Part shown: positions 1 through 64,000 of the stretch, piece after piece
Numbering within the stretch: the first letter of the stretch is position 1
How the letters are laid out: each line of letters begins with the position of its first letter
Source: Bdellovibrionota bacterium
Lineage (GTDB): Bacteria; Bdellovibrionota_C; UBA2361; OMII01
DNA length: 64,000 nt
Assembly (NCBI GenBank): GCA_044360075.1
Contig: JBIKLA010000004.1
Coordinates: 51,034 to 115,033, forward strand
Reading direction: 5' to 3'
Notes under the pieces: model-generated
Seen by the model: the letters and a program-made list of their open reading frames with translations, nothing else
Told to the model about the DNA's origin: nothing
The model's database searches: none
Program-made: the position numbers and the translations under genes

Positions 1-154
1 CGTTCTGCCGGAGCGTGTGCTCGGGCTCTGCGCCACCCTGCGGAAACTGCCAGTGCCCCCTGCGGTTGATCCTCTCGGCGATGAAAATCTGCCCCCGCTT
101 GTTGTATACGAGCATGCAGACGTTCGGTCGGAGTGGGAGCTTACGCTTGGCCAT
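1..154 (-). CDS. NUDIX hydrolase (RppH-like), 5' part only; gene runs off window start
   Basis: Reverse-complement of 1-154 translates MAKRKLPLRPNVCMLVYNKRGQIFIAERINRRGHWQFPQGG, matching the RppH/NUDIX N-terminal pattern (RPNVG..., W.FPQGG). The ATG lies at 152-154 on the minus strand. Confidence 0.6.
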   Translation of the reverse strand, partial: MAKRKLPLRPNVCMLVYNKRGQIFIAERINRRGHWQFPQGGAEPEHTLRQN

Positions 155-205
155 GTGTGAAGGGAGTGTCACACAAAGCCGGCGCTGAGTTAAGCCACAA
201 AACCG

Positions 206-1795
206 CTACCCGAAAGCCATCTCTGCGTCTATGAAGGCCGAGAACTGCGCCGCTGAGATGGCGCCCTGAAGCATGAGCTCCTGCAGCGAAGCTGTCCATG
301 GGATGAGAGCCCCTTTTGGGAGAGCCTCAAGGAGGCCGTGGGCCGTACGATGTTCAACGCAGGCGGCCTTGGCCCGCACGTCACGCAAATCGAGCGCCTC
401 CGTGACGAGCACTCTCCCAATGAATCCCGCTTGGGAGCATGACGGGCAGCCCTGCGGCCTAAAGACCGTACAGCCGAAGCGCGCGCTCTCGTGGTCATCA
501 ACGGCCTTGCACTGCTCGCAAAGCCTCTGCAACAGGCGTTGCGTTACGACGAGTGCCACGGCCTGCACCGAGCGCTCAGCTGGAACTCCGAGTGCCGCAA
601 GGCGCTCAAGCGCGAGGAGCGCTGAGCCGACATGGAGAGAACTCAGCGTAAGGTGCCCCGTGGAGGCCGACTCCAGGCCTATCTTGGCCGACTCTGGGTC
701 GCGCATCTCCCCGATCAGGATAACGTCTGGATCGTGCCGCAGCACCGAGCGAATCGCTCGGGGATACGAGAGGTCTTGCGCTTCGTTCACTCGCACCTGC
801 ACGATGCCCCTCAGCATCGACTCAACGGGATCCTCAACTGTAACGACGTTGCGGCCCGCACCCTTCAACTCCTGGGCGACGGCGTACATCGTAGTCGTCT
901 TGCCGCTTCCTGTCGGGCCAGTAAAGAGTATCGCGCCCTGCGTGCGCCGCATCGCGCCCCGAAGCGCCTTGAGCGTAGCCGGTTCAAGTCCCAGCAACGA
1001 AACGTTCGGGCTGCTAACTGCACCGAGAAAGCGCACCACAGCGCTCTCCCCATATACCGCCGGCAGGGTGCTCAGGCGCGCCGCTCGCTCCTTCCCAGCA
1101 ACACAAAACGAGAATGCTCCGTCCTGGGGAAGGCGACGCTGCGCAAGATCCAGGCCCGCCAGCGCCTTGAGGCGCGCAACAACCTGCTCATGAAAAGCGG
1201 GCGAATAGGGCTGCTGCTCCTGGCTTAGGAGCTCCCCATCGATCCGTATTTTTACTACCGCGCCCTCGTGAACCGGGCAGAGGTGAAGGTCTGAAGCGCC
1301 CCGGGCAACGCCGTACTCAAGCAGCGCCGCGAGAAATTTCGCCGCATCGCTGGCCGGCTCGCCATACGCCGGAGCGGCGCGAGGCGCCTCTTTCTGCGCC
1401 ACCTGGCCGCCAAAGCTCGCCATAGTCGCCGCGAGCGTCTCATCCGAGCCCAGGTAGGCGCTCACGATGGCTTCCTCAAGGGCCTCCTGGGGAACGGCGG
1501 TGAATGAGGCCTCCATGCCAGAGACAAGTCGCACTCGCTCCCGCAGCAGCGCCGAGTCGTCGCTGCTTGCGCAGTGGAGCGTTATTTTTCCCCCTGCCTT
1601 GAGCAGCGAGAGCGGAAGCACCTGCATCGCCGACGACTCGACGAAGGGAATCAGCGCCCGCGCCTCGCAGCTTGAGCAGCGCGCGATATCCCTTCCCGAA
1701 AGCTGCACAGGGCTGGATCTGGCGCCAGCAGGAAATTCAGCCCTGTGCGAGGGTGTGCCATTGAATGGTCGCTCCATGCACCTTCTATCGGACAT
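206..1795 (-). CDS. Type II secretion / type IV pilus assembly ATPase (GspE/PilB family)
   Basis: Walker A GPTGSGKTTT, Asp/His boxes, Walker B (ILIGEMRD) and a C-terminal tetracysteine motif (CEQC...CPSC). The true start is probably internal; the N-terminal ~50 aa of the ORF looks non-native. Confidence 0.85.
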   Translation of the reverse strand: MSDRRCMERPFNGTPSHRAEFPAGARSSPVQLSGRDIARCSSCEARALIPFVESSAMQVLPLSLLKAGGKITLHCASSDDSALLRERVRLVSGMEASFTAVPQEALEEAIVSAYLGSDETLAATMASFGGQVAQKEAPRAAPAYGEPASDAAKFLAALLEYGVARGASDLHLCPVHEGAVVKIRIDGELLSQEQQPYSPAFHEQVVARLKALAGLDLAQRRLPQDGAFSFCVAGKERAARLSTLPAVYGESAVVRFLGAVSSPNVSLLGLEPATLKALRGAMRRTQGAILFTGPTGSGKTTTMYAVAQELKGAGRNVVTVEDPVESMLRGIVQVRVNEAQDLSYPRAIRSVLRHDPDVILIGEMRDPESAKIGLESASTGHLTLSSLHVGSALLALERLAALGVPAERSVQAVALVVTQRLLQRLCEQCKAVDDHESARFGCTVFRPQGCPSCSQAGFIGRVLVTEALDLRDVRAKAACVEHRTAHGLLEALPKGALIPWTASLQELMLQGAISAAQFSAFIDAEMAFG

Positions 1796-1909
1796 GCGCG
1801 AGAGTAGTTGCCTCAGCGAAACATCGCCCTCAGCTTGGTGCCATCAGTCATTTTTGGATCGGATCTTCCGGGGATCTTGAACAAAAAGGGTTTTGGGGGC
1901 ACAACATGA

Positions 1910-3127
1910 TTGGAAGTTGTCATGTTCTCATCGTTCAAGCCCAATTCGTCGCTAAGCTCATCTTCGGCCCATGATGGCCTCAATTCGGCCGTTCAGGGGC
2001 TCCAGGGCGCAAGCCTCCCCCGTCTTGACCGCACTGTGGAGGTGCTCTCGGACGTTAGCAGACAGGGCCGCAAGTCTCTCGATTTCGTCATTAAGGCACT
2101 AGTCACATCGCCTGAGGTGCGGAGCTCCGTGCTTGCAGCGATCAACGAGCACCCATCGCTGCTAGAGTCTCCCAAGCGGCGTGCCGCCATCCTTGAGGCA
2201 TTAACCCCCTTCTCCGACGAAGGCGCGGTTTGCGAGCTGGCAGTCGTCTCGCTTGAGAGCCCCTACCTCAAGGCCTCGGCCCGAACGGTGTCGGCGGCTT
2301 GCGCAATTCTCAAGCCCGCACTCACCTCACTGGACGAAGAGGAGCCAGCCGTCCTCTTTCCCCTTCAGCTTGAGAGGCGAATTCTTAAAGTAGCGGCCCG
2401 GTACTCTCCGGGCGGCGGTGACACAGCCGCCGGAGCGGCGATCCTCCTGCTGCGCGAAACACCGCTTGGCACCCGCATGCAGGACAGCGTCCGCTCTCTT
2501 GCCCGCGACTGGTTCCTTGCTCGAAACCAAGGCAAGAACCCATGGCTTGCGCTCCTGAGCGAGATGCCCTCCAAGGAGAATGTTGCGTTCATCGCGTCGC
2601 TCGCCAGCGGCCGCTTGCCTGGCCCCGGTCTTGCCTCATTTCTGCGCTCCCTGGTCCGAATTCCGGTGACCTTCCATGAAGTCGCTATTACCAGCACTAT
2701 CGTCACCGTGGCCTCACGCCAGATCTGCGCCTACTTCAAGCTTCCTAAGGTCGTATCGAACGCTGCTATCGCCGCCCTCTCGGTCGGGCTCGTGGTCGGA
2801 AGCAGAAGCCTCGCCAATGCGTTCCAGGAGGACGCCATCAATAAGAGCCGCACGTGGGAGCGGGTTGAAGGCATTGCCCTGCTGTCGGCGATGCGCGCAG
2901 CGCTTGGTGACGATCCCTCTAGTGCTGCGCGCTTCTCGGTGCTCAGGATAGTCTCTGCGCTGGAGAAAGCCTCTCGCAGCCGTATGCAGCCGCCCTTCGT
3001 GCGGCAAGCAGCCACGATCGCCCTCTCCGGCGAGGTGCTCGACCCGGTTGATCTGTGGAACCAAACCGTTATTGCCGGCGACTTTGGTGAAGTGCTGCGC
3101 CAGAAGCATCAAGCAGTGCGTCTGTAA
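1910..3127 (+). CDS. hypothetical alpha-helical protein (TTG start, or ATG at 1922)
   Basis: Long ORF of 405 aa with protein-like composition and no recognisable motif. Confidence 0.45.
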   Translation: MEVVMFSSFKPNSSLSSSSAHDGLNSAVQGLQGASLPRLDRTVEVLSDVSRQGRKSLDFVIKALVTSPEVRSSVLAAINEHPSLLESPKRRAAILEALTPFSDEGAVCELAVVSLESPYLKASARTVSAACAILKPALTSLDEEEPAVLFPLQLERRILKVAARYSPGGGDTAAGAAILLLRETPLGTRMQDSVRSLARDWFLARNQGKNPWLALLSEMPSKENVAFIASLASGRLPGPGLASFLRSLVRIPVTFHEVAITSTIVTVASRQICAYFKLPKVVSNAAIAALSVGLVVGSRSLANAFQEDAINKSRTWERVEGIALLSAMRAALGDDPSSAARFSVLRIVSALEKASRSRMQPPFVRQAATIALSGEVLDPVDLWNQTVIAGDFGEVLRQKHQAVRL

Positions 3128-3164
3128 GTCCCCCTACGCGCGTCACTACGGGCATGCGTGAGAG

Positions 3165-3980
3165 CTACGGAGTATGCCGTCCCAATGAGGCTCTTAAGGC
3201 CTGCTGCAGAAGCAGCTGCTGCGCATAGCGCTGGGCCATCTCTCGCCGGTCGCGACTCTCATAAACCTCTTGATAGTCCTGGGTGGTAAGAGCTCCGAGA
3301 GCTGGTGCCCGAATGTCGCGCACTTGGTAGTCGAACCGCCGAAAGTCCTCCCATGGAAGGGCGATGAGGAGGTCCGCATTAAACCGCTCTGCCGTGTAGC
3401 CTTGCCTGGATGCGCACACGCCGGCCGTGCGGCAGCTCTTGTGCGGCTCAAGGCAATGCTCCCGAAGCGAGTCAGGGTCACCTGGTAGCGCCGCGCGGGG
3501 CGAATTTCGAATTCTATGATTAGAGCTCCAGCCGCCGTTCTGCGTCCGGCCGCCCATGTCGAACAGGATAATGCCCCCCGGCCCGGTTTGACGGCTCACG
3601 TCTTGAGCAAAATCCAATGCGTACCGCGAAAGCTCCATGAGGCCAAAGAGCTGAGCCTCGCTCCGCCGGCGCTGCAAGAAGGTAGCAACCGGAACCTGCG
3701 CGCTGCGTTGCTCAAGCATGCGGGAGAAATCCGCCTGGTCGACAGAGCACATCCCAAAATACACCAAGACCTCCCCCTGAATAACCGACAGAAGCTTGCC
3801 CTGATTCCACATGAAGACCTTGTGCAAAAGATCCACGCTGGTGTGTTTAAGCTCCTGGGCGGAGGGAAAGCGAAGGTCGGCGAGAGACGAAGCCCACTCG
3901 GGAATGGAACGGGCATCGTGCTTGGACTCTTCTCCTGCGGTGGGGAGGTTTTTTGACGGCTCTAATCGCGGCGCAAGCAT
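3165..3980 (-). CDS. hypothetical protein
   Basis: ORF of 271 aa. A competing + strand ORF, 3516-3956, is shorter. No motif recognised. Confidence 0.4.
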   Translation of the reverse strand: MLAPRLEPSKNLPTAGEESKHDARSIPEWASSLADLRFPSAQELKHTSVDLLHKVFMWNQGKLLSVIQGEVLVYFGMCSVDQADFSRMLEQRSAQVPVATFLQRRRSEAQLFGLMELSRYALDFAQDVSRQTGPGGIILFDMGGRTQNGGWSSNHRIRNSPRAALPGDPDSLREHCLEPHKSCRTAGVCASRQGYTAERFNADLLIALPWEDFRRFDYQVRDIRAPALGALTTQDYQEVYESRDRREMAQRYAQQLLLQQALRASLGRHTP

Positions 3981-4146
3981 GGAGGATGATCTTTAAAGCA
4001 TCGTTGTAGCCCCAATTGTAACGCTTCTAGGCGCCTTAAGCATACTTGGCGGGCGTTCTGGAAGCGACACGTATGGTCCATTCGCGACCAAAAGCGCCCG
4101 GGCAGCAACTTCCACGTACGCCCGCCGAATACCTTTCCTGAACGTC

Positions 4147-4605
4147 GTGAGCCACCCCCTTTTGACTGGAGAAACTTGCATGAGCCCCGAAACCCAAAGC
4201 AGCACCTGCGGAAATCCCAACATCTTCTCAAGCGTTTTTGCGCCAACAGTTAGAGACTACCTGCCAGAGCCAGGCTCAGTCGGCTCCTCCGTTCTTAACC
4301 ACACCACCAAGATACCCTCCTTCGTCGACACCGTCTCAAGAGACCTGTGTGACGATGGGCGCATGGGACGAGAGAGCCGCGATGCCGCTATCGGATTCAT
4401 CACGCGCTCATCGGCATCCGCCTTGGTGGCAGGCAGCACCGCGACGCTTGCATCGGTCGGTATTGCCACTGCGGGAGCGCCTGTTACAGCATTGGCCCTT
4501 GGCGCTGCTGCTCTTACTGTGGTCCCTCCGGCAGCCGAGTGGGTCGCAAACAAGGTGCGGTCTTTCTTCGGCGATCTCCTCGCTCGCTTTAAGGCTCAGG
4601 AGTAA
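4147..4605 (+). CDS. hypothetical small protein with Ala/Gly-rich hydrophobic C-terminus
   Basis: ORF of 152 aa. Internal ATG (MSPETQ) is possible. Sits convergent to the MotB-like gene. Confidence 0.3.
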   Translation: MSHPLLTGETCMSPETQSSTCGNPNIFSSVFAPTVRDYLPEPGSVGSSVLNHTTKIPSFVDTVSRDLCDDGRMGRESRDAAIGFITRSSASALVAGSTATLASVGIATAGAPVTALALGAAALTVVPPAAEWVANKVRSFFGDLLARFKAQE

Positions 4606-4619
4606 CGGGGCTTCGCTCG

Positions 4620-7097
4620 CTACTTTTGGTCGATCTTGACCTCGATACGGCGGTTTTTCGCGAGCGCCTCAGTTGAGCCGCCCGAGTCGAGCGGCTGGTA
4701 CTCGCCGTAGCCGATCGCGGCAAGGCGGTGCGGGGGAATTCCCTGCTCAGTCAGGAACTTCACCACCGAGATCGCTCGAGCTGTCGAAAGCTCCCAGTTA
4801 GAGGGGAAGGCGGCGCTGCTGATCGGAAGCTTATCGGTGTGGCCCACGACGCTCAGAATCCAGTCAACATCCTTGGGGAATACCTTCTCCATCTCCTTTA
4901 AAGTTTCGGCGAACTTCATCAGCTCTTGCTTTCCGCCGTCCTGAAGGTCCGCCGATGCTGAGGCGAAAAAGACCTCGGACGCGAAGACAAAGCGGTCGCC
5001 AACGATGCGGATGTCCGGCCGGTTGCTCAGCACCTTCTTGAGCTTGCCGAAGAACTCCGAGCGATACTCTGCTAGCTCCTCTGCCTTCTTGATGAAGGCA
5101 AGGTTGAGCTTCTTGTTAAGGTCATCGATATTCTTGTCCTTCGCGAGACCTTTTGCCTTCTCCTTGTCGATATCAGCCATGAGGAGCCGCAGCTTCGCAT
5201 TGAGCTCGTCGACTTGCTCGCCGATAGCGAGCAGCTGGGCGCTGAGCTCCGCCTTTGACTTCTCGCTGCTTGAGAGCTTTTGCTCATTCGAGAGCAGGCT
5301 CGCGTCTATGCTTTTCTTCTCAGCGAGAAGGCGCTTGTTTTCCCTCTCCCTCTCAGCCAAGAGTACACGCAACGCCGCCAGTTCAGCGGCAAGCTCAAGC
5401 TTGCTTTTTTCGGCGTCTGAGAGCTTCTTCTCCTTCGCCGAGAGGCTGTCGTCGAGCTTTTTCTTTTCTTTGTCGAGCGATCCCGCCAACGCTTCCTTAA
5501 GCGCCAGTGCAGCCCTAAGGTCAGAAAGCTGGGTTGCCAGGTCCCGATTCTCCCTCTCAAGCGAGGCAAGCCTCTTCTCGTTGGCCGATAGGCTTGAGTC
5601 GAGCTTCTTGCGCTCTGAGCTGAGTGCACTCGACTCCTTCTCCTTATCCGCCAAGAGCGAGCGCAGCGCCGCGAGCTGCTTTTCCAGATCAACGTTTTCT
5701 TTTTCGACGATCTCCAGTTTAGCCTCCTTCGTGGCCAGGATGTCAGCGAGTTTCTTCTTGTCGCTGTCGAGAGACCCTGAGAGCTTCTCTTTCTCACTAA
5801 GCGCAAGGCGCAGGGCCGCAAGCTGGGCTGCCAGCTCAATCTTGTCATTCTCAAGATCAGAAAGCTTTTTCTCTTGGGCAGACAAGCTGGCATCGAGCTT
5901 CTTTTTTTCGCCGCCAAGCGAATCCGACACCTTCTCCTTTTCCGCTAGCGCAAGACGCAGCGCTGCCAGCTGTGCCGCAAGCTCAAGCTTGTCTCTATCA
6001 AGCTCAGCGAGCCTCTTCTCCCTTGCCGATAGACTGGCGTCGAGCTTCTTATTTTCTCCCCCAAGTGACTCGGACGCCTTCGCCTTCTCTGCAAGGGCGA
6101 GGCGGAGAGTCTCAAGCTGCGTTGCGAGGTCGAGCTTCTCCTTCTCAAGCTCGGAGAGCCTCTTCTCCTTTGCCGAAAGGCTTGTGTCGAGCTTCTTCTT
6201 TTCGCCCCCAAGCGCCTCAGAGACCTTCTCCTTCTCGGCCAGCACAGCCTTGAGCGCCGCAAGCTGTGCAGCCAGCTCCAAGGTTGCCTTCTCCTTCTCA
6301 GAGAGCTTCTTTTCGCTTGTCGAGAGGCTCTCAGCCAGCTTTTTCTTGTCTGCGTCGAGGGTCTTCGAGAGCGTTTCCTTTTGCAGGAGGGACGCCCTCA
6401 AGGCGGCTAGCTCCGCCGCAAGCTCACGCTGCGCTTTCTCGTTTTCAGAGAGCTTTTTCTCCCTGGCAGCAAGCTTCTCGCCGACCGATGTCTTTTCAGA
6501 TTCAAGGTTCATCGCGAACCTGGTCTTTGTTGATAGCAGCGCGTGCACCGCTCCAAGCTCCTTATCAAGCCGCTGCCTCTCCTTCTCAAGCTCCGAGAGC
6601 TTGGCCGTGGCCTGTGAGAGATCAGTGTCGAGGCGCTTGCGCTGAGCCTCTATGTCATCCAGAGCTCGCTCTTTCGCCCTGAGGGCCGTGCGGATTGAAA
6701 CGACCTCTTCATCGTTTTTCGCCATCTGTTCGGCGTTCTTGTGCATGAGCTCCTCAAGCTCGGCACTGCGGACCCGCGCTGCGTCTGCTGAAGACTTTTC
6801 GGAAGCAAGCGAGGTTGTGAGACTGCGGGCCTGTTGCTCAAACTCAGCTCCTTTTCTGCGGGCCTCCTCTGCCCCCTCTTTCTCGAGGGTAAGTGATGCC
6901 GAGAGCTGCTCAAGCTTCTGGCTCAATTCACCAAGCAAAATATCCTTGTCGTTGACGGCGCTCGACAGGTAGAACTGCGCCGCTACCATGACGAGAAGCA
7001 CGACCGCAATCATCATGAGCATCGACGACAGTGCGTCAACGTATCCTGGCCACACGTCGAAGTGTCGCCGCTTTCCACGCCGGGCTGCGTAGCTCAT
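4620..7097 (-). CDS. MotB/OmpA-family protein with a giant internal coiled-coil repeat region
   Basis: N-terminus DVWPGYVDALSSMLMMIAVVLLVM resembles the MotB plug/TM with an Asp at the TM entry. The C-terminus ...GHTDKLPISSAAFPSNWELSTARAISVVKFL...NRRIEVKI is an OmpA/MotB peptidoglycan-binding domain. About 430 aa of 49-aa heptad-like repeats lie in between. Confidence 0.8.
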   Translation of the reverse strand: MSYAARRGKRRHFDVWPGYVDALSSMLMMIAVVLLVMVAAQFYLSSAVNDKDILLGELSQKLEQLSASLTLEKEGAEEARRKGAEFEQQARSLTTSLASEKSSADAARVRSAELEELMHKNAEQMAKNDEEVVSIRTALRAKERALDDIEAQRKRLDTDLSQATAKLSELEKERQRLDKELGAVHALLSTKTRFAMNLESEKTSVGEKLAAREKKLSENEKAQRELAAELAALRASLLQKETLSKTLDADKKKLAESLSTSEKKLSEKEKATLELAAQLAALKAVLAEKEKVSEALGGEKKKLDTSLSAKEKRLSELEKEKLDLATQLETLRLALAEKAKASESLGGENKKLDASLSAREKRLAELDRDKLELAAQLAALRLALAEKEKVSDSLGGEKKKLDASLSAQEKKLSDLENDKIELAAQLAALRLALSEKEKLSGSLDSDKKKLADILATKEAKLEIVEKENVDLEKQLAALRSLLADKEKESSALSSERKKLDSSLSANEKRLASLERENRDLATQLSDLRAALALKEALAGSLDKEKKKLDDSLSAKEKKLSDAEKSKLELAAELAALRVLLAERERENKRLLAEKKSIDASLLSNEQKLSSSEKSKAELSAQLLAIGEQVDELNAKLRLLMADIDKEKAKGLAKDKNIDDLNKKLNLAFIKKAEELAEYRSEFFGKLKKVLSNRPDIRIVGDRFVFASEVFFASASADLQDGGKQELMKFAETLKEMEKVFPKDVDWILSVVGHTDKLPISSAAFPSNWELSTARAISVVKFLTEQGIPPHRLAAIGYGEYQPLDSGGSTEALAKNRRIEVKIDQK
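5180..6590 (-). repeat. about nine tandem 147-bp (49-aa) coding repeats inside the MotB-like gene
   Basis: Repeated protein unit LSAKEKRLSELEKEKLDLATQLETLRLALAEKAKASESLGGENKKLDAS with variants. Both-strand ORF shadows (Ser-rich + frame) are typical of such repeats. Confidence 0.7.
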
Positions 7098-7098
7098 C

Positions 7099-8286
7099 TT
7101 AGTTCACCCGTGGATCGTTTTTCTGGTTATCCGCTGCAATGAGTCGGGCTATCGTCCGGAGCTCATCCCGGAGCAGAGTCGTGTTGTTGTCAGCCGAGTT
7201 AGAAAGCTGCTGGCTTATCTCCTTGAGGCTGATATCGACACTACGGACATGCTCCTCCACTCGGGAAGCATTTGAGGTCATAATAACCTCAGTCAGCTGG
7301 CTAAGGGCCGGTGTCGTCTCGTTTTGAAGCTGCGTGAGCTTAGCGAGAAGCACGTGGTGCGACCTCACGTTATCATTGAGGGCGGCAACGGTCTCTGCGA
7401 GCGAGCGCAGGTGCCCCTGCTCCGAGATCTGATTTTCGTGCTGCTGGCGCATCGTGCGCTGCAGGCGCTCAAGCTGATCGGTAAGGGTTGAGATGAGGGC
7501 CTCGTTGTAGGACCCCGATGCTGGGCCGGCCTGCGCCATAAGCCCTTCAGAGATAGCGGTCCGTCGGCCGAGCCACTCCTCCAGCTCCGCACAAAAGATG
7601 TTCTGCGCGCGGCCGGTTTGGAGGTCTAAGAAACCCAATATGAGCGAGCTTGCGAGGCCGAAGAGCGAGGCGCTAAATGATACCCCCATGCCAAGCAAAG
7701 GCTTCCTGAGCCCCTCCTTGAAGCCGTCGAACACGGTCTTGATATCCCCCTCTCCAACGGTCAGCCCGCCAATCACATTTCCGATTCCCGCTACGGTCTG
7801 GAGGAGCCCCCAGAATGTTCCAAGGAGCCCAAGAAGAATGAGGACGTTCATGAGGTAGCGGGAGAGATCGCGGCTTTCGTCGACACGTGTGAACACGCCA
7901 TCGAGCATCGCGCGCAGGGTCGTTGCCCCAAGGAAGGGCATTGAGTCGTTTTTTTGAAGCACTGACGCAATCGGCACGAGCAGGAAGGGAGGAGCTGAGG
8001 GTGGGACGTTTGCGCCCTTAAAGCTGTGTATCCACCTCACCGACCTATCGATGCGGGATATCTGCCGATATGCAGCGGCAACTCCGAAGGCCAGCGTCAC
8101 AAGAATGCCGGCATTAAAATACGGATTTGAGATGAAGGCCGCGGCGAGCCGTTCATACACCACTGCGCACACGGCCAGGAGCGAGACGGTGAAGATCGTC
8201 ATCGTGAGTCGAGCCATCGTTGGTCTGGTCATAGCGCTTTCTCGTGTGTGTGGTGGTGTCCGCCGGGCCCCATCGCCCCTTGGCAA
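7099..8286 (-). CDS. MotA-like proton-channel subunit (4 TM) with ~140-aa C-terminal helical tail
   Basis: LLGLLGTFWGLLQTVAGI motif of MotA/TolQ/ExbB and four predicted TM segments. The C-terminal tail is Q/L/E-rich coiled-coil-like. The start is probably MTRPTM (about 8232). It overlaps the MotB-like gene by one frame step (7097/7099). Confidence 0.8.
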   Translation of the reverse strand: MPRGDGARRTPPHTRESAMTRPTMARLTMTIFTVSLLAVCAVVYERLAAAFISNPYFNAGILVTLAFGVAAAYRQISRIDRSVRWIHSFKGANVPPSAPPFLLVPIASVLQKNDSMPFLGATTLRAMLDGVFTRVDESRDLSRYLMNVLILLGLLGTFWGLLQTVAGIGNVIGGLTVGEGDIKTVFDGFKEGLRKPLLGMGVSFSASLFGLASSLILGFLDLQTGRAQNIFCAELEEWLGRRTAISEGLMAQAGPASGSYNEALISTLTDQLERLQRTMRQQHENQISEQGHLRSLAETVAALNDNVRSHHVLLAKLTQLQNETTPALSQLTEVIMTSNASRVEEHVRSVDISLKEISQQLSNSADNNTTLLRDELRTIARLIAADNQKNDPRVN

Positions 8287-8435
8287 AAAATCCCGAGGGC
8301 CTGCGCCGAGGTACTCGCGTGGCGCACCCTCCCTCAGAGAGTTAAGATGCGTCCATTCACCGCGAGGATGCCTTGAGTCAACGAGGTAAAATGTAGTGAT
8401 ATAGAGCGCTTAGCGGCGGGTCGGGCTCAGGAGCC

Positions 8436-9122
8436 CTACTTGATGTAGCGCGTTGCTGGCAGGCTTGCCTCGGCAGAGAAGGTTTGGTCGGCGTCGACGA
8501 GTCCACTGCTATACCTGATGAGCACGCCCCCCGCGTAACGGACGGGTTCACCCCGGAAGAGGTCCTTTCCAACAAGAACCGAGAACGCGACGTGGCATAA
8601 CGCAAGGTCGAGTTGAGTCGGAAGCTCAAGCTTAGCACTAGCAAAATGAGAGGTGGTGCCCGCCAAGTCCCTGAATGGCTCGTCGACGCCGGGGTCGATG
8701 GCGATCTTGCGCGACCTCCCAAAGCAGTCGCCGTGGGCGCCGCCAAGGATCCACAACTTGAGCATACCCTGATTAATGGCGTGAAGGCCTTGATGATTTC
8801 TGGCTATCTGCTCCGCTTCCGATAGCACTTTGATCGGAGGCACATCCGCTGGAACAACGAGCGACACCCCACATTTCCCGGCCTTTGAAACGTTATAGGT
8901 GGCGATAAAACGGTCGCGAGGCGACAGGCGCAGCCGACATTCCTCAAAGCCTTTTATAGTTATCTCAAGCTGGTCGGACCACTCAGCTGCACCGACATGG
9001 TCCCCTCTTTGTATAGCTCCGTTGAAGCCCTCGGAGAGGCGGTCGGCAGCTTTTTGCAGCTCTCGCTGCGCGGCCCGATACTCGTCCAGTGTTAAGGCCG
9101 TGACGTGCTTTATCTCTCCCAT
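8436..9122 (-). CDS. uncharacterised protein, paralog family P (copy 2)
   Basis: Shares RDRFI...GVSLVVP...NHQG...DLALCHVAFSVLVGKDLFRG...VRYAGGV with ORFs 9127-9900, 16385-17167, 24510-25133 and 58951-59676. Confidence 0.6.
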   Translation of the reverse strand: MGEIKHVTALTLDEYRAAQRELQKAADRLSEGFNGAIQRGDHVGAAEWSDQLEITIKGFEECRLRLSPRDRFIATYNVSKAGKCGVSLVVPADVPPIKVLSEAEQIARNHQGLHAINQGMLKLWILGGAHGDCFGRSRKIAIDPGVDEPFRDLAGTTSHFASAKLELPTQLDLALCHVAFSVLVGKDLFRGEPVRYAGGVLIRYSSGLVDADQTFSAEASLPATRYIK

Positions 9123-9126
9123 AGCG

Positions 9127-9900
9127 CTAAGTCCGGGCTTCTTGCCTGTTTTTATCAGCCTCTATGGTGACCCTCGCGGCGGCCCAAAGGTTCGGGTAGT
9201 GGGCATTGTCATGATAAAAGATCTGGCCAAACCGGCCCGTATCGGTTGCCTGAAAAACACCACCCTCAGCCCTCACCGTTTGCCCCCTGAAGAGGTCCTC
9301 GCCCGTCAGTAGGAAGAATGCCGCATGTGCGATCGCCACGTCCTCGGCTAGGGCCAGGTGCTTTCCTTGGGACTCTAGGACACGCTCTTGCTTCTCGCGG
9401 GTCTTGTTCAGTGTGTCCGGCGCGAGCGCCTCTATTGATATCGTTTGGGGGGTGCTGCGCTTCCGATCAACCCAGCGGTCCGTTATCCAGCGGTTCTCAT
9501 CGGGCGGAAAGTACTTCTTTCCGGTATGGCCCTGAATCAGGGCATCAACGTGAGCCATTACCTCGATGTGAGGCCTTCCTGCGGGCAGCACCAGCGATAC
9601 GCCCGAATCGCCAAACGCCTGCACGTTGTACTTGATGACGAAGTTGTCCAGGCGCGAGAGGCCCCGCCGAAGCTTATCGAGCTCGTCGGCCCGGACCTCA
9701 AGCGAGTCGCACCACGACTGCGCCACGCGTGCATCGCCCGCATGCATCGCCTCTTGAATCTTAGGCTCCGCAGCCTCGAGCTCTCGGCACACCAGCTGTC
9801 TCGCCAGCACGTAGCTAGAGATGATGTCCATCCTGTGTATCGGGTGCTGTATCGGGTCCACAAGTCTCTCTAGGGAATGCCCGTAATGGGGCTGTGGCAT
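9127..9900 (-). CDS. uncharacterised protein, paralog family P (copy 1)
   Basis: GVSLVLPAG...YFPPDE...DVAIAHAAFFLLTGEDLFRG...VRAEGGV. It sits tandem to copy 2 and is co-directional with the MotA/MotB-like pair. Confidence 0.6.
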   Translation of the reverse strand: MPQPHYGHSLERLVDPIQHPIHRMDIISSYVLARQLVCRELEAAEPKIQEAMHAGDARVAQSWCDSLEVRADELDKLRRGLSRLDNFVIKYNVQAFGDSGVSLVLPAGRPHIEVMAHVDALIQGHTGKKYFPPDENRWITDRWVDRKRSTPQTISIEALAPDTLNKTREKQERVLESQGKHLALAEDVAIAHAAFFLLTGEDLFRGQTVRAEGGVFQATDTGRFGQIFYHDNAHYPNLWAAARVTIEADKNRQEART

Positions 9901-10016
9901 AGAATATCCAGCCCACCGAGGCTACTCAACTTTCAGCCTAAAACCGACAGGCAACACCAATGTAAGGCCCTATCGTAGGGGCGACATCAGGGGGATAACG
10001 GGGGCGTAAGCCGGCG

Positions 10017-10433
10017 CTAGTTCTTTCCGGCCAGCGCCTTGAGAGCCTCGATACGGGAAACCCGTTGCGAGAGTACCTCGTGCTCTGGCTCGAAGATGCT
10101 TAAGCGCTCCAGCTGAGCCTTAAGGAGGGCAACGTCCTCTGAGAGCGGCTTGGGATCGAGCGACCCCGGCAGGTCAACCGTGTCCGCGAGCAGCGTAAGA
10201 ACGTTGTCGCTGAAGGTCACGATGCCGCCGGATGCAATGAACTTTTGCGGGGCGGAGTCGGTGGCACCGATGTACTCACCGATCCCCGTCGAGAGGAGGC
10301 CAACGTACTCGCAGTGGTTGGGAAGAAACCCGAGCTCGCCAGTCTCAGATGGCACGCTCGCAGAGCGCACCGCAGCCTCGACCTCGAGTCCCCGTCCAGA
10401 AAACACCTTCAGCTGAAACGTTCCGTCTGACAT
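10017..10433 (-). CDS. atpC: ATP synthase F1 epsilon subunit
   Basis: Size and position after atpD. N-terminal beta-sandwich-like sequence. Confidence 0.88.
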   Translation of the reverse strand: MSDGTFQLKVFSGRGLEVEAAVRSASVPSETGELGFLPNHCEYVGLLSTGIGEYIGATDSAPQKFIASGGIVTFSDNVLTLLADTVDLPGSLDPKPLSEDVALLKAQLERLSIFEPEHEVLSQRVSRIEALKALAGKN

Positions 10434-10456
10434 CCCCTACCCTCTCTCTTAGTGAG

Positions 10457-12806
<2,350 letters not shown>

Positions 12807-12820
12807 GAGGTTTCCCGTCC

Positions 12821-14419
12821 TTATGCTGCGTTAGCGTGAGCCTGGGTGCTCTTGGCCTTCGCCGACGGGGCATGCGCCCCATTCGATGAGGTGCCCGGCG
12901 AAGCGGCCGTTCCCGCGATGAATTGCTCGACGAACGCGCCGATCGCCTTGTTGAGGCGCTCGGTGATGTCCTTGTCGAGCTCATTCTTCGTGCGAAGGTC
13001 GTTCATGAGCGCAGCCTGGTTCGAGAGCATATGGCGGTGAAGCGTCTCCTCGAACTCGCGAACCTGCGCCACGTCGAGCTTGTCTGTGAACCCGTTTGCA
13101 ACCGCGAAGATAGAGAGCACCTGAAGCTCTACTGGCATCGGCACGTTCTGGCCTTGCTTGAGGATCTCAACGAGGCGCGCACCCTTTGCAAGCTGTGCGC
13201 GGGTCGCTGCGTCGAGGTCCGAGCCGAACTGCGCGAAGGCCTGCTTCTCACGGTACTGGGCGAGATCAAGACGGAGCGTTCCGGCGATCTTTTTCATCGC
13301 CTTAACCTGCGCAGCTCCTCCTACACGGGACACCGAGAGGCCCACGTTAACTGCCGGGCGGATACCCGAGTTAAAGAGGTCGGCCTCAAGGAAGATCTGA
13401 CCGTCAGTGATCGAGATTACGTTTGTCGGGATGTACGCCGATACGTCACCTTCGAGGGTCTCGATAACCGGAAGGGCCGTAAGCGACCCGGCTCCGAGCT
13501 TGTCGCTCAGCTTCGCTGCGCGCTCAAGGAGCCGGCTGTGGAGGTAGAACACGTCGCCCGGATACGCCTCGCGGCCCGGTGGGCGGCGAAGGAGGAGCGA
13601 CACGCTGCGGTACGCCACTGCGTGCTTCGAGAGATCGTCGTAGATCACGAGGGCGTGCTTACCCTTGTGCATGAAGTACTCGCCCATCGTGCAGCCCGTG
13701 TATGGCGCGTAGAACGACATTGGTGCGGGCTCGGAAGCCGTGGCGGCAACGACGATGGTGTGATCCATCGCGCCGTGCTCCTTGAGGCGCTCAACCACCT
13801 GAACAACCGAGGAGCGCTTCTGGCCGATTGCAACGTAGATGCAGATAACTCCCGTGCCCTTCTGGTTGATGATCGTGTCGATGGCAACCGTGGTCTTGCC
13901 GGTCTTCTTGTCGCCGATGATAAGCTCGCGCTGCCCGCGGCCCACTGGCGTCATCGAGTCGATGGCCTTGAGGCCGGTCTGCATGGGCTCGTGAACCGAC
14001 TTACGACCAACGATGCCCGGAGCCTTTATCTCAAGGCGGCGGGTTTCGGTGGTCTTGATGTCACCAAGACCGTCGATTGGGTTTCCAAGGGCGTCAACCA
14101 CGCGGCCGATGAGCGCATCGCCGACCGGCACGCTGGCGATCTCGGCGGTGCGCTTGACGGTGTCGCCTTCTTTAATCGTGGACGTCTCGCCCATGACCAC
14201 GATACCGACGTTATCCTCCTCGAGGTTGAACGCCATGCCCTTTGTGCCGTTGGCAAACTCAACGATCTCTCCGAGGGCTACGCGTCCGAGTCCGTAGGCA
14301 CGGGCGATTCCATCTCCTACGCTCAAGACTGATCCGACTTCGGCAAGGTCTTGGTCACCGGAGGTGGCGCCGATCTTGTCCTTGATGATCCTGCTAATCT
14401 CATCTGCACGTATGTCCAT
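12821..14419 (-). CDS. atpA: ATP synthase F1 alpha subunit
   Basis: GDKKTGKT Walker A and a conserved alpha sequence. Confidence 0.97.
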
Positions 14420-14450
14420 ACTTACCTCGTGTCGTTTAAAACTTTTAAAG

Positions 14451-15002
14451 CTACCTGGTTAAATCAATCGCCATGCGCTGAAGCGTTCCGGCAACAGAGC
14501 GATCGAGAAGCCTGTCGCCAAGCCGAACGGTTAATCCACCTAGGAGAGCGGCGTCGCTCTTGACAGCCAACGTCACCTCGCCCCCGAGGGCCTTGGAAAG
14601 GCGCGCCCTCAGGTCCTGCACATCGTTGTCGTTTGCGGCCGTGGCCACGGTGACCTCAAGGCTCAGGCTCTTTCGGTATTCGCTCACAAAGTGCGAGAAC
14701 CTGTGGGCGAGCTCTGGGAAGAGCGCCGCCTTCCGAAGCGACACGAGGAGGTGCACCGTCCTCTTTGTGGGCTCCGTCGCCCAGCCGCCGAGTGCGGCAA
14801 CGACCGCATCGATCACCTGAAGGCGCAGCTGGTCGTTGACGCGCGGGTTGAGCATGCTTTCACGCAGGTCCTTGGACTCGGTCCAGGCCTTGGCGAGCGT
14901 TCTCAGCTGCGTGTCGGTCTTGTCGAAATCCGCCGGCGAGCAGACGCTAAAGAGGGCCTTTGCGTACCTCTTAGCAACCATGGTGTGGCGTCCTGAACTC
15001 AT
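14451..15002 (-). CDS. atpH: ATP synthase delta (OSCP) subunit
   Basis: Length, position and the [15 protein letters not shown]-like N-terminus. Confidence 0.85.
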
Positions 15003-15024
15003 CGTGCCTTCCTTTTGCCAAATC

Positions 15025-15726
15025 CTACTGAACGAGCCTCTTGGCGCGGTCTATTGCTGCGTCAACGTATGTTGCCTGTCGATTAGAATACTCGCCTGAA
15101 GCGAAGCGCTTCCGCGCGAGCTCTATAGCCTTCGCGACAAGCGAAGCCCGAACCTGCGACTCAGCCGAGCGTCCCTCACCAACGAGCAGGTCTTTAGCCT
15201 GCGCCTTGGTGCGCTCTGCGCGCTCGACGGCAGCAGCCTTGATGGCGAGAGCCTCAAGCTCAGCCTGCTCGATAATTTCGCGCTGGGCCCGCGCCTGCTC
15301 GCGCGGCAAGTTCTGCGTGAGGGCCTCCACGGTGTGCAGCTCTCGCTCGGCGGCCTCAAGCTCTTCCTTGCTGGCCAGCACCGTCTCGCGAATGTTTTGG
15401 CGACGGGCTGCCCACGCAGCCGGAATCACGTTGCGCAGCAGCACGTACAGGAGGGCGACGTAGATGATGAAGTTAACCCAGTTAGACGCGAGGTCTGCTA
15501 TCGAGCCGTGGTGCGCCCCTTCCGCCTCCTCGGCGTACGCCACAGCAGCGCCAAAGACAGAAACGACGAGGATCGCGCCGGCCCCCTGCCACAACGCGCG
15601 GCTAAGAGCTCTTCGCAGCGACTCTAGGGAGAATATCTGTGACTGGGTGTCCATCATGAAAAAATTGACCCTACTTGCCCCACCTTGAGGCGCAGGCAGA
15701 ATAGCCAGCATCACGATAGAAGTCAC
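15025..15726 (-). CDS. atpF: ATP synthase F0 subunit b (start may be internal, about 15657)
   Basis: N-terminal TM followed by a long Ala/Glu/Arg-rich helix. Operon position. Confidence 0.75.
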   Translation of the reverse strand: MTSIVMLAILPAPQGGASRVNFFMMDTQSQIFSLESLRRALSRALWQGAGAILVVSVFGAAVAYAEEAEGAHHGSIADLASNWVNFIIYVALLYVLLRNVIPAAWAARRQNIRETVLASKEELEAAERELHTVEALTQNLPREQARAQREIIEQAELEALAIKAAAVERAERTKAQAKDLLVGEGRSAESQVRASLVAKAIELARKRFASGEYSNRQATYVDAAIDRAKRLVQ

Positions 15727-15858
15727 CTCTTTAGGTCGTTTTTTTAGGCCCGAATTTTAGCCTTATTTGGGGCCAATTTGAGATCGCAGCGGGCTTTCGG
15801 TAAGCGGCCGCGAGCACGAATTCGAAAACGGATTTGTTCGGCGTGAACGCGAACGCTC

Positions 15859-16329
15859 TTAGTGCACGGTTAACTGCGCGTCGACCTTCGCGGCAAGCTT
15901 GTCAGCGAGCTCGCGCGCCTCGCTATCGATGCGGGACTGAGAGTCGCTAATCTGCTTTTCGATCGCAGCCCGACCGCTCTGAAGCTCAGCGGCGGCGCTT
16001 GCCTCGGCTGCCGCAATGGTTTCGCTAGCCGCCTTCCTTGCTGTCGTAAGTATCTCGTTTTTCTGGCGATTTGCCTCAACGCGCGCCTGAAAAAGCCCCT
16101 CGTCGTAGCGCGCACGCAGGGCCTGGCCCTTCTGCCGCATCTGGGCTGCTGCGTGCAGGGCTCCCGTCGTTACCCCTTCTCGGTGCTCAAGGTGCTCAAG
16201 GAGCGGGGAGAAGAGCTTCTTGGAGAGCGTAAAATAGAGCAAGTAAATGAACGCCGTCCCGACCAGGATCATGAGCCCGTCTTGGTTCGTGAGGTCTACG
16301 ATTTGGAGGATCGGGTTATTGTTTGACAT
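15859..16329 (-). CDS. atpF: ATP synthase F0 subunit b' (start set at MSNNNPIL; ORF extension upstream overlaps the next gene and is not credited)
   Basis: TM plus a long charged helix. It is the second b-type subunit ahead of atpF. Confidence 0.7.
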   Translation of the reverse strand: MSNNNPILQIVDLTNQDGLMILVGTAFIYLLYFTLSKKLFSPLLEHLEHREGVTTGALHAAAQMRQKGQALRARYDEGLFQARVEANRQKNEILTTARKAASETIAAAEASAAAELQSGRAAIEKQISDSQSRIDSEARELADKLAAKVDAQLTVH

Positions 16330-16384
16330 ACCATCGGCAGATTCGTCGATTTTTGCCAGAAAATCAAGCGCCTGCGGTGGGGCT

Positions 16385-17167
16385 TTAGGTGCCTGCCGGA
16401 GCCCTTGAGAAGAGGCTGGGAACGCCGGATATAGGCGAGCTTTCTGGGTCAGTGAAGGCTGGCTGCGGCGGCAGGACCCTGATGCCATGCACATAGTCAG
16501 CTTTAATCCTCCAGCCGCTCGTCGCGCAGGCGAGGGCGCTGCCGCCCATCAGGTCACGCCCGTCATTTGCACAGGTGTATGCCGCTAGCACGAGCGCCTG
16601 CTCAATAGCGGGAGCAGGCCGCATCCCCTTGTGGCTGAGGATCTCTTCCTGGGCCAGCCGAGACGCGCCGGTGGTGCCCCGTACCGCGATATCGATCTTA
16701 ATCTCGCGCGGCCGGGATTTCTCGCGCTCCCCTGCCCCACCGAACTTTGCGTACCACTCAAAATCCGGAGGAAATATTACGCCACGCGAGCTGAACCTGT
16801 GCGCAAAGTGCGCATTGAGCGCCCTCATCGCGTCGATGTCGCTGACCTCTGCCGGAATCGTAAGGTTCCACAATCGCGGCCTGAACAGCCCGGCGATGAA
16901 ACCCAGCGAATCCTGCCTGAGGGTCGAGAGTATGCGCTTGGCTGTGGCCAGTTGGCACTCGTCTGGCGGCAGGCTTCCAAGCAGCTCCTCATAGCCAGTC
17001 CCTTGCGTCTCAATCGAGCGATACCAACGCTCGGTGCCCACGAGCTCAACGGCGCGCGTGGCTGCTGCGAGCCGCTCCTGCGCAAGCTGAATCGCCTCCT
17101 GCAGCCGGGGGTCCTCGTCGGGCCGCTCGTGCGGCACGAGCGCCTCTTTTGGGGACAGATCCGTCAT
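16385..17167 (-). CDS. uncharacterised protein, paralog family P (copy 5, His of the AH motif replaced)
   Basis: LWNLTIPAEV...VIFPPDFEWY...ALVLAAYTCANDGRDLMGG aligns with P copies 1-4. Confidence 0.55.
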   Translation of the reverse strand: MTDLSPKEALVPHERPDEDPRLQEAIQLAQERLAAATRAVELVGTERWYRSIETQGTGYEELLGSLPPDECQLATAKRILSTLRQDSLGFIAGLFRPRLWNLTIPAEVSDIDAMRALNAHFAHRFSSRGVIFPPDFEWYAKFGGAGEREKSRPREIKIDIAVRGTTGASRLAQEEILSHKGMRPAPAIEQALVLAAYTCANDGRDLMGGSALACATSGWRIKADYVHGIRVLPPQPAFTDPESSPISGVPSLFSRAPAGT

Positions 17168-17276
17168 GAGGGATCGGTCGGCAGGAGCAGCCCCGGGCTT
17201 TATGATCTGGGGCGATTCTGGCCGGCTTTTGGGCAGAGTTAAGGCCGCGATTGCGCTCGAGAATACTTAAGCGCCC

Positions 17277-17760
17277 CTACCCCTGCCGCTTGAGCGCGCC
17301 AGCTGCATCGGCCCACCCCTCCGAAAGCTTCCACAGGCAGAAACTCAAGCCGCGGTGAAACTGAAGGAAATAGCTCGTCCCCGGGGCACGCACCGACTGC
17401 CCCTTCAGCACATCGGCCCCGTCGTGCGTGCATGCGGACGCCATGCACACCAGCGCCACTGCGGTCGTATCGGCCTGTCTCATGCCCCTCTGTGCCGCAG
17501 AAGCCAGCGCTGTACATCGTCCTGAACAAACATATTGGTCGCGTGCGGATGTCGCTCCCGAATTTTTGTGTCGAGCGCCACGAGTGCCTCAATATCCCCG
17601 ACACCTTCAGGGATCGTGAGGCGCCAGAACGGCTGCATGCGCAGGCGCGCGAAGAATCCGAGGCGCTCCTGCTCAAAGGAGCCCAAGATCTGGTCAGCGA
17701 TTATGAGATTGCGCTCCCCGCGCGGAAGCGCGCTGCGGCAGAGCCTCAAGAACGCTCTCC
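17277..17760 (-). pseudogene. frameshifted copy of paralog family P
   Basis: ORF 17480-17749 encodes LGFFARLRMQPFWRLTIPEGVGDIEAL (the middle region of the family). ORF 17277-17483, in another frame, encodes AVALVCMASACTHDGADVLKGQSVRAPG (the C-terminal core). Confidence 0.45.
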
Positions 17761-18042
17761 TCCCCCTCTAGACGGCGAATCCGGCGCTCGGCAGCCTCAA
17801 CATCGCCGCTGGCACACGCCGCCTGAAATCCGTCGTCAACCCGCACCAAGTCGTCGACCCGCACCAGGGGGTCTTGAAGCGATCGCTGGGCCTCGCTGGA
17901 CGCAGCACGTGCGGGAGAAGGTTCGGGCGAATCAAAGATCATAACAGCTTGCGGGCAGGTGTGCTGGATATGGGACGGCTGACCCATGCCTGTTGGCTGG
18001 GGTCGGCGCCGTTGCGACACCTCGCGATCCCTGCCTACGAGC

Positions 18043-18447
18043 CTACGCTGCGCGCGCGGCGTTTTCCGGCATCGTGCAGCGGCCAACGAACGATGCGCCA
18101 GGCTCGATGACGATGACTGGCGTCGAGATGTCCCCGCGCACCTGCGCCGAGCTCATGATTGAAAGCGACTTTGTCGCAGCTGAGTCGCCAACGACCGCTC
18201 CTTCAATCACGATCTCGGTCGCCGAAATACGGCCCTTAACGGTTCCACCGTTTGAGACCGTTACGCGCCCCTGGGAGGTGATTTCACCCTCTATAACGCC
18301 GGCCACCACGATGTCGCCTGTGGCGGCGACGTTTCCCGTGATGTGCGACTCGGTGCCAAGCACGGTTGTCCCTGCCCGCGGAGCCTCGTTGAGGGCGAAC
18401 TTGCCGGTCTTGCCGATCGAATCCGCCACGTTTGCTGCATTAGCCAT
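18043..18447 (-). CDS. bactofilin
   Basis: Repetitive beta-helical motif (GDIVVAGVIEGEITSQGRVTVSNGGTVKGRISATEIVIEGAVVGD) characteristic of the bactofilin DUF583 domain. Confidence 0.85.
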   Translation of the reverse strand: MANAANVADSIGKTGKFALNEAPRAGTTVLGTESHITGNVAATGDIVVAGVIEGEITSQGRVTVSNGGTVKGRISATEIVIEGAVVGDSAATKSLSIMSSAQVRGDISTPVIVIEPGASFVGRCTMPENAARAA

Positions 18448-18456
18448 ATCTCTCTC

Positions 18457-19413
18457 CTACTCCCGAGTTACACTCAAAATATCAACTAGGCGATCGAGCT
18501 CCGCATCTGAAAAGAAGTGAAGCTCAATCGATCCGCCGCGAGCACCGCGGTGTATCGAAACCTTCGTACCAAGCGAATTCCGAAGCCGCTCTTCAAGCTC
18601 AGGGTACTGTGGCGCGGTTTCGCGCCTGCCGCTCACGGGCGCCTTGCGCGGCGACTCAAGCACCACGTCGCGAGACACGATCGACTCTAGCGCGCGCACC
18701 GAGAGGCTCTCGGTGACGACCTTATTTGCAAGGCTGATCTGCGCCACCGGCTCCTTCACGGTCAGGATCGCCTTGGCATGCCCAACGGAGATGCGCCCCT
18801 CGCGCACCATCTCCTGCACAACCGGCGGCAGCCTCAGGATGCGCGCAAGGTTCGACACGGTCGCCCGGTCCTTTCCTACCCTATCAGCGACCTCTTGCGA
18901 TGTGAGCGCAAACTCATCCATGAGCCTCTGATATCCCTTTGCCTCTTCTATGGGGTTGAGATCTTGGCGCTGAACGTTCTCAACAATGGCAACCTCTAGG
19001 GTCTCCTTGTCACTCAATTCCCTAATAACAACAGGTACTTGCGCAAGTCCGGCGCGCAGCGCCGCCCTATAGCGGCGCTCACCTGCGATAATCTGGTACC
19101 CCTCCCCCTGCGAGCGCACAAGGATAGGCTGAAGAACGCCGAGTGCCTTAATTGACTCCGACAGCTCGCCGATCTCTGGATCAGAGAACTCAGTTCTGGG
19201 CTGATTGGGGTTCGGCATGAGCTGCGAAAGCGCCACGAAGGTTACCGAGGCACCCCTCGTCTCGACTAGAGAAACATCGTTTGAGTTTATGGGTTCCTGC
19301 TGAAGCCGCGTTTGAGGCGTTAATGGCACGACGGCCGCGGTTGATACCAGGGCGCTTAACCCCCTACCGAGACCCATCTTGGTCGGCTTCTTAAGTCCCT
19401 TGGCTCCTTCCAT
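18457..19413 (-). CDS. parB: chromosome partitioning protein ParB
   Basis: GERRYRAA ParB box and an HTH region. Adjacent to parA. Confidence 0.93.
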   Translation of the reverse strand: MEGAKGLKKPTKMGLGRGLSALVSTAAVVPLTPQTRLQQEPINSNDVSLVETRGASVTFVALSQLMPNPNQPRTEFSDPEIGELSESIKALGVLQPILVRSQGEGYQIIAGERRYRAALRAGLAQVPVVIRELSDKETLEVAIVENVQRQDLNPIEEAKGYQRLMDEFALTSQEVADRVGKDRATVSNLARILRLPPVVQEMVREGRISVGHAKAILTVKEPVAQISLANKVVTESLSVRALESIVSRDVVLESPRKAPVSGRRETAPQYPELEERLRNSLGTKVSIHRGARGGSIELHFFSDAELDRLVDILSVTRE

Positions 19414-19430
19414 CGAACTACCTCCAAAAG

Positions 19431-19446
19431 TGTTCCACGTGGAACA
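19431..19446. promoter_or_regulatory. parS-like palindrome TGTTCCACGTGGAACA (site 1, in parA-parB intergenic)
   Basis: Perfect 16-bp palindrome. It differs from the canonical parS TGTTTCACGTGAAACA at two symmetric positions. Confidence 0.7.
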
Positions 19447-19447
19447 G

Positions 19448-20242
19448 CTACGCCGCGCGCGCCGTTCCGCTCTTGTCTATACCCAACCTATCGATTAGCT
19501 CGCCAGCGAGCGCCAGGTAGCTCTTGGCTCCGGCGCTTTGCGGGTCGTATGTGCAAATAGGCATCCCATGACTGGGACACTCAGAGAGTCGGATATTTCT
19601 CGGGATCTTGGACTTGAATAGCCTTGCGGAGAAGTGCTTCTCGGCCTCCTCGTGAACCTGCACCGACAGCCGCGTGCGGCTGTCGTACATGGTGAGGAAA
19701 ACGCCAAGAAGCTCAAGCTTCGGATTAAAGGTCTGTTGCGTGAACGCAATGGTATTGAGAAGTCCGCTAAGCCCCTCAAGGGAGTAATACTCAGCCTGAA
19801 GCGGCACCAACACCGAATGGGCGGCCCCGAGGGCGTTGAGGGTGAGAAGGCCGGAGGAGGGCGGGCAATCGATGAGTACAAAATCATACCCCTCGGATAC
19901 CTCGCCTAAGGCGCTGCGAAGGATCAGTTCACGCCCAGGTGACTTTCCGATCTCAAGTTCCAGGCTGACGAGGTCTGCGGAGCCGGGAACAACATCGAGA
20001 CCCGGGATAGAGGAGGGCACTATGGTGCTTGCGAGCTGAATCCGTCCGAAGAAAACGTCGTAGAGGTCGGAACCCTCCGCGTGGCGCTCAATCCCCAGCC
20101 CGCTAGTCGCACTCGCCTGGGGGTCAAAATCTAGTAGAAGAACTTTAAATCCTAGAAGAGCGAGCTGCGCTGAGAGACTTACGGTGCTGGTTGTCTTTCC
20201 AACACCACCTTTTTGGTTCGCGAGGGCGATGATGTGCGCCAT
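19448..20242 (-). CDS. parA: chromosome partitioning ATPase ParA/Soj
   Basis: Deviant Walker A KGGVGKTT. ParA family. Confidence 0.93.
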   Translation of the reverse strand: MAHIIALANQKGGVGKTTSTVSLSAQLALLGFKVLLLDFDPQASATSGLGIERHAEGSDLYDVFFGRIQLASTIVPSSIPGLDVVPGSADLVSLELEIGKSPGRELILRSALGEVSEGYDFVLIDCPPSSGLLTLNALGAAHSVLVPLQAEYYSLEGLSGLLNTIAFTQQTFNPKLELLGVFLTMYDSRTRLSVQVHEEAEKHFSARLFKSKIPRNIRLSECPSHGMPICTYDPQSAGAKSYLALAGELIDRLGIDKSGTARAA

Positions 20243-20330
20243 AGATAGAACCCGTCACCTATCAAGCTTACGGAGGGGTAAGAGGTACCATGAGTCGGAA
20301 TCAACAACAATAAAAAAACGGCGGCGGATC

Positions 20331-20346
20331 TGTTCCACGTGGAACA
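20331..20346. promoter_or_regulatory. parS-like palindrome (site 2)
   Basis: Identical 16-mer TGTTCCACGTGGAACA upstream of parA. Confidence 0.7.
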
Positions 20347-20372
20347 TTTTTCAGGAGAGGGCGAGCTGAAGT

Positions 20373-20388
20373 GTTCCACGTGGAACAG
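20373..20388. promoter_or_regulatory. parS-like palindrome (site 3)
   Basis: Identical 16-mer, 26 bp from site 2. Confidence 0.7.
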
Positions 20389-20407
20389 CGGGCAGGGGTT
20401 TCAAAGG

Positions 20408-21745
20408 CTATTTTTCGCTCTGCGTGCGGCGTCGAACCTCACCAAAGCTCTCGACGAGAGCCTCAACCTCATGGGGGGCGTGCCCAACCGAAACGAGCAC
20501 TCTCAAAACCGCACCATTCTTCCGTATGCTTCGAGCCGTGAGCGCATCTACAAAGATTCCCCTCTGCAAAAGAGCCTCCTGCACAATACGAGCCTTCTGA
20601 AGGCTATCGAACCATACGCTTACGAAGGGAACCTCTCCACCTCCGATGACGCTCCACCCCTGACTCTTGAGCGCCGTCTCAACTATCCTCGCACGAGAGG
20701 CAAGCCTATCGCGCTGCGTAATCGCAACCTCAATGAGATCGAGTAAAGCCTCTGCGGCTGACACGGCCGGTGCCGACGGAGGTGGCTCAACCCTAAGGTA
20801 GCGCGAGCGCCTAAGGAGCAACTCCTTGAATTCACTAGCTATAATAACTGCCGAGATTTCAAGCCCCGAGAGTGGCGCAAAGCTTACGAGGCGGGCTACG
20901 AGGCTGGAAGACTTCGGCATCACCTCTGCCGAGCCGGCGCCTCGCAGGCCAACAGCCCCGAGTGCTGCTGTTTCATCCGCTATGACCCACGCACCTGCCT
21001 GCTCGAGCATCGCCCAGGTGTGAGGCGCGAGCACCACCTCGGCCGTGAGCGAAGAGACGCTTTCAACTACGACGAGAACACGCTTGGCGAGCTGAAACCG
21101 CTCTAAAAGGGCTCGCAGCGTTTCTGCGCTTTCAAACTCATGAAACTCCGCCCCGACGAGCGCACACGCATCAGCAACGGGCAGCGGCGAGAGGGATCCA
21201 CCCAAAACAATCCAGCCCTCCGAACACAGCGCCGTTATGCAGGTGAGCGCCGCTTGGCTGCGGGAAGAGAACAGCAGCGCCGATTCCGCCGCAAAGAACT
21301 GGGCCATGCGTTGCTCGGCCTTTGCGTGTGCCGCTGTGAGTGCGCCCGAGAAACGACCCAACCCGCTCGCGACACCGAATTGCTCAAGCGCAGCAACAAC
21401 AGCCGCCGAAATCTCTCGCCGCGAGAGCACATCAAGCAGGTCCCAAGAGGCGAAGCTTGTAATGACACGCCCGCGGTAATGAGGATGAAACGCATCTGCG
21501 CCGGCTCGCAGACCGATATCAGGGGAGGGGATAGCGATCTCAAGAGCCAGCTCCCGCAGTAGTTCAGCTTTAATATCTGGCTTCACGGCGATTTTTCGTT
21601 TGTTTTTGGTAACGGGCGTTGCACGGCTTCTCCAGCGCCATGGTGGAGGGTTTTTTAGAGTGTTGCAACCTCGATCTGGCCTTGGCCGGTACGCGCACTG
21701 CGATCTTAAAGTTGCTGTGTGGTGTGCGGAGATTAGCGATTCCAT
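20408..21745 (-). CDS. class II aminotransferase-fold protein (AONS/KBL-like) lacking the PLP-binding Lys and the DDAH His: probable pseudoenzyme
   Basis: Aligns to 8-amino-7-oxononanoate synthase (SWDLLDVLS similar to SNDYLGL; ALLFSS; ADETAALG in place of DDAHG; SFAPLSG in place of SKALG). The true start is uncertain. Confidence 0.6.
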   Translation of the reverse strand: MESLISAHHTATLRSQCAYRPRPDRGCNTLKNPPPWRWRSRATPVTKNKRKIAVKPDIKAELLRELALEIAIPSPDIGLRAGADAFHPHYRGRVITSFASWDLLDVLSRREISAAVVAALEQFGVASGLGRFSGALTAAHAKAEQRMAQFFAAESALLFSSRSQAALTCITALCSEGWIVLGGSLSPLPVADACALVGAEFHEFESAETLRALLERFQLAKRVLVVVESVSSLTAEVVLAPHTWAMLEQAGAWVIADETAALGAVGLRGAGSAEVMPKSSSLVARLVSFAPLSGLEISAVIIASEFKELLLRRSRYLRVEPPPSAPAVSAAEALLDLIEVAITQRDRLASRARIVETALKSQGWSVIGGGEVPFVSVWFDSLQKARIVQEALLQRGIFVDALTARSIRKNGAVLRVLVSVGHAPHEVEALVESFGEVRRRTQSEK

Positions 21746-22020
21746 GCCCGCTCTATCCCAGTGCGCTGCGCATGCGCGAGCTCACGCGCACGATGCCCTG
21801 CTGTCGAATGGATTCACATTGAGACGTCTGCTGCCGCAATCACGCGAAAGGATTTGCGAACCCGATACGACGGGTAGCCGACGTCGCGGTCCCAATCGAC
21901 AACTATTCCTATCGGTGGCATCGAACGACCCGACAAGCCATTTCAAATCGACGTTTTGCTAGCCATCGTGCCCCGCACCCCTGTGTTGCAACCCCGCATC
22001 TAACCGGGGAGGTAATACCT

Positions 22021-22428
22021 ATGAAAAACACCGTCCTCCACATCGCTGCGCTCGCAGGGGCCATCCTTAGCTTCGCTTCGCCCGCGCTAGGGCAAGCTCA
22101 CTTCTATCCCGGTGGAGGTGGTGCCGGCGGCTATCCTGGCGCCGAGCCAATCGTCGTGCTGCCGTATGCTAACGGTGGCGGAAGCAACAGCGCCATCCAG
22201 GCTCCCGGCGCCCCAGTGGTTGGGGGCGGCCAAGGCCAGGCGGGACAGGTTCCAGCGGGCCCTAACGTCATCGAGCAGCAGGAGGACCTCGCCGAGCAGC
22301 AAGCGCCCAGCATGATCTTGAGCGATCCTGATGATAGCGCCCTCGCGCAGCCGCCGATGGACGATCCTCAGGATGCCTCGGGCTTTGAGGGGCTGCAGGC
22401 GATCGACAACGTCGACTCCTCATACTAG
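22021..22428 (+). CDS. secreted Gly/Pro/Gln-rich small protein
   Basis: Good RBS (GGAGG) and a signal peptide MKNTVLHIAALAGAILSFASPALGQA. Confidence 0.5.
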   Translation: MKNTVLHIAALAGAILSFASPALGQAHFYPGGGGAGGYPGAEPIVVLPYANGGGSNSAIQAPGAPVVGGGQGQAGQVPAGPNVIEQQEDLAEQQAPSMILSDPDDSALAQPPMDDPQDASGFEGLQAIDNVDSSY

Positions 22429-22590
22429 TCACCGCTCTCCGCCAATCAGCCCACAGTTTTGGCTCTACTTTAGCTCTGGAAACTTCCCCTCCTTTCGGTT
22501 ACACAACCTATCGGAAGACCGTAGCCTTTTAGAGGGATTGCTGATTCTGCAGAACCTCATGGCACGCGGTGAAAAAGAAAAGGAAGACCC

Positions 22591-23229
22591 ATGAAGAAAC
22601 TCTCAGCTATCGCCCTCTCCCTGCTCTGCGCAGGATGCTCGGCAACCCCGTACACTGGTGAGACCATCACCGAGACAACAACCCCGAAGGGGCTTAACGT
22701 CATCCAGACCTCAGCTCGCACGAAGCTCCCGAACGGAGTCCTTGCAGGCGAGGAAAGCGAGCTTCAGGAGATCACTGCAACCGTTGAGTCGATCAGCGCA
22801 AAGACCGGCATGGTCAAGCTTCAGACCCCGGACGGCCGTATCGTTGATCTCAAGGCCGACCCGAAGGCTCCAAACTTCAAGAACGTGAAGAAGGGCGATA
22901 AGCTCGTTCTTGACGTCTATGAGGCCGTCGACTTCGAGGTTCGCAAGCCAACCCAAGAGGAGCTCGCTATGCAGGGCGTTGATGTTGACGTTGCCGCAAT
23001 TGCAGACAAGGGACAGAAGCCGGCTGCTGTTCTCGCATCGACTCGCGTAGACATTCTCACGATCGACAAGATCGACACCAAGAAGGAGACCCTCACGCTC
23101 TCCAACGCGGGAAGCGTCGTAACCGTCAAGGCGAAGTACCCTGAGAACCTCAAGGTTCTCAAGGTTGGCGACACGGTTGTCGTAAAGACCTCAGAGCTGG
23201 TCGCTGCCCGCATCAAGCAGGTAGGGTAG
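22591..23229 (+). CDS. lipoprotein with two tandem beta-rich repeats
   Basis: Lipobox LLCAGCS. Internal duplication (KLVLDVYEAVDFEV and KVGDTVVVKTSELV segments). Confidence 0.65.
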   Translation: MKKLSAIALSLLCAGCSATPYTGETITETTTPKGLNVIQTSARTKLPNGVLAGEESELQEITATVESISAKTGMVKLQTPDGRIVDLKADPKAPNFKNVKKGDKLVLDVYEAVDFEVRKPTQEELAMQGVDVDVAAIADKGQKPAAVLASTRVDILTIDKIDTKKETLTLSNAGSVVTVKAKYPENLKVLKVGDTVVVKTSELVAARIKQVG

Positions 23230-23271
23230 TTCCCAAGCCGCTGCGCTGCTTAGCGTAGCGCTTTGGATGGG

Positions 23272-23307
23272 CCCCGTGGAGACGTGTCGTCTCTGCGGGG
23301 CTTTTTA
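23272..23307 (+). terminator. Rho-independent terminator
   Basis: 13-bp stem (with two G-U pairs), 3-nt loop, then CTTTTTATTT. Confidence 0.6.
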
Positions 23308-23325
23308 TTTGCCTTCGGGCACGCG

Positions 23326-24436
23326 CTACTCACTCATGAGCAAGCAGGACTCAATAATCGGATCGAGCTTCCCGTCGAGCACAGCGTGAACGTCTGAGGT
23401 CTCATAGTTGCTTCGCAGGTCCTTCACCATCTGGTAAGGCTGCATCACGTAGTTTCGTATCTGGCTTCCAAAATCGATTTTCTTGCGCTGCCCCTTAAGC
23501 GCATCCATCTTGTCGCGCTGCTGCTCTTGCTGAAGCTCATACAGCTTTGACTTGAGAATCTTCATCGCCCGTGACTTGTTTTTGTGTTGCGACCGCTCGC
23601 TCTGGCACGCAACGACGATGCCACTCGGGATGTGCGTGAGGCGGACAGCCGAGTCGGTCTTGTTGACGTGCTGGCCACCAGCTCCCGACGATCGGTACGT
23701 GTCTACACGGAGGTCGGCCTCATTCACCTCAACTTCGATCTCCTCCTCGATGTCAGGCGTGACGCTGACCGAGGCAAACGAGGTGTGGCGCCGAGCATTT
23801 GAGTCAAAGGGCGAAATGCGCACGAGGCGATGGACCCCGGACTCATTGCGCAGGTGCCCGTACGCGTAGGGCCCCTCGACAAGAACAGTGGCGTTCTTGA
23901 TGCCGGCGCCCTCGCCCGGTTGATAATCCAGGATCTCTGTCGAAAAGCGCTTGTTTTCTGCCCACCGGAGGTACATCCGAAGAAGCATATCGGCCCAATC
24001 CTGGGCCTCCGTTCCACCAGAGCCGGCGTTGATCTCGATAATGGCGTGCTGGCTGTCGAACTCGCAGTTCATCTTGCACTTAAACTCGAGGGCGCCAACG
24101 GCCGCAAGAAGGTCGATAATGGCGCGTTGCGCCTCCTCGACCATCTCCTCGTCGTTTGATTCCTTGATCAGCTCCAAGGCGGCTTCTGCGTCGGCGCGGA
24201 GGCTCTCAAGCTTTTTAAACTGGTCGAGGCGCTCAACGCTCTGCGCGCGCTCGCGCATGATGGCCTTGGCTTTACTTGCGTTGTTCCAGATGTCCCCTGC
24301 TTGAGACTGCTGCTCGAGCTCTTCTACTTTCCTGGTAAGGGTAGGGATGTCAAAGAAACCCCCTCAGGGTCTCAACGCGCTCGCTAAGTCCCTGGAGCTT
24401 GTACTTAAATTCAGATGGCTCAAACACGGTGGGCAT
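23326..24436 (-). CDS. prfB: peptide chain release factor 2 (programmed +1 frameshift gene; frames do not join perfectly in this sequence)
   Basis: Main ORF 23326-24258 is RF2 (GGQ motif; SPF in place of the canonical SPF/SPY tripeptide-anticodon region). The upstream ATG at 24436 encodes MPTVFEPSEFKYKLQGLSERVETLRG..., similar to the E. coli leader ...LTERSDVLRGYL. Confidence 0.85.
24346..24363 (-). promoter_or_regulatory. RF2 autoregulatory frameshift site (SD-like GAGGGGGG + CTT TGA C)
   Basis: The minus strand reads ...CTGAGGGGGGTTTCTTTGACATCC.... The UGA at 24349-24351 is in the RF2 main frame. Confidence 0.7.
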
Positions 24437-24509
24437 ACGCCGGGTATACGTTGCCCCGCCAGCGCCGTCAATGCGCACACAAAAAGGAGGGCCCGTGCGA
24501 TACGGTGTG

Positions 24510-25133
24510 CTAGCGGTAGCTGGCGGCCATGAGGGCCGGATGAGCCTGCGAGTCGTGCACGAAGAATGCCTTCTCCGTCAGGCCTGCGCAGGTTGCGATA
24601 ATCTGTCCTCCTTCTCCACGCACGGTGTGCGAGCGCAGCCGGTCACGGAACGCATCGCGCCCCTCGGTTGCCAGAAGGATAGCCGCGTGCGCACAGGCGA
24701 TATCTGCGAGATTCGCCATCTTGAGGCCGCGCTCCTTAAGGAATAAAGCCTGCTCGCCCCGAGTCATGCCACTCGAGCCCTCGACGAGGCAATCCACCGA
24801 GACGGCCGTGTCACACGCCACCGGCTTGTAAAACATCGGATCCCGCTCCCATCGCTCAACTTGATCCTGCTGGGCCACGCGGCGAAACGGATCAACGGCG
24901 CACGAGGCGACATGAGCCTGCTTGAGAAAATCGAGGCGAGACGTTCCCGCGGGAATGACAAACGATGCCTCTTTCTGGCCAAGAACTTGAACTTGATATC
25001 TCGCCAGAAGATCCGACTGCTGGGCGCGAGCTTCCTGCGTCGAAGACTTTACAACTGGAGAAGCGCCAACAGTTAAGTTTCGCTCGCGCTCACATGAAGA
25101 ATTTACTTGGCTCGACTGTGTCTCGGTTACCAT
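24510..25133 (-). CDS. uncharacterised protein, paralog family P (copy 4)
   Basis: ASFVIPAG...DIACAHAAILLATEGRDAFR...VRGEGGQI matches the family core. Confidence 0.55.
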   Translation of the reverse strand: MVTETQSSQVNSSCERERNLTVGASPVVKSSTQEARAQQSDLLARYQVQVLGQKEASFVIPAGTSRLDFLKQAHVASCAVDPFRRVAQQDQVERWERDPMFYKPVACDTAVSVDCLVEGSSGMTRGEQALFLKERGLKMANLADIACAHAAILLATEGRDAFRDRLRSHTVRGEGGQIIATCAGLTEKAFFVHDSQAHPALMAASYR

Positions 25134-25251
25134 GGAGTTCCCTCGCCCTGCGGCCCCCTTTGGCCTTAGTTGACTGTTTTGGTAAACTTAAAGCACAACG
25201 AGCCGCCACTCAAGCCCCCAGGCGCAGGATCGCTGTCGAAATCGGTTGTTA

Positions 25252-25792
25252 TTAGGCTGTCCGTCGACCCTTGGATACGAGAATTTTAGCCCGTATCTGC
25301 CGCTCGCGGCGGCGCATGCGCTGGGCCTCCCGCGGGGGAACCTTCTCGTGGTCGTAGCCGCACAGGTGAAGCACCCCGTGAACGATGAGCCGCACCAGCT
25401 CCTCACGCGGCGTCACGGCGAAGCGCCTGGCTTGCTTGAGCGTCGTTTCGGAAGAGATAACGAGGTCTCCGAGGTAGGGGTTAAAGGTGTCTTTGGGCCT
25501 CTTCTTGCCTTGCACCTCTGCTGGCGTAAATTGCGGAAACGATAGCACGTCAGTGGGCTTATCTTTCTTGCGGTACTCCTTGTTAATCTCCCGAATCCGC
25601 TCGTCGTCGGTGATAAGGAGGTTGACCTCCGTGATGTGCTTGAGCGCAAGATCCGACTCGATACACGCCAAGACTTCCTGCACGAGCTTTCGGGCTTGTG
25701 CTGCTGAGAGCTTGAGCTTCTTGCTCTCAAGCGAGACGTGCACCGTCCAACGGCGTGGGTGGAGTAGGGTAGGGCAGGGGGGCGCGACTCTC

Positions 25793-25806
<14 letters not shown>
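25252..25806 (-). CDS. ybeY: rRNA maturation RNase YbeY
   Basis: HGVLHLCGYDH zinc-binding motif. The ORF extends to 25854 but the start is likely MSPRR, overlapping the phoH end. Confidence 0.85.
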
Positions 25807-26785
<979 letters not shown>

Positions 26786-27119
26786 TACGACTTCCTAAAC
26801 TCCGCAATACACCCGAACACTACCTGTGAAGCTGAAGCTTCAGCGACTACCTTTAAGACTCTCACGAAGTGGCCACAACTATCTACAAGAGAAAATAGGC
26901 GCCGTAAGGGGGGCGGATTGCCCACCTTTTTGGCTGCCACGGGCCCCTGCCGCCGGCAATCCCAAGCGCAGCCCGCCCACAAAACTCCAGCGTTAGCTCT
27001 TGCGCCCCCCGTGATTTCCGGGACATATGGACCTGTGGGTGCCGGTTCAGGCACTAGCACAAGCGTTCTTTCGCTGAAGGTGCCGGACCCTGTGCTGTCC
27101 GGCAGAAGCTCAACCCGGG

Positions 27120-29420
27120 GTGTCCGTGCGCCGCAAGCTTGTAAAGTTTATGCTCTGGGCCGCTATGGCCACATCTCTCCTTGCTGCTGCGGCATCGGCC
27201 GCCTGTTGGCGCTACGGGGACAGCATAGTTTCATACTTCAAGCCCACCATTGAGCGCTTGGCGTCAGAAGCAACCGGCCTTAGCGTTTCATTCTCTTCCG
27301 GCTCGGTGAAGCTCTTTCCATACATCCGGGTAGTCCTTCGTGAGGGCTCGCTCATCTCCCCCCAGGGGTGCTCCCCCTGGAGTGTTCAAGAGGCCTCATT
27401 TCGCATCCGTATCCTGCCGCTTCTGCAGCGTCAGCTTGATGTGGCCTCAGTCAAGATAGCCGGCGTTCGCGGGACTTTCGCCATGAGCCGCGGTGCGCTG
27501 TCGCTGGCGAGCTCAAGCGGCAGCCCATGTGAAGCAAGAGGCTCCTCGCAAGGCGCTAGCCCCGCCCCAGAAAAGCCCCCTGCCGGGGCCACAACTTCAG
27601 GCATGCCGCTAGGCCTCAACATCGAAAAGCTCCTCCTCACCTCCTCGGATCTGACGATCTTCGGCTTTGCGGAGTCCCATTCGCTTCGGCTCGATGAAGT
27701 AAGCGCTTCCGTCAGGGCCGATGCAGATGGGCTCACCCTCCCCGAGCTCGACATCGCCGGAGCCTTCGATTCAGTTCCCATCATTTTTGACCTGCACAAC
27801 GCAACCGCCAGCTCCAAAAGCACTGTCTTCGCCGCCTCAGGCGAGATCAGCCTGGGAGACCAGCGCATTGAGGCCTCCGGGCGCTACGACCGGGACGGCC
27901 AGAGCGGTCAGCTCAACATATCGCTGAAGGACGTGTCGCTCGGCGAGGACGAGCGGCTCTTCGGAGATTCCCTGCCGCCAATCAGGGGGACAGCGAGCGG
28001 CGCTCTCGCTGCGACCATAAAGGCCGAGGATATCTCCATCTCCGGAGACATCTCGCTCCGCGGCTCGGATGTTCGTGTTGGGGATTCTTTCAGCGCGCGC
28101 GAGGTGCGCGCCCGAGAGCTCGCTGTGACACTCAAGGATAGGCGCCTCGCGTCCGCGCGCGCAAACATCATTGTCGAAAAGTTCCACTGCGTCGACGGAA
28201 GCGACGCCTACTCGGCAGATCGTGTTGACGGAACGCTCTCGCTCTCGCAGGACGGCGATACCATGTTCAGCGGCGCCCTGAGCATCGCCGGTTTCGGGTT
28301 CAAAGATGAGGACACCACCATCACCAAGGCAACGGCGCTCCTCGAGGGCCTTTCTGGCAGCGTCTCGGCGCAGACTGGCACCTCGGTGAAGGTTTCGCTC
28401 AATGCCTCCAGCATCTACCTCGTGAACCCAAACATCATCGTCAACTCGGTCAGCTCGGTGAAAGCACCGCTCACCATCTCGGTTCCAGCCGCAGGCGGCT
28501 ACTCAGTGTCCGGCCCCGTCACCATTGCTGGCGGAGTGCTCACACTGCAAGGGCGCAAGCTAGACAAGACCGGGGGAACGATCCAGATGCTCGTCTCTTC
28601 GCCGCTGAAGGACTTCCGCTCCTCAAACCTCTCCACCGTATCCTCCGGCCAGCAGATCTCGGGGAAAACTCACTTTGCCATGACGAGAGCCAACTACACG
28701 ATTCGCGACACGTCATTCGCGCTCGGTGAAGGCACATTCGGAGCCGATCTCTCTCTTGGGCGCCAGGGCGTGCTGCCATTCACGGCCTCGGTGCAGGCGT
28801 CTACCCTGCCGATCGCAGGCACCTACAGGGCACTCATGCAGGAGGATGGGGCTCCTATCGACGGAAGCATCCAAAGCTTCTCGGCGAAGATTTCTGGCGA
28901 GCGCAAAGATCTTGAGCGCTCGCTTGTTGGCGAGGGCTCTCTTCTCCTTTCCAACGCGGTGATTCAGACGGTTGACATCCAGCAGCTCATTCGCAAGGCG
29001 ATCGCCGCCATTCCCCTTGTCGGCACAAGCCTTGTTCCCAAAGAGCAGCCACTTGAAATCCACGACGGGAGCATCGCCGCCTCGTTTGCCGTGAAAGACG
29101 CACAAGTTACGGTCCCAGACCTCCACGTCGAGTACAGCAACCTTCAGGTCCAGGCCAGCCTCACAAGCGGCTTTGACTCATCGCTCAAGGGAACGGCAAA
29201 GGTCATCTTCCTCCAAGAGACATTCCGCCTCCTAGGCTTCGGCTTTGACAAGCTCGGCAACTTCCTGGCCCGCGAGGGCAGGGTAGCGATCCCTCTTACT
29301 ATCGGCAGGACGATATCCGACCCCTCTGTCGAGCCGGATATGCAGGAGATCGGGAAGTTCGTCTCGGGCGTCGACCTTGTAGAGAGCATCGCCTCTGGCG
29401 TGGAGAGCCTCGGCGAGTAG
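27120..29420 (+). CDS. AsmA-like family envelope protein (putative)
   Basis: N-terminal TM anchor and a long beta-rich Ser/Gly-rich body with AsmA/DUF3971-like repetitive architecture. The assignment is tentative. Confidence 0.5.
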   Translation: MSVRRKLVKFMLWAAMATSLLAAAASAACWRYGDSIVSYFKPTIERLASEATGLSVSFSSGSVKLFPYIRVVLREGSLISPQGCSPWSVQEASFRIRILPLLQRQLDVASVKIAGVRGTFAMSRGALSLASSSGSPCEARGSSQGASPAPEKPPAGATTSGMPLGLNIEKLLLTSSDLTIFGFAESHSLRLDEVSASVRADADGLTLPELDIAGAFDSVPIIFDLHNATASSKSTVFAASGEISLGDQRIEASGRYDRDGQSGQLNISLKDVSLGEDERLFGDSLPPIRGTASGALAATIKAEDISISGDISLRGSDVRVGDSFSAREVRARELAVTLKDRRLASARANIIVEKFHCVDGSDAYSADRVDGTLSLSQDGDTMFSGALSIAGFGFKDEDTTITKATALLEGLSGSVSAQTGTSVKVSLNASSIYLVNPNIIVNSVSSVKAPLTISVPAAGGYSVSGPVTIAGGVLTLQGRKLDKTGGTIQMLVSSPLKDFRSSNLSTVSSGQQISGKTHFAMTRANYTIRDTSFALGEGTFGADLSLGRQGVLPFTASVQASTLPIAGTYRALMQEDGAPIDGSIQSFSAKISGERKDLERSLVGEGSLLLSNAVIQTVDIQQLIRKAIAAIPLVGTSLVPKEQPLEIHDGSIAASFAVKDAQVTVPDLHVEYSNLQVQASLTSGFDSSLKGTAKVIFLQETFRLLGFGFDKLGNFLAREGRVAIPLTIGRTISDPSVEPDMQEIGKFVSGVDLVESIASGVESLGE

Positions 29421-29440
29421 CTCCCTGCCCCAAGCAATTA

Positions 29441-30706
29441 TCAGCGGGGCCAGAGGGGGTATGTGTCAGGGATCGGAAGCTCAAGCACGTGCCGCCGCAC
29501 GAGGTCCAGGGATACATAGGCGGCGTAGGTGCGAACCGTTTGGCGCTCATTCGTGTAGACGCATCGTCTCTCGAAGGCGCCCCGCTCGCTTGATACGCCA
29601 ACGAAGAAAGTTCCCACCGGCTTCGCCTCGCTGCCACCATCCGGGCCGGCAACTCCGCTAATTGCGACCCCGATGCTGCTCTTGAGCTTGTCCCGAACCC
29701 CACGTGCCATAGCCCGCACCGTCTCCGCACTCACGGCCCCGTGCTGCGAAAGAACCTCGCGCGGCACCCCCAGCTCGCTCTCCTTGATGTCATTGTGGTA
29801 GGCAACTACGCCTCCCCGAAAAACTCTAGAGGAGCCCGGCGTTCTGGTTAACAACTCTGCCGCCATGCCACCCGTGCACGATTCTGCCGTGGCAATGGTG
29901 AGACTGCGCGACTCAAGCGCCTGCTGCATCGCCTCTACGAAGCTCTGGTGCGGCTCCTCTGAATAGATGTTCTCAGCTTTGAGCGCAGCACGAACAACTG
30001 CAGCATGGGAGTCGAGGTCATCCCTCGTCGTCTTCAGGACGATGTGCACCTCTGGAAACCCGGCACGGTACGAAACAACAACGTCCTCCGGCAGCGGCAC
30101 GCCCTCAATGATCTTGGCAAGCGCCGACTCCGGCACCCCCAGAAGCCTAAAGGTTGCCCGATGTACCGAAGGTGAAGCCCCGCGCTGCTGCGTGATAAGA
30201 GGGAGCACCGAGCCATGGAACATCTGCTGAAACTCCCTCGGAACGCCGGAGAGCGAGCACACAATGGGGCCACCCGATGTCTGAACGGTAAACCCAGGCG
30301 CGCTTCCGCGCTCATTAGTGATCATGACAGAGCCAACAGGCATGACAGCCTGGCGCAGGTTAGTCTCATCGAGCGCCCTACCGCGCTTGGCGAAAAACTC
30401 CTCAACGTGTTTCCGTGCAGCCGGACATTCGGCAAGTCCCACGCCAGCAAACGCCGCTACGGCATCGCGGGTGAGGTCATCGCTCGTCGGCCCAAGCCCG
30501 CCGGATGTTATGACGAGGTCGCTCACCTCCGTGAGCGACTGAAGGCCTTTCACGAGCTCGTCGAGATCGTCATCAACAGTCAGGACGCGCTTGAGCGTGA
30601 GCCCGAGCTCAGAGAGCTCCTTGGCGACAAAGTTTGAGTTGGTGTCGACCACGCGCCCATCGAGAAGCTCAGAGCCTGTCGCGAGAACCGATACGGAGAA
30701 CCTCAT
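29441..30706 (-). CDS. cinA: CinA family protein (MoCF-binding domain + PncC-like NMN deamidase domain)
   Basis: N-terminal MRFSVSVLATGSELLDGRVVDTNS and a C-terminal CinA domain. Confidence 0.85.
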   Translation of the reverse strand: MRFSVSVLATGSELLDGRVVDTNSNFVAKELSELGLTLKRVLTVDDDLDELVKGLQSLTEVSDLVITSGGLGPTSDDLTRDAVAAFAGVGLAECPAARKHVEEFFAKRGRALDETNLRQAVMPVGSVMITNERGSAPGFTVQTSGGPIVCSLSGVPREFQQMFHGSVLPLITQQRGASPSVHRATFRLLGVPESALAKIIEGVPLPEDVVVSYRAGFPEVHIVLKTTRDDLDSHAAVVRAALKAENIYSEEPHQSFVEAMQQALESRSLTIATAESCTGGMAAELLTRTPGSSRVFRGGVVAYHNDIKESELGVPREVLSQHGAVSAETVRAMARGVRDKLKSSIGVAISGVAGPDGGSEAKPVGTFFVGVSSERGAFERRCVYTNERQTVRTYAAYVSLDLVRRHVLELPIPDTYPLWPR

Positions 30707-32124
30707 GCCTTGCGCTTTCGCTCAGGGGCGGAGAGCGCAACACTCTCATGCTCTTTCTTCATGGCATCAAGCGCGGCCATGACAGCAGGCGGCGCCTTGA
30801 TTGGGCCGGGGTCTGAAGAGATCTTTGCGCGCATCGGGTCGACATACTTGCCCTTGTCGAAGAGCGCATAATGCAGGTGCGGGCCGCTGGAGAGCCCCGT
30901 GCTGCCCACGGCACCGATGACGCTGCCGCGATCGGTGTGTGACCCTTTGCGCAGGCCCTTCGTGATCCTGCTTAAGTGCATGTACTCGGTCGTGTAGCGC
31001 GAGCCGTGCGCAATGCGCACCATGTTCCCGCCTGAAGCGGAGTAGCCTGCAAACACAACCGTGCCTTCCCCGACGCTTCGGACTGGGGTTCCGGTCGGGG
31101 CGGAGAAGTCAACGCCGTGGTGCGGACGCTTTACCTTGAGAACCGGATGGAACCGAGCATTCGAGAACATAGAAGAAATTCGGGTGTACTTAACAGGATA
31201 CCGCAAAAATCCCTTGGTTGGGATCTCGCCCTTCTCGTTGAAGTAGCGCACGGTTCCGCCTTTGCCCACATCACGCACGACCGCATACATCTTGCCGCGG
31301 ATGACGAGTGAGGCGCTCTTAATCGAGCCTACGTCGATGATCTGCCCATCCTCGGTCACTTTCTCGTCATATGAGATTGTAAACGTATCTCCCGGCTGGA
31401 GATCCTTATTGAATTCGACCCGCTCGCCGAGGAGATCAACGAAGTCGTCAACAACATCATACGGAACGCTGGCGTTGCTGGCTGAATCAGTGAGGGATGA
31501 GTAGATGGTTCCCGACGCTCGGCGCTCGCGGATATTGATACGGGCCTTCTCGATGCGGGATGTATAGCCGCTGTCGGGGTGCCCCTCTATGACCATGGTA
31601 TCGCCGAAATTAAGCGAGCGCCTCACCTCGACCACCTCTCCGTCCTTGCGCCGAACTTCAAGAACCTCGCCAGCCCTGAGCGAGGCGTTTGACTTTCCGT
31701 GCTTCGTGAACGCCTTGGCGAAGTCGGCTGCCGCCTTCGGAGCGCCCTTGATAGCTCCCCACAACGATGTGAGGGTGGAGCCCTTGGCAACGGTGTGGGT
31801 TGCCTCCTCGTTGTCGTCTGCAGGATTGGAGAACGGGTTAACCGGGCTCTGGACGATAATATTGGTGCGAAGCGGCTCCTCGTATGTGCCGTTAAGGGTA
31901 TGGAATGGGCTGTCTGCCCCGTAGAGGATAGAGTCAGACGCATGTCGCACATCGAGCGCTCGCAGAAAGCGCTGTCCGGGGCGACTGGTCGTCACGATGA
32001 GAACACCACCCAATAGGACTATCGAGACCCGGGCGGCCCACACATACCTTGCCATGCCAGACCGAATGTATCCGGTGGCGTAGCCAGAGAACAAGGGGCG
32101 ACAACGGGCGTTGTGAAATCTCAA
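30703..32124 (-). CDS. M23 family metallopeptidase
   Basis: HHGVDF...GSTGLSSGPHLHY motifs. Confidence 0.85.
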   Translation of the reverse strand: MRFHNARCRPLFSGYATGYIRSGMARYVWAARVSIVLLGGVLIVTTSRPGQRFLRALDVRHASDSILYGADSPFHTLNGTYEEPLRTNIIVQSPVNPFSNPADDNEEATHTVAKGSTLTSLWGAIKGAPKAAADFAKAFTKHGKSNASLRAGEVLEVRRKDGEVVEVRRSLNFGDTMVIEGHPDSGYTSRIEKARINIRERRASGTIYSSLTDSASNASVPYDVVDDFVDLLGERVEFNKDLQPGDTFTISYDEKVTEDGQIIDVGSIKSASLVIRGKMYAVVRDVGKGGTVRYFNEKGEIPTKGFLRYPVKYTRISSMFSNARFHPVLKVKRPHHGVDFSAPTGTPVRSVGEGTVVFAGYSASGGNMVRIAHGSRYTTEYMHLSRITKGLRKGSHTDRGSVIGAVGSTGLSSGPHLHYALFDKGKYVDPMRAKISSDPGPIKAPPAVMAALDAMKKEHESVALSAPERKRKA

Positions 32125-32800
32125 ACCACCGTTCTGGTCGGATGTTTTAATGTGTACGGGAACCCCGGAGGCGACGAGGTTACCTGGGGAGGTCCTGTTC
32201 GATCGCTCGTAACAGTACGCCCCGGGATCCTTGAGATGCTAACGACCAACCCAGGCTCCGCACTGGGGAAGCCGTCTCGAAAAAGCTGGCCTGGCTCCTC
32301 CCCTGGTTCTTACGGCATGCAAGCACCCCGAGAGCGAGCGCCTGCTCGATCGGATGGGCGAATCCAAGCCCCGGGGCAGCGACGCTTTGTCCCTGCTACT
32401 CTCGGGGCATCGCGTGCGCCCCCAGAACGCTTGGGTTGATCGAGGGGGGGGCCTTGCCTTCCCATCTGGCCGCTCAAGGCCCTGCGAATCTGCCTCCTCG
32501 CTCGGGCGACTCAATTTAAGAGACTTCGCGAAATCCTTGGGGGCGACCGCCCGCCTGTCGGCCTGGGGATAATACTAATCCAGGAGGGCCATAAGAGCCT
32601 TGAGGGCATCCGTATCCCCCACGCCCGTAGGAACGTGCATGCTTACCTCGCGGATCGGCTCCTGGGTCCGCAATCTGTACCTTCTGGCGCTTTCGCACCG
32701 TTGCGTCCGCCCTAAGTGAAGAATTTAGCACATGATTGTTCCGCCCTGGGCCGAAGCGGGCTAGAGAGCAGCCGTGCCGCCAGCTATACTCATTGCTACC

Positions 32801-33196
32801 ATGGTGGTCATCGCTCTTGATATTGGCACAATACGAGTCGGCTGCGCCGTAGCCGATGACTCGGTGCGGATTCCGTTCCCAGTCGCCGTATGGCCGCGCG
32901 CCAAGTACAAGGCAGAGCAGGAGATCTTAAAGCTTATCATCGAGCGCAAGGCTGCGCTGCTGGTGGCGGGGCTGCCTCTGGGGCGTGACGGGGAGCGCAC
33001 GGCTATCTGTGATTCGATCGAGTCGTTCGTTCGTCGTCTTGCGAAGAGGTCCCCGATCAAGATTGTATACGTTGATGAGTCGTTCTCGTCGCAGGAGGCT
33101 GTCCAGCGCCTGGTGCAGGCGGGAGGCGACACCTCAAAGGATGTCGACGCGCTGGCTGCGTGCCTTATCCTTGAGCGATACTTTGAACGTAACTGA
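32801..33196 (+). CDS. ruvX: Holliday junction resolvase-like RNase RuvX/YqgF
   Basis: ALDIGTIRVGCAV start motif and overall YqgF similarity. The ORF begins at 32774, but the ATG at 32801 fits family length. Confidence 0.85.
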   Translation: MVVIALDIGTIRVGCAVADDSVRIPFPVAVWPRAKYKAEQEILKLIIERKAALLVAGLPLGRDGERTAICDSIESFVRRLAKRSPIKIVYVDESFSSQEAVQRLVQAGGDTSKDVDALAACLILERYFERN

Positions 33197-33213
33197 ACCC
33201 CGAGGCCCTAACC

Positions 33214-34266
33214 GTGCTGCGTAGGATAGCTCTCACCTTCCTCTACGTCTTCGTGCCGCTCGCCGTTGTCGGCGTGTCGTATCGTGCGCTGGAATACTAC
33301 CTTCTGGACCCTGCCAAGCCAGGGGACACCCAAACCGTGCCGATCGAAGTCACTCCAGAGAAGAGCTTCCGTGAGTTCGCAAAGGAGCTTGAGTCCAAGG
33401 GGCTCGTGCGGACGGCCCTGTCGCTGCGGGCCATCGCCCGATTCAAGGAGCTCGACAAGGACCTCAAGGCTGGAGAGTACGAACTATCTCCGTCGATGAC
33501 CCCTGAAGAGATTCTCGCAAAGATCGTTCGGGGCGAGATGGTACTTCGGCGTGCCACCATCAAGGAGGGCACACGCGCTCTTGATATGGGCCCCCTCTTT
33601 GAGGCCGCCGGAATCACGACGGCTGCGGAATTCAACGCGGCGCTCTCCGACCAGGAGCTCATAAAACAGCTCAACGTGCCGGCGGCGTCTTTTGAGGGGT
33701 ACCTCTTCCCCGAGACGTACCAATTTCCCCGCAACACCCCTGCAAGAAAGGTCATCACCGCAATGAAGGGGCAGTTTGACTCCCACTGGTCGCCCGAATG
33801 GGAGGATCGCCTCAGGCTTGTTGGTCGCTCAAGGCACGAGGTCGTGACTCTTGCCTCGATCGTCGAGAAAGAGTCTGGGAACGTCGATGAGCAGCCGAAA
33901 ATAGCGGGTGTTTTCTTCAACCGCCTGCAGCTAGGGATGAAGCTCCAGGCAGACCCGACAGTTATCTACGGGATCGAAAACTTCAACGGAAACATAACAA
34001 AGGAAGATCTGCAGCGCCCGACGCCGTACAACACCTACGTCATCCCTGGTCTCCCTCCTGGGCCGATATCGAACCCAGGCCGCAGTGCGCTCAGCGCAAC
34101 GCTTTTTCCAGAGCGGTCCAGCTATCTCTACTTCGTCGGAAACGGAAAGGGCCGTCACGTCTTCTCTGATACACTCTTTGACCACAACAATGCGGTGAAC
34201 GAGTTCCAGCGCGGCGGCGGCGCTTCGGCACCAACCGAGGCCCCCACCTCCACCCCGGTTCCGTAG
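33214..34266 (+). CDS. mltG: endolytic murein transglycosylase MltG (YceG-like)
   Basis: N-terminal TM and a YceG domain (AGEYEL..., conserved catalytic-region motifs). Confidence 0.88.
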   Translation: MLRRIALTFLYVFVPLAVVGVSYRALEYYLLDPAKPGDTQTVPIEVTPEKSFREFAKELESKGLVRTALSLRAIARFKELDKDLKAGEYELSPSMTPEEILAKIVRGEMVLRRATIKEGTRALDMGPLFEAAGITTAAEFNAALSDQELIKQLNVPAASFEGYLFPETYQFPRNTPARKVITAMKGQFDSHWSPEWEDRLRLVGRSRHEVVTLASIVEKESGNVDEQPKIAGVFFNRLQLGMKLQADPTVIYGIENFNGNITKEDLQRPTPYNTYVIPGLPPGPISNPGRSALSATLFPERSSYLYFVGNGKGRHVFSDTLFDHNNAVNEFQRGGGASAPTEAPTSTPVP

Positions 34267-34273
34267 CGCAGAT

Positions 34274-36442
34274 ATGGAGCATCCAATCTCCAAGCTGCTA
34301 CTTGATGTCATGGCGCGCGAAACGCGCAACCGCAGAATCGCGCTCGTACTGATCGGCGCTACAGCCACGTGCGGCGCCGCCGTCATCGCAGTTTCCGTCG
34401 CCCTCTACCCACCAGGCATCGCTCTCGGCGCCTGCGCGCTCGTTGTGGCCTGCCTCGCCGCAGTCTTTAGGGACACCGTCCGACCCCTCTCTGTTTCTGC
34501 CGCTGAGGCGGCGCTCCTCCTCGACAGGACCCTCCCAACCGGCGATCGAGTCGGCGCGCTCTTGCACCTTCAGGCTTCCACCGACCAGGGCGGCGGGCCA
34601 CATGCCCAGCTTATCGCCCACCAGCTCTCAGCCATCCTTGTGTCGGCCCCGCCCGCGCAAGAGATAGCCCCTCTCACGCTCTCGCCGTCCGAGCGCCGGG
34701 CGCGCATCCTGACCCCCCTTCTTGCTGCGGTCTTCCTGCTGCTTGTCACCTTCCGTCCGGTGCCGCCCCAGTTCGCAATAGCCGACAACATCGAATCGAT
34801 CGTCTCAGAAAACCCGTCACTGCCCGCGCCGTTGCGAGAGCAGGCTCTCAATCTCGTCGAGGCCATACGGGAAGCCCCTCAGAACGTTGAGCAGCTGCGA
34901 GATGAGCTTAATCGCACGCGCGACGAGGTTTCACAGGCGCTGAGCGAAATAGGCGGGCGCGGTGATGACGTTGATACCATTCTCAAAAATGAGCAGGCCT
35001 CGCGGCCAGCCCGTAACGTTCCGCAGCAACCGGCTTCCTCAAAGGGCCAGCCTCCCACGCCGACACCGAAACCGAAGGTGCCTTCAGCGCAGCGCCAGGA
35101 GCAGCAGAAGCAGCCATCTGCGCTGGAGGACCGCAGCAACGATACGACGGGCGGGAAGCCGCCGCCGCAAGACAACAGCGAAAGCTCCCAATCGAGCGGC
35201 GACAAACAACAGAATGAGAAGCAGGGCGAACAGGGTGGCTCCGGATCGGGGGCACCCAAGGAAGATTCGGGCAACAGCAACAAAGATGGCGGCTCAAGGA
35301 GCGAGCAGGGGACAGAGGAGAAGGAGTCGCAAGGAGGCGGCGGTTCCCAATCTGGCGACGGAGAGCAGTCCGCCTCGGGCGATTCGCAGCAGGAGCAGCA
35401 AGGCGGAGGTTCACAGGGCCAAGGCTCACAGGGCGAAGGCTCGGGTGACGGCAAGGGCAAGGGCGGACAGAAACCTGGCACCGATGAAAGCAAGGGCGAG
35501 GGGCAAGGGCAGGGAGATGGCGCCTCTCAAGGCAGCGGCTCTGGCGGCAAGGAGGGCGGAGAGAAAAAACCTGGAGGCTCTCGCTCGGAGCGCGGCGAGC
35601 AGGGAAGCGAAAGTAGCTCCTCGCAGGGCGGCGAGAGCGGCTCTCAGGGCCAGTCCCAGGGCTCAGGGCGTGCAGCTAAGGGAGATTCATCTCAACAGGA
35701 CCTTGAGAAGCTCAGCAGCGCACTCAACCAGCTAGAGCAGCAACTCGACCAGGAGCAGCAAAAAGAGCAGGGAGAGGGCTCATCTTCTGCCGGCACCCAG
35801 AAGGAGCAGAAGCAGCAGGGAAAAGAAGGGCAGGGCAAATCACAGCCCCAGGGTGACAAAAGTGGCGAGAAGGGAGCAGGGGCACAAAGCTCAACCCGTT
35901 CCCAATCCGATACGCAGAACCAGAAGGGCTCTGGCGAGCAAAGTGGAGAGAGCCGCTCAAAGAAAGAGGGGCAGGGCAACACCAAGGACGCACAGAGCAG
36001 CGCCCAACAAGGCAGCCCTACCGAGCAAAAAAAAGATGATGGGGTAGGGGACGAGGCTACCTCACAGAAAGGACAGCCATCTAACAGCGACAAGCCGCAG
36101 GAGAGCCCGGAGTCTTCAAGCAAGAAAGATGGCAAGCGCGACAGTTCCGGCGATCGCTCTGCGATGCCCGATCGCAACGCGCCGCCGAAGGAAGGCGGCT
36201 TCTCAGACCGAGACCCCGGACCAGGGCTTGGGGCGAACCAGTCCTTCAACGAGTCAAAGATTGAGGCCCGCGAGGAACAGGTCGACCAGCGATTTACCGG
36301 CGGGGACTCGAGCCTTGAGAAGAGCTCTCAGGAGGCCCAGGCTAAGACGTCGATTGAGGACTTAACGATCGCAAAGCCCAAGAGCTCCGTGCAGCGCGGT
36401 GAGCAGCCGATACCCCTCGAGTACCGCGATCTACTAAAGTAA
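34274..36442 (+). CDS. membrane-anchored protein with ~500-aa intrinsically disordered G/S/Q/E/K-rich tail
   Basis: Two to three N-terminal TM helices followed by extreme low-complexity sequence. It ends ...GEQPIPLEYRDLLK. Confidence 0.6.
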   Translation: MEHPISKLLLDVMARETRNRRIALVLIGATATCGAAVIAVSVALYPPGIALGACALVVACLAAVFRDTVRPLSVSAAEAALLLDRTLPTGDRVGALLHLQASTDQGGGPHAQLIAHQLSAILVSAPPAQEIAPLTLSPSERRARILTPLLAAVFLLLVTFRPVPPQFAIADNIESIVSENPSLPAPLREQALNLVEAIREAPQNVEQLRDELNRTRDEVSQALSEIGGRGDDVDTILKNEQASRPARNVPQQPASSKGQPPTPTPKPKVPSAQRQEQQKQPSALEDRSNDTTGGKPPPQDNSESSQSSGDKQQNEKQGEQGGSGSGAPKEDSGNSNKDGGSRSEQGTEEKESQGGGGSQSGDGEQSASGDSQQEQQGGGSQGQGSQGEGSGDGKGKGGQKPGTDESKGEGQGQGDGASQGSGSGGKEGGEKKPGGSRSERGEQGSESSSSQGGESGSQGQSQGSGRAAKGDSSQQDLEKLSSALNQLEQQLDQEQQKEQGEGSSSAGTQKEQKQQGKEGQGKSQPQGDKSGEKGAGAQSSTRSQSDTQNQKGSGEQSGESRSKKEGQGNTKDAQSSAQQGSPTEQKKDDGVGDEATSQKGQPSNSDKPQESPESSSKKDGKRDSSGDRSAMPDRNAPPKEGGFSDRDPGPGLGANQSFNESKIEAREEQVDQRFTGGDSSLEKSSQEAQAKTSIEDLTIAKPKSSVQRGEQPIPLEYRDLLK

Positions 36443-36513
36443 TTGCGCTCTCTTCGTTGACTGGTCGAGGCAGGTCCGATACCGCCACGGGATGTCTGAT
36501 GCTCGAGCTTGAG
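36361..36513 (+). repeat. direct repeat copy A (covers last 27 codons of 34274-36442 gene plus 68 bp downstream)
   Basis: About 90% identical to 39312-39456. Confidence 0.75.
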
Positions 36514-37299
36514 CAGAACTAGAAGCTCAAAAGGTATGGGTGGGAGTTGTCCCCGCTGGCCCACGTCTCATGGGAATCTCTCACAAGCCTGCCGTGCGAT
36601 GGGGCGTGAATGTTTCTCCCCCGTAGCCGGGCTACAAGGGAAGGGAAAAAGGGAAAAGGTAAAGGGAATTCAGCTCGCCGTTCACCGCCGAGTGGTCGGC
36701 TTGCAACTCAGTGCCGGAGGTACATCAAAAATGGGGGGCCACAGAGGACGCAGAGGTCCACAATGGAACATCTACTTGTGAGTAACGCGCTACCCGTATT
36801 CTACGGCACCATTCTACTGCTGCGCATCTCGCGACTTATCACTTTTGCATGGGGTTTCTCGATTTAGCTCTCATGCTGAGGCTTGAGGCGTTCCGCTTGA
36901 GTCTTCTGGACTTCGTTTCTCAAGTCCCCGTCACTACTAGTGAGAAAATACTCGCCGGCCCGTATTTCTATTCTAGCCTGACGTGCTTCATGGCTGTGCG
37001 CTCATTAGGATTCGTGTATCTCCGACACAGTAGATTCCTTAGATGCCCCACAGATGTTCTACTTTTAGATCTCTCCGACGGAGCGGCGCTTGGCGCTCCC
37101 GAAGCCCCACCCCTATGCATCACCCCTCCCCAGACGGAAGCTGCCCTTACAATTATTGGGGAAAGCCACTGTCTTGACACCCCTCACCCCCTACACTACA
37201 AGCCATTGAAAAGGGGGGGATACACCTCGCCCTCAAAGGCTCGGGCAAGGCGAATCACCGAGTCCCTACATTTGTAATCGGTCGAGGAGAATAATTACC

Positions 37300-37836
37300 A
37301 TGAAAAAAGTCGTCCTTGTTGTATCCACGTTGATGCTGTCTTGGAGTGCGATGTGCCAGGCTGAAGAGAAAGAAATTCTCATGCCTGCCATTGCGGTGTC
37401 GGTCTCTGATGCAAAGGAGCTGCGCGAGGTGAATAAGCTGCTGAAACAGGAGCAGGTCCTGCAAGAGAAGATCATGGCGAAGGAGGGATTGACGCATGTT
37501 CAGCCCGAGCTGCCAAAGTACAACGTGATTAGCGACAACAGTGTGCGCGCGCTACTCAGCCAACTTGACTACACGAACCTTGCGCTCAAGCTTGGGGCAC
37601 CTCTTCCTGCTCGGCCAGATCTGCCAAGCGGAACTCCCTTTGAGAACAACCGCTTCTTGCACGCCTACAACAACCTCATTCTGCGCAGCATCGCCCAGCA
37701 CCTTGGGCTACCGGTTCCAGCCAAGCCCGACCTCTCTGGGAAGGATAACGTTGAGGATCAGTGCTACGCCTTAGTGCGCGAGAACAAGGACGTTCTGCGC
37801 AGCATTGGCGTGAAGCGAGGATCGATAACTCGCTAA
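37300..37836 (+). CDS. secreted hypothetical protein (lower GC than surroundings)
   Basis: Signal peptide MKKVVLVVSTLMLSWSAMCQA. GC is noticeably lower by eye (many A/T third positions). Confidence 0.55.
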   Translation: MKKVVLVVSTLMLSWSAMCQAEEKEILMPAIAVSVSDAKELREVNKLLKQEQVLQEKIMAKEGLTHVQPELPKYNVISDNSVRALLSQLDYTNLALKLGAPLPARPDLPSGTPFENNRFLHAYNNLILRSIAQHLGLPVPAKPDLSGKDNVEDQCYALVRENKDVLRSIGVKRGSITR

Positions 37837-37837
37837 A

Positions 37838-39067
37838 GTGCCAACTCTAAACGAAGAGGTGTTCGGTAGCATCGCTGCCCTATGCGCGTATGCTGCCGAA
37901 CACAGCCCTTTTTATGCCCGCACCCTTCGTCCTGTGCGGAGCTGGGACGACTTTTACTCGCTTCCGATCTTAACCGGCGATGACCTCCGACGGCACGTCA
38001 ACGCAGACGGCACCGGAGATCTCCTCACCGGACCCACCCGCGGCTCGCTAGTCGTCAGCACATCAGCCACGAGCGGGGCGCGGAAGATTGTTCATCGTGA
38101 GTTCGCCGACCAGCATCGCGTTTCGGAGGGGCTTGCGATGGCGATGCGGCTCGCTGGATTCACGGCGGATGACCGCATAGCAAACATCTTTCCCCCCGGC
38201 GGTCTCTTGGCCGCTTGGATTGGGGCGCATGAGGCTATTGAGAAGCTCGGTGCAACGCTCCTTCCCCTTGGGACGACGCTGCCTCTTGATGTTGATGAGC
38301 AGGTGAAGCTCCTCACCTGCTTGCGCCCCACAGCTATTATCAGTGCGCCCTCAACGCTGGTGCGACTGATAGAGGGCGGGCTGCCTCCGATTCCCTCCGT
38401 GCTGTGCGGCGGCGAGACGCTCTTTCCTGAGACGCGGGCCTTTATGGAGAAGGCGCTTGGGGCTGAGATCGCACTCGTGTATGGGAACGTAGAGTGCGGC
38501 ACGCTTGGGGTGCAGTGTGAGGCGCTCCGTCGGACGCAGCGGTATCATGTTCTCACGCGAGATGTTTTTATTGAGATCGTCGACCCGGTAAGTGGCATGC
38601 CCGCCAACGAGGGAGAGATCCTCGTCACACACTTACACCGGCGTATACAGCCGCTCATCCGCTACCACGTGGGAGACCGGGTGCGTCGCGTTGATTCTCC
38701 ATGCGGCTGCGGCCTTGCGCTCCCCGTAATTGAACTAGAGGGGCGGGTTGAGGAACTTGAGGTAGTCATTGGCGATGTTTCTTTGAGTGCTGACCAAGTG
38801 GTGGCTGCTGTCCGTGATGTGCCGGGGATCGGTGAACGGTTCCAGATGCGCGTTCAGTGTCTTAACAAAGGGGACCAAGTTAAGATCCTATTTGAGGGGG
38901 AAGGGGTGTCGGCTGAGACGGTGCGCGCTGCGCTGCTGGGGAGGGAGCCAGCGCTTCGTGCGCTTGAAGACGGAGGCGCCCTGGTCATCGAAGTAGTCAA
39001 GCGGGGCGCAATCCCCACCACCCTCGCGGGGAAGACGCCACGAATTGTGGATGAGCGCTTGGGCTAA
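37838..39067 (+). CDS. PaaK-like adenylate-forming enzyme (phenylacetate-CoA ligase / F390 synthetase family)
   Basis: SGTTGKP-like AMP-binding motif region (STSATSGARK), YGNVECG and overall PaaK architecture of about 410 aa. Confidence 0.7.
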   Translation: MPTLNEEVFGSIAALCAYAAEHSPFYARTLRPVRSWDDFYSLPILTGDDLRRHVNADGTGDLLTGPTRGSLVVSTSATSGARKIVHREFADQHRVSEGLAMAMRLAGFTADDRIANIFPPGGLLAAWIGAHEAIEKLGATLLPLGTTLPLDVDEQVKLLTCLRPTAIISAPSTLVRLIEGGLPPIPSVLCGGETLFPETRAFMEKALGAEIALVYGNVECGTLGVQCEALRRTQRYHVLTRDVFIEIVDPVSGMPANEGEILVTHLHRRIQPLIRYHVGDRVRRVDSPCGCGLALPVIELEGRVEELEVVIGDVSLSADQVVAAVRDVPGIGERFQMRVQCLNKGDQVKILFEGEGVSAETVRAALLGREPALRALEDGGALVIEVVKRGAIPTTLAGKTPRIVDERLG

Positions 39068-39311
39068 GAGACATAAAAGACAGGTAGTGCGTTCATCTCT
39101 GGTGTAGATGGTGCATGGCGTCTCCGTTGCTGCGCTCTTAAGAGAGCTTTCACTCTAGGAGGGTGGAGAAGTGTTGTGGGGTTGTAGCACCGCACCAAAG
39201 GGTTTCACCAAAGGGTTTTTAGGGAGATAACCCGCACCAGGGGGGTGACGTGTGGCCCTGTACCGGAATAGCAACCCCGAATTAGCAAAAGTGACCCCCC
39301 ACTCCTCAAGT

Positions 39312-39456
39312 CTTAACGATCGCAAAGCTCCGTGTAACGCGGTGAGCAGCCGATACCACTCGAGTACCGCGATCTTCTAAAGTAATTACGCTCTCTTCGT
39401 TGACCGCTCGAGGCAGGTCCGATGCCGCCACGGGATGCTTGATGCTCGAGCCTTGA
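39312..39456 (+). repeat. direct repeat copy B (degenerate remnant of gene 3' end; 8-bp deletion creates a stop)
   Basis: CTTAACGATCGCAAAG...GAGTACCGCGATCTTCTAAAGTAATTACGCTCTCTTCGTTGAC... matches copy A. Confidence 0.75.
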
Positions 39457-39600
39457 TTTCGTCTACGAGGAGCCTGATTAAAATGGCTGGCTCTCATCCT
39501 TAATCGATATGAACCGCGGCGCACGGCCGATCAACCGACCGTTGCGACACCGCAGCCGGCAAAGTAGATTGATCTGGTACTACAACTCCCAGAGCTCCCT

Positions 39601-40614
39601 ATGACCGACCTTGATATCCGAGACGCTGCCGCCCTCGACAGAGCGATGGGTGACTTCCAATCGTCGTTTGCCAAGATAGAACAAGAGGTCGCTAAGTCAA
39701 TCGTCGGCATGCACGACATAGTACGCGGAGTAGTTTCATCCGTTTGTGCTCGGGGGCACGTGCTCCTTGAGGGTGTTCCTGGCTTGGGGAAAACGCTCCT
39801 AGTGAAATCTATCGCCCAGACGCTCGGCCTCTCGTTTAAGCGCGTGCAGTTTACTCCAGACCTCATGCCCTCCGATGTAACGGGCACCCAGGTCCTTACT
39901 GATGACGCCAGCGGACAGCGGCGGTTTGTGTTCCGGCAGGGCCCCATCTTCGCCAACATCGTGCTCGCTGACGAGATCAACCGCGCCACGCCAAAAACTC
40001 AAAGCTCCCTTCTTGAGGCGATGGAGGAGCGCCAGGTGACAGTACTCGACCAGACCTATCCGCTCCCGCAGCCGTTTTTTGTCCTCGCCACGCAGAACCC
40101 CATAGAGAACGAGGGCACGTATCCCTTGCCCGAAGCGCAGCTCGATCGATTTCTCATGAAGCTCGTGGTCCCGGCACCCTCGGCCAAAGAGCTCAAGGAG
40201 ATCCTCACGCGAACTACCGGCACTTCATCGAGCGAGCTGCGTCCGGTGTTCCCACCCGACGAGGCGGGCGCATACATCGCGTCGATGCAGCGTATCGTCC
40301 GGCACGTCGTTGTGTCCGACCCGATGCACGAGGTCATCGTTCGGCTCATCTCGGCGCTCACACCCTCATCAGAGTTCGCAACGCCGAAGGTCAAGAAGTA
40401 TGCACGCTTTGGCCCAGGCCCGCGCGGGGCGCAGTCACTCGTCCTCGCCGCTAAGGTAAGCGCTCTTCTTGACCGCCGCATCAACCTCTCGTTTGAGGAC
40501 ATCAGGGGCGCCATTAAGCAGACGCTTCGCCACCGGCTAATCTTAAACTTCCAAGCTGAGGCCGACGGCGTAACCACCGATGACCTCATCGAGGAGGTTC
40601 GAAACGCAAAGTAG
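39601..40614 (+). CDS. MoxR-like AAA+ ATPase
   Basis: LLEGVPGLGKT Walker A and MoxR family features. Confidence 0.9.
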   Translation: MTDLDIRDAAALDRAMGDFQSSFAKIEQEVAKSIVGMHDIVRGVVSSVCARGHVLLEGVPGLGKTLLVKSIAQTLGLSFKRVQFTPDLMPSDVTGTQVLTDDASGQRRFVFRQGPIFANIVLADEINRATPKTQSSLLEAMEERQVTVLDQTYPLPQPFFVLATQNPIENEGTYPLPEAQLDRFLMKLVVPAPSAKELKEILTRTTGTSSSELRPVFPPDEAGAYIASMQRIVRHVVVSDPMHEVIVRLISALTPSSEFATPKVKKYARFGPGPRGAQSLVLAAKVSALLDRRINLSFEDIRGAIKQTLRHRLILNFQAEADGVTTDDLIEEVRNAK

Positions 40615-40623
40615 TCCCTGCCT

Positions 40624-41520
40624 ATGCAGCTCTCGCCTGAAACCCTCCGTCTCTTAAGCGCATTCGCGCTCCGGACGAGGCGCTCCTTCTTCGGCATCCG
40701 ACAGGGCTCGCACCGCTCTCAGCGGCGCGGGCACGGCATGGAGTTCGCAGAGTTTCGAAACTACGAGCTTGGCGACAATCCGCGCTACATCGACTGGAAC
40801 CTCTTCGCCCGCAGCGACAAGCTGCTCGTCAAGCGCTACCTTGAGGAGGAGAACGTCGCACTCTACATAGTTATCGACGGCTCTCGGTCGATGACGCATC
40901 CTTCGCTTCGAGAGAAATGGGACCTCGCCTCCCACATCGCGGCGTTCGCATCGTTCATCGGGCTCGCCAACAAGGACCCTGTCACCATCTCTGTTCTTGG
41001 CGGCCCGCACAGCCCCCGTTTCTGGAGCGGCAAGGCCTTTGGGCCCCTCACCTCATTCCTTTCCGAGGCCACGACGATGCTCGTTACGCCCGAGGCGCAG
41101 TCATTAAACCTGCCTGAGGAGGCTCGGCGCGCCGCAACGCGCGTCACCTTCCCGGGCATCTGCCTTATCCTGTCTGACTTCCTCTATCCGCTCGAACAGG
41201 TCATCTCGGTTCTCGGGGCATTTCGCGCCCGCAACATGGAAGTCCACGCCGTGCAGGTGCTCGGTAAAACAGACCAGTCTCTCGGCGGCGACCTTCGTTC
41301 AAGCGGGATTACGATTGCTGACAGCGAAACCGGCGAGGTGCGCGGCCTCTCGCTCGACACAGAGTCCCGGGCCACATACGCCGAGCTTCTCAACGAGCAC
41401 ACCGAAAAGATCCGGGAACACTGCCGCGCGCACCGCGTGCAGTTCACCTCAGTCGTTGCCGACGGGGCCCCGGCCGATGCCGGCATCAGCGCCCTCACCC
41501 AGATGGGGCTGTTCGTATGA
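40624..41520 (+). CDS. DUF58 family protein (MoxR-associated)
   Basis: DUF58 signature region ELGDNPRYIDWNLFARSDKLLVKRY. Confidence 0.85.
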   Translation: MQLSPETLRLLSAFALRTRRSFFGIRQGSHRSQRRGHGMEFAEFRNYELGDNPRYIDWNLFARSDKLLVKRYLEEENVALYIVIDGSRSMTHPSLREKWDLASHIAAFASFIGLANKDPVTISVLGGPHSPRFWSGKAFGPLTSFLSEATTMLVTPEAQSLNLPEEARRAATRVTFPGICLILSDFLYPLEQVISVLGAFRARNMEVHAVQVLGKTDQSLGGDLRSSGITIADSETGEVRGLSLDTESRATYAELLNEHTEKIREHCRAHRVQFTSVVADGAPADAGISALTQMGLFV

Positions 41521-43355
41521 CGATTTTTGGCTACGCCTTCAGCGCTCTCGCACCGTGGCTCCTTCTTGGCGCCCCTCTGGGAGCCGCTATCCTCGTGTGG
41601 GCCTACCGGTACCGGGGCACCGCGAACGAGGTGGTCATTTCAACCTTTCTCCTCGTGCGGCGGCTGCCTGAGTTGATGACCGCGCGAAAACGGTTCTCTC
41701 CTCCGCCCCAATTCTGGCTTGAGCTCGCCATCGTCGCGCTGCTATCGCTAGCCGCCGCAGGGATTTCCGCAATGCAGGCAGGCGAGAAAATCGCGATTGT
41801 CCTCGACTCCTCGCTCAGCATGCTGGCCAAGGAGCCCTCTGGCGGTACGCGCTTTGAGTCGGCTGCCCGAATAGCCAGCGCTGATGCTGCCCAGCGCGTT
41901 GCACGCTCTCGGTTCACTGTATTTACTGCCGCGGCATCACTTCAGCGCGCATCGGAGAGCGGCATCTCCGGCCCAGCGGCGGCGCTTGCGATCCGAGGCC
42001 TTAAGCCGACACTCTCGCCAGATCGCCTCGACAGCGCCATCTACTCCCTCCTCAACGATGGATCATATGACTCCGTCTGGGTGTACACCGACAAGGCCGC
42101 TCCGGAAGGGCTCATGAGTCTCGCAAAGCTCAAGGTCACGTCTATCCCCACAGACACCGGAGCGACCCGAAACGCTTGGATTCGGTCCGTGTCCTCCCTC
42201 CCCGCGGGAGCGCTCTCCGTCGACATCGGAGTGGTGGGGCCAGCTCCTGCCACTGCGCGCCTCACAGCCGACTGCTTCGACTCGAGCGGTGTCCCTGTTC
42301 GGGAGCATTCCGGCAAGACTATCCAGCTCTCTCCGGCCTCACCGACTACGGTCCAGCTTGGGCCCATTCGCGAGCCGTGGAGCTATTGCAGCGTGTCGGT
42401 GCAGGGCCTGTCTGCAGGCGAAGAGTCCTTGCTCGTCGATAACGAGGCGTGGGTCACCTCGGATTCTGCTGGCTCCACGATTCGAGTTGTGAGCCCGCTC
42501 ACTCCTGACGAGCTTGGATTACCACGCATCCAGGGATATTCCTTCGAGCGCATCTCTCCTGAGGCGTTGCCCTCCCTAAGCGCCGGCGCAGCGGTGATCT
42601 TTCATCGCACAGCTCCTCCGCCTGAGCTCACGGCATCCTCGCTCGTCGTCATGCCCCCAACAGGCCCCCTCGGGTTATCAGGCTCGGTGGGGATCGAGGC
42701 TTCCGGCACAGCGAGCGTCACGCGCTGGAGCAGCTCGCACCCTCTTCTTCAGTACCTAAACCCAACCCTGCTCTCGATCAGCCGGGTGAGGCCCCTTCGA
42801 TGTCCCGAGCTCTCGCAGCAGATCTTGTCATCCTCAGCGGGAGATCTCGTGTGTGCCGGTGAGGACCGGTCCGGGAGGCTTGTCGTCACCGGCTTTGAGA
42901 TCTTCCCCTTCGACGGGCTCTTGTCGCCGACCGTGAGCATCTTTACGCTCAATGCGCTCAAGTGGATCGCTCAAGTGCCGTCGACTGCCAGCGGCGCCGT
43001 TGGACCAGCGACGCTACCAGAGGGGGCCACCAACGTGCGCTACCTCGCCCCCAGTGCTCCACCTCCTGAGCAGCAAGGCGACTCAACCTTCGACATCTCG
43101 ACCCCGGGCATCATCGCTTTTTCGCCACAAGGAGGGCCTGAGCCGCAAATTCGAGCCTTTAACATCTTCTCGGATGAAGAATCCAACCTTTCAGACACCG
43201 AGTCGCTCTCCGTTTCTCTCGCATCGGTTGAGCCACAAGCGCGCGCTCGGGCGCCGTTCGCATGCGCCCCGTGGTTTGCGCTCATCGCCTGGCTGCTTCT
43301 GGCGATCGACATCGCACGACGAGCCATCCGCGCTTCGGCATGGGGGGCCCGATGA
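41517..43355 (+). CDS. BatA-like membrane protein with vWA domain
   Basis: N-terminal double-TM BatA-type domain, then a MIDAS motif (VLDSSLSM). Start overlaps the DUF58 stop. Confidence 0.75.
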   Translation: MTIFGYAFSALAPWLLLGAPLGAAILVWAYRYRGTANEVVISTFLLVRRLPELMTARKRFSPPPQFWLELAIVALLSLAAAGISAMQAGEKIAIVLDSSLSMLAKEPSGGTRFESAARIASADAAQRVARSRFTVFTAAASLQRASESGISGPAAALAIRGLKPTLSPDRLDSAIYSLLNDGSYDSVWVYTDKAAPEGLMSLAKLKVTSIPTDTGATRNAWIRSVSSLPAGALSVDIGVVGPAPATARLTADCFDSSGVPVREHSGKTIQLSPASPTTVQLGPIREPWSYCSVSVQGLSAGEESLLVDNEAWVTSDSAGSTIRVVSPLTPDELGLPRIQGYSFERISPEALPSLSAGAAVIFHRTAPPPELTASSLVVMPPTGPLGLSGSVGIEASGTASVTRWSSSHPLLQYLNPTLLSISRVRPLRCPELSQQILSSSAGDLVCAGEDRSGRLVVTGFEIFPFDGLLSPTVSIFTLNALKWIAQVPSTASGAVGPATLPEGATNVRYLAPSAPPPEQQGDSTFDISTPGIIAFSPQGGPEPQIRAFNIFSDEESNLSDTESLSVSLASVEPQARARAPFACAPWFALIAWLLLAIDIARRAIRASAWGAR

Positions 43356-45907
43356 GCTTTGCGATTCCCCAGCTCCTTGCCCTCATCCCGCTTTCGCTCA
43401 TCGCCTTAGTGCTCACACTGCGAACCAAGAGGAACCGTTCCGGGAAGCCGATCTTGCTGGCCCTGCTGCGGGCAGGAACTCTCTCGGCGCTTTCCTGCGC
43501 CCTTGCGCAGCCCTTCTTGTCGAGACAGCAGCCCTCGCGAAGCCTGCCGGTTCTTGTCGACATCTCCTCAAGCGTCGCGGTGGCCCAGGGAGACGCGCTG
43601 TTGCAGGGCGCTGAGTCGATTTCCTCGGCTCTTGGCGTTCCGCTGACCCTCTTCCCGTTTAGCCGCTTCGTCTCCGCCTCTGGCACCTCCGCTGGTGCCC
43701 CATTTGCTACTGTGCGGCGCGGCTCAGAGAAGCTCGATACCGGGGCGTCAGACCTGGGTGCTGCCCTCAGGGAGGCATCTTCGCTTTCCTCGCCCGTGGT
43801 GCTGCTTCTCTCGGACGGATATGAGACCACCGGCAGCGCAGTTTCTGCCCTGTCATCAGCCGGCCAGCCGAAGATTTTTCCCCTCACGGCTGCCGGCGAG
43901 TCCCCCCAGAACGCCCTTTCGATCTCCCAGCTCTACGTGCCGCTTACCGTTAAGGCGAAGAAGGCGGCAGAGGTTCGAGCGACGGTAACAAGCGGCTCCA
44001 CGGAGCCGCACGACGCCGAGCTCGTCGTCAAGCACGGAGAGGGTGTTGTGCTCTCAAAGCAGCTACGGGTCCCGCCTGGCGAAGACGTGCTCGTGACAGC
44101 ACAGACAAACCCAGCGCTTGAGGGCCTCAACATTGTCACAGCCACGCTCTCGTGGCGTGATGCCGATGGACCTCATTCGGTCACCAAAACGAGCTGGCTC
44201 AGCAGCGAACGACGCAGCCGGGTGCTACTTCTATCCGGGACGCTCGATGATGAGCGCTACCTAACCCAGATCCTCAAGAGCCAGGCGTACGAGCTAGAGG
44301 CTCGCGTGGCTCAGGGCGCGGTTGCCTCGAGCGAACCGCCGTCGCAATTTCGGGCCGTGATTCTCAACAATGTGCCGGCTTCGGCGCTTCCGCGCAGCTT
44401 CGTCGACGCTCTCCCCAAGTACGTTCGGGACGGCGGGGGCCTCATCATGGTAGGCGGCAATAGAAGCTTTGGCCTCGGCGGCTACATCGGATCCCCGATC
44501 GAGGACATCCTGCCAGTTACCCTCGTTCCGCCCCACACCGAAAAGAAGCGCCTCAATGTCGCCGTCCAGCTCGTCATCGACAAGTCCCGCAGCATGGCCG
44601 AGGACTCGCGCCTTGAGTTCGCAAAGGCTGCCGCGCGAGAAGTCGTCGACTCACTGAAGGACGACGACTTCGTCGGTGTCATCGGCTTCGAGGAGGTCGC
44701 CTTCATCGCTCTCCCCATGTCGCGCGTCGGGGATGTTCGGGGCACCGCCTCAGATCGCATCAGCCGGCTCTTTCCCACAAACCGAACCAACCTCTATCCC
44801 GCGCTTGAGGAGGGCCGACGGGGACTGTCGCGGGTAAGTGCCGGCAGGAAGCACCTCATCGTGCTCACGGATGGGCAGATCCCTGACCAGGGCCCATTTT
44901 ACTTTAACCTCATCCACCAGATGCGACTCCTGGGCATCACGGTTTCGACGGTACTTGTCGGCACAGACGCACCAGACGCATTCCTCGTGGAGATTGCGAA
45001 CCAAGGCGGGGGATCCTTCTACCAGACCAACGATCCCCGCAACCTGCCGCGCATCTTTCTCTCCGACATCAAGGTGGCCTCGGGCGAGCGCACGCTGAAA
45101 GAGGAGCCCCAGATCCCGGTCCTGCTTGGACCCGACGGTGTGCGATCGACCCGCATCGACAGCTTTCCTCCGCTGCGCGGCTTCGTCGAGACGCTCTCGC
45201 GGCGCGGTGCGGCAACAGAGCTCCTCGTTTCCGAGGAGGACAAGCGCTATCCGCTTCTTGCCTCATGGAAGGTGGGCGGGGGGCGAGCAATCGCGTTCAC
45301 TTCAGACGCCAACGGCCGGTGGTCGGCGCCGTGGCTTCGGTGGCACGGCATTGAGGAATTTTGGTCCGACCTCGTCGAATCGGCGCAACCAAGCACGCTT
45401 GAGAAGCCGCTCTCAACCCAATTCGACCTGCGCACGTGGGTAGAAGGCAGCGATCTCGTCATCGATCTCTCGCTCTTTGAGGAGCCGCGCGTCAGCTCAG
45501 TAGCCGCCACCGTCGTTCTTCCCTCCGGAGAGTCGCGAGACCTCCCGTTCTCTCCCAAGCAGAGGGGACACTACCAGGCGCGCCTCGCGGGAGCTGCGGC
45601 GGGTACCTACCGAGCAACCGTGTCGCTGGGCAGCCAGAAGCTTCCCGAGGTTGCGTGGACTCTCTCTGGCGAGCTCTTCGGAGAGCAGCAGCACCGCACC
45701 CCTAACCTTGAGCTGCTGCAGGCGATCGCCAACCGAACAGGAGGCAAGATAAACCCGACTCCTGATGACATTCGGCCGCTCATGACCCAGGTGCTTGAGA
45801 GGCGCGAGGTGGCACACCTCTTCCTCATGGCAGCCCTGCTGCTCTTTCTACTTGAGCTGCTGCTGCGCGAGGCCTCCCGCCGGGCGCTCCGGCCCGCAGG
45901 GGCGTAG
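43352..45907 (+). CDS. BatB-like membrane protein with vWA domain
   Basis: N-terminal TM (MSFAIPQLLALIPLSL...) and a vWA MIDAS motif (LVIDKSRSM...LTDG). ATGA overlap with the upstream gene. Confidence 0.75.
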   Translation: MSFAIPQLLALIPLSLIALVLTLRTKRNRSGKPILLALLRAGTLSALSCALAQPFLSRQQPSRSLPVLVDISSSVAVAQGDALLQGAESISSALGVPLTLFPFSRFVSASGTSAGAPFATVRRGSEKLDTGASDLGAALREASSLSSPVVLLLSDGYETTGSAVSALSSAGQPKIFPLTAAGESPQNALSISQLYVPLTVKAKKAAEVRATVTSGSTEPHDAELVVKHGEGVVLSKQLRVPPGEDVLVTAQTNPALEGLNIVTATLSWRDADGPHSVTKTSWLSSERRSRVLLLSGTLDDERYLTQILKSQAYELEARVAQGAVASSEPPSQFRAVILNNVPASALPRSFVDALPKYVRDGGGLIMVGGNRSFGLGGYIGSPIEDILPVTLVPPHTEKKRLNVAVQLVIDKSRSMAEDSRLEFAKAAAREVVDSLKDDDFVGVIGFEEVAFIALPMSRVGDVRGTASDRISRLFPTNRTNLYPALEEGRRGLSRVSAGRKHLIVLTDGQIPDQGPFYFNLIHQMRLLGITVSTVLVGTDAPDAFLVEIANQGGGSFYQTNDPRNLPRIFLSDIKVASGERTLKEEPQIPVLLGPDGVRSTRIDSFPPLRGFVETLSRRGAATELLVSEEDKRYPLLASWKVGGGRAIAFTSDANGRWSAPWLRWHGIEEFWSDLVESAQPSTLEKPLSTQFDLRTWVEGSDLVIDLSLFEEPRVSSVAATVVLPSGESRDLPFSPKQRGHYQARLAGAAAGTYRATVSLGSQKLPEVAWTLSGELFGEQQHRTPNLELLQAIANRTGGKINPTPDDIRPLMTQVLERREVAHLFLMAALLLFLLELLLREASRRALRPAGA

Positions 45908-45968
45908 CGCGCTTCCGGCGCCCGTCAGGGCTATTGGAAGTGTCCCCTAGCTGCGCTACAACCACACC

Positions 45969-46622
45969 ATGGCACACCCTTATTCCATTTATTTTGCGGG
46001 AGAGCTCTTCTCGCTCAAGCACCTTGTCGGGAACGCGCTGCTCGTTGAGGCTCTCGAGAAGCTCTCAGACAACCGTTACAGGTGCGTTGTGCCCCAGGAC
46101 CTTGAGGTGCGCGACGCCACTTCCCTCTACATCCGCAACCACGACCTCTACTTCTGCATGTCGAGTGACCTCGGCATATTCCACTTCGACGGCCCAGAGC
46201 TCGACTCTGGAACTGCCGCTGAGTTCCTCTTCGCAAAGATGCTTGATATTCCGGCGGTCATCCTTCGCACCGATTTCCGCCAGGCCGGTGACGCACGCAG
46301 CGTCCCGTGGAACCTGATGCTGTCCGGCTTTCCACGCACTGAGCTTGTCCTCATCGACAGTGTCGCCCTCTACAAGCAGGGGACTGAGGAGCGTGGCATG
46401 ACGGGCCCACAGGCTGCCCAGTTTGCAACTGAGGAGCTGGCAAAGCTCGTCATCGCAGCGCTCGACACTGCTCGCCAGAGCCCACCCGTGCTACCTCCTG
46501 AGCATAGGGAGCGCGTGTACGAGTGGGCGCGCCTCTTTCCGGGATCGGGTTTTGACGTGCGCGTACCGCACGCGAAGGCGCTGGAGCTCCTGCAGTCCAA
46601 GCTCGACAGGGGGCTGCTATGA
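45969..46622 (+). CDS. nucleoside 2-deoxyribosyltransferase-like protein
   Basis: YFAGELF motif near the N-terminus and a conserved Glu in DSGTAAEFLFA. PF05014-like. Confidence 0.55.
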   Translation: MAHPYSIYFAGELFSLKHLVGNALLVEALEKLSDNRYRCVVPQDLEVRDATSLYIRNHDLYFCMSSDLGIFHFDGPELDSGTAAEFLFAKMLDIPAVILRTDFRQAGDARSVPWNLMLSGFPRTELVLIDSVALYKQGTEERGMTGPQAAQFATEELAKLVIAALDTARQSPPVLPPEHRERVYEWARLFPGSGFDVRVPHAKALELLQSKLDRGLL

Positions 46623-47599
46623 GCGCACGAGTTGCGGTTATCGGAAGCTTCGTCCAGGATCTTGCCTTCAAGGTCGCCACGTTTCCCTCCACCGGCGAGA
46701 CCCGCATCGGCGAGTTCTTAATGGGACCGGGCGGCAAGGGCTCAAACCAAGCCGTGGCAGCGCACCGCCAGGGAGTGCCAACGCTCTTCATCGGCGCCAT
46801 CGGCAATGACCTGTTTGGCCACGGCTACCGCGAGTGGACAAAGCAGGAGGGGCTGCCGACTGCCCTGCTCGTCGTCGAGGACACGCCCACGGGCGCTGCC
46901 TCTATCGTCGTCAACGAGCGCGCAGAGAACGCCATCGTCGTGGCGCTAGGCGCAAACGACGCTCTCACATCAGATCACGTAACGTCGGTCCTGTCTGCGC
47001 AGCCGAACGTGCAGGTCCTCCTGCTTCAGGCCGAGAGCAACTTAAAGGCGGCCGAGGACACCTTGCACTACGGCCGAACCAAGGGCCTGTTCTCGATCTT
47101 CAATCCGGCGCCGATCAACCCAGGGGTGTCCCCGGAGCTGCTAGCCTTCGCTGACTGCATAACGCCCAACGAGACAGAGGCCGCGTATCTGCTTGAGAAG
47201 TTCACGGGCCACCGCCTGGAGAAGGACATTACGCTCCTTTCAGACGATGAGCTCAAGGCGCTGTGCGAGCACCTACCGTCGCCAACCGTCCTCATCACCG
47301 TCGGGAGCCAGGGGGCGATCCTCTTTCAGCGCCGGGTAGCCTCCGGCAAGGTTCGCTCAATCAACCAAGGCGAGATCCTGCGCATCCCCTCCATCCCGGT
47401 GACTCCGGTAGATACAACCGGGGCAGGGGACGCATTCAACGGCGGGCTCGCTGCGGGCATCGTAAAGTTTCAGGGAGATCTCCCGCAGGCGATACGGTAC
47501 GCAACGGTCGTTGCGGGGCTTTCAACCGAGCGGGGAGGAACCGCTCCGTCGATGCCGACCGTCGCGGACGTTCAGCGCTTTTCGCAGTTTTACTCATAG
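46619..47599 (+). CDS. PfkB-family carbohydrate/nucleoside kinase (ribokinase-like)
   Basis: GGKGSNQA, the GAGDAFNGG anion-hole motif and ribokinase-like length. Confidence 0.85.
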   Translation: MSARVAVIGSFVQDLAFKVATFPSTGETRIGEFLMGPGGKGSNQAVAAHRQGVPTLFIGAIGNDLFGHGYREWTKQEGLPTALLVVEDTPTGAASIVVNERAENAIVVALGANDALTSDHVTSVLSAQPNVQVLLLQAESNLKAAEDTLHYGRTKGLFSIFNPAPINPGVSPELLAFADCITPNETEAAYLLEKFTGHRLEKDITLLSDDELKALCEHLPSPTVLITVGSQGAILFQRRVASGKVRSINQGEILRIPSIPVTPVDTTGAGDAFNGGLAAGIVKFQGDLPQAIRYATVVAGLSTERGGTAPSMPTVADVQRFSQFYS

Positions 47600-47613
47600 A
47601 AGGAGCAATGCCA

Positions 47614-47888
47614 TGCCATACATCGGACGGAAGGACAGAAAGCAGTACCAGGAGCTGTTGAATGCGCTCGCAGAGATCGTCCCCCAAGACCGCATGCAAC
47701 GGCCGGGCCACATGAACTACATCGTAAGCCTCCTTATCGAGAAGGTGTACGGCAAGGAGATGCGGTACGCCGACCACAACGAGGTTGTCGGATTCCTAAA
47801 CTGCATCGCCCTTGAGTTCTACCGGCGGAAAACAGCCCCGTATGAGGACATCAAGATCGTTGAGGAAGGCGACCTGACGGACCTCTAG
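47614..47888 (+). CDS. small hypothetical protein (91 aa)
   Basis: Strong RBS (AGGAG) 7 nt upstream of the ATG. No motif recognised. Confidence 0.45.
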
Positions 47889-47944
47889 CTTTCATCCTCG
47901 ACGGATCCGCAGTTCGCCCTCAGCCGATGGCGCAGCTCCGAGCA

Positions 47945-49624
47945 TCACGAGGCCCGGACAGACTTTACCTTACCAACGCCCGATCCCAGCGCCTCAACCT
48001 CGAAGCGATCAAGGACGGCAGCCCGCTCATCAGTTGATAGGGATGTAATGTCGAGCAGCACAGGCATCCCCTTGCTGAGAAGCTTTGCGACAAAGCCGGG
48101 ATCGTCCAGCACCGTTCCCTCAACCGCCTCTACTGCCCCGCCCTTAAGAAGCCGGATATTTCTGTGGTCCGTCGGGACTATTCCCGAGATATTTCCAAGC
48201 ACAATGCGCTGCGGGGCGAGGACCTTCGAGGCGTACTCAACCCGCCGCGAGATGGGAAGAGCAATTGCGCCCGTTGCAGCCTCGACATGCGCAAGGTTTC
48301 GGCCGGTAATAATCACGACATCCGTGTCCCCCTCACTACGCAGCCGCTCGGCAACCGACTCCAGCACAGCGAGCTGCTCGCTCTGGGCTGCCTGCCGATA
48401 CGGGCCGCTCCGGGAAATAGCAGATGCGCCTAGTGCCCCAAGCGCAAGCGCCACAATCGCTATAAGTACAACTCCGGTTGATAGCGCCCGCTCAACAAGC
48501 CATGCCAGCGCGCAGGCCGCAAGCGGCGAGAGGATCGCGCTACTGAAGAGGAAGTAGGGCATCCACGGGTAGAAATACAGCAGGTGAAACTGGAGCGGCA
48601 CGACAGCCGCAACAATGATCGCGATGCATATCGCGCCCAGCGGCGCGGCTTGCAGAGATCGTGCCCGCAGCGAGACCGCCCCAAGGGCGGCGACGAGCAA
48701 AACAAACGGGGCTCCACTGGCCAGAAGGGGCGGAAGGTTATCCACAAGATATCCCACGCTGAGGAGAAGCTGTGGATAATCGTACGGGATCGGGCACCAC
48801 AGGTGATAGCCAGTTCGCATCGGGTCCCCAAACACCGCAGCGTCATACCAGCCGGTCACTAAACCCCAGGCCGCTGTCGGCAGGATGGCTGTCAGAAGGC
48901 CAAAGCCGCGCCGAGGGCGCTCATACCACCAGGCTACCACGATAGGAATCAGCAGGACTGCGCACAGGGGCCGACACGCGGCGGCTACCATGGTGGCGAG
49001 TCCCGCTGCGAGCCAGCGCGCCGTGCCTCCCTGCGGCCCTGCAACGATGAACGCAAACACTCCGAGCCCAAGCGCGGCGGTTGGAGCAAAGCTCAGCACC
49101 TCTTGTGCCCCCCCGGTGTAGCCAGGCAACAGCAGCACGACCGCAGACGCAAGAATTCCCGCAGACATGCTCCAGAGCTTTCGGGCAGCAAGGTAGGCCG
49201 CTCCGACCCCAAGCGCGGCCAGGAAGGCAACACCCCATACCCCTATGCCAAGAGAACCCGGGCCACCAAGAATAATGCTCGGCAAGACGACAAAGAGCGA
49301 GAAGCCGATCGGGTAGCGCGGGGGGAACGCCTGCCCAGCCACGGTGATCTCATACCTGCCGTGCGAAAATATGTTGAGCGCCCCCACCGCATACTCGACC
49401 GAGTCCGGGGAGGTACGAAGATCCGCCGCGTGCTGCAGCGACGGCATCAGCGCCAGGGCTGATATCGTACATATGAGGGCCCCCAAGGCCATGTCTTTCA
49501 GCGCATACCCGCGCCACACCGTGACAAACGAGCTTGTGGCCAACATCCCGAGCACAATCGCGGCGATGGCAAGGTATGCGCCGATGTTGAGCGAGAGGGG
49601 GTGTATCAGCCCGGCAGAATCCAT
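47945..49624 (-). CDS. polytopic membrane protein, GT-C-like glycosyltransferase fold (ArnT/PMT-like)
   Basis: More than 10 predicted TM helices plus a soluble C-terminal domain. Confidence 0.55.
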   Translation of the reverse strand: MDSAGLIHPLSLNIGAYLAIAAIVLGMLATSSFVTVWRGYALKDMALGALICTISALALMPSLQHAADLRTSPDSVEYAVGALNIFSHGRYEITVAGQAFPPRYPIGFSLFVVLPSIILGGPGSLGIGVWGVAFLAALGVGAAYLAARKLWSMSAGILASAVVLLLPGYTGGAQEVLSFAPTAALGLGVFAFIVAGPQGGTARWLAAGLATMVAAACRPLCAVLLIPIVVAWWYERPRRGFGLLTAILPTAAWGLVTGWYDAAVFGDPMRTGYHLWCPIPYDYPQLLLSVGYLVDNLPPLLASGAPFVLLVAALGAVSLRARSLQAAPLGAICIAIIVAAVVPLQFHLLYFYPWMPYFLFSSAILSPLAACALAWLVERALSTGVVLIAIVALALGALGASAISRSGPYRQAAQSEQLAVLESVAERLRSEGDTDVVIITGRNLAHVEAATGAIALPISRRVEYASKVLAPQRIVLGNISGIVPTDHRNIRLLKGGAVEAVEGTVLDDPGFVAKLLSKGMPVLLDITSLSTDERAAVLDRFEVEALGSGVGKVKSVRAS

Positions 49625-49692
49625 GGGCGATAGTTTGCCCCGAAACGTCGCCGAGCCGCTACGCTGAACTTTAAACCAGCCGCAATCTGCCC

Positions 49693-52137
49693 CTAGGCTA
49701 GGACGAGCTTTGCGAAGCGGTACACGAGCTTCTTTGGCTCCTCGAAGCCCTCAAATCGGATCGTCACCGTTGCTGCTCCGCCGCTTCCGCTCAGGGACTC
49801 AACGGCTCCGCTGCCAAAGGAGGGATGGATTACCCTCACCCCAGCCGCAAGCTGCTCGAGTGCTGCCGCTGGCTTGTCAAAGTACTCCTTGGGCGGCTCC
49901 GCCTTCTTTAGGATTGCGTCAGCGGGCGCAAGCATGTTCCGAATCTGGTCCAGAGACACGTTGGCGCGCGGCTCAGGCCGCTCTGCGCGCCTCGTGTAAC
50001 CCTGTCTACGCTTCCAAGAGCTTAAGCCCTCATCGTCCGCATCCTCGTCCTCAAACGAGAATCTCGGATAGCCCTCCATGAACGTTGCTCCCTGCGAGCG
50101 CTCGGTTCCAACTGCGCTCATTCGCTCTCGCGCAACATCTTTTGCGAAGCGGCTAACGATTCGCGCCCCGCCCGCGCTTCCGGCGCTCCCGCCCGACGCG
50201 AACATTCCGCGATAGTAGGAGCGGGTGAAGTAGAGCACCTGCATCGCACGAGTGATGCCGACGTAGCACAGGCGCCGCTCCTCTTCGATCGCTACGTTAT
50301 CGTCAATCGATCTGTAGTGCGGGAGAAGCCCTTCCTCAAGGCCGCTCAAAAACACCACTGGAAACTCCAATCCCTTCGCAAGATGAAGCGTCATGAGAGA
50401 CACCGTGTCCGGCTTCTCCTGCGGCCGCTGTGCGCCGCTCTCAGCTGCTGGGATGTCGGCGCTTGAAGTGAGCGAAATACGGTCCAGGAAGTCCTTGATG
50501 TCGGCCTCTTTGTCGTGCCCCTCCCGCTCCATCGTGCGCCCGAGCGACTCAAGCTCCTGGAGGTTTTCAATACGAGACTGCGCGGTGGGATCCTTCATCG
50601 CGGCAAGCCGAGGACCATACTCCGACCGCTCAACGATAAACCCTATCAGCTGCCCAAGGGGCATCTGCGCAGCCGCCGTCTTTAGCTCCACGACTAGTTC
50701 GACGAACTTTTTGACGCTCTTGTTCTCCTCCGCAACCGCAACCGAAGCGTGCAGGAATGGCTTCGAGGAACGGCGCGACTCCTCCGCTATCGCCTGGATA
50801 GCCTGCGCACCGATGCCACGCGGCGGCGTGTTAACGACGCGCTGGAACGCCTGGTTGTCGGAGGGATTAACCAGCAAGCGCAGATAGGCCAGCATGTCCT
50901 TGACCTCCTTGCGGTCGAAGAACTTTAGGCCCCCATAGATCTTGTAGGGAACTTTGGCCCTCACAAGCGCCTCTTCCAGCGCGCGAGTTTGGGCATTTGT
51001 ACGATAGAGAACGGCTATCTCAAGGTGCTTGCGCCCCTCCGAAACGAGCTTCCGTATCTCAGAGGCGATAAACTCCGCCTCCATGTTCTCATCGTACCCG
51101 ATGAAGGTTCGGATTTTCTCCCCCGGATCTCCCGAGGTCCACAGCTTCTTCGCCTTGCGCGCCTTATTCTTCTCAATCACCGCATGGGCAGCATCAAGGA
51201 TGGTGCCAGTCGAGCGGTAGTTCTGCTCAAGCTTCACGACCTGCGTGTTGGGGAAGTCCTTCTCGAACTCCAGGATGTTGCTGATGGTGGCCCCACGGAA
51301 GCCATAAATTGACTGGTCGTCATCGCCCACAACAAAAAGATTTCGCCTTGGCTCCGATATCAGCCTAATGAATAGGTACTGGACCTTGTTAGTGTCCTGG
51401 AACTCATCGACCAGGATGTAATGCAGGGTGCGCCGGTAGTACTCAAGCACGTCGGGAAACTCACGCAGCACCCGCACCGTGTTCACGAGCAAGTCGCCAA
51501 AGTCCATCGCATTCGCGGCGAGCAGGAGCTCCTGGTAGCGCGCGTACACCTGGGCCTGGAGATCGTTTTCGACGCTAAAGGCCATCTTGCCTGCTTCAGC
51601 TGGGAGCACAAAGTTGTTCTTCCAACGGTCAATGGCGCGCGAGAAGCCGTCGAGTGGGTAGCGGTCCTCGTTGATGGAAAGCTCCTTGAGCACCTGCTTA
51701 AGGACCCCTTTGCTGTCCTGGTCGTCGTACACAACGAACTGGTTGGTGTACCCGAGCAATTGGGCGTTGTGGCGCAGGATTCTGAGGCCCGACGAGTGGA
51801 AGGTTGAAATCCAGAGCCCTTCGGCGCGATCGGCAAGGAGCGCCTTGAGCCGTGCGCGCATCTCCTCGGCGGCTTTGTTTGTAAAAGTCACCGCCAGGAT
51901 GTGGGTGGCGCGAACCCCTCGCTCGCTAATGAGCTGCGCGACTCGGTGCGTAAGGACTCGCGTCTTGCCACTTCCGGCGCCGGCCAGAACCAAGATAGGC
52001 CCGTCTCCGTGGAGAACGGCCCGCTGCTGGGGGTCGTTAAGACCTGAAAGAAGATCGTGCTGTTGCATACCCCAGGCTTGTTCGGAGACTTCTTCTGGAT
52101 TGTTGCCTAGCGGTAGAGAGGTTTGGTCCCCAATCAT
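49693..52137 (-). CDS. uvrD: ATP-dependent DNA helicase UvrD/PcrA family
   Basis: AGAGSGKT Walker A, the TFTNKAA motif and the full SF1A motif set. Confidence 0.93.
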   Translation of the reverse strand: MIGDQTSLPLGNNPEEVSEQAWGMQQHDLLSGLNDPQQRAVLHGDGPILVLAGAGSGKTRVLTHRVAQLISERGVRATHILAVTFTNKAAEEMRARLKALLADRAEGLWISTFHSSGLRILRHNAQLLGYTNQFVVYDDQDSKGVLKQVLKELSINEDRYPLDGFSRAIDRWKNNFVLPAEAGKMAFSVENDLQAQVYARYQELLLAANAMDFGDLLVNTVRVLREFPDVLEYYRRTLHYILVDEFQDTNKVQYLFIRLISEPRRNLFVVGDDDQSIYGFRGATISNILEFEKDFPNTQVVKLEQNYRSTGTILDAAHAVIEKNKARKAKKLWTSGDPGEKIRTFIGYDENMEAEFIASEIRKLVSEGRKHLEIAVLYRTNAQTRALEEALVRAKVPYKIYGGLKFFDRKEVKDMLAYLRLLVNPSDNQAFQRVVNTPPRGIGAQAIQAIAEESRRSSKPFLHASVAVAEENKSVKKFVELVVELKTAAAQMPLGQLIGFIVERSEYGPRLAAMKDPTAQSRIENLQELESLGRTMEREGHDKEADIKDFLDRISLTSSADIPAAESGAQRPQEKPDTVSLMTLHLAKGLEFPVVFLSGLEEGLLPHYRSIDDNVAIEEERRLCYVGITRAMQVLYFTRSYYRGMFASGGSAGSAGGARIVSRFAKDVARERMSAVGTERSQGATFMEGYPRFSFEDEDADDEGLSSWKRRQGYTRRAERPEPRANVSLDQIRNMLAPADAILKKAEPPKEYFDKPAAALEQLAAGVRVIHPSFGSGAVESLSGSGGAATVTIRFEGFEEPKKLVYRFAKLVLA

Positions 52138-52247
52138 CGTAAACTAACTTCATTTCGTAGTGAGCAGGGGACTCCCGATCGAAGCCCTTCATTAGCCTGT
52201 GGAAAGATACCTGCATCAACCACGGGGAGCAAATACAACCGACGCCG

Positions 52248-52440
52248 CTACCACTTGCGCGGCACCACGTGCTGATCGCGAAGCGACACCTTCACCGCGC
52301 TGTAGAGGGCGCCGACGGAGTCATGCGCCGAAATTTGCTGGAAGAGAAGTCGGCTGATATACGCTAGCGCGAGTGATGCACAGATGAAGTCGAGTCCGGG
52401 GATGACGTTAAGTCCTGCAGCGAAGATTCCAGTTGCCATA
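52248..52440 (-). CDS. small membrane protein (63 aa)
   Basis: GGAGG RBS 7 nt upstream of the ATG at 52440. Hydrophobic core GIFAAGLNVIPGLDFICASLALAYI. Confidence 0.35.
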
Positions 52441-52667
52441 TGTGAGCCCTCCAATTTTTCAGTTTCTATTTTTTTTCTATACCCCTCGCAGCCACCCTTC
52501 AAGTCTTTTTCTATACCCAAAAGAAAATAAACCACAAATTTTTACGCCACCCCTTGTGTCGTCAGGGGCTTGCCCAAGAGAACGGCATCTCAAGCCCACC
52601 CATCGCCGCGTTTTCGGTGGGGCCTCAAGCATGATTTTGGAGCCCGATCCTGCTACTCTCAGCGCCC

Positions 52668-53255
52668 ATGTCGGAGTACAACCGTAAAGATCACCTCTAC
52701 CAGAAAGCGAAAGACGAGGGGTACAGGTCTCGTGCTGCCTATAAGCTCATAGAGATACAAGATGCCTATAAGATTATCAAAAATGGGGATCGAGTGCTCG
52801 ACGTTGGGGCCTGGCCTGGGGGCTGGACGCAGGTAGCCCTGCAGTTCGTTGGGGGGTCTGGAAACGTAACCGCGATTGACCTTCAGCCCCTCGATCCCAT
52901 CGACGACTCACGCTGCTCCCTTATCGCCGGCGACGCGCGCGACCTCGACGACATCCTCGGTCTCAAGGAGCCCTCCTTCGATGTCGTCATCTCCGACATG
53001 TCGGCGAAACTTACGGGCATTAAGGAAGCTGACCAGGCGGCTGCCGTTGGGTGTGCGGAGCTTGCGCTCTACGTCGCTCAGCAGATGCTGAAGAATGGGG
53101 GGAATTTCGCCGTCAAAGTGTTCAAGGGGGGCGACGTTGAGGGGTTTGTCAAATCAACCCGGCCAATGTTTAATAAGCTCGTGAGGTCGGAGCTCAAGTC
53201 CTCCCGCAACACGTCAAACGAGTTCTACATCATCGGCCTCGGATTCAAACGGTAA
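52668..53255 (+). CDS. rlmE: 23S rRNA 2'-O-ribose U2552 methyltransferase RlmE/FtsJ
   Basis: RSRAAYKL and DVGAWPGGW SAM-binding motifs. Confidence 0.9.
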   Translation: MSEYNRKDHLYQKAKDEGYRSRAAYKLIEIQDAYKIIKNGDRVLDVGAWPGGWTQVALQFVGGSGNVTAIDLQPLDPIDDSRCSLIAGDARDLDDILGLKEPSFDVVISDMSAKLTGIKEADQAAAVGCAELALYVAQQMLKNGGNFAVKVFKGGDVEGFVKSTRPMFNKLVRSELKSSRNTSNEFYIIGLGFKR

Positions 53256-53267
53256 TCAACACTCACC

Positions 53268-54059
53268 ATGAACGTTGTTGCGACCACCCAACAGGTAGGA
53301 TCTTTTGTCATCGACACCACAGAGCAGTGGGGAAGGTCCTGGATCTTCCTGTACCGAACGGTTCTGGCGCTGTTTAGGCCGCCCTTTCGCCCGTTCCTTT
53401 ACATGACCCAGATCCTCCAGATCGGCGTTAACTCCATGCTCGTCATCGCCCTTATTGGCCTCTTCACGGGTGCCGTCTTGGCGGTTCAGGGCGAATACAC
53501 CCTCGCTAAATTCGGCGCGACCGCCTACACCGGTCCCGCCGTGGCCTTGAGCCTTATACGGGAACTTGGCCCCGTGCTTACGGCCCTCATGGTCATTGGC
53601 CGCGCGGGCTCGGCGGTTACGGCCGAGATCGGAATTATGCGCATCACCGAGCAGATCGATGCGCTGCGCTCCATGGCAGTTGACCCGATTAAGTACCTTA
53701 TGGCCCCGCGGCTCCTCGCCGGCATTATCGCAATGCCGATGTTGTGCGGGATGTTTAACGTGGTCGGCATCTTCGGCGGCTATGCCGTGGCGGTTGGCCT
53801 GCTCGGCCTAAGCCCCGGAACCTTCATGAGCCAAATTATGTCATCTGTGGGCCTCGTGGACGTGTACTCTGGATTCATCAAGGCAACGGTCTTTGGTCTC
53901 ATCTTCGGCTGGGTAGCCTGCTACAAGGGGTACACGTGCGGCTTCGGTGCGCAGGGCGTCAACAAGGCAACGACACAGTCTGTGGTCACCGCCTCTGTGG
54001 CCGTCCTGATCGTTGACTACTTCCTCACCAGCGTGCTCACCCGAGTGTTCATGAAGTAG
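53268..54059 (+). CDS. mlaE: ABC transporter permease MlaE
   Basis: MlaE family topology and conserved sequence. Confidence 0.88.
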   Translation: MNVVATTQQVGSFVIDTTEQWGRSWIFLYRTVLALFRPPFRPFLYMTQILQIGVNSMLVIALIGLFTGAVLAVQGEYTLAKFGATAYTGPAVALSLIRELGPVLTALMVIGRAGSAVTAEIGIMRITEQIDALRSMAVDPIKYLMAPRLLAGIIAMPMLCGMFNVVGIFGGYAVAVGLLGLSPGTFMSQIMSSVGLVDVYSGFIKATVFGLIFGWVACYKGYTCGFGAQGVNKATTQSVVTASVAVLIVDYFLTSVLTRVFMK

Positions 54060-54062
54060 TCG

Positions 54063-54812
54063 ATGATTTCTGTTCGGAACGTGCATAAAAGCTTCGGCTC
54101 TCAGGTGGTCCTCGACGGGCTAACGATGGAGATTGAGCCGGGCAAGACCACGGCCGTCGTTGGCCCAAGCGGCGTCGGGAAGTCCGTGCTCCTCAAGCTC
54201 ATCATGGGCATCATGACCCCGGACGAGGGGGAGATTTACATCGAGGGAGAGAACATCACCTCTGCCCGGAGCGAATCTCGGAAGAACGAGATTCGGCGCT
54301 CTCTCGGAGTGCTCTTCCAGGCTGCCGCTCTCTTTGATTCCCTGACTATCTACGACAACATCGCCTTTCCGATTCTGGAGCGGATCCGAATCAGCTCCTC
54401 CAAGGCTCATGCAAAGGTTCTCGATATCGCCGAGGCGCTGAGCCTCACGCCATACCTCCTCAATTACCCCGAGCAGGTCTCCATAGGCATTCGCAAGCGC
54501 GTTGGGATGGCCCGCGCCCTCATCACAGAGCCTAAGGTGCTGCTCGTTGACGAGCCAAACACCGGCCTTGACCCGCTCGACGGCCAAGAGGTTTACGATT
54601 TGATTAATGCGTGCAAAAGTCAGTGGGGTTTTACTGGCTTGGTTATCAGCCACGAGCTGCCCGAGGTCTTTCAGGTCTCTGACCGGGTGGCGATGATACT
54701 GGGCGGCCAGATCATCACCGAGGGCTCTCCGGCAGAGCTGATAGCCTCTACGAACCCCGCCGTGCAGCAGTTCCTCAATGGGAGAACGGATGGACCAATC
54801 AAAATTCAATAA
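54063..54812 (+). CDS. mlaF: ABC transporter ATP-binding protein MlaF
   Basis: GPSGVGKS Walker A and the LSGGQ-like signature. Confidence 0.9.
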   Translation: MISVRNVHKSFGSQVVLDGLTMEIEPGKTTAVVGPSGVGKSVLLKLIMGIMTPDEGEIYIEGENITSARSESRKNEIRRSLGVLFQAAALFDSLTIYDNIAFPILERIRISSSKAHAKVLDIAEALSLTPYLLNYPEQVSIGIRKRVGMARALITEPKVLLVDEPNTGLDPLDGQEVYDLINACKSQWGFTGLVISHELPEVFQVSDRVAMILGGQIITEGSPAELIASTNPAVQQFLNGRTDGPIKIQ

Positions 54813-55338
54813 TCCTCAGAGCTCGCCCCGCCTCGCTGTTCCAAGGCGAAGCGTGTCGCTTGAGTTCTTCGTCGGCCTTTTCGCGATGGCCGGCGTCGGC
54901 GCAGCTGCATACCTCGCCGTGGGGCTCGCCGGCCTTGAGTTCGGCACGAGCGACAAGTACGAGATCTTTGCCGAGTTCGACAATATCTCGGGCCTCAAGT
55001 ACGGGGCTTCCGTCGAGATTGCAGGCGTTCCTATCGGCTCAGTTTCCAACATATTGCTGAAGGATCCGGTCGCCCGCATCACGCTTAAGCTTACCAAGGA
55101 CATCAAGATTAAGGACGACGACATCGCCTCGATCCGCACGAAAGGAATTATCGGCGACAGGTACGTGAAGATTTCGCGCGGCGCATCCGACGTCTACATC
55201 GCGCCGGGCGGCACCATGGTTGAGACCGAGTCCGTTGTGGATATCGAGGACGTCATCGGCAAAGTTGTCCATAGCCTAAGCGGCGACAAGGACGAGGACG
55301 AGGAGGGCGAAAAGAAGCCCGACGGTGAGAAGAAGTAG
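54790..55338 (+). CDS. mlaD: MCE-domain protein MlaD
   Basis: TM followed by an MCE domain. Start taken at MDQSKF; the ORF begins at 54778. Confidence 0.85.
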   Translation: MDQSKFNNPQSSPRLAVPRRSVSLEFFVGLFAMAGVGAAAYLAVGLAGLEFGTSDKYEIFAEFDNISGLKYGASVEIAGVPIGSVSNILLKDPVARITLKLTKDIKIKDDDIASIRTKGIIGDRYVKISRGASDVYIAPGGTMVETESVVDIEDVIGKVVHSLSGDKDEDEEGEKKPDGEKK

Positions 55339-55367
55339 TTTTAGCTTAAGGATTAGGAGTCAACGAC

Positions 55368-55961
55368 ATGTATCGCCTCGTAGCTTTTCTTGTGATTGCC
55401 GGAGGGCTTCTCGTTTCATCAGCTTCTCAGGCCCACGGAGATGCGATGCCCTCTCCCAAGGCTGAGCTGACAAAAACCATTGATGGCATTATCGACGTCG
55501 CCGGCAAATATCCCGGAGATGACCAGAAGGCCATCCGACGGGAGAAGCTCCGGGAGCTCATCAACCCGAAGTTTAACTTTACTGAGATGTCCCGCCGCTC
55601 GCTGGGCGCGAACTGGAACGAGATCACGCCCGCCGAACAAAAAGACTTTACGGCCGTGTTCTCCGAGCTCCTCGCCCGCACCTACCTGTCAAAGATTGAG
55701 ACGGTCAAGCCCGGCATGGTGAAGGTTGAGTCGGAGTCGGTTGAAATGATGCGCGCCACGGTAAAGACCGTCGTCATTAGCAAAGGCGACACCTTCCCGA
55801 TCGAGTACCGCCTGGCCTTCACGGATGGGCGCTGGCAGGTGTATGACGTGGTCATCGAGAACATCGGCCTGATCGGCAACTACCGCAACGAGTTCTCCGG
55901 CATCATCCGCAAGGAGAAGTTCTCTGGCCTCATGGAGAGGCTGCGCAAGAAGGTAGGGTAA
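55368..55961 (+). CDS. mlaC: phospholipid-binding periplasmic protein MlaC (Ttg2D family)
   Basis: Signal peptide and a Ttg2D-like sequence. Confidence 0.8.
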   Translation: MYRLVAFLVIAGGLLVSSASQAHGDAMPSPKAELTKTIDGIIDVAGKYPGDDQKAIRREKLRELINPKFNFTEMSRRSLGANWNEITPAEQKDFTAVFSELLARTYLSKIETVKPGMVKVESESVEMMRATVKTVVISKGDTFPIEYRLAFTDGRWQVYDVVIENIGLIGNYRNEFSGIIRKEKFSGLMERLRKKVG

Positions 55962-56444
55962 GTGCCATCCCAGACGCTTCAGGAAGTTTTAAACTCCTAT
56001 TCCGCCGGTCCCCAAACGGGGGTGTTCACTGATGGCGGCTGCCAGCCCAATCCGGGCCCTGGAGGCTGGGGGTGCGTGCACGTCGTCGATGGGAACGTTA
56101 TCAGCCACGATCACGGGCATGACCCCGACACCACCAATAACCGCATGGAGCTTACCGCCCTCATCCGGGCCTACTCGGCCCTGCCGACCAACGCAGACAT
56201 CGAGATCTTTTCGGACAGCGAGCTGTGCGTCAAGACGATCAACGAGTGGGCGCCAAAATGGGAGGCGCGGGGATGGCGGCGCAGCTCTGGGCCGATAGCC
56301 AACCTTGCTCTCGTTCAGGAGCTGCTGTCGCTGCACCGCGCCCACCCGAGCGTAAAGCTCAAGTGGATTAAGGCTCACAATGGCTGGCTGTGGAACGAGT
56401 ATGCCGACTCGCTCTCTACAGCTTGGACCCGGTCCTCCCTTTAG
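55962..56444 (+). CDS. rnhA: ribonuclease HI (GTG start)
   Basis: TNNRMEL and the C-terminal H...D catalytic motifs. Confidence 0.88.
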   Translation: MPSQTLQEVLNSYSAGPQTGVFTDGGCQPNPGPGGWGCVHVVDGNVISHDHGHDPDTTNNRMELTALIRAYSALPTNADIEIFSDSELCVKTINEWAPKWEARGWRRSSGPIANLALVQELLSLHRAHPSVKLKWIKAHNGWLWNEYADSLSTAWTRSSL

Positions 56445-56518
56445 CCGAGGACACCTTTGAGCAAGCTGCTCCGCGCCACTATCGCAAGGCTCCCTCTGGT
56501 GCCTCGTCGGTGGCCTTC

Positions 56519-58036
56519 CTAGCGCCGATCGTCTCGCTGGTATACCGATAGCGCCGCGCCGCTCATGAAGGGAGCAGGATAGGCGGCCTTGAGTGAATAC
56601 CGGGCCCCAAAGGCCGTCATCGACGACGCGGGAGGTGTGGGGTTTCGATCCAGGGACTCCTCAATAACAAAGTCTGGTGGCGCTGCCGCCGCGGCCTGGT
56701 CGCTGACAAAAACGATAGGGCCACCAAGCGCGCCGCGAAGCCGCATATGGGCGAGCCGTATCTCGTTCCGATTTTCGTGGCCGCCGCCGATGGTGACCGT
56801 CTCGCGCCGCGGACCGCTTTCGGAAATAATTGCTGCAACCGCCTCCTCAAAATGCGATCGCTGGAAGCTGAAAAGCTCCCCACAGTGGCGCAGGTTTCCT
56901 GCAGCGATGCCTGCGACGAGCAGCGCCGCGATGCAGGCTCCGAAGATCCCCTGGCGGGCAAGCCGCGCCATCCAGCGCGCCGCCACGAGGTAAAGGAACA
57001 CCAGCGAGATAATGAAGTAGCGCCCGAGGATAAAGTCCGGCCTCAGAACCATCACCGCCGCTAGGGGGACAAGGATGATCGAAATAACTAGGCTCGCAAC
57101 AGCCCTATCCTCACGCAGCCAGAGAAAAGCCTCAAAGGAGGCGATCGCCACGACGAGAGTCCCGATGCCCGCTGCCGCTGCCGCGCCCTGAGGATCGAAC
57201 GCCGACAGCTCCTCGCCACCAAAGCCTAGGCTGAGGGCTGATAGGAGCACCTGTACATACGGCGCCTGGGGGCCCCCGCCGATGGCCAAGCCCCTGTAAA
57301 AAAAAATGCCAAGCGCCGAGATAGCGCCGATAGGCGCAGTAAGAGCAGCCCACATAACGGGATCTCGCCAGCTATGCCCGCTTCGGCGCCGCTCCAGCAC
57401 AATCCAGGCCCCTACGGGCAAAAAGAACAGGATAAACGCCGCGTGCGAAAAGGCGCCAACGGTGCTCACGATAGAGAAGATTCGGGCCGCTCCCCGGCCT
57501 GCGTCAGCCTTCCTCAATCGCAAGGCCAGGGCAAATATGGCAATCGCCGCCGCGATGGCAAGCGAATAGCCACGAGCCTCCGTGCCGACAACGATCAAGG
57601 GGTATGAGAGCGCGACCAAAAAGGCCCATATCGCCCCGGTCCAGCCGAGGTGCTCGCGCCTAACGAGGCGCCGCAGGAGGGCGAGCGCAAGCAAGGAAAA
57701 GGCCAGGCTTGGGAACCGCTGCCATTCCGGGAGGGCGCGGGGCCCCACAAGCCATAGCCATAGAGAGTTAAGGAGATGATTGTTGTCGTGGCGCACCTCT
57801 GTTGCAAGCGCAAGTGGCGAGCCTACGTCCTGGACGAGGAGCACCGACCACGCCTCATCAAGCCACAGCTCCCCGTGCACCGCGAGAACCCTAAGGATAC
57901 AGCCGATGATGGCAGCCAACGCCATCAAGAGGATCTTGGCGTCTATCTTTGGCGTAGGTTCGGCGCTTGCGAGCATGTCGTGTCCCTTGATACAGAGCTC
58001 TCCTACCACGCCCTCTTGTAATCTGCCTACAGACAA
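56519..58036 (-). CDS. polytopic membrane protein, GT-C-like glycosyltransferase fold (second copy of this type)
   Basis: Multiple TM helices. Weak family resemblance to 47945-49624. Confidence 0.55.
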   Translation of the reverse strand: MSVGRLQEGVVGELCIKGHDMLASAEPTPKIDAKILLMALAAIIGCILRVLAVHGELWLDEAWSVLLVQDVGSPLALATEVRHDNNHLLNSLWLWLVGPRALPEWQRFPSLAFSLLALALLRRLVRREHLGWTGAIWAFLVALSYPLIVVGTEARGYSLAIAAAIAIFALALRLRKADAGRGAARIFSIVSTVGAFSHAAFILFFLPVGAWIVLERRRSGHSWRDPVMWAALTAPIGAISALGIFFYRGLAIGGGPQAPYVQVLLSALSLGFGGEELSAFDPQGAAAAAGIGTLVVAIASFEAFLWLREDRAVASLVISIILVPLAAVMVLRPDFILGRYFIISLVFLYLVAARWMARLARQGIFGACIAALLVAGIAAGNLRHCGELFSFQRSHFEEAVAAIISESGPRRETVTIGGGHENRNEIRLAHMRLRGALGGPIVFVSDQAAAAAPPDFVIEESLDRNPTPPASSMTAFGARYSLKAAYPAPFMSGAALSVYQRDDRR

Positions 58037-58054
58037 CCTCCCCTGCGCCCTTCG

Positions 58055-58936
58055 ATGGTTACGCCGCCCCCTTTTGGATGCTACTCTTGTATCATGTGCA
58101 CCGGCCTCTTTCGCGTTGCAGTTCTGGCACTCGCTTCCTCGCTTGTGGCGTGCTGCCCGCCCTTCTCTCTAGAGGGCGGAGCACTCTCAACGTCGCCAGC
58201 CCTGCCTCTGGCGACGCTTGCGGTGGCCCATCGTGCCAACATTCATCGCGGGGCTTCGGACAACTCTCTTCGGGCCATGCGGGAGTCGATCGCTGCTGGT
58301 GTTCCGTACCTCGAGGTAGATGTCCGACAATCCTCCTCTGGGGACCTATTTCTCTTCCATGACGGGAGCCTCTCGTGGCAGAACTCCGATGCGCCGTGGG
58401 GGCTCCGTGGAGAAAAGGTTAACCGGCTCTCCCCATCCGTTCGCGCAACGATTCCCCTGAACGATGGCGAGCACATTCCGCTTCTTGAGGAGGCGCTCGA
58501 TCTCATCAGGCCCACAGGCGCCACGCTCCAGCTAGACTTTAAGGGAGAGTCTGACGAGAACGTGCTCCCGACGCTCGATCTTGTTCAGTCTCGGGGCCAG
58601 CTGCAGCAGGTCCTGCTGCAGATACGCGACGTAAGCCGCGTCCAAACGGTGCTGCAGCGCGCGCCATCGGCGCGAATCCTAGTGAGGGTAAAATCGATGT
58701 CCGAGCTCGATGAGGCGCTGCGTCTGCGGGTTGAGTTTGTGGAGCTTGAGCGCTGGTTTTCGCCCGCCGCTATTGAGCGAGCCCACGGAGCGGGCGTGAA
58801 GGTGCTCATAAACGTCAGTAATTCCCGCTTTGACCAGCCGGGGATCTGGCGCTTCTTCCGGTCGCAGGGAGTGGACACGATCATGACGGATCACGCTGAC
58901 AGGTCACTGCAGGATTCGGCGCATCGTAGGCCGTAA
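58055..58936 (+). CDS. glycerophosphodiester phosphodiesterase family protein
   Basis: HRANIHRG...ENSL...LEVDV GDPD catalytic motifs. Confidence 0.8.
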   Translation: MVTPPPFGCYSCIMCTGLFRVAVLALASSLVACCPPFSLEGGALSTSPALPLATLAVAHRANIHRGASDNSLRAMRESIAAGVPYLEVDVRQSSSGDLFLFHDGSLSWQNSDAPWGLRGEKVNRLSPSVRATIPLNDGEHIPLLEEALDLIRPTGATLQLDFKGESDENVLPTLDLVQSRGQLQQVLLQIRDVSRVQTVLQRAPSARILVRVKSMSELDEALRLRVEFVELERWFSPAAIERAHGAGVKVLINVSNSRFDQPGIWRFFRSQGVDTIMTDHADRSLQDSAHRRP

Positions 58937-58950
58937 CGGCTTGTAGCGCG

Positions 58951-59676
58951 CTAGCGGTTGGGCACCCGACCGGGCATCATTATACGACCGTCGTTTAGGG
59001 ATGAGTGGAAATCGAGGTCGCTCAGGCCCTGCGGCCCAAGGCTGAGTACACCCTGAGTTGTGCGAGCTCTGAAAGATTCACCCTTCGCTCGCCAGCCAAA
59101 GAGGTTGCCGCCTGTCGCAATCGCATACGCAAGGTGCGCCACGGCCACATCCCACGGCGTTGCTGGCTCATACCCCAGCTCCTCAATGGCGGCCGCCTGC
59201 TCGCGGGCGGGCTTCCCTTCCGTTCCCTCTATTCGCCCCTTGATCGTAATCGCCTCCGATTGTGGGTGCGCGTCGCTAAACTCCCGAGACTGTCTCCAGC
59301 GCTGAAGCACGGGCCCCCACACGGAGCCCCTCCCATGAGACTCTCGAACGGCCGAGTCGCCCTGCTCAAGCAGGCTCATGCGGGATACGCCCGATGGGAT
59401 AATCAGCGAGACCACTCCTTCTTGGGGAACCTCGACACTGAAGCGGGCTATTAGCCTGTCGCGAGGGGTCATCCTCTTTCGAAGCTGATCCAGCTGCTCA
59501 ACCCGCAGCGTCATTTCGTCAAAGAGATTGTTGAGGAGCCTCACGTCACCAGAGGTGGCTGCCTCGCCCATCCGCTGGGCTGCTTCAGACTCGAGCGCAG
59601 CTGCCCGCTCCAGGGTGGTCCTATATGACTCAAAGTCCTTGAGCCGCTGAGCCTCTGTGGTGGGCATCGCCGTCAT
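58951..59676 (-). CDS. uncharacterised protein, paralog family P (copy 3)
   Basis: RDRLIARFSV...GVVSLIIPSG...ESHG...DVAVAHLAYAIATGGNLFGWRAKGE. Confidence 0.55.
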   Translation of the reverse strand: MTAMPTTEAQRLKDFESYRTTLERAAALESEAAQRMGEAATSGDVRLLNNLFDEMTLRVEQLDQLRKRMTPRDRLIARFSVEVPQEGVVSLIIPSGVSRMSLLEQGDSAVRESHGRGSVWGPVLQRWRQSREFSDAHPQSEAITIKGRIEGTEGKPAREQAAAIEELGYEPATPWDVAVAHLAYAIATGGNLFGWRAKGESFRARTTQGVLSLGPQGLSDLDFHSSLNDGRIMMPGRVPNR

Positions 59677-59711
59677 AGCGCTTGCGTGCAGGTGTACATG
59701 TGAGCTTCCAA

Positions 59712-59746
59712 TAAAAAACCCGCTGGGGTCGCCTGCGGGTTTTCGA
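59712..59746. terminator. bidirectional hairpin (A6-stem-loop-T4/6)
   Basis: AAAAAACCCGCTGGGGTCGCCTGCGGGTTTT. Confidence 0.5.
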
Positions 59747-59785
59747 AGCTTCTCGGCCTACGCCGAGCTGCAAAAGCACGCCCGA

Positions 59786-59893
59786 CTACTTGCCGGACTT
59801 CGGGGTCCTGCGGTTCTTCTTGTTGCGAGCCTTTATCTTCTTAGCATCGCGCGCATTTCTGCGGTTCCATGTGATTTTTGTTGGGGAAGCCAT
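59786..59893 (-). CDS. 35-aa highly basic small protein
   Basis: Minus strand reads TTAAGGAGTTTGTGTT-ATG (perfect AAGGAG RBS). Product is MASPTKITWNRRNARDAKKIKARNKKNRRTPKSGK. Confidence 0.4.
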   Translation of the reverse strand: MASPTKITWNRRNARDAKKIKARNKKNRRTPKSGK

Positions 59894-59994
59894 AACACAA
59901 ACTCCTTAACGTGTTCGATGGGAGAGGGTAGCGAAGATAGAAAGGCTGGTCAACTCAAGGCACCCTGATGGCCTTGAGGTGACCACTAAACCCC

Positions 59995-62469
<2,475 letters not shown>

Positions 62470-62729
62470 TTAGGATGGTTAGATGCCTTTGGTAAAGCCC
62501 AAACCTGCGTGTTAATCGTGTCGCAACTAATTGTTATTGCTGCATATTTAAGGCCTCGTTTCGGCCCAGTGATATTTCTGGGGAAAAGTGAGAGAAAACC
62601 CCGTAAAAATTCGATTTTAAGGCATCTGCCGCCTGCGGTTTTTCGCGCGGTCACGGGGTAAGACAAGCGGCGAAGAGAATCGAGCAACACACCTACTTAG
62701 CTGTTGTTCCCACACTTCCCACAAGGAGC

Positions 62730-62738
62730 TGTGGATAA
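62730..62738 (-). promoter_or_regulatory. DnaA box (TTATCCACA, perfect, on minus strand)
   Basis: The plus strand reads TGTGGATAA. Confidence 0.6.
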
Positions 62739-62809
62739 AGTTTTAATCGGGTTAAACCAAGCGCATGATTACTTACTGAAGAGGCTTTAGAACCGGGAAC
62801 TTACAGCAC

Positions 62810-62818
62810 TTATCCACA
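62810..62818 (+). promoter_or_regulatory. DnaA box (TTATCCACA, perfect)
   Basis: Exact consensus. Flanked by degenerate boxes TGTGGAAAG (62834-62842) and TGTGGAAGG (62845-62853). Confidence 0.6.
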
Positions 62819-62910
62819 GTTTTTACCTGGGTGTGTGGAAAGGGTGTGGAAGGGTGTTGATAAGCCGGTAAAAACCACCCCTTACTCTCACTTAACCCCC
62901 TAGGAGCATG

Positions 62911-62943
62911 AAACAAAAGAAAGGGGACCTCGATGGGTCCCCT
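62911..62943 (-). terminator. Rho-independent terminator downstream of atpE
   Basis: 8-bp stem AGGGGACC/GGTCCCCT with a 6-nt loop. On the minus strand it is followed by UUUCUUUUGUUU. Confidence 0.6.
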
Positions 62944-62981
62944 TTCCTCGCTTCTTTGGAAAGCGCTTTATGCCGCGAGTC

Positions 62982-63308
62982 TTACTTCGTGAAGCTGAAC
63001 GCCACTACGAAGGCAAGGATCACGAGCGACTCGATAAGAGCCATACCGATGAGCATCGGGGCAAGAAGCTTGCCGCCTACCGACGGGTTGCGCCCGAAGG
63101 ACTCAAGCATTGCGCCGACGGCCTTTCCCTGGCCGATGCCGCCGCCGATAACCGCCATGCCGATGGCAAGGCCAGCGCCGATTGGGCCGAGCGATGAGCC
63201 GCCTGTAGCTCCTGCCTCTTCAGCAAAAGCTGCAACCGGAGCGATAGCTGCTACGAGCGCTGCTGCTGCGAGAGTCATTACCTTCGCGATTTTTTGTAGT
63301 GTTTTCAT
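62982..63308 (-). CDS. atpE: ATP synthase F0 subunit c
   Basis: Two TM hairpin with a conserved Glu (LIESLVILAF). GGAG RBS before MKTLQK. Confidence 0.85.
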   Translation of the reverse strand: MKTLQKIAKVMTLAAAALVAAIAPVAAFAEEAGATGGSSLGPIGAGLAIGMAVIGGGIGQGKAVGAMLESFGRNPSVGGKLLAPMLIGMALIESLVILAFVVAFSFTK

Positions 63309-63359
63309 CTTCATCTCCTTGGTTGTTGAAAGCGAGTAAATTAAACGTTTCAAAGGGTT

Positions 63360-64000
63360 TTAATGATGCTCTGCGCCCTCTTCGTGCGATGTTGCGAGCA
63401 TAATGTATATCATTGTGAGCACCGTGGGAACGAAGGCCTGCATAAAACAGACGAAGGTTCCGAGGGCGAAGAAAATCACAGGAACGACGTACGGAACAAG
63501 GTCCGTGAAAACCCCTAAAACCAGGTGATCCGCGTTTATATTCCAATAAAGACGCAGGTTGAGCGTGAGGATGCGTAGAACGGTTCCAAACAGCTCAAGC
63601 GGCAAGATAAACCACGCGAGCCACCACACTGGGCCCAGGAAGTGCTTAAAGTAGCGCACTGCTCCGTGCTCTTTAATTCCATGGTAGTTGAACGAGATGA
63701 AGATAAAGATAGCAACCGGCACCGTAGTCCAAACGGTCGTCGTAGCCGCGGGGATTCCCGGTATGAGCCCGATGATATTAAGCACGAACACGTAAAGAAA
63801 CACCGTCCCCGTTAACGGCAGGTACTTGCGGTTATCCTTGCCGAGGATCGAGTCCTGGAAAGCCACAAACGTTTCGATGAAGAAGTCAAAGAGGCCCGAA
63901 GTTGTTATCTTTGCCTCGGGTATTGCGCCCTCGTGCTCACCCTGAACGGCGCGGCGTTTTGCGAGGATTTTGGCGCTCCGTGAGCCAATCAACAGCAGAG
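63360..64000 (-). CDS. atpB: ATP synthase F0 subunit a (3' part; continues beyond window)
   Basis: Conserved LRILTLNLRLYWNINADHLVLG region with the essential Arg. Confidence 0.85.
   Translation of the reverse strand, partial: LLLIGSRSAKILAKRRAVQGEHEGAIPEAKITTSGLFDFFIETFVAFQDSILGKDNRKYLPLTGTVFLYVFVLNIIGLIPGIPAATTTVWTTVPVAIFIFISFNYHGIKEHGAVRYFKHFLGPVWWLAWFILPLELFGTVLRILTLNLRLYWNINADHLVLGVFTDLVPYVVPVIFFALGTFVCFMQAFVPTVLTMIYIMLATSHEEGAEHH

Follow-up and report, generated by a model that had tools for sequence, protein, structure and literature searches.

Five kinds of ion-driven 5:2 motors with a known job are recognised: the flagellar stators, the Ton system, the Tol system, the motor of gliding and type IX secretion, and Zorya. 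In Zorya, the tail of ZorA measures about 500 aa (70 nm), and it is long in all Zorya types (PMC11946911). Komagataeibacter hansenii, a non-flagellated alphaproteobacterium, carries two adjacent genes named "motA" (348 aa, four transmembrane (TM) helices) and "motB" (321 aa) (Jacek et al. 2019, PMC6570709). The product of the latter has one TM helix and an OmpA-like domain, and it matches proteins of Rhizobium, Rhodospirillum and Magnetospirillum with 46-48% identity over 95-99% of its length (PMC6570709). Polar GFP fusions, longer cells upon overexpression and viable disruption mutants have been reported for motA/motB (PMC6570709, PMC7347698), and the phenotypes of the overexpression and disruption strains include an altered cellulose texture (PMC6570709). 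These phenotypes do not establish a mechanism.

The locus described here is a pair of genes, A and B, on a 64,000-nucleotide stretch of DNA ("the window") from a Bdellovibrionota bacterium. The A/B family is widespread and almost unstudied, and its B member is already catalogued as the PRK09039 "peptidoglycan-binding protein". What is new here is that the length of the B stalk is heptad-quantised across the family. The pair is best read, with fair but not high confidence, as a non-flagellar, peptidoglycan-anchored, ion-driven 5:2 (A5B2) motor of the widespread PRK09039 type. The features of the locus are as follows.

4147..4605, plus strand: small convergent gene (152 aa) with a Gly/Ala-rich, hydrophobic C-terminal half
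4620-7097, minus strand: gene B, an ORF of 825 aa
4620..5066, minus strand: C-terminal MotB-type OmpA-like peptidoglycan-binding module of B, 148 aa (Pfam, Foldseek, alignment)
5067..6968, minus strand: periplasmic coiled-coil stalk of B, aa 44-677 (AlphaFold2, heptad phase, spectrum)
5178..6500, minus strand: array of 49-aa (seven-heptad) repeats, B aa 200-640 (autocorrelation, Tandem Repeats Finder)
6969..7097, minus strand: N-terminus of B, aa 1-43, with a basic cytoplasmic end, WPGYVD with Asp21, and one TM helix
7099..8235, minus strand: gene A, 378 aa, predicted ion-channel (rotor) subunit of the ExbB/TolQ/ZorA/MotA fold
7099..7620, minus strand: cytoplasmic helical tail of A, aa 206-378, about 170 aa (AlphaFold2, periodicity, alignment)
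7621..8235, minus strand: membrane core of A, aa 1-205 (hydropathy, invariant columns, AlphaFold2 helices)
8436..9122, minus strand: family-P gene P1 (228 aa), a neighbour outside the conserved module
9127..9900, minus strand: family-P gene P2 (257 aa), lying upstream of P1 with 4 nt between them and likewise outside the conserved module

The two subunits and the stalk of B

The longest ORF of A reaches position 8286, and an alignment of 54 homologues corrected its start to MTRPT (coordinate 8235). Hydropathy and AlphaFold2 both give four hydrophobic helices, with only ~65 aa between TM2 and TM3. Invariant across the homologue alignment are LLGLLGTFWGLL in TM3 and GMGxSFSASLFGL in TM4. The membrane core has the fold common to the MotA/ExbB/TolQ/ZorA superfamily, and the best Foldseek matches of A are all A subunits of 5:2 motors, ExbB and TolQ being nearer than MotA. 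A is a divergent ExbB/TolQ/ZorA/MotA-fold subunit. At the sequence level, A stays below the gathering score of Pfam PF01618 (MotA_ExbB; 15.8 versus 22.9 bits), and 52 of the 55 family members likewise give sub-threshold matches to it. The NCBIfam MotA models do not match A, and its family profile found no solved structure by sequence. The ZorA models of PADLOC match at 1.7e-8, with partial cover of their 683-1063-position profiles.

The cytoplasmic tail of A consists of a continuation of TM4, an 80-residue helix (aa 241-320) and a 49-residue helix (aa 324-372), the periodicity of which is 3.5 and 3.6-3.67 residues, respectively. It contains five invariant charged residues (E327, H329, R331, R356 and E358) and is covered in 93-95% of the homologue alignments; the length of A is 366-400 aa family-wide. 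The AlphaFold2 models of A and B are monomers of moderate confidence (pLDDT 69-70).

B has a single TM segment (aa 22-43), and its conserved Asp, Asp21 of the motif WPGYVD, lies near the cytoplasmic end of this helix. In an alignment of 32 sequences, W16, P17, G18, V20, D21 and A22 are nearly invariant, and the pattern W-x-x-x-x-D is present in 134 of the 135 other B homologues scanned. At the opposite end of the protein, the C-terminal module opens with YRSEFF, retains GHTD...NWELSxxRA and includes a Pfam OmpA domain (aa 710-816, E 3.7e-16), the peptidoglycan-contact residues D755 and R774 of which are invariant in the same alignment. Its best Foldseek matches are the periplasmic domains of MotS (E 7.6e-10), PomB and MotB. 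The module measures 148 aa (145-150) in the scanned homologues with five exceptions, four of them C-terminally extended and one truncated by its contig. The preliminary description, a MotA/MotB-like pair in which each subunit carries a helical extension, is supported.

Against NCBIfam NF006543 (PRK09039.1-2, an equivalog), B scores 372.7 bits in two matched stretches, the cut-off being 305. Since B passes this model and the A+B pair is conserved in hundreds of genomes, the earlier view that the locus has no exact match is not supported with regard to catalogued families. The MotB, MotS and MotD equivalogs give 57-107 bits against cut-offs of 250-312, and the ZorB3 model of PADLOC matches B at 7e-24, a match confined to the OmpA region.

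Between the TM segment and the binding module lies the stalk. AlphaFold2 predicts aa 17-690 of B as helix, a single heptad phase is held across aa 41-647, and the hydrophobicity spectrum of aa 45-690 contains a lone sharp peak at 3.5 residues (187 versus <5 elsewhere). The initial view of a helical, continuous and periplasmic coil is supported. In total, the stalk comprises about 645 aa, corresponding to ~95 nm at ~0.148 nm per residue, against the ~60 nm first estimated for the repeats alone. The top autocorrelation peak of B is at a lag of 49 (41% identity), with 9-10 units over approximately aa 200-640, and Tandem Repeats Finder reports a period of 147 nt in the gene. The ~430 aa of 49-aa repeats noted before were thus recovered, as part of a stalk that is longer as a whole. 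The array is no assembly artefact, because its repeats are only 47-74% identical at the DNA level and two independent metagenome assemblies contain a B that is 85% identical and likewise exactly 825 aa long. Weak coiled-coil matches to crescentin-type rods were also observed.

In 135 B homologues, the TM Asp is separated from YRSEFF by 174 to 657 residues. Divided by seven, this distance leaves a remainder of 6, 3, 2 or 0, never 1, 4 or 5 (counts for remainders 0 to 6 over 54 distinct distances: 2, 0, 8, 13, 0, 0 and 31; chi-square 101, p 1.3e-19). Because the distances are restricted in this manner, the stalk is one continuous coiled coil from the TM helix to the binding domain, and its length evolves in heptad steps. 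The value of 657 belongs to the B of the window, the longest among the 135 homologues examined, and that of 174 to the basal form. Close relatives encode a B of 342, 664, 762 or 825 aa, and the stalk of the basal 342-aa B is ~150 aa, or ~24 nm, long. The long coil is not a family character; with the expansion of 49-aa repeats seen here, a freely evolvable stalk length has reached a lineage-specific extreme.

Motor, force transducer or tether

By analogy with structurally solved 5:2 motors, the A+B motor is probably proton-driven. Protons would pass between Asp21 of B and the invariant Gly-Thr of LLGLLGTFWGLL in TM3 of A, the A pentamer would rotate about B, and the stalk would hold the B dimer on the cell wall. 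In the cytoplasm, the short, conserved, ZorA-like helical tail of A may work on a putative partner. The proposed motor output is a conjecture, as the loci showed no conserved gene for a cytoplasmic partner. The role of the pair is likely to be envelope housekeeping, at the poles or in division, and neither motility nor phage defence.

With 24-95 nm, the stalk equals or greatly exceeds the typical width of the periplasm and must consequently lie obliquely or in the periplasmic plane. It would act as a leash or torsion element, not as a perpendicular strut. A stalk of 95 nm is torsionally soft and a poor torque anchor, which counts against the motor reading.

A different, rather doubtful possibility is that the family represents an unrecognised class of trans-envelope force transducer, in which B unites the roles of TolR, TolA and Pal. 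B could then be a TolR-like ion-coupled axle, a TolA-like periplasmic rod and a Pal-like wall anchor in one. If the conserved tail holds the A ring in place, at the poles for instance, the wall-anchored B coil would be twisted by proton flow, and the stalk, as a torsion spring or winch, would pull on the wall or sense it; as another option, it would be a leash limiting the travel of the motor from its anchor. If this were true, the heptad-quantised length, ranging from 24 to 95 nm and extended in 49-aa cassettes, would be an evolvable tuning parameter.

It is also unlikely that the pair is a passive tether or scaffold between inner membrane and cell wall, with B as the cross-link and A as its assembly or stabilising partner, without ion-driven movement. 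A stalk far beyond the need of a torque anchor fits this idea, as do the weak matches to crescentin-type rods, and a fourfold variation of stalk length among close relatives is easier to accept for a scaffold or leash than for a motor. However, the idea is disfavoured because a tether has no need of the residues that form the proton path in solved 5:2 motors, which are kept (the TM Asp of B, and LLGLLGTFWGLL and SFSASLFGL of A), and offers no reason for the conserved 170-aa cytoplasmic tail of A.

Genomic context and neighbouring genes

The stop of A and the start of B are 0-1 nt apart (1 nt in the window), and B directly follows A at 77 of 80 loci. The pair is present in at least 597 species-representative genomes, mostly of Alphaproteobacteria and including Sinorhizobium meliloti; homologous clusters number more than 2400, and clustering at 50% identity gives 579 with E <=1e-30. 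The alphaproteobacterial gene order is tkt-gap-fba-thiE-efp-suhB-(secreted OmpA-domain protein)-A-B. The gene for the secreted OmpA-domain protein precedes A in 60 alphaproteobacterial loci and is missing from the window; here the pair has the atp operon, parAB and gyrB in its vicinity. In a plasmid collection, the pair was absent from true plasmids, the sole matches being Sinorhizobium and Shinella replicons of 3.5-4.6 Mb, and the PHROG families contained no match. The pair appears to be vertically inherited. Within this lineage only, the small convergent gene at 4147..4605 is kept beside B.

A four-gene operon, proposed in the preliminary description, would make the family-P proteins cytoplasmic effectors or partners of the motor. 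All four genes share one orientation, P2 and P1 are separated by only 4 nt, the relative L091, which is 93% identical, has the same order atpC-P-P-A-B, and L081 has three P paralogues in that interval. The proposal is nevertheless improbable. Family P was found neither at any of the 80 distant loci nor in L085, and its gene number differs between close relatives. The interval from atpC to A is a variable island filled by different genes in each relative, with an oppositely oriented gene upstream of A in L083 and L093. Once the start of A is corrected, the gap between P1 and A grows from the 150 bp initially given to 200 bp. Two more family-P paralogues in the window (24510-25133 and 58951-59676) are far from the motor genes, and the family has just three database relatives. 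Family-P genes are confined to this lineage.

Very improbable is a Zorya-like anti-phage sensor, in which a ZorAB-type motor would detect envelope damage and signal through its tail to effectors encoded elsewhere. A PADLOC scan of six proteins, namely A, B, P1, P2 and those of the two downstream ORFs 3165-3980 and 1910-3127, found no match to ZorC, ZorD, ZorE, ZorF or ZorG, in keeping with the earlier judgement that the pair is not Zorya and has no ZorC/D/E-like neighbour, and no such effector gene is conserved across 90 related loci. The tail of A is ~170 aa long, as opposed to the ~70 nm tails of the Zorya types (PMC11946911). Conserved housekeeping synteny in hundreds of Alphaproteobacteria, instead of a location in defence islands, speaks against a Zorya function as well, as do the absence of the pair from true plasmids and the lack of PHROG matches.

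An ordinary or auxiliary flagellar stator (of the MotAB, MotCD or PomAB type) is hardly credible: some databases list homologues under "flagellar motor protein MotA" or under "chemotaxis protein MotB", the C-terminal domain of B is nearest in fold to MotS, PomB and MotB, and in one ~50%-identical lineage (L088 and L089) the pair adjoins fliK-flgD-flgE in divergent orientation, but the NCBIfam MotA models are silent on A and those of MotB, MotS and MotD far under their cut-offs on B, A is nearer to ExbB/TolQ than to MotA and has a short TM2-TM3 segment, neither the window nor the alphaproteobacterial gene order around the pair contains flagellar genes, the S. meliloti pair lies outside the flagellar regulon in housekeeping surroundings between suhB and an ABC transporter gene, and probable homologues occur in the non-flagellated genus Komagataeibacter.

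Comparison with known systems

Read as a motor, the A/B pair would constitute a further 5:2 branch, found in Alphaproteobacteria, tractable models among them, and in Bdellovibrionota-like lineages. The fourfold stalk variation in close relatives offers a natural length series for testing the effect of the stalk on a wall-anchored motor. For annotation, the A/B genes should be neither called flagellar MotA/MotB nor counted as Zorya.

Compared with ZorAB (PDB 8qyd; PMC11946911), the tail of A is short (~170 versus ~500 aa), and it is the periplasmic B that carries the long element, whereas in Zorya the cytoplasmic A does. Here, ZorC, ZorD and ZorE are absent and the context is housekeeping. With MotAB, PomAB and MotPS, the pair shares a four-TM A and a B that combines a TM Asp with a peptidoglycan-binding domain of the MotB type. 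Unlike in these stators, A has no MotA-type cytoplasmic torque domain, the large TM2-TM3 part that contacts FliG, and a coiled coil of 150-645 aa in B takes the place of the short plug and linker.

TolQR and ExbBD resemble the pair in that the fold of A is nearest to ExbB and TolQ, with an LGLLGT-W-G-like motif in TM3. In contrast to these systems, A apparently has four hydrophobic helices instead of three, B, one polypeptide, carries an OmpA-type domain in place of the ExbD/TolR fold, and TolA, TonB, TolB and Pal genes are not adjacent. There is a conceptual likeness to TolQR-TolA-Pal, since B joins a TolR-like TM Asp, a TolA-like helical span and a Pal-like OmpA domain.

The motA/motB genes of K. 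hansenii, to judge by their published description, probably belong to the same family as A/B. Their B differs from that of the window in its short stalk; if its flanks match those of the family, its Asp-to-motif distance is ~153, which is 6 mod 7. The closest likeness is to the PRK09039 (NF006543) family itself. The window departs from it in having no secreted OmpA-domain gene before A. Window and family have in common the A-B order, the TM-Asp motif, the 148-aa C-terminal module and a full-length A including the tail, and what sets the window apart in B is a stalk of 657 residues from the Asp to YRSEFF, built by 49-aa repeat expansion.

The A-B locus and its surroundings

The pair formed by A, a gene of the ExbB/TolQ/ZorA/MotA fold, and B, which encodes a transmembrane helix, a coiled-coil stalk and an OmpA-type domain, is preceded by two genes of the uncharacterised family P. 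The ORF listing, with the start of A reset by homologue alignment, gives the following features:

4147-4605, plus strand: small convergent gene, 152 aa
4620-7097, minus strand: B, 825 aa
7099-8235, minus strand: A, 378 aa (originally ORF 7099-8286, 395 aa)
8436-9122, minus strand: P1
9127-9900, minus strand: P2
10017 onward: ATP synthase (atp) operon, immediately upstream of the four minus-strand genes
24510-25133, minus strand: further family-P copy
58951-59676, minus strand: further family-P copy

All A homologues aligned with that of the window open at MTRPT, which places the real start at 8235. A single nucleotide separates the A stop from the B start. The four genes are co-directional, as the preliminary description had it, but the gap between P1 and the corrected A start is 200 nt and not 150 bp. 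A promoter and terminator scan of 4000-10500 found nothing usable between the genes; the numerous predicted "terminators" are located within repeat-rich coding sequence, and no conserved promoter element was found in the 245 nt upstream of A aligned across four relatives.

P1 and P2 are paralogues (30% identical) among four family-P copies in the window, which measure 207-257 aa and share the motif D..VAHAA...TG.DLF.G..VR. Searches of Pfam, NCBIfam, PADLOC, PHROGs and PDB gave no match to the family, and a set of 5.8 billion clusters contains just three relatives. Its copy number and position differ among the close relatives.

Length of B and content of the atpC-A interval in close relatives (contigs in which A shares 72-93% identity with that of the window)
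L091: B 825 aa, 85% identical to the window B, repeats colinear; two P genes
L092: B 825 aa, 85% identical to the window B, repeats colinear
L094: B 762 aa; unrelated genes
L093: B 664 aa; unrelated genes
L083: B 664 aa; a partial P gene, plus a gene in the opposite orientation
L081: B 342 aa; three P genes and a GT87 glycosyltransferase
L085: B 342 aa; unrelated genes

Family P is also absent at all 80 distant loci. The suggestion of a four-gene operon P2-P1-A-B is therefore abandoned; the family-P region is a variable island beside a stable A-B unit.

Downstream, ORFs 1910-3127 and 3165-3980 have no match in Pfam, NCBIfam, PADLOC or PHROGs, and 4147-4605, whose C-terminal half is Gly/Ala-rich and hydrophobic, has none in Pfam or PHROGs. 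In all close relatives B is followed directly by a homologue of the latter, at 52-59% identity. As a motor partner it was rejected, since it is conserved in this lineage only and the small genes at the same position in two more distant loci (L088, L089) are unrelated.

The window is core chromosome, with gyrB, parAB, prfB, phoH, uvrD and the atp operon; gyrB, parA, parB and the atp operon are commonly origin-proximal. Neither a tRNA gene nor an Rfam family (gathering threshold) was found in its 64 kb. Positions 39601-45907 on the plus strand encode a MoxR-type AAA ATPase (AAA_3), a DUF58 protein, a 612-aa protein without a Pfam match and a VWA-domain protein. This cluster, which resembles a Bat/aerotolerance-type operon, is unrelated to the A-B pair.

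Architecture of the two subunits

The pair with helical extensions on both subunits is borne out by ORFs, domains and repeats. A itself exceeds the threshold of no Pfam or NCBIfam model; Pfam MotA_ExbB gives just-below-threshold matches in 52 of 55 family members, and the PADLOC ZorA models match at 1e-8. A sequence search with the family profile against solved structures gave nothing significant. The top Foldseek matches are all ExbB, TolQ, MotA, PomA or ZorA, and on its predicted fold the membrane core of A is the rotor-subunit core of the 5:2 motors. TM3 contains the invariant LLGLLGTFWGLL and TM4 the invariant SFSASLFGL. The cytoplasmic helical tail after TM4 is present and conserved, at about 170 aa rather than the roughly 140 aa first estimated. 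It consists of two helices, one of 80 residues with heptad periodicity and one of 49 residues with a periodicity of 3.6-3.67. The charged residues E327, H329, R331, R356 and E358, near its tip, are invariant.

B has a basic N-terminus and a sole hydrophobic helix (aa 22-43). At the cytoplasmic end of this helix, in a nearly invariant WPGYVD motif, stands Asp21, the counterpart of the ion-binding Asp in MotB, ExbD, TolR and ZorB. AlphaFold2 predicts the stretch between aa 44 and roughly 690 to be helical. The C-terminal 148 residues are an OmpA-family domain with the conserved residues of GHTD...NWELSxxRA, and the folds nearest to its predicted one are those of the MotS, PomB and MotB periplasmic domains. 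The positive-inside N-terminus and the wall-binding domain place the coil between them in the periplasm.

The 49-aa repeats already noticed in this region dominate the autocorrelation of B: nine to ten units occupy aa 200-640, and 49 residues are exactly seven heptads. The best heptad phase is unchanged from aa 41 to 647, and the spectrum of hydrophobicity over aa 45-690 shows a single sharp peak, at 3.5 residues. A coiled coil rises by about 0.148 nm per residue, at which the stalk is calculated to span about 95 nm. A length of roughly 60 nm had been put forward before for an uninterrupted coil over about 430 aa of repeats; continuity and periplasmic location stand, but the whole stalk is longer. 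Fold-backs of the stalk in the AlphaFold2 monomer model were rejected, as the breaks fall at low-confidence points, off the repeat boundaries, and the length rule described below speaks for an unbroken coil.

Stalk length and the heptad rule

The search with full-length B was biased by its repeats and missed the closest orthologues, which were recovered through contigs encoding A homologues. One-to-one counterparts of the window repeat units are absent from the 664-aa and 762-aa forms of B. Compared with the 664-aa form of L083, the L094 protein (7160-9448, 762 aa) carries a recent 98-aa tandem duplication, that is, two 49-aa units, about 75-85% identical to their L083 counterparts. Together these differences imply that stalk expansion is recurrent, and it appears to be ongoing.

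Among 135 B homologues, the transmembrane Asp lies 174 to 657 residues ahead of YRSEFF, the motif opening the binding module, while the length of the C-terminal module is about 148 aa with few exceptions. Modulo 7, this distance is 6 in 96 homologues, 3 in 25, 2 in 11 and 0 in three; remainders of 1, 4 and 5 never occur. With every distinct length taken once (54 values), the bias remains strong (chi-square 101, p 1.3e-19). Coiled coils can accommodate two kinds of discontinuity, the stutter and the stammer, which correspond to offsets of -3/+4 and +3/-4. No rule of this kind would survive flexible loops or hairpin turns, and the stalk thus acts as a single continuous coiled coil in all members. 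By analogy with the parallel B2 transmembrane pair of solved 5:2 motors, it would be a parallel dimer. The basal stalk of about 163 residues corresponds to a calculated 24 nm or so, the width of a typical periplasm. As even this basal form matches that width, the stalk is probably not perpendicular to the membrane. To judge from the sequences compared, the giant stalk in the window is a repeat expansion, a lineage-specific extreme of a heptad-quantised rod. This quantisation is the most interesting new result of the analysis.

A group of Falsiroseomonas/Roseomonas-type B proteins (P0165-P0171, 860-929 aa) has about 370 residues after YRSEFF, against 148 elsewhere; the extra region of about 220 aa beyond the OmpA domain has no Pfam match.

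Distribution and relation to known motors

The preliminary description regarded the pair as matching none of the known non-flagellar MotAB-like systems exactly. B nevertheless scores above the curated threshold of NCBIfam NF006543 (PRK09039.1-2, "peptidoglycan-binding protein"), and the family is very widespread. More than 2400 clusters are homologous to A, in alignments that cover 93-95% of its length, tail included; when 1.84 billion representatives were searched in full with an HMM, 579 clusters were found at E <=1e-30. Species-representative genomes contain at least 597 loci, mostly in Rhodospirillales and other Alphaproteobacteria (Nitrospirillum, Elioraea, Roseospira, Marivibrio), the closest being MAGs labelled Bdellovibrionota, Deltaproteobacteria or Pseudomonadota (46% identity). 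"Plasmid" matches for A are explained by PLSDB record CP090106.1 (L087), a 3.7-Mb S. meliloti replicon labelled "plasmid pSymB" that bears the chromosomal housekeeping genes rpmE, purE, thiE and suhB and looks like a mislabelled chromosome.

B directly follows A in 77 of 80 loci. The catalogue of neighbours reveals a conserved housekeeping order in Alphaproteobacteria, tkt-gap-fba-thiE-efp-suhB-A-B. In 60 alphaproteobacterial loci (for example L014:6825-7853, L034:6873-7895 and L009:1795-2793), the gene that directly precedes A, in the same orientation, encodes a protein of about 340 aa in which a signal peptide and a Pro/Ala-rich linker are combined with an OmpA domain at the C-terminus; this suggests a three-gene module in many Alphaproteobacteria. 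This secreted protein is absent in the window's lineage and in S. meliloti, whose short-stalk pair consists of an A of 368 aa and a B of 342 aa.

In L088 (2170-5970) and L089 (2303-6087), A (about 50% identical) and B are oriented divergently from fliK-flgD-flgE, from which a DUF456 gene separates them; this may be chance synteny or a functional link. The explanation of the pair as a flagellar stator is disfavoured by equivalog scores, fold preference, genomic context (no flagellar genes lie in the window) and probable occurrence in a non-flagellated genus. A Zorya-like defence system is likewise disfavoured: the A tail is short, effectors are absent and the synteny is of the housekeeping type. 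The conserved ion-path residues also make a passive tether less likely.

As a 5:2 motor, by analogy with the solved MotAB, ZorAB, ExbBD and TolQR structures, A and B would assemble as A5B2, protons would flow at the Asp/Thr site, peptidoglycan would hold B2 in place, and A5 would rotate together with its tail bundle (PMC9389320, PMC11946911). The literature on PRK09039, on MotA-like plus OmpA-like proteins in Alphaproteobacteria and on Zorya homologues yielded no study of the family's mechanism. Probable experimental data surfaced only for "motA/motB" of the non-flagellated Komagataeibacter hansenii (PMC6570709, PMC7347698). Their published sizes and topology, and an identity of 46-48% over the full length to proteins of Rhizobium, Rhodospirillum and Magnetospirillum, make them probable members of the A-B family. 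GFP fusions to them are polar, overexpression leads to longer cells and more colony spreading, and disruption mutants are viable. By extension from this probable relative, the data suggest that the pair is not essential and that it acts in the envelope, at the poles or in division. The earlier reading thus survives as a motor-like pair that is neither flagellar nor Zorya, without its uncatalogued status or its operon: the A-B pair is a variant of the 5:2 motor new to the literature, within an already catalogued family.

Follow-up and report, generated by a model that had tools for sequence, protein, structure and literature searches.

A chromosomal parABS locus of an uncultured Bdellovibrionota-related bacterium next to a catalytically dead BioF-like gene

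Introduction

In Bdellovibrio bacteriovorus HD100, parA3 (bd3906), parB (bd3905) and a bactofilin gene (bd3904) are accompanied by two upstream parS sites with the 16-mer TGTTCCACGTGGAACA (PMC10547168, PMC7186360), and RT-PCR showed that parA3-parB-bd3904 are co-transcribed (PMC7186360). The ParB protein of this species binds the 16-mer and accumulates in a CTP-dependent manner; it does not accumulate with the Caulobacter parS and prefers its own site (PMC10547168). A perfect palindrome identical to TGTTCCACGTGGAACA is found in parS2 and parS3 of Pseudomonas aeruginosa (PMC4368675), and the validated parS of P. aeruginosa and P. putida is this exact 16-mer (PMC4368675, PMC7022226). The parS consensus of Myxococcus xanthus, TGTTCCACGTGGAACG, differs from it by one base and was bound by ParB in EMSA (PMC3899335). 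M. xanthus also carries a bactofilin gene, bacM, immediately 3' of parAB; its ParABS scaffold consists of BacNOP and the adapter PadC, which are encoded away from parAB, and BacM is involved in cell shape (PMC5703909). Work on B. bacteriovorus, M. xanthus and Pseudomonas had thus already documented this variant of parS, the specificity with which ParB recognizes it, and an operon of parA, parB and a bactofilin gene. At the locus described here, the sole part without prior characterization is a catalytically dead BioF-like gene located upstream of parA.

Results

Three palindromes around parA are identical to validated parS sites

The locus lies in a window of 64 kb (the whole stretch of DNA analyzed, to which all coordinates refer), where four genes follow each other on the minus strand in the order alpha-oxoamine synthase (AOS)-like ORF, parA, parB and bactofilin gene. 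The initial annotation reported three identical palindromes, one in the 34-bp spacer between parA and parB and two upstream of parA, and both the exact copies and their placement were confirmed:

20372..20387, no strand assigned, predicted parS distal to parA, exact match to TGTTCCACGTGGAACA, 16 nt past the stop codon of the AOS-like ORF
20331..20346, no strand assigned, predicted proximal parS, exact match, 88 nt 5' of the parA ATG
19431..19446, no strand assigned, predicted parS of the parA-parB spacer, exact match, 1 nt past the parA stop codon

Between the two upstream sites there are 25 nt, and their starts are 41 nt apart. The third one, inside the spacer (19414-19447), is located 17 nt before the parB ATG, just 5' of a GGAGG ribosome-binding site. 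No additional site with up to three mismatches to TGTTCCACGTGGAACA or TGTTTCACGTGAAACA was detected in the 64 kb window, with an expectation from dinucleotide shuffling of 0.00 sites at up to two mismatches and 0.14 at up to three. Since no site lies 3' of parB or of the bactofilin gene, the parS sites do not bracket the four genes, as had been proposed; they flank parA only. The description of these sites as non-canonical does not hold either, the 16-mer having been validated as parS in B. bacteriovorus, P. aeruginosa and P. putida and being one base off the consensus of M. xanthus. The comparison of ParB binding to the variant and the canonical parS, which had been proposed as a check, has already been done in B. 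bacteriovorus (PMC10547168).

Orthologous loci carry from one to 11 parS in the intergenic region 5' of parA, and the proximal site forms an invariant block in an alignment of five orthologous intergenic regions. The spacer parS is present in every related locus with parA and parB where the variant is recognizable. Related loci totalling about 300 kb have the motif 5' of parA and in the spacer between parA and parB but nowhere else, except in locus L023. In the latter, one parS lies within the 3' end of the upstream pseudoenzyme gene.

The common CACGTG core of the 16-mer, and a hairpin with a T-run flagged as terminator-like, would also suit a generic dispersed palindromic repeat, or the operator of another protein, rather than a centromere. 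This reading is extremely improbable and can be considered effectively refuted: there are three copies in 64 kb and none away from par genes in the roughly 300 kb of relatives, the positions next to parA are conserved while their flanks diverge, and the 16-mer exactly matches parS sites validated by experiment. As judged from the sequence, the three TGTTCCACGTGGAACA palindromes make up the parS centromere of a chromosomal ParABS system, and the region is the chromosomal parABS partition locus of an uncultured Bdellovibrionota-related bacterium.

The parA, parB and bactofilin genes are arranged as in B. bacteriovorus

19448..20242, minus strand, parA, 264 aa, Soj/ParA-type ATPase (Pfam AAA_31, 191.6 bits; CbiA, 90.5 bits)
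18457..19413, minus strand, parB, 318 aa (Pfam ParB_N, 111.9 bits; HTH_ParB, 124 bits; ParB_C, 36.7 bits)
18043..18447, minus strand, bactofilin gene, 134 aa (Pfam Bactofilin PF04519, 86.1 bits, residues 28-124)

For all three products, domain scores exceeded the curated cutoffs by a wide margin. ParA contains the deviant Walker A motif KGGVGKT (NQKGGVGKTT at residues 9-18) and shares 76-95% identity across orthologous loci. ParB is composed of an N-terminal CTPase domain, a parS-binding HTH and a C-terminal dimerization domain, and carries an N-terminal LGRGLSAL ParA-activating peptide and a GERRYRAA CTP-binding box. It scored 181 bits against TIGR00180 (cutoff 58.45) and 223.7 against the Noc model, below the cutoff of 315. 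Its top solved relative is Spo0J of T. thermophilus (1vz0, E = 1.9e-58), followed by other ParB-family chains. The bactofilin gene directly follows parB, as annotated, with a gap of 9 nt after the parB stop codon, and all related loci with sufficient sequence have it in this place. Its product has a central DUF583 beta-helical domain with short tails on either side, and its solved relatives include BacA (2n3d, E = 9e-11) and TtBac (6ria, E = 6e-10).

With parS upstream of parA and the order parA-parB-bactofilin, the layout is orthologous to bd3906-bd3904 of B. bacteriovorus, which belongs to the same phylum-level lineage. Unlike in HD100, a third parS is present inside the parA-parB spacer and conserved across the uncultured lineage, and the bactofilin gene is followed by the atp operon. 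The upstream neighbors also differ, namely a Lys-less AOS-fold gene here (ancestrally next to prfB), and rsmG and bd3907 in HD100. M. xanthus has 22 parS compared with three here, while the gammaproteobacterial Pseudomonas lacks a bactofilin gene after parB and has a different parS layout relative to parAB. A link to the bactofilin scaffold that organizes ParABS in Myxococcus had been suggested, but the syntenic gene is bacM, whereas the BacNOP/PadC scaffold is encoded elsewhere (PMC5703909). A tblastn search revealed no second ParB-like sequence (PadC-type paralogue) in the 64 kb window.

As to an origin-proximal position, the window ORFs scanned lacked matches to DnaA and DnaN domains, and the GC skew showed no switch. 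In the related locus L011, mnmG is located about 4 kb from the pseudoenzyme gene.

parA is preceded by a conserved promoter-like motif

20282..20310, minus strand, candidate parA promoter, sigma-70-like: TTGTTG (20310-20305), 14 nt, TGg, TACCTC (20287-20282)

This element lies about 20 nt downstream from the proximal parS. The window and nine related loci (L001-L005, L007, L009, L010 and L019) share the motif TTGTTc-N14-TGaTACCTCT, always equally far from the start codon of parA. It was not called by a consensus promoter scan, and its -10 hexamer TACCTC is weak. We infer a single transcription unit that comprises parA, parB and the bactofilin gene and has its own promoter-like element.

The initial annotation had assigned all four genes to a single putative operon. 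In its functional version, the pseudoenzyme, ParA, ParB and bactofilin would work together, the dead AOS protein being a lineage-specific partition accessory, for example a metabolite sensor controlling ParB loading or ParA activity. The genes share the same orientation and no strong terminator precedes parA; because no convincing intrinsic terminator was found between the pseudoenzyme gene and parA, read-through co-transcription is possible. Against a four-gene operon, parA has its own conserved promoter-like motif, and in most relatives the pseudoenzyme gene touches or overlaps prfB, with which it stays where parAB is absent. Two transcription units are therefore likelier than one, and we regard the functional four-gene operon as quite unlikely.

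The steadiest neighbor of the pseudoenzyme gene is prfB

About 20 loci from uncultured Bdellovibrionota and SAR324 share the block ybeY-prfB-pseudoenzyme-(1-11 parS)-parA-(1 parS)-parB-bactofilin-atp operon. The prfB gene is directly upstream of the pseudoenzyme gene in 21 of the 24 loci with an informative upstream side, with overlaps of 4 nt (L019 and L020) or 17 nt (L023) and, in the other loci, gaps of between a few bp and about 620 bp. In five loci the order is prfB-pseudoenzyme-cysE, and parAB is absent from the 5.6-7 kb that follow. Locus L026 keeps the adjacency to parA and lacks prfB. The pseudoenzyme gene is thus most steadily associated with prfB, not with parA.

Adjacency to parA is also deep: it was found in 17 distinct related loci in addition to the window, with GC contents of 39-60%, in both SAR324-labelled and Bdellovibrionota MAGs, and it persists where protein identity has fallen to about 30%. 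A functional link would be compatible with this, and two further observations would fit an accessory factor. The gene always lies in the expected ParB spreading zone (in L023, with a parS in its 3' end), and work on B. bacteriovorus postulates a lineage-specific factor that acts on the DNA beside parS (PMC10547168). Adjacency alone is nevertheless weak evidence, because conservation extends to the whole ybeY-prfB-X-parA-parB-bactofilin-atp block, whose genes have no common function. Moreover, the gene is maintained beside prfB under equal purifying selection in the five loci without parAB nearby (dN/dS of 0.07 in this unlinked subclade), and in B. bacteriovorus this place is taken by rsmG and an “unknown protein”. 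A dedicated centromere or partition factor of SAR324 and Bdellovibrionota, whose remodelled ligand pocket may let a metabolic signal act on the loading of ParB or the activity of ParA, is quite unlikely; such a protein could correspond to the postulated factor making the parS surroundings refractory to ParB in non-replicating Bdellovibrio. We consider it most likely that the pseudoenzyme stands outside the partition machine. Its gene was, from the comparison of these loci, ancestrally coupled to prfB and is selectively maintained.

The upstream gene belongs to a conserved family of AOS-fold proteins lacking the Schiff-base lysine

20408..21586, minus strand, AOS-fold pseudoenzyme, 392 aa, probable start codon GTG 21586, within an open frame reaching up to ATG 21745

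The GTG at 21586 (392 aa) is most likely the start codon, rather than the ATG at 21745 (445 aa), because nearly all homologues are 388-400 aa long with an aligned start and the 53-aa extension is not conserved. The AF2 model (pLDDT 87.1) matched Kbl, SPT, BioF and ALAS in Foldseek, with TM scores of 0.83-0.88 and a probability of 1.00. The score against the bioF model TIGR00858 was 127.6 bits, for a cutoff of 426.45, and sister equivalogs were also far below cutoff. The pseudoenzyme family is a clade of its own, and bacterial SPT, Kbl and BioF are its nearest neighbors.

The inactivation proposed for this protein was borne out and extended, as both active-site histidines are lost together with the PLP lysine. 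The Schiff-base lysine (Lys236, E. coli BioF numbering) is replaced by Pro in the window protein. All 74 close family members have lost Lys236, His133 and His207, and so have about 125 of the 150 top-ranking representatives from a library-wide profile search; in a wider clade of more than 100 representatives, the position of Lys236 is non-Lys in nearly all. The PLP-stacking His133 is replaced by S/T/A/P/Q and the O3'-binding His207 by A/S/T/V/F/Y, while both are His in 19 of 19 Lys-bearing relatives. No conserved lysine column exists anywhere in the family alignment. Asp204 and the substrate-carboxylate Arg are retained. The substituted residues indicate a protein unable to form the PLP internal aldimine. 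The dN/dS of the family (about 0.06-0.15) corresponds to purifying selection, and conserved family-specific residues (SWD, NQA, DES-ALG and RSR) line the former pocket of the protein itself. Our searches brought up no cultured organism with a member of this family. Databases routinely label these proteins as 8-amino-7-oxononanoate synthase (BioF) or PLP-dependent aminotransferase, and the BioF label is a mis-annotation.

AOS enzymes function as obligate dimers, and their active sites lie at the dimer interface. In eukaryotic serine palmitoyltransferase, LCB1/SPTLC1 is a conserved AOS-family protein that has lost its Schiff-base lysine, like the product of the upstream gene. By analogy with LCB1/SPTLC1 and LCB2/SPTLC2, the pseudoenzyme might be the non-catalytic subunit of an active AOS encoded elsewhere, with no role in segregation. 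The predicted full-length AOS fold, the obligate dimers of this class with their interface active sites, the Lys-less LCB1/SPTLC1 chains 7yjm_A and 6m4n_A detectable as sequence relatives, and the retained Asp204 and Arg would agree with such a role. However, neither the 64 kb window nor any of the related loci examined contained an active AOS paralogue, and the family-specific residues line the protein's own pocket and not that of a partner. Unlike LCB1/SPTLC1, the protein is bacterial and its participation in a heterodimer is conjecture; we hold this explanation to be unlikely. The pseudoenzyme perhaps binds a ligand or acts as a non-catalytic partner.

Discussion

The explanation that we find highly probable is a ParABS locus with its own parA-parB-bactofilin unit, to which the pseudoenzyme gene is a syntenic neighbor. 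CTP-bound ParB dimers would load at the three TGTTCCACGTGGAACA sites, close as clamps and slide over the nearby few kb, far enough to take in parA, parB and the bactofilin gene on one side and the 3' part of the AOS-fold gene on the other. The partition complex would then be moved by nucleoid-bound ParA-ATP. Transcription of parA-parB-bactofilin would start from the promoter-like element just 3' of the proximal parS, and because this parS lies just upstream of the element, ParB may tune its own operon. Bactofilin would be a polymer-forming protein co-expressed with ParAB, for which a function either as ParAB scaffold or in cell shaping is conceivable.

In Bdellovibrio, the levels of ParA and ParB are reportedly uncoupled, an observation that was not explained. 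The spacer parS, directly before the parB ribosome-binding site, could bear on such uncoupling within one operon. Regarding the upstream gene, biotin-pathway reconstructions for these MAGs would be wrong where they depend on the database labels. The large Lys-less BioF-like family represents an untouched bacterial pseudoenzyme, whose pocket is remodelled but conserved.

Organization of the partition locus and its parS sites

The partition genes and the gene preceding them are arranged in the window as follows:

21745..20408, minus strand: ORF matching class I/II aminotransferases, encoding the lysine-less alpha-oxoamine-synthase (AOS)-fold protein hereafter named the pseudoenzyme
20331-20346 and 20372-20387: upstream pair of parS sites, separated by 25 nt (edge to edge) within the 165 bp that divide the pseudoenzyme gene from parA
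20310-20282, minus strand: candidate promoter-like motif, between the proximal parS and parA
20242..19448, minus strand: parA (AAA_31, 191.6 bits; CbiA, 90.5 bits)
19431-19446: parS site in the 34-bp parA-parB spacer, 1 nt past the parA stop and 17 nt before the parB ATG
19413..18457, minus strand: parB (ParB_N, HTH_ParB and ParB_C domains)
18447..18043, minus strand: bactofilin gene (134 aa; PF04519, 86 bits)

The predicted par genes are standard. ParA carries the deviant Walker A motif KGGVGKT, and ParB has an N-terminal LGRGLSAL peptide and a GERRYRAA CTP box. ParB scores above the TIGR00180 cutoff and below that of the Noc model; its closest solved structure is T. thermophilus Spo0J, followed by other ParB-family chains.

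A pattern search recovered three exact copies of the 16-mer palindrome TGTTCCACGTGGAACA, one in the parA-parB spacer and two upstream of parA, as described in the initial annotation. The spacer copy is directly followed by the GGAGG ribosome-binding site of parB. Allowing up to three mismatches to TGTTCCACGTGGAACA or to the textbook Caulobacter parS TGTTTCACGTGAAACA revealed no additional site across the 64 kb window, for 0.00-0.14 sites expected from dinucleotide-preserving shuffles. Across about 300 kb of related loci, the motif was likewise confined to the vicinity of parA, and divergent loci showed this CC/GG parS variant at the same two positions. Because the motif occurs only beside parA and holds its positions in divergent loci, its reading as a centromere can be considered secure at the sequence level. 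A generic repeat was ruled out by the counts and by the positional conservation. The number of upstream sites varies from 1 to 11 over the lineage. In one locus (L022), 11 exact copies are arrayed with a spacing of 55-132 bp (5347-6170) in a pseudoenzyme-parA gap of about 1 kb, and a distant relative (L023) carries one parS within the 3' coding end of its pseudoenzyme gene (7038-7053). The putative parS in the parA-parB spacer is a hallmark of this lineage.

The sites had been thought to bracket the whole cluster. Since none was found downstream of parB or of the bactofilin gene, they flank parA alone. The label "non-canonical" is also unwarranted, as the same 16-mer is known and bound by ParB elsewhere. 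It is identical to the parS of B. bacteriovorus, to which purified ParB binds with CTP-dependent accumulation on closed DNA (PMC10547168), and to parS2/parS3 of P. aeruginosa and the parS of P. putida (PMC4368675, PMC7022226). On TGTTTCACGTGAAACA, B. bacteriovorus ParB fails to accumulate, both in vitro and in E. coli (PMC10547168); the comparison of variant and canonical parS binding that had been proposed is already published for this member of the same phylum (PMC10547168). The M. xanthus consensus TGTTCCACGTGGAACG differs from TGTTCCACGTGGAACA by one terminal base and is bound by ParB in gel shifts (PMC3899335). Whereas both parS of B. bacteriovorus are described upstream of the operon, the lineage studied here has an additional site in the spacer.

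The bactofilin gene lies directly after parB, as noted previously. The same order is found in B. bacteriovorus, with parA3 (bd3906), parB (bd3905) and bd3904, encoding a bactofilin (PMC7186360, PMC10547168), and RT-PCR showed co-transcription of these three genes (PMC7186360). A link to the bactofilin scaffold of Myxococcus, implied previously, is not supported: bacM is indeed directly downstream of parAB in M. xanthus, but BacM has a role in cell shape, and the ParABS scaffold is formed by BacNOP and the adapter PadC, whose genes are elsewhere (PMC5703909). No second ParB-like (PadC-like) sequence was detected in the 64 kb window. The solved relatives of the window bactofilin are BacA and TtBac, and either a ParAB scaffold or a morphogenesis function is possible.

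Downstream, about 1.5 kb (16495-18042) separates the bactofilin gene from the atp operon, compared with 10-335 bp in close relatives. Within this gap are a 260-aa ORF (16385-17167, minus strand) that matches no family and lacks homologues in the related loci, a paralogous stretch that is degraded and broken in frame (17391-17731), and an imperfect inverted repeat of 26 nt (17608-17633 / 18008-18033).

A lysine-less AOS-fold protein is encoded upstream of parA

The longest version of the pseudoenzyme, starting at ATG 21745, has 445 aa. Its homologues are typically 392-397 aa long and begin where GTG 21586 aligns, and gene callers were divided between 392- and 445-aa versions inside a single 90% cluster. 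GTG 21586 was therefore taken as the start. Database searches delimited a close family of 73 clusters (E <= 4e-47), followed by a sharp fall to true BioF/Kbl enzymes (E ~1e-21).

Catalytic columns were read from an alignment of 74 close members with lysine-bearing relatives (E. coli BioF numbering). The Schiff-base Lys236 is replaced in all 74, His133 is changed to S/T/A/P/Q and His207 mostly to A, which supports the earlier suggestion that this protein is inactivated. Asp204 is invariant, and the substrate-carboxylate Arg is retained in 72 of the 74. A displaced catalytic lysine was considered and rejected: P0066 is the only close member in which a Lys falls within 4 columns, and the family alignments contain no conserved Lys column at any position. 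P0215 is the sole distant representative with a Lys at the Lys236 column. The AF2 model (pLDDT 87) keeps the fold, with TM values of 0.83-0.88 to Kbl, SPT, BioF and ALAS. A decaying pseudogene was ruled out by deep conservation and by dN/dS values of 0.06-0.15, close to those of ParB in the same pairs. The pseudoenzyme is a maintained protein.

When 1.84 billion representatives were searched with a profile, the family proved much larger than the close set. About 125 of the best 150 matches are lysine-less, typically with His133 changed to Q, His207 to F/Y and Lys236 to L/F/Y/R, and lysine-bearing enzymes first appear at ~175 bits. The wider lysine-less clade (P0129-P0239) comprises over 100 representatives at 50% identity, some in SAR324-labelled MAGs, and its loci L023-L026 have the same synteny, prfB-X-parA-parB-bactofilin-atp. 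Public databases name these proteins "8-amino-7-oxononanoate synthase" or "PLP-dependent aminotransferase", labels that, judging from the residues, cannot be right because the lysine is missing. Literature searches returned nothing on an AOS pseudoenzyme next to parA, and the family appears to be undescribed in the searchable literature.

At the positions lining the former pocket, other residues have taken over and are conserved in turn (SWD, NQA, DES-ALG, RSR). With the retained Asp204 and Arg, this favours a putative ligand-binding or partner-subunit role over PLP catalysis. One possibility is an LCB1-like heterodimer subunit; no active AOS paralogue was found in the 64 kb window or in the fetched loci.

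Genomic neighbourhood of the pseudoenzyme gene

Eighteen genome contigs were found to carry relatives of the pseudoenzyme, and each belongs to an uncultured MAG labelled Bdellovibrionota, "Bdellovibrionales" or "delta proteobacterium"; eight further loci came from exact-protein look-ups. Mapping the window proteins onto these loci revealed a recurrent block, phoH-(HD)-ybeY-prfB-pseudoenzyme-parS (1-11 sites)-parA-parS (one site)-parB-bactofilin-atpF'/F/H/A/G. It is also present in far more divergent loci (pseudoenzyme ~30% identity, GC 39-55%), one of which is labelled SAR324.

The initial annotation had placed the pseudoenzyme gene in a four-gene operon with parA, parB and the bactofilin gene. 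The pseudoenzyme gene and parA are on the same strand, no convincing terminator was found before parA, and their adjacency is kept in 17 distinct loci and the window, including L026, which has no prfB nearby. However, the block joins housekeeping genes of unrelated function, so being adjacent says little by itself, and prfB is the steadier neighbour: of the 24 loci with an informative upstream side, 21 have it immediately upstream and on the same strand. The two genes overlap by 4 nt in L019/L020 and 17 nt in L023, and elsewhere are separated by a few bp to ~620 bp. Moreover, the order is prfB-pseudoenzyme-cysE in five loci (L011, L012, L014, L017, L021), where neither parAB nor parS was present in the 5.6-7 kb that follow, and the pseudoenzyme is still under purifying selection there (dN/dS 0.07). 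In this subclade, cysE (serine acetyltransferase) replaces parAB after the pseudoenzyme gene; in L011, mnmG (gidA) lies ~4 kb further along.

parA also has a promoter-like motif of its own. This extended -10-like element (TTGTTc-N14-TGaTACCTCT) lies between the proximal parS and parA and is conserved in the window, L001-L005, L007, L009, L010 and L019. A consensus promoter and terminator scan gave no excess over shuffles and did not call this motif. We conclude that the partition operon is parA-parB-bactofilin. We see the pseudoenzyme as a neighbour of long standing; a part for it in partition is conceivable but unsupported, and we regard such a part as quite improbable.

In the window, prfB (23326-24436, minus strand) appears as a 310-aa PCRF/RF-1 ORF. 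It encodes release factor 2 with a classical programmed +1 frameshift, so ORF lists give the downstream portion only: from ATG 24436, 28 codons lead to AGG GGG TTT CTT TGA C (~24350-24363), and the +1 frame runs to 23326. Two small divergent plus-strand genes lie between prfB and the pseudoenzyme gene, 22021-22428 (135 aa, Gly/Pro/Gln-rich, with a predicted signal peptide) and 22591-23229 (212 aa, lipoprotein-like). This pair is limited to the window's subclade (L001-L003, L016, L018) and is followed by a strong hairpin with a 16-bp stem, resembling a bidirectional terminator (23269-23303). The inserted genes and hairpin indicate that the pseudoenzyme gene is uncoupled from prfB here; it would have to be transcribed from within 21587-22020, and transcription may then run on into parA.

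A repeat, GTGTTGCAACC(T/C)CG, containing the palindrome GTTGCAAC, occurs twice (21660-21673, 21983-21996), both times in the divergent intergenic region that precedes the pseudoenzyme gene. It has no other copy in the window and is not conserved among relatives; it may be a local operator or may have arisen by chance. Elsewhere, 39601-47599 encodes a MoxR-type AAA_3 ATPase and large VWA-domain proteins, a BatA/MoxR-VWA-like cluster unrelated to the par locus. Rfam and tRNA scans of the window gave no matches.

Proposed functioning of the locus

The components, the restriction of parS to the locus, the residue losses and the purifying selection come from sequence and comparison, and the remaining mechanism is drawn from ParABS biology and B. 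bacteriovorus data. ParB-CTP would load at the three parS sites and spread across the par genes, and nucleoid-bound ParA-ATP would drive segregation of the partition complex. Operon expression or the ParA:ParB ratio may be adjusted by ParB bound at the spacer parS and at the proximal parS, which lies ~20 nt ahead of the promoter-like motif. Precedents exist for each headline element (the parS variant, the association of parAB with a bactofilin, and ParB specificity); what the locus adds, on a small scale, is the spacer parS and the lysine-less BioF-like family.

Follow-up and report, generated by a model that had tools for sequence, protein, structure and literature searches.

The closest parallel to the locus reported here is the integration of the cryptic prophage e14 (and of phage 21) into the 3' end of icd, which left the icdC pseudogene behind; this precedent is set out in PMC13626634, which cites Hill et al. 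1989. Our measurements in E. coli K-12 showed that the e14 repeat is 216 bp long with 87% identity, that 165 bp of it are the end of the icd coding sequence and the other 51 bp follow the stop codon, and that the icd and icdC copies have an 11-bp identical left edge. Two further groups of loci are relevant. Grounded or anchored genomic islets, the remnants of integrative elements whose integrase has been lost, have been reviewed for prophages (PMC6379469). In Rhs, CDI and T6SS effector loci, orphan 3' regions have been displaced by homology-facilitated illegitimate recombination (PMC5361080).

The locus studied is a 2.8-kb segment in a Bdellovibrionota genome. An earlier note had described it as bracketed by imperfect direct repeats of ~150 bp that duplicate the 3' end of a gene, and both alignment and BLAST upheld this description. 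The features are listed below, with positions counted from the start of the window, by which we mean the whole 64-kb stretch of DNA that was analyzed.

34274..36442, + strand, target long gene; 722 aa, orthologues share its tail and gene order, no Pfam or NCBIfam family
36361..36513, + strand, repeat copy A; working 3' end of the long gene (stop codon 36440-36442) and ~70 bp of 3' flank
36361..36374 (copy A) and 39312-39325 (copy B), + strand, 14-bp block CTTAACGATCGCAA; left edge of both copies, identical in all strains
36514..37169, no strand assigned, spacer 1; non-coding, 54% GC, ORFs without family match, no similarity to L062
36765..36941, + strand, non-coding element of ~130-170 bp; solo copy within spacer 1
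37170..39092, + strand, cassette core; sole part of the insert common to the closest relative, L062 (94.5% nucleotide identity)
37300..37836, + strand, cargo gene 1; 178 aa, N-terminal signal-like sequence, matches no known family
37838..39067, + strand, cargo gene 2; 409 aa, Pfam AMP-binding, matches PDB PaaK structures (E 5e-24)
39093..39311, no strand assigned, spacer 2; non-coding, no relatives found
39312..39457, + strand, repeat copy B; displaced, pseudo 3' end with an 8-bp deletion after the 14-mer in all strains
39458..39600, + strand, native intergenic region 5' of moxR; 39532-39600 aligns with the leader in front of moxR in relative L076
39601..40614, + strand, moxR (AAA_3 ATPase); directly after the long gene in relatives with an empty site

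The gapped alignment of the two copies (36361-36513 and 39312-39457) placed them on either side of the 2.8 kb, and BLAST gave 87.6% identity over 153 columns. A repeat search of the window identified an ungapped core of 126 nt (36383-36508 versus 39326-39451) at 92% identity. Both edges of the repeat were sharp, with unrelated DNA 5' of the left edges and 3' of the right edges. Two 35-nt probes from the repeat had matches at A and B only in the 64 kb, where shuffled sequences predicted none, and the pair was the sole long dispersed direct repeat in the window. A generic repeat family, which would have refuted the reading in the earlier note, was not what we found, there being just two copies in 64 kb.

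The same note had assigned to copy A the last 27 codons of the upstream gene plus flank, and to copy B a non-coding state caused by an 8-bp deletion. The alignment agreed on both counts. Copy A makes up the last ~27 codons of the ORF at 34274-36442 (...LTIAKPKSSVQRGEQPIPLEYRDLLK*) and ~70 bp past the stop codon. In copy B the reading frame is broken by the 8-bp deletion, which lies immediately 3' of the 14-mer common to both copies, and in this strain it also carries a CAG->TAA change. This second gene tail is better annotated as a pseudogene fragment than as a gene. The 14-bp block is a candidate crossover core, by analogy with the 11 identical bp at which the icd/icdC repeat of e14 begins on its left side. 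The non-coding tail of the repeat has the sequence pattern CGCTCTCTTCGTTGACNNNTCGAGGCAGGTCCGAT; it was considered as a terminator or structured RNA and rejected, based on folding z-scores of +0.56 and -0.57 and no Rfam match at E<=1. Xer-dependent integrating elements (IMEX) are flanked by 28-bp dif-like sites at the replication terminus, and inspection of the repeat by eye revealed no dif-like arm-spacer-arm motif.

The protein encoded by the long gene has an N-terminal membrane segment, followed by a long low-complexity region rich in Ser, Gly, Gln, Glu and Lys and a conserved C-terminal tail, ...EQPIPLEYRDLLK. This tail is supplied by copy A, and its IPLEY core and adjacent residues recurred in every orthologue examined. 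As a homology query the full-length protein gave five distant matches, the low-complexity region having swamped the candidates. Orthologues with the same tail and the same conserved gene order, RuvX-YceG-long gene-MoxR-DUF58-BatA-VWA, were found in L008, L009, L011, L063-L069, L076 and L079-L087. The N-terminal part of the gene at first seemed hypervariable (9.9% variable sites), which might have pointed to homeologous recombination, but a single in-frame deletion of 54 bp in strain L074 had produced this figure artificially.

The earlier note had proposed a check for empty sites, and these were present: moxR comes immediately after the long gene in L008, L009, L066 and L079-L081, at a distance of 53-239 bp. 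Because the two genes adjoin in these relatives, which are distant (YceG 43-68% identical), the gene order supports the view that the segment was inserted into an ancestral arrangement that lacked it. In L011, L063, L064, L067, L068, L069 and L076 different genes fill the same junction, and since these genes are unrelated, the junction between the long gene and moxR is a variable hotspot. A duplicated 3' end was seen at none of the further sites that are occupied in relatives, and a recombinase that regularly targets the long gene is therefore not evident. A tandem duplication of the long gene in L076, suggested by two 728-aa genes between YceG and MoxR, was rejected as their translations are unrelated and the equal lengths coincidental. 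Small palindromic elements were seen right after the stop codon of the long gene in L068 and L079.

Within the species the insert was fixed in all strains observed, and the species is present in the Lake Mendota and GROS21 metagenomes. The insert and both repeats were present in 13 of 13 same-species contigs with DNA (98-100% identical), and the cassette in 23 of 23 contigs read with an identical MoxR protein. The locus was identical in seven contigs from several samples, and strains at 1-2% divergence all had the insert. The segment was confined to strains of this species, rather than being shared by all relatives, an outcome that would have refuted the reading in the earlier note. An empty site would read GCAAAGCCCAAGAGCTCCGTG, ~120 nt and TTTCGTCTACGAGGAGCCTG. 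The junction pattern for an empty site was absent from the metagenome contigs of the same population, and no copy of the repeat on another element was found in the metagenome or viral collections. As a consequence of these two results, it is from anatomy that we infer the attL/attR status of the repeats proposed in the earlier note: the match to e14/icd stands, and the recombinase, the empty site in the population and the element-borne repeat that would complete it were not seen.

The two copies have had different histories among the strains. Copy A is intact, varying at one synonymous coding site and two flank sites, and copy B evolves like a pseudogene. The changes in its former coding part are strain-specific, with the TAA stop and CCA in the strain analyzed here and GAG and GAC in others. 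Polymorphism in copy B was found at 5 of 74 ex-coding sites versus 0 of 72 tail sites (Fisher p=0.058), and a tail without polymorphism is compatible with its being a functional native upstream region of moxR. At the common ancestor of the species, A and B differed by one synonymous change in 62 ex-coding nt versus five substitutions and one indel in the 68-nt tail, a contrast between coding part and tail that was not significant (p=0.21). The divergence was ~4% at that ancestor (~96% identical) and is ~10% in the tail at present. Polarizing A against B with outgroups failed, since these are too distant (YceG 43-68% identical) and their 3' flanks are unalignable with the repeat tail. The only closer relative found by YceG, P0086 (87% identical), is represented by a 2.8-kb contig that stops short of the junction.

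These comparisons bear on whether the duplication was made in place, either by a repair or replication accident (filling of two staggered nicks ~150 bp apart, or template switching) in which foreign DNA was captured or, as the earlier note had allowed, by a prior small tandem duplication with later insertions at the hotspot, exactly at the border of the copies. The copies would then have been identical initially and B would have decayed since. The ~96% identity at the species ancestor, with the ex-coding part one substitution and the deletion apart, and the fast decay of copy B are compatible with such an origin, if recent. A composite insert with small mobile debris is consistent with successive insertions, and the palindromic elements just past the stop codon in L068 and L079 would also fit. 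However, target duplications of ~150 bp are not known from any mechanism of insertion in bacteria, no relative had the duplication without the insert, and a two-step origin requires that an insertion struck the exact junction of the copies. In addition, the excess of changes in the tail over the single ex-coding substitution is better explained by divergence under coding constraint than by neutral decay of B, with the reservation that counts this small did not reach significance. We consider an origin in place unlikely.

The cargo was as the earlier note had read it, a signal-peptide protein, a PaaK-like enzyme and doubtful ORFs, based on searches of Pfam, PDB and the protein families. The 178-aa protein is highly conserved, with a mean identity of 80% over six homologues and dN/dS of 0.07-0.18, and its single-sequence AlphaFold model was mostly helical and of low confidence (pLDDT 56), too poor for a fold search. 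The 409-aa protein is a predicted adenylate-forming enzyme of the PaaK/F390-synthetase group, assigned as a superfamily member only; its dN/dS was 0.12-0.25. Its NCBIfam scores were all far under the equivalog cut-offs (TIGR02155, 83.8 bits against 646; NF041878, 107 against 700; DVU1553_fam, 114 against 300), and it did not reach equivalog status as a PaaK phenylacetate-CoA ligase. Together, the two genes are a conserved module under purifying selection. The pair was found in at least four unrelated contexts among relatives, its homologues occur in the same clade only, and no links of the cargo to phages, plasmids or defence were found. The cargo is to be seen as a pair that moves horizontally and is under selection.

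The insert as a whole is composite rather than one unit. Of its 2.8 kb, the closest copy of the cassette, in L062, has just the 1.9 kb at 37170-39092 in common with it, and the flanks there are unrelated to those here. A TTGACA hexamer at 37174, at the start of the cassette core, is a putative promoter. About 0.9 kb of the insert is non-coding, with ORFs that have no match in Pfam, NCBIfam or PHROGs. Spacer 1, which starts with AGCAGAACTAGAAGCTCAAAAGG, is the most polymorphic part of the locus within the species (3.5% variable sites), and spacer 2 ends with ...CCCCCCACTCCTCAAGT. The element at 36765-36941 also occurs in L056, as an inverted pair beside an IS91-family transposase, and in DNA of a Bdellovibrio plasmid rich in insertion sequences and integrases; no additional copies were found in ~1 Mb of loci. 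We read this element as mobile-DNA debris. Its assignment as an insertion-sequence end was rejected: an intact IS66 is present in the Bdellovibrio plasmid, and the element is found ~110 bp beyond the 25-bp inverted repeats that bound it.

The lower GC content claimed by the earlier note was weakly apparent, the insert having 56.9% where the window averages 59.5%, which places it at the 7th percentile among stretches of 2.8 kb. This dip is due to the non-coding parts and the small gene (54%), and the claim does not extend to the ligase gene, which at 60.7% is host-like. GC3 of the cargo was 0.65-0.67 versus 0.69-0.78 in the neighboring genes.

This near-host composition, together with homologues in the same clade only, points to a relative as the donor, and raises the possibility that host recombination, unaided by any site-specific enzyme, brought the segment in from another bacterium of the group, from a donor that had spacer, cassette and spacer ~70 bp past its own long gene. 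One route would be a RecA-dependent single crossover of a circularized fragment via ~150 bp of 92-96% homology. The other would be homology-facilitated illegitimate recombination, with the left end anchored in the homologous long gene and an illegitimate join on the right, 27 codons ahead of the stop codon of the recipient, leaving the recipient 3' end as B. A hotspot that in many relatives has varied contents and no duplication suggests exchange via conserved flanks. The A-B divergence (~4% at the ancestor, ~10% in the tail today) is of the same order as the dS of the cassette against L062 (0.10-0.18), and the lack of a recombinase would be expected. Yet no donor with the cassette beside the long gene was found, the closest copies (L062 and L061) having unrelated flanks, and the original studies of the illegitimate route reportedly yielded deletion of recipient DNA, not duplication. 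A circular fragment of exactly such content needs an additional unexplained step, and the anatomical match to e14/icd becomes a coincidence. We regard import by host recombination as possible but rather unlikely.

Neither the insert, nor the ~10 kb around it, nor the 64-kb window as a whole had an integrase, excisionase, transposase or phage gene, in keeping with the earlier note, which had recognized no integrase. The insert ORFs had no match to Pfam, NCBIfam or PHROGs other than AMP-binding, and phmmer searches with one integrase and one IS91 transposase gave nothing in the window. With lengths of 656 and 219 bp, neither spacer has room for such a gene to be overlooked. Local alignment of the insert ends for terminal inverted repeats was no better than for shuffled sequences (138 of 300 shuffles had at least the same score), and the repeat search of the window gave no terminal pair either. 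IS91 and ISCR units have an HUH Y2 transposase, oriIS and terIS ends, a GTTC or CTTG target and no target duplication. No Y2_Tnp was found in the insert or window, and the IS91 mechanism does not make a 150-bp duplication. The sole links to IS91 were that copy A has CTTG as its right edge and that the cassette of L056 has an IS91-family gene nearby.

These two links are among the points in favor of a non-autonomous element that is still mobile, with a recombinase elsewhere in the genome acting in trans and A and B as working attL and attR. The two-gene cassette does vary in its location from one related genome to another, the L056 copy is situated upstream of the IS91-family transposase gene, and the CTTG that ends copy A is an IS91-family target tetranucleotide, a weak indication. 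However, there was no empty site in the metagenomes, the locus was invariant in seven contigs from several samples, and every strain had the insert. Disruptive changes accumulate in B, terminal inverted repeats are lacking, and copies of the cassette elsewhere have no flanking repeats. In addition, the ends of the shared cassette (37170 and 39092) are well within the repeats. We consider continuing mobility of this kind very improbable. The related proposal that the pair of secreted protein and PaaK-like ligase represents a novel type of small mobile cassette lacking an integrase, moved in trans by a recombinase of the chromosome and inserting via a mimic of the 3' end of a host gene, is to us equally a long shot; if true, it would explain why the pair is at a different locus in each related lineage.

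We favor a single integration at the hotspot between the long gene and moxR, of which the locus would be a fixed, decaying scar, and we put the chance of this at about even. Findings expected of an e14-type integration were the sharp bracketing 3'-end repeats, the frame restored by A, the non-functional B and the unoccupied site in distant relatives. Not found were a recombinase gene in the element or evidence of mobility in the metagenome contigs or any of the strains. In our scheme, a circular DNA would have brought along a version of the long-gene end (the last ~27 codons and ~70 bp) that had diverged slightly from the resident one. It would have recombined a single time with the chromosome; a site-specific integrase is the most likely agent, with an e14-like crossover in the 14-bp block at the left edge. 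The long gene would then read into the incoming copy A, and the resident 3' end, B, would have been moved 2.9 kb downstream together with the native moxR leader; it is by this scheme that we infer which copy was resident. A recombination module may have been lost later, or may never have been on the element, and the 8-bp deletion beside the putative core would have damaged the distal site. What remains would be a self-contained two-gene cassette under selection and non-coding debris. On our best reading, the insert goes back to an integration by single crossover, of which it is the grounded and decayed remnant, and it is an ordinary relic. The locus opens no new mechanism and answers no long-standing question. 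It is a clean, datable case of a conserved operon of an uncultured freshwater Bdellovibrionota gaining accessory genes at one intergenic hotspot, and it indicates that scars of the e14/icd type can persist without any recombinase.

Compared with the known systems, the locus resembles Rhs, CDI and T6SS loci in that a conserved upstream gene is the anchor, a new end comes in and the old downstream sequence is kept distally as an orphan. What is displaced there, however, is a set of variable toxin tips and immunity genes that form arrays, whereas here both ends encode the same peptide, the event would be single and the cargo is unrelated to the target. The likeness to grounded islets lies in the form of the remnant itself: target direct repeats remain, the recombination module is absent, one att site is damaged, and a few selected cargo genes stand amid non-coding debris in an insert fixed in the species. 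Unlike those islets, a former larger element is presumed here, with no detectable remnant of an integrase, phage or conjugation system. The e14 element differs in being 15.2 kb long, with intE, xisE and phage genes, and in that it still excises, whereas the insert here is 2.8 kb with no recombinase, phage genes or sign of excision. Also, icdC is an uninterrupted 165-bp frame, whereas 8 bp are missing from copy B at the putative core. In both cases, however, the gene runs into the insert and ends in the insert-proximal copy of its own 3' end, and the distal second copy is non-functional. The repeat extends past the stop codon (51 bp in e14, ~70 bp here), the identity is imperfect (87% and 88-92%, respectively), a perfect block lies at the left edge (11 and 14 bp), and the way in which coding part and tail have diverged between copies A and B is of the kind also seen between the icd end brought by the phage and the resident one.

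The segment at 36514–39311 was found in a repeat search of the window to be flanked on both sides by a direct repeat.

Copies of the direct repeat (extents from a gapped alignment)
36361–36513, copy A
39312–39457, copy B, with an 8-bp deletion

The ungapped core of the repeat (36383–36508 and 39326–39451) had an identity of 92%, and the 8 bp deleted from copy B lay right after a 14-mer, CTTAACGATCGCAA, common to both copies. Copy A consists of the end of a 722-aa ORF on the forward strand (34274–36442, the long gene), terminating in LTIAKPKSSVQRGEQPIPLEYRDLLK and a stop codon, plus approximately 70 bp. Copy B is out of frame, and in the window's strain also has a CAG codon changed to TAA. The repeat edges were abrupt on both sides, with the sequences outside having no similarity to each other. 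Repeat probes had two matches in 64 kb, copies A and B, where shuffles expect none, and the window contained no other long dispersed direct repeat. The repeat-bounded insert described in the earlier note is thus real, being defined by sharp-edged copies in two places only. Its lower GC held in direction (56.9%, versus 59.5% for the window), but the dip is modest and is due to the small cargo gene and the non-coding DNA. The note also considered a duplication followed by insertion; such a duplication in place during repair, with insertions later, would account for the paired copies in a way that we regard as improbable. Elsewhere in the window, an 825-aa ORF (4620–7097, reverse strand) contains 7–8 tandem 147-bp (49-codon) units at 5342–6600 that are 63–77% identical, an indication that its product is repetitive and probably coiled-coil.

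The window's proteins were matched exactly in an uncultured freshwater lineage (GCA_041447075.1 and many lake metagenomes), with the nearest genomes being Lake Mendota MAGs labelled Bdellovibrionota. The gene order RuvX-YceG-long gene-MoxR-DUF58-BatA-like-VWA was conserved. In several relatives (L-numbers denote loci or contigs) the long gene was followed directly by moxR, with a gap of 92 bp in L008, 53 bp in L009, ~70 bp in L066 and 239 bp in L079–L081. The empty sites sought in the earlier note therefore exist, and the segment is an insertion relative to this order. Other relatives carry unrelated genes at the same place, so the junction is a hotspot.

Occupants of the long gene/moxR junction in relatives
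L011, 626-aa secreted protein, PurM-like ORF and MgtE-like ORF (names from translations only)
L068, GNAT-like acetyltransferase ORF (name from translation)
L064 and L067, AAA ATPase ORF resembling an AAA_14/DUF4143 gene annotated elsewhere in L076
L063, 813-aa protein
L069, 262-aa protein
L076, two weakly similar, paralogous ~260-aa genes (13267–14052 and 16579–17376, both reverse strand) flanking a 728-aa acidic secreted protein

In none of these occupied-junction relatives was the gene tail duplicated. The 728-aa protein of L076 has Asp-rich repeats, and the first ~260-aa gene overlaps the long-gene stop by 8 bp. Small palindromic, MITE-like elements occur right after the long-gene stop in L068 (168–248) and L079 (13550–13730), and the spacer accordingly looks like a general landing pad; a related palindromic element lies beside the cassette in L062 (12–167). 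In one relative, contigs from two samples (L084, 13172–13280; L087, 6244–6352) both end exactly 108 bp past the long-gene stop. Assembly thus broke off twice at this hotspot, perhaps owing to a repeat or to heterogeneity among strains.

Within the species the insert was fixed. Seven contigs from different samples were 100% identical to the window within 34000–40000 wherever they overlapped (three being shorter than that span). The insert was also present in 6/6 further same-species contigs (97.7–98.9% identical), with both repeats wherever the contig extended that far, and the cassette lay upstream of an identical MoxR in all 23 contigs read. An empty-site pattern joining the left part of copy A to the right flank of copy B had no match in the metagenome collection. 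The length of the long gene differed within the species (704–722 aa): L074 has an in-frame 54-bp deletion (34624–34677) just past the membrane segment, and L070 and L073 a 6-bp indel (35450–35455) in the low-complexity region.

Alignment of the copies from all strains showed that every copy B has the 8-bp deletion. The TAA stop and a CCA codon were confined to the window's clone, and copy B in other strains had its own disruptive changes (GAT to GAG, TAC to GAC); because of this shared deletion and these differing changes, copy B behaves as a pseudogene. Variable sites numbered 5/74 in its ex-coding part, compared with 0.6–1.1% in the flanking genes and 3.5% in the spacer at 36514–37169 (spacer 1). 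Its tail had none among 72 nt (p=0.058 versus the ex-coding part), a hint that the tail still acts as part of the moxR leader. Divergence between A and B in the reconstructed ancestor of the species was ~4%. Besides the 8-bp deletion it consisted of a single synonymous change among 62 ex-coding nt and, in the 68-nt tail, of five substitutions and an indel; this coding-versus-tail contrast was non-significant (p=0.21). A non-autonomous element that is still mobile is very improbable, as the fixation and the decay of copy B speak against it.

The part of the insert held in common with the closest cassette relative was 37170–39092 only. The L062 cassette had 94.5% nucleotide identity with unrelated flanks, and that of L061 83%.

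Cargo genes, forward strand
37300–37836, 178-aa protein with an N-terminal signal-like sequence
37838–39067, 409-aa adenylate-forming enzyme of the PaaK/F390-synthetase group

The 178-aa protein had no match among the families or solved structures searched; its mean identity over six homologues was 80% and its dN/dS 0.07–0.18. On that mean it was rated better conserved than the ligase; identity to the window's copy across homologues was 57–93% for the small protein and 70–95% for the ligase. Two internal LG(A/L)P.PA.PDL...N..LRSI repeats were also present. The enzyme (dN/dS 0.12–0.25) matched PaaK structures at E 5e-24 and scored far under every NCBIfam equivalog cut-off; its close homologues (at least 68% identity) formed 19 clusters, with the next at 43% or less. 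The two genes were adjacent in every locus examined in differing surroundings (L052–55; L056–59, with an IS91-family transposase ~2.2 kb upstream; L060; L061; L062). No flanking repeats were found around the pair at its other loci, and searches of viral and plasmid collections gave no relatives of the two genes. As L062 homology begins at a TTGACA hexamer (37174), we infer that the two genes form a self-contained transcription unit, and they may be a functional one too, e.g., an enzyme with a secreted or modified partner.

The other ~0.9 kb of the insert is non-coding. It includes, within spacer 1, a solo non-coding element of ~130–170 bp.

Copies of the solo element
36765–36941, the window
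L056 (lake MAG contig), 3011–3216, reverse strand
L056, 4344–4462, forward strand
L088 (AP029178.1, plasmid pBdHAGR2), 4989–5125

Copies on lake MAG contigs and the Bdellovibrio plasmid were 77–84% identical, compared with 74% for the neighbouring coding cassette. In L056 the element is present as an inverted pair (115 nt, 94% identical) enclosing a split hydrolase pseudogene, with the IS91-family transposase gene 65 bp away; the plasmid copy is ~110 bp outside an intact IS66, within insertion-sequence- and integrase-rich DNA. The element may fold into a conserved hairpin, since one change is compensatory (CTTGAG..CTCAAG to CTCGAG..CTCGAG). Rfam had no match, and ~1 Mb of loci no further copies. 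The insert ends had no terminal inverted repeats; family searches detected no recombinase or phage-family match in the insert, and no recombinase in the window. What persists today is a fixed, decaying islet without an integrase, which keeps a selected two-gene cassette.

A single reciprocal crossover with a circular molecule that bears a copy of the target leaves a sharp-edged duplication around the insert, like the ~150-bp one here. By analogy with e14, the cryptic prophage in the icd 3′ end of E. coli K-12, copy A from the 14-mer rightwards would have been brought in by the element, and copy B would be the displaced resident end, with the native moxR leader still behind it; loss of the 8 bp next to the putative core would then have disabled the distal site. 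For A/B ancestry, the one closer relative found by YceG lies on a contig that ends short of the junction, and the other outgroups are too distant to polarise the copies. Site-specific integration is the best-supported reading, to which we give about an even chance; it is undemonstrated because there is no recombinase, no trace of excision (the empty-site pattern being unmatched) and no element-borne repeat copy in the metagenome or viral collections. Alternatively, host recombination could have imported the segment from a relative, by a Campbell-type crossover via the 150-bp homology or by homology-facilitated illegitimate recombination, the mechanism put forward for orphan 3′ regions (PMC5361080); we consider such an import unlikely but credible.

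The comparison with e14 (background in PMC13626634) supports site-specific integration in several respects. We measured the repeat formed by the icd 3′ end and icdC, the distal icd fragment, on either side of e14 as 216 bp, ungapped and 87% identical (88–92% here). It spans the final 165 bp of icd and continues for 51 bp past the stop, where here a gene tail and ~70 bp are duplicated. An identical block marks the left edge in both (14 bp here, 11 bp at the prophage left end), the proximal copy is intact, with the distal copy dead here, and the A/B differences are more closely spaced in the tail than in the coding part, where most are synonymous. This anatomy and the empty sites make the earlier note's interpretation largely reasonable. 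By this analogy, we read the locus as an insertion scar of the e14/icd type in an intergenic hotspot, a new example of an already known kind of feature.
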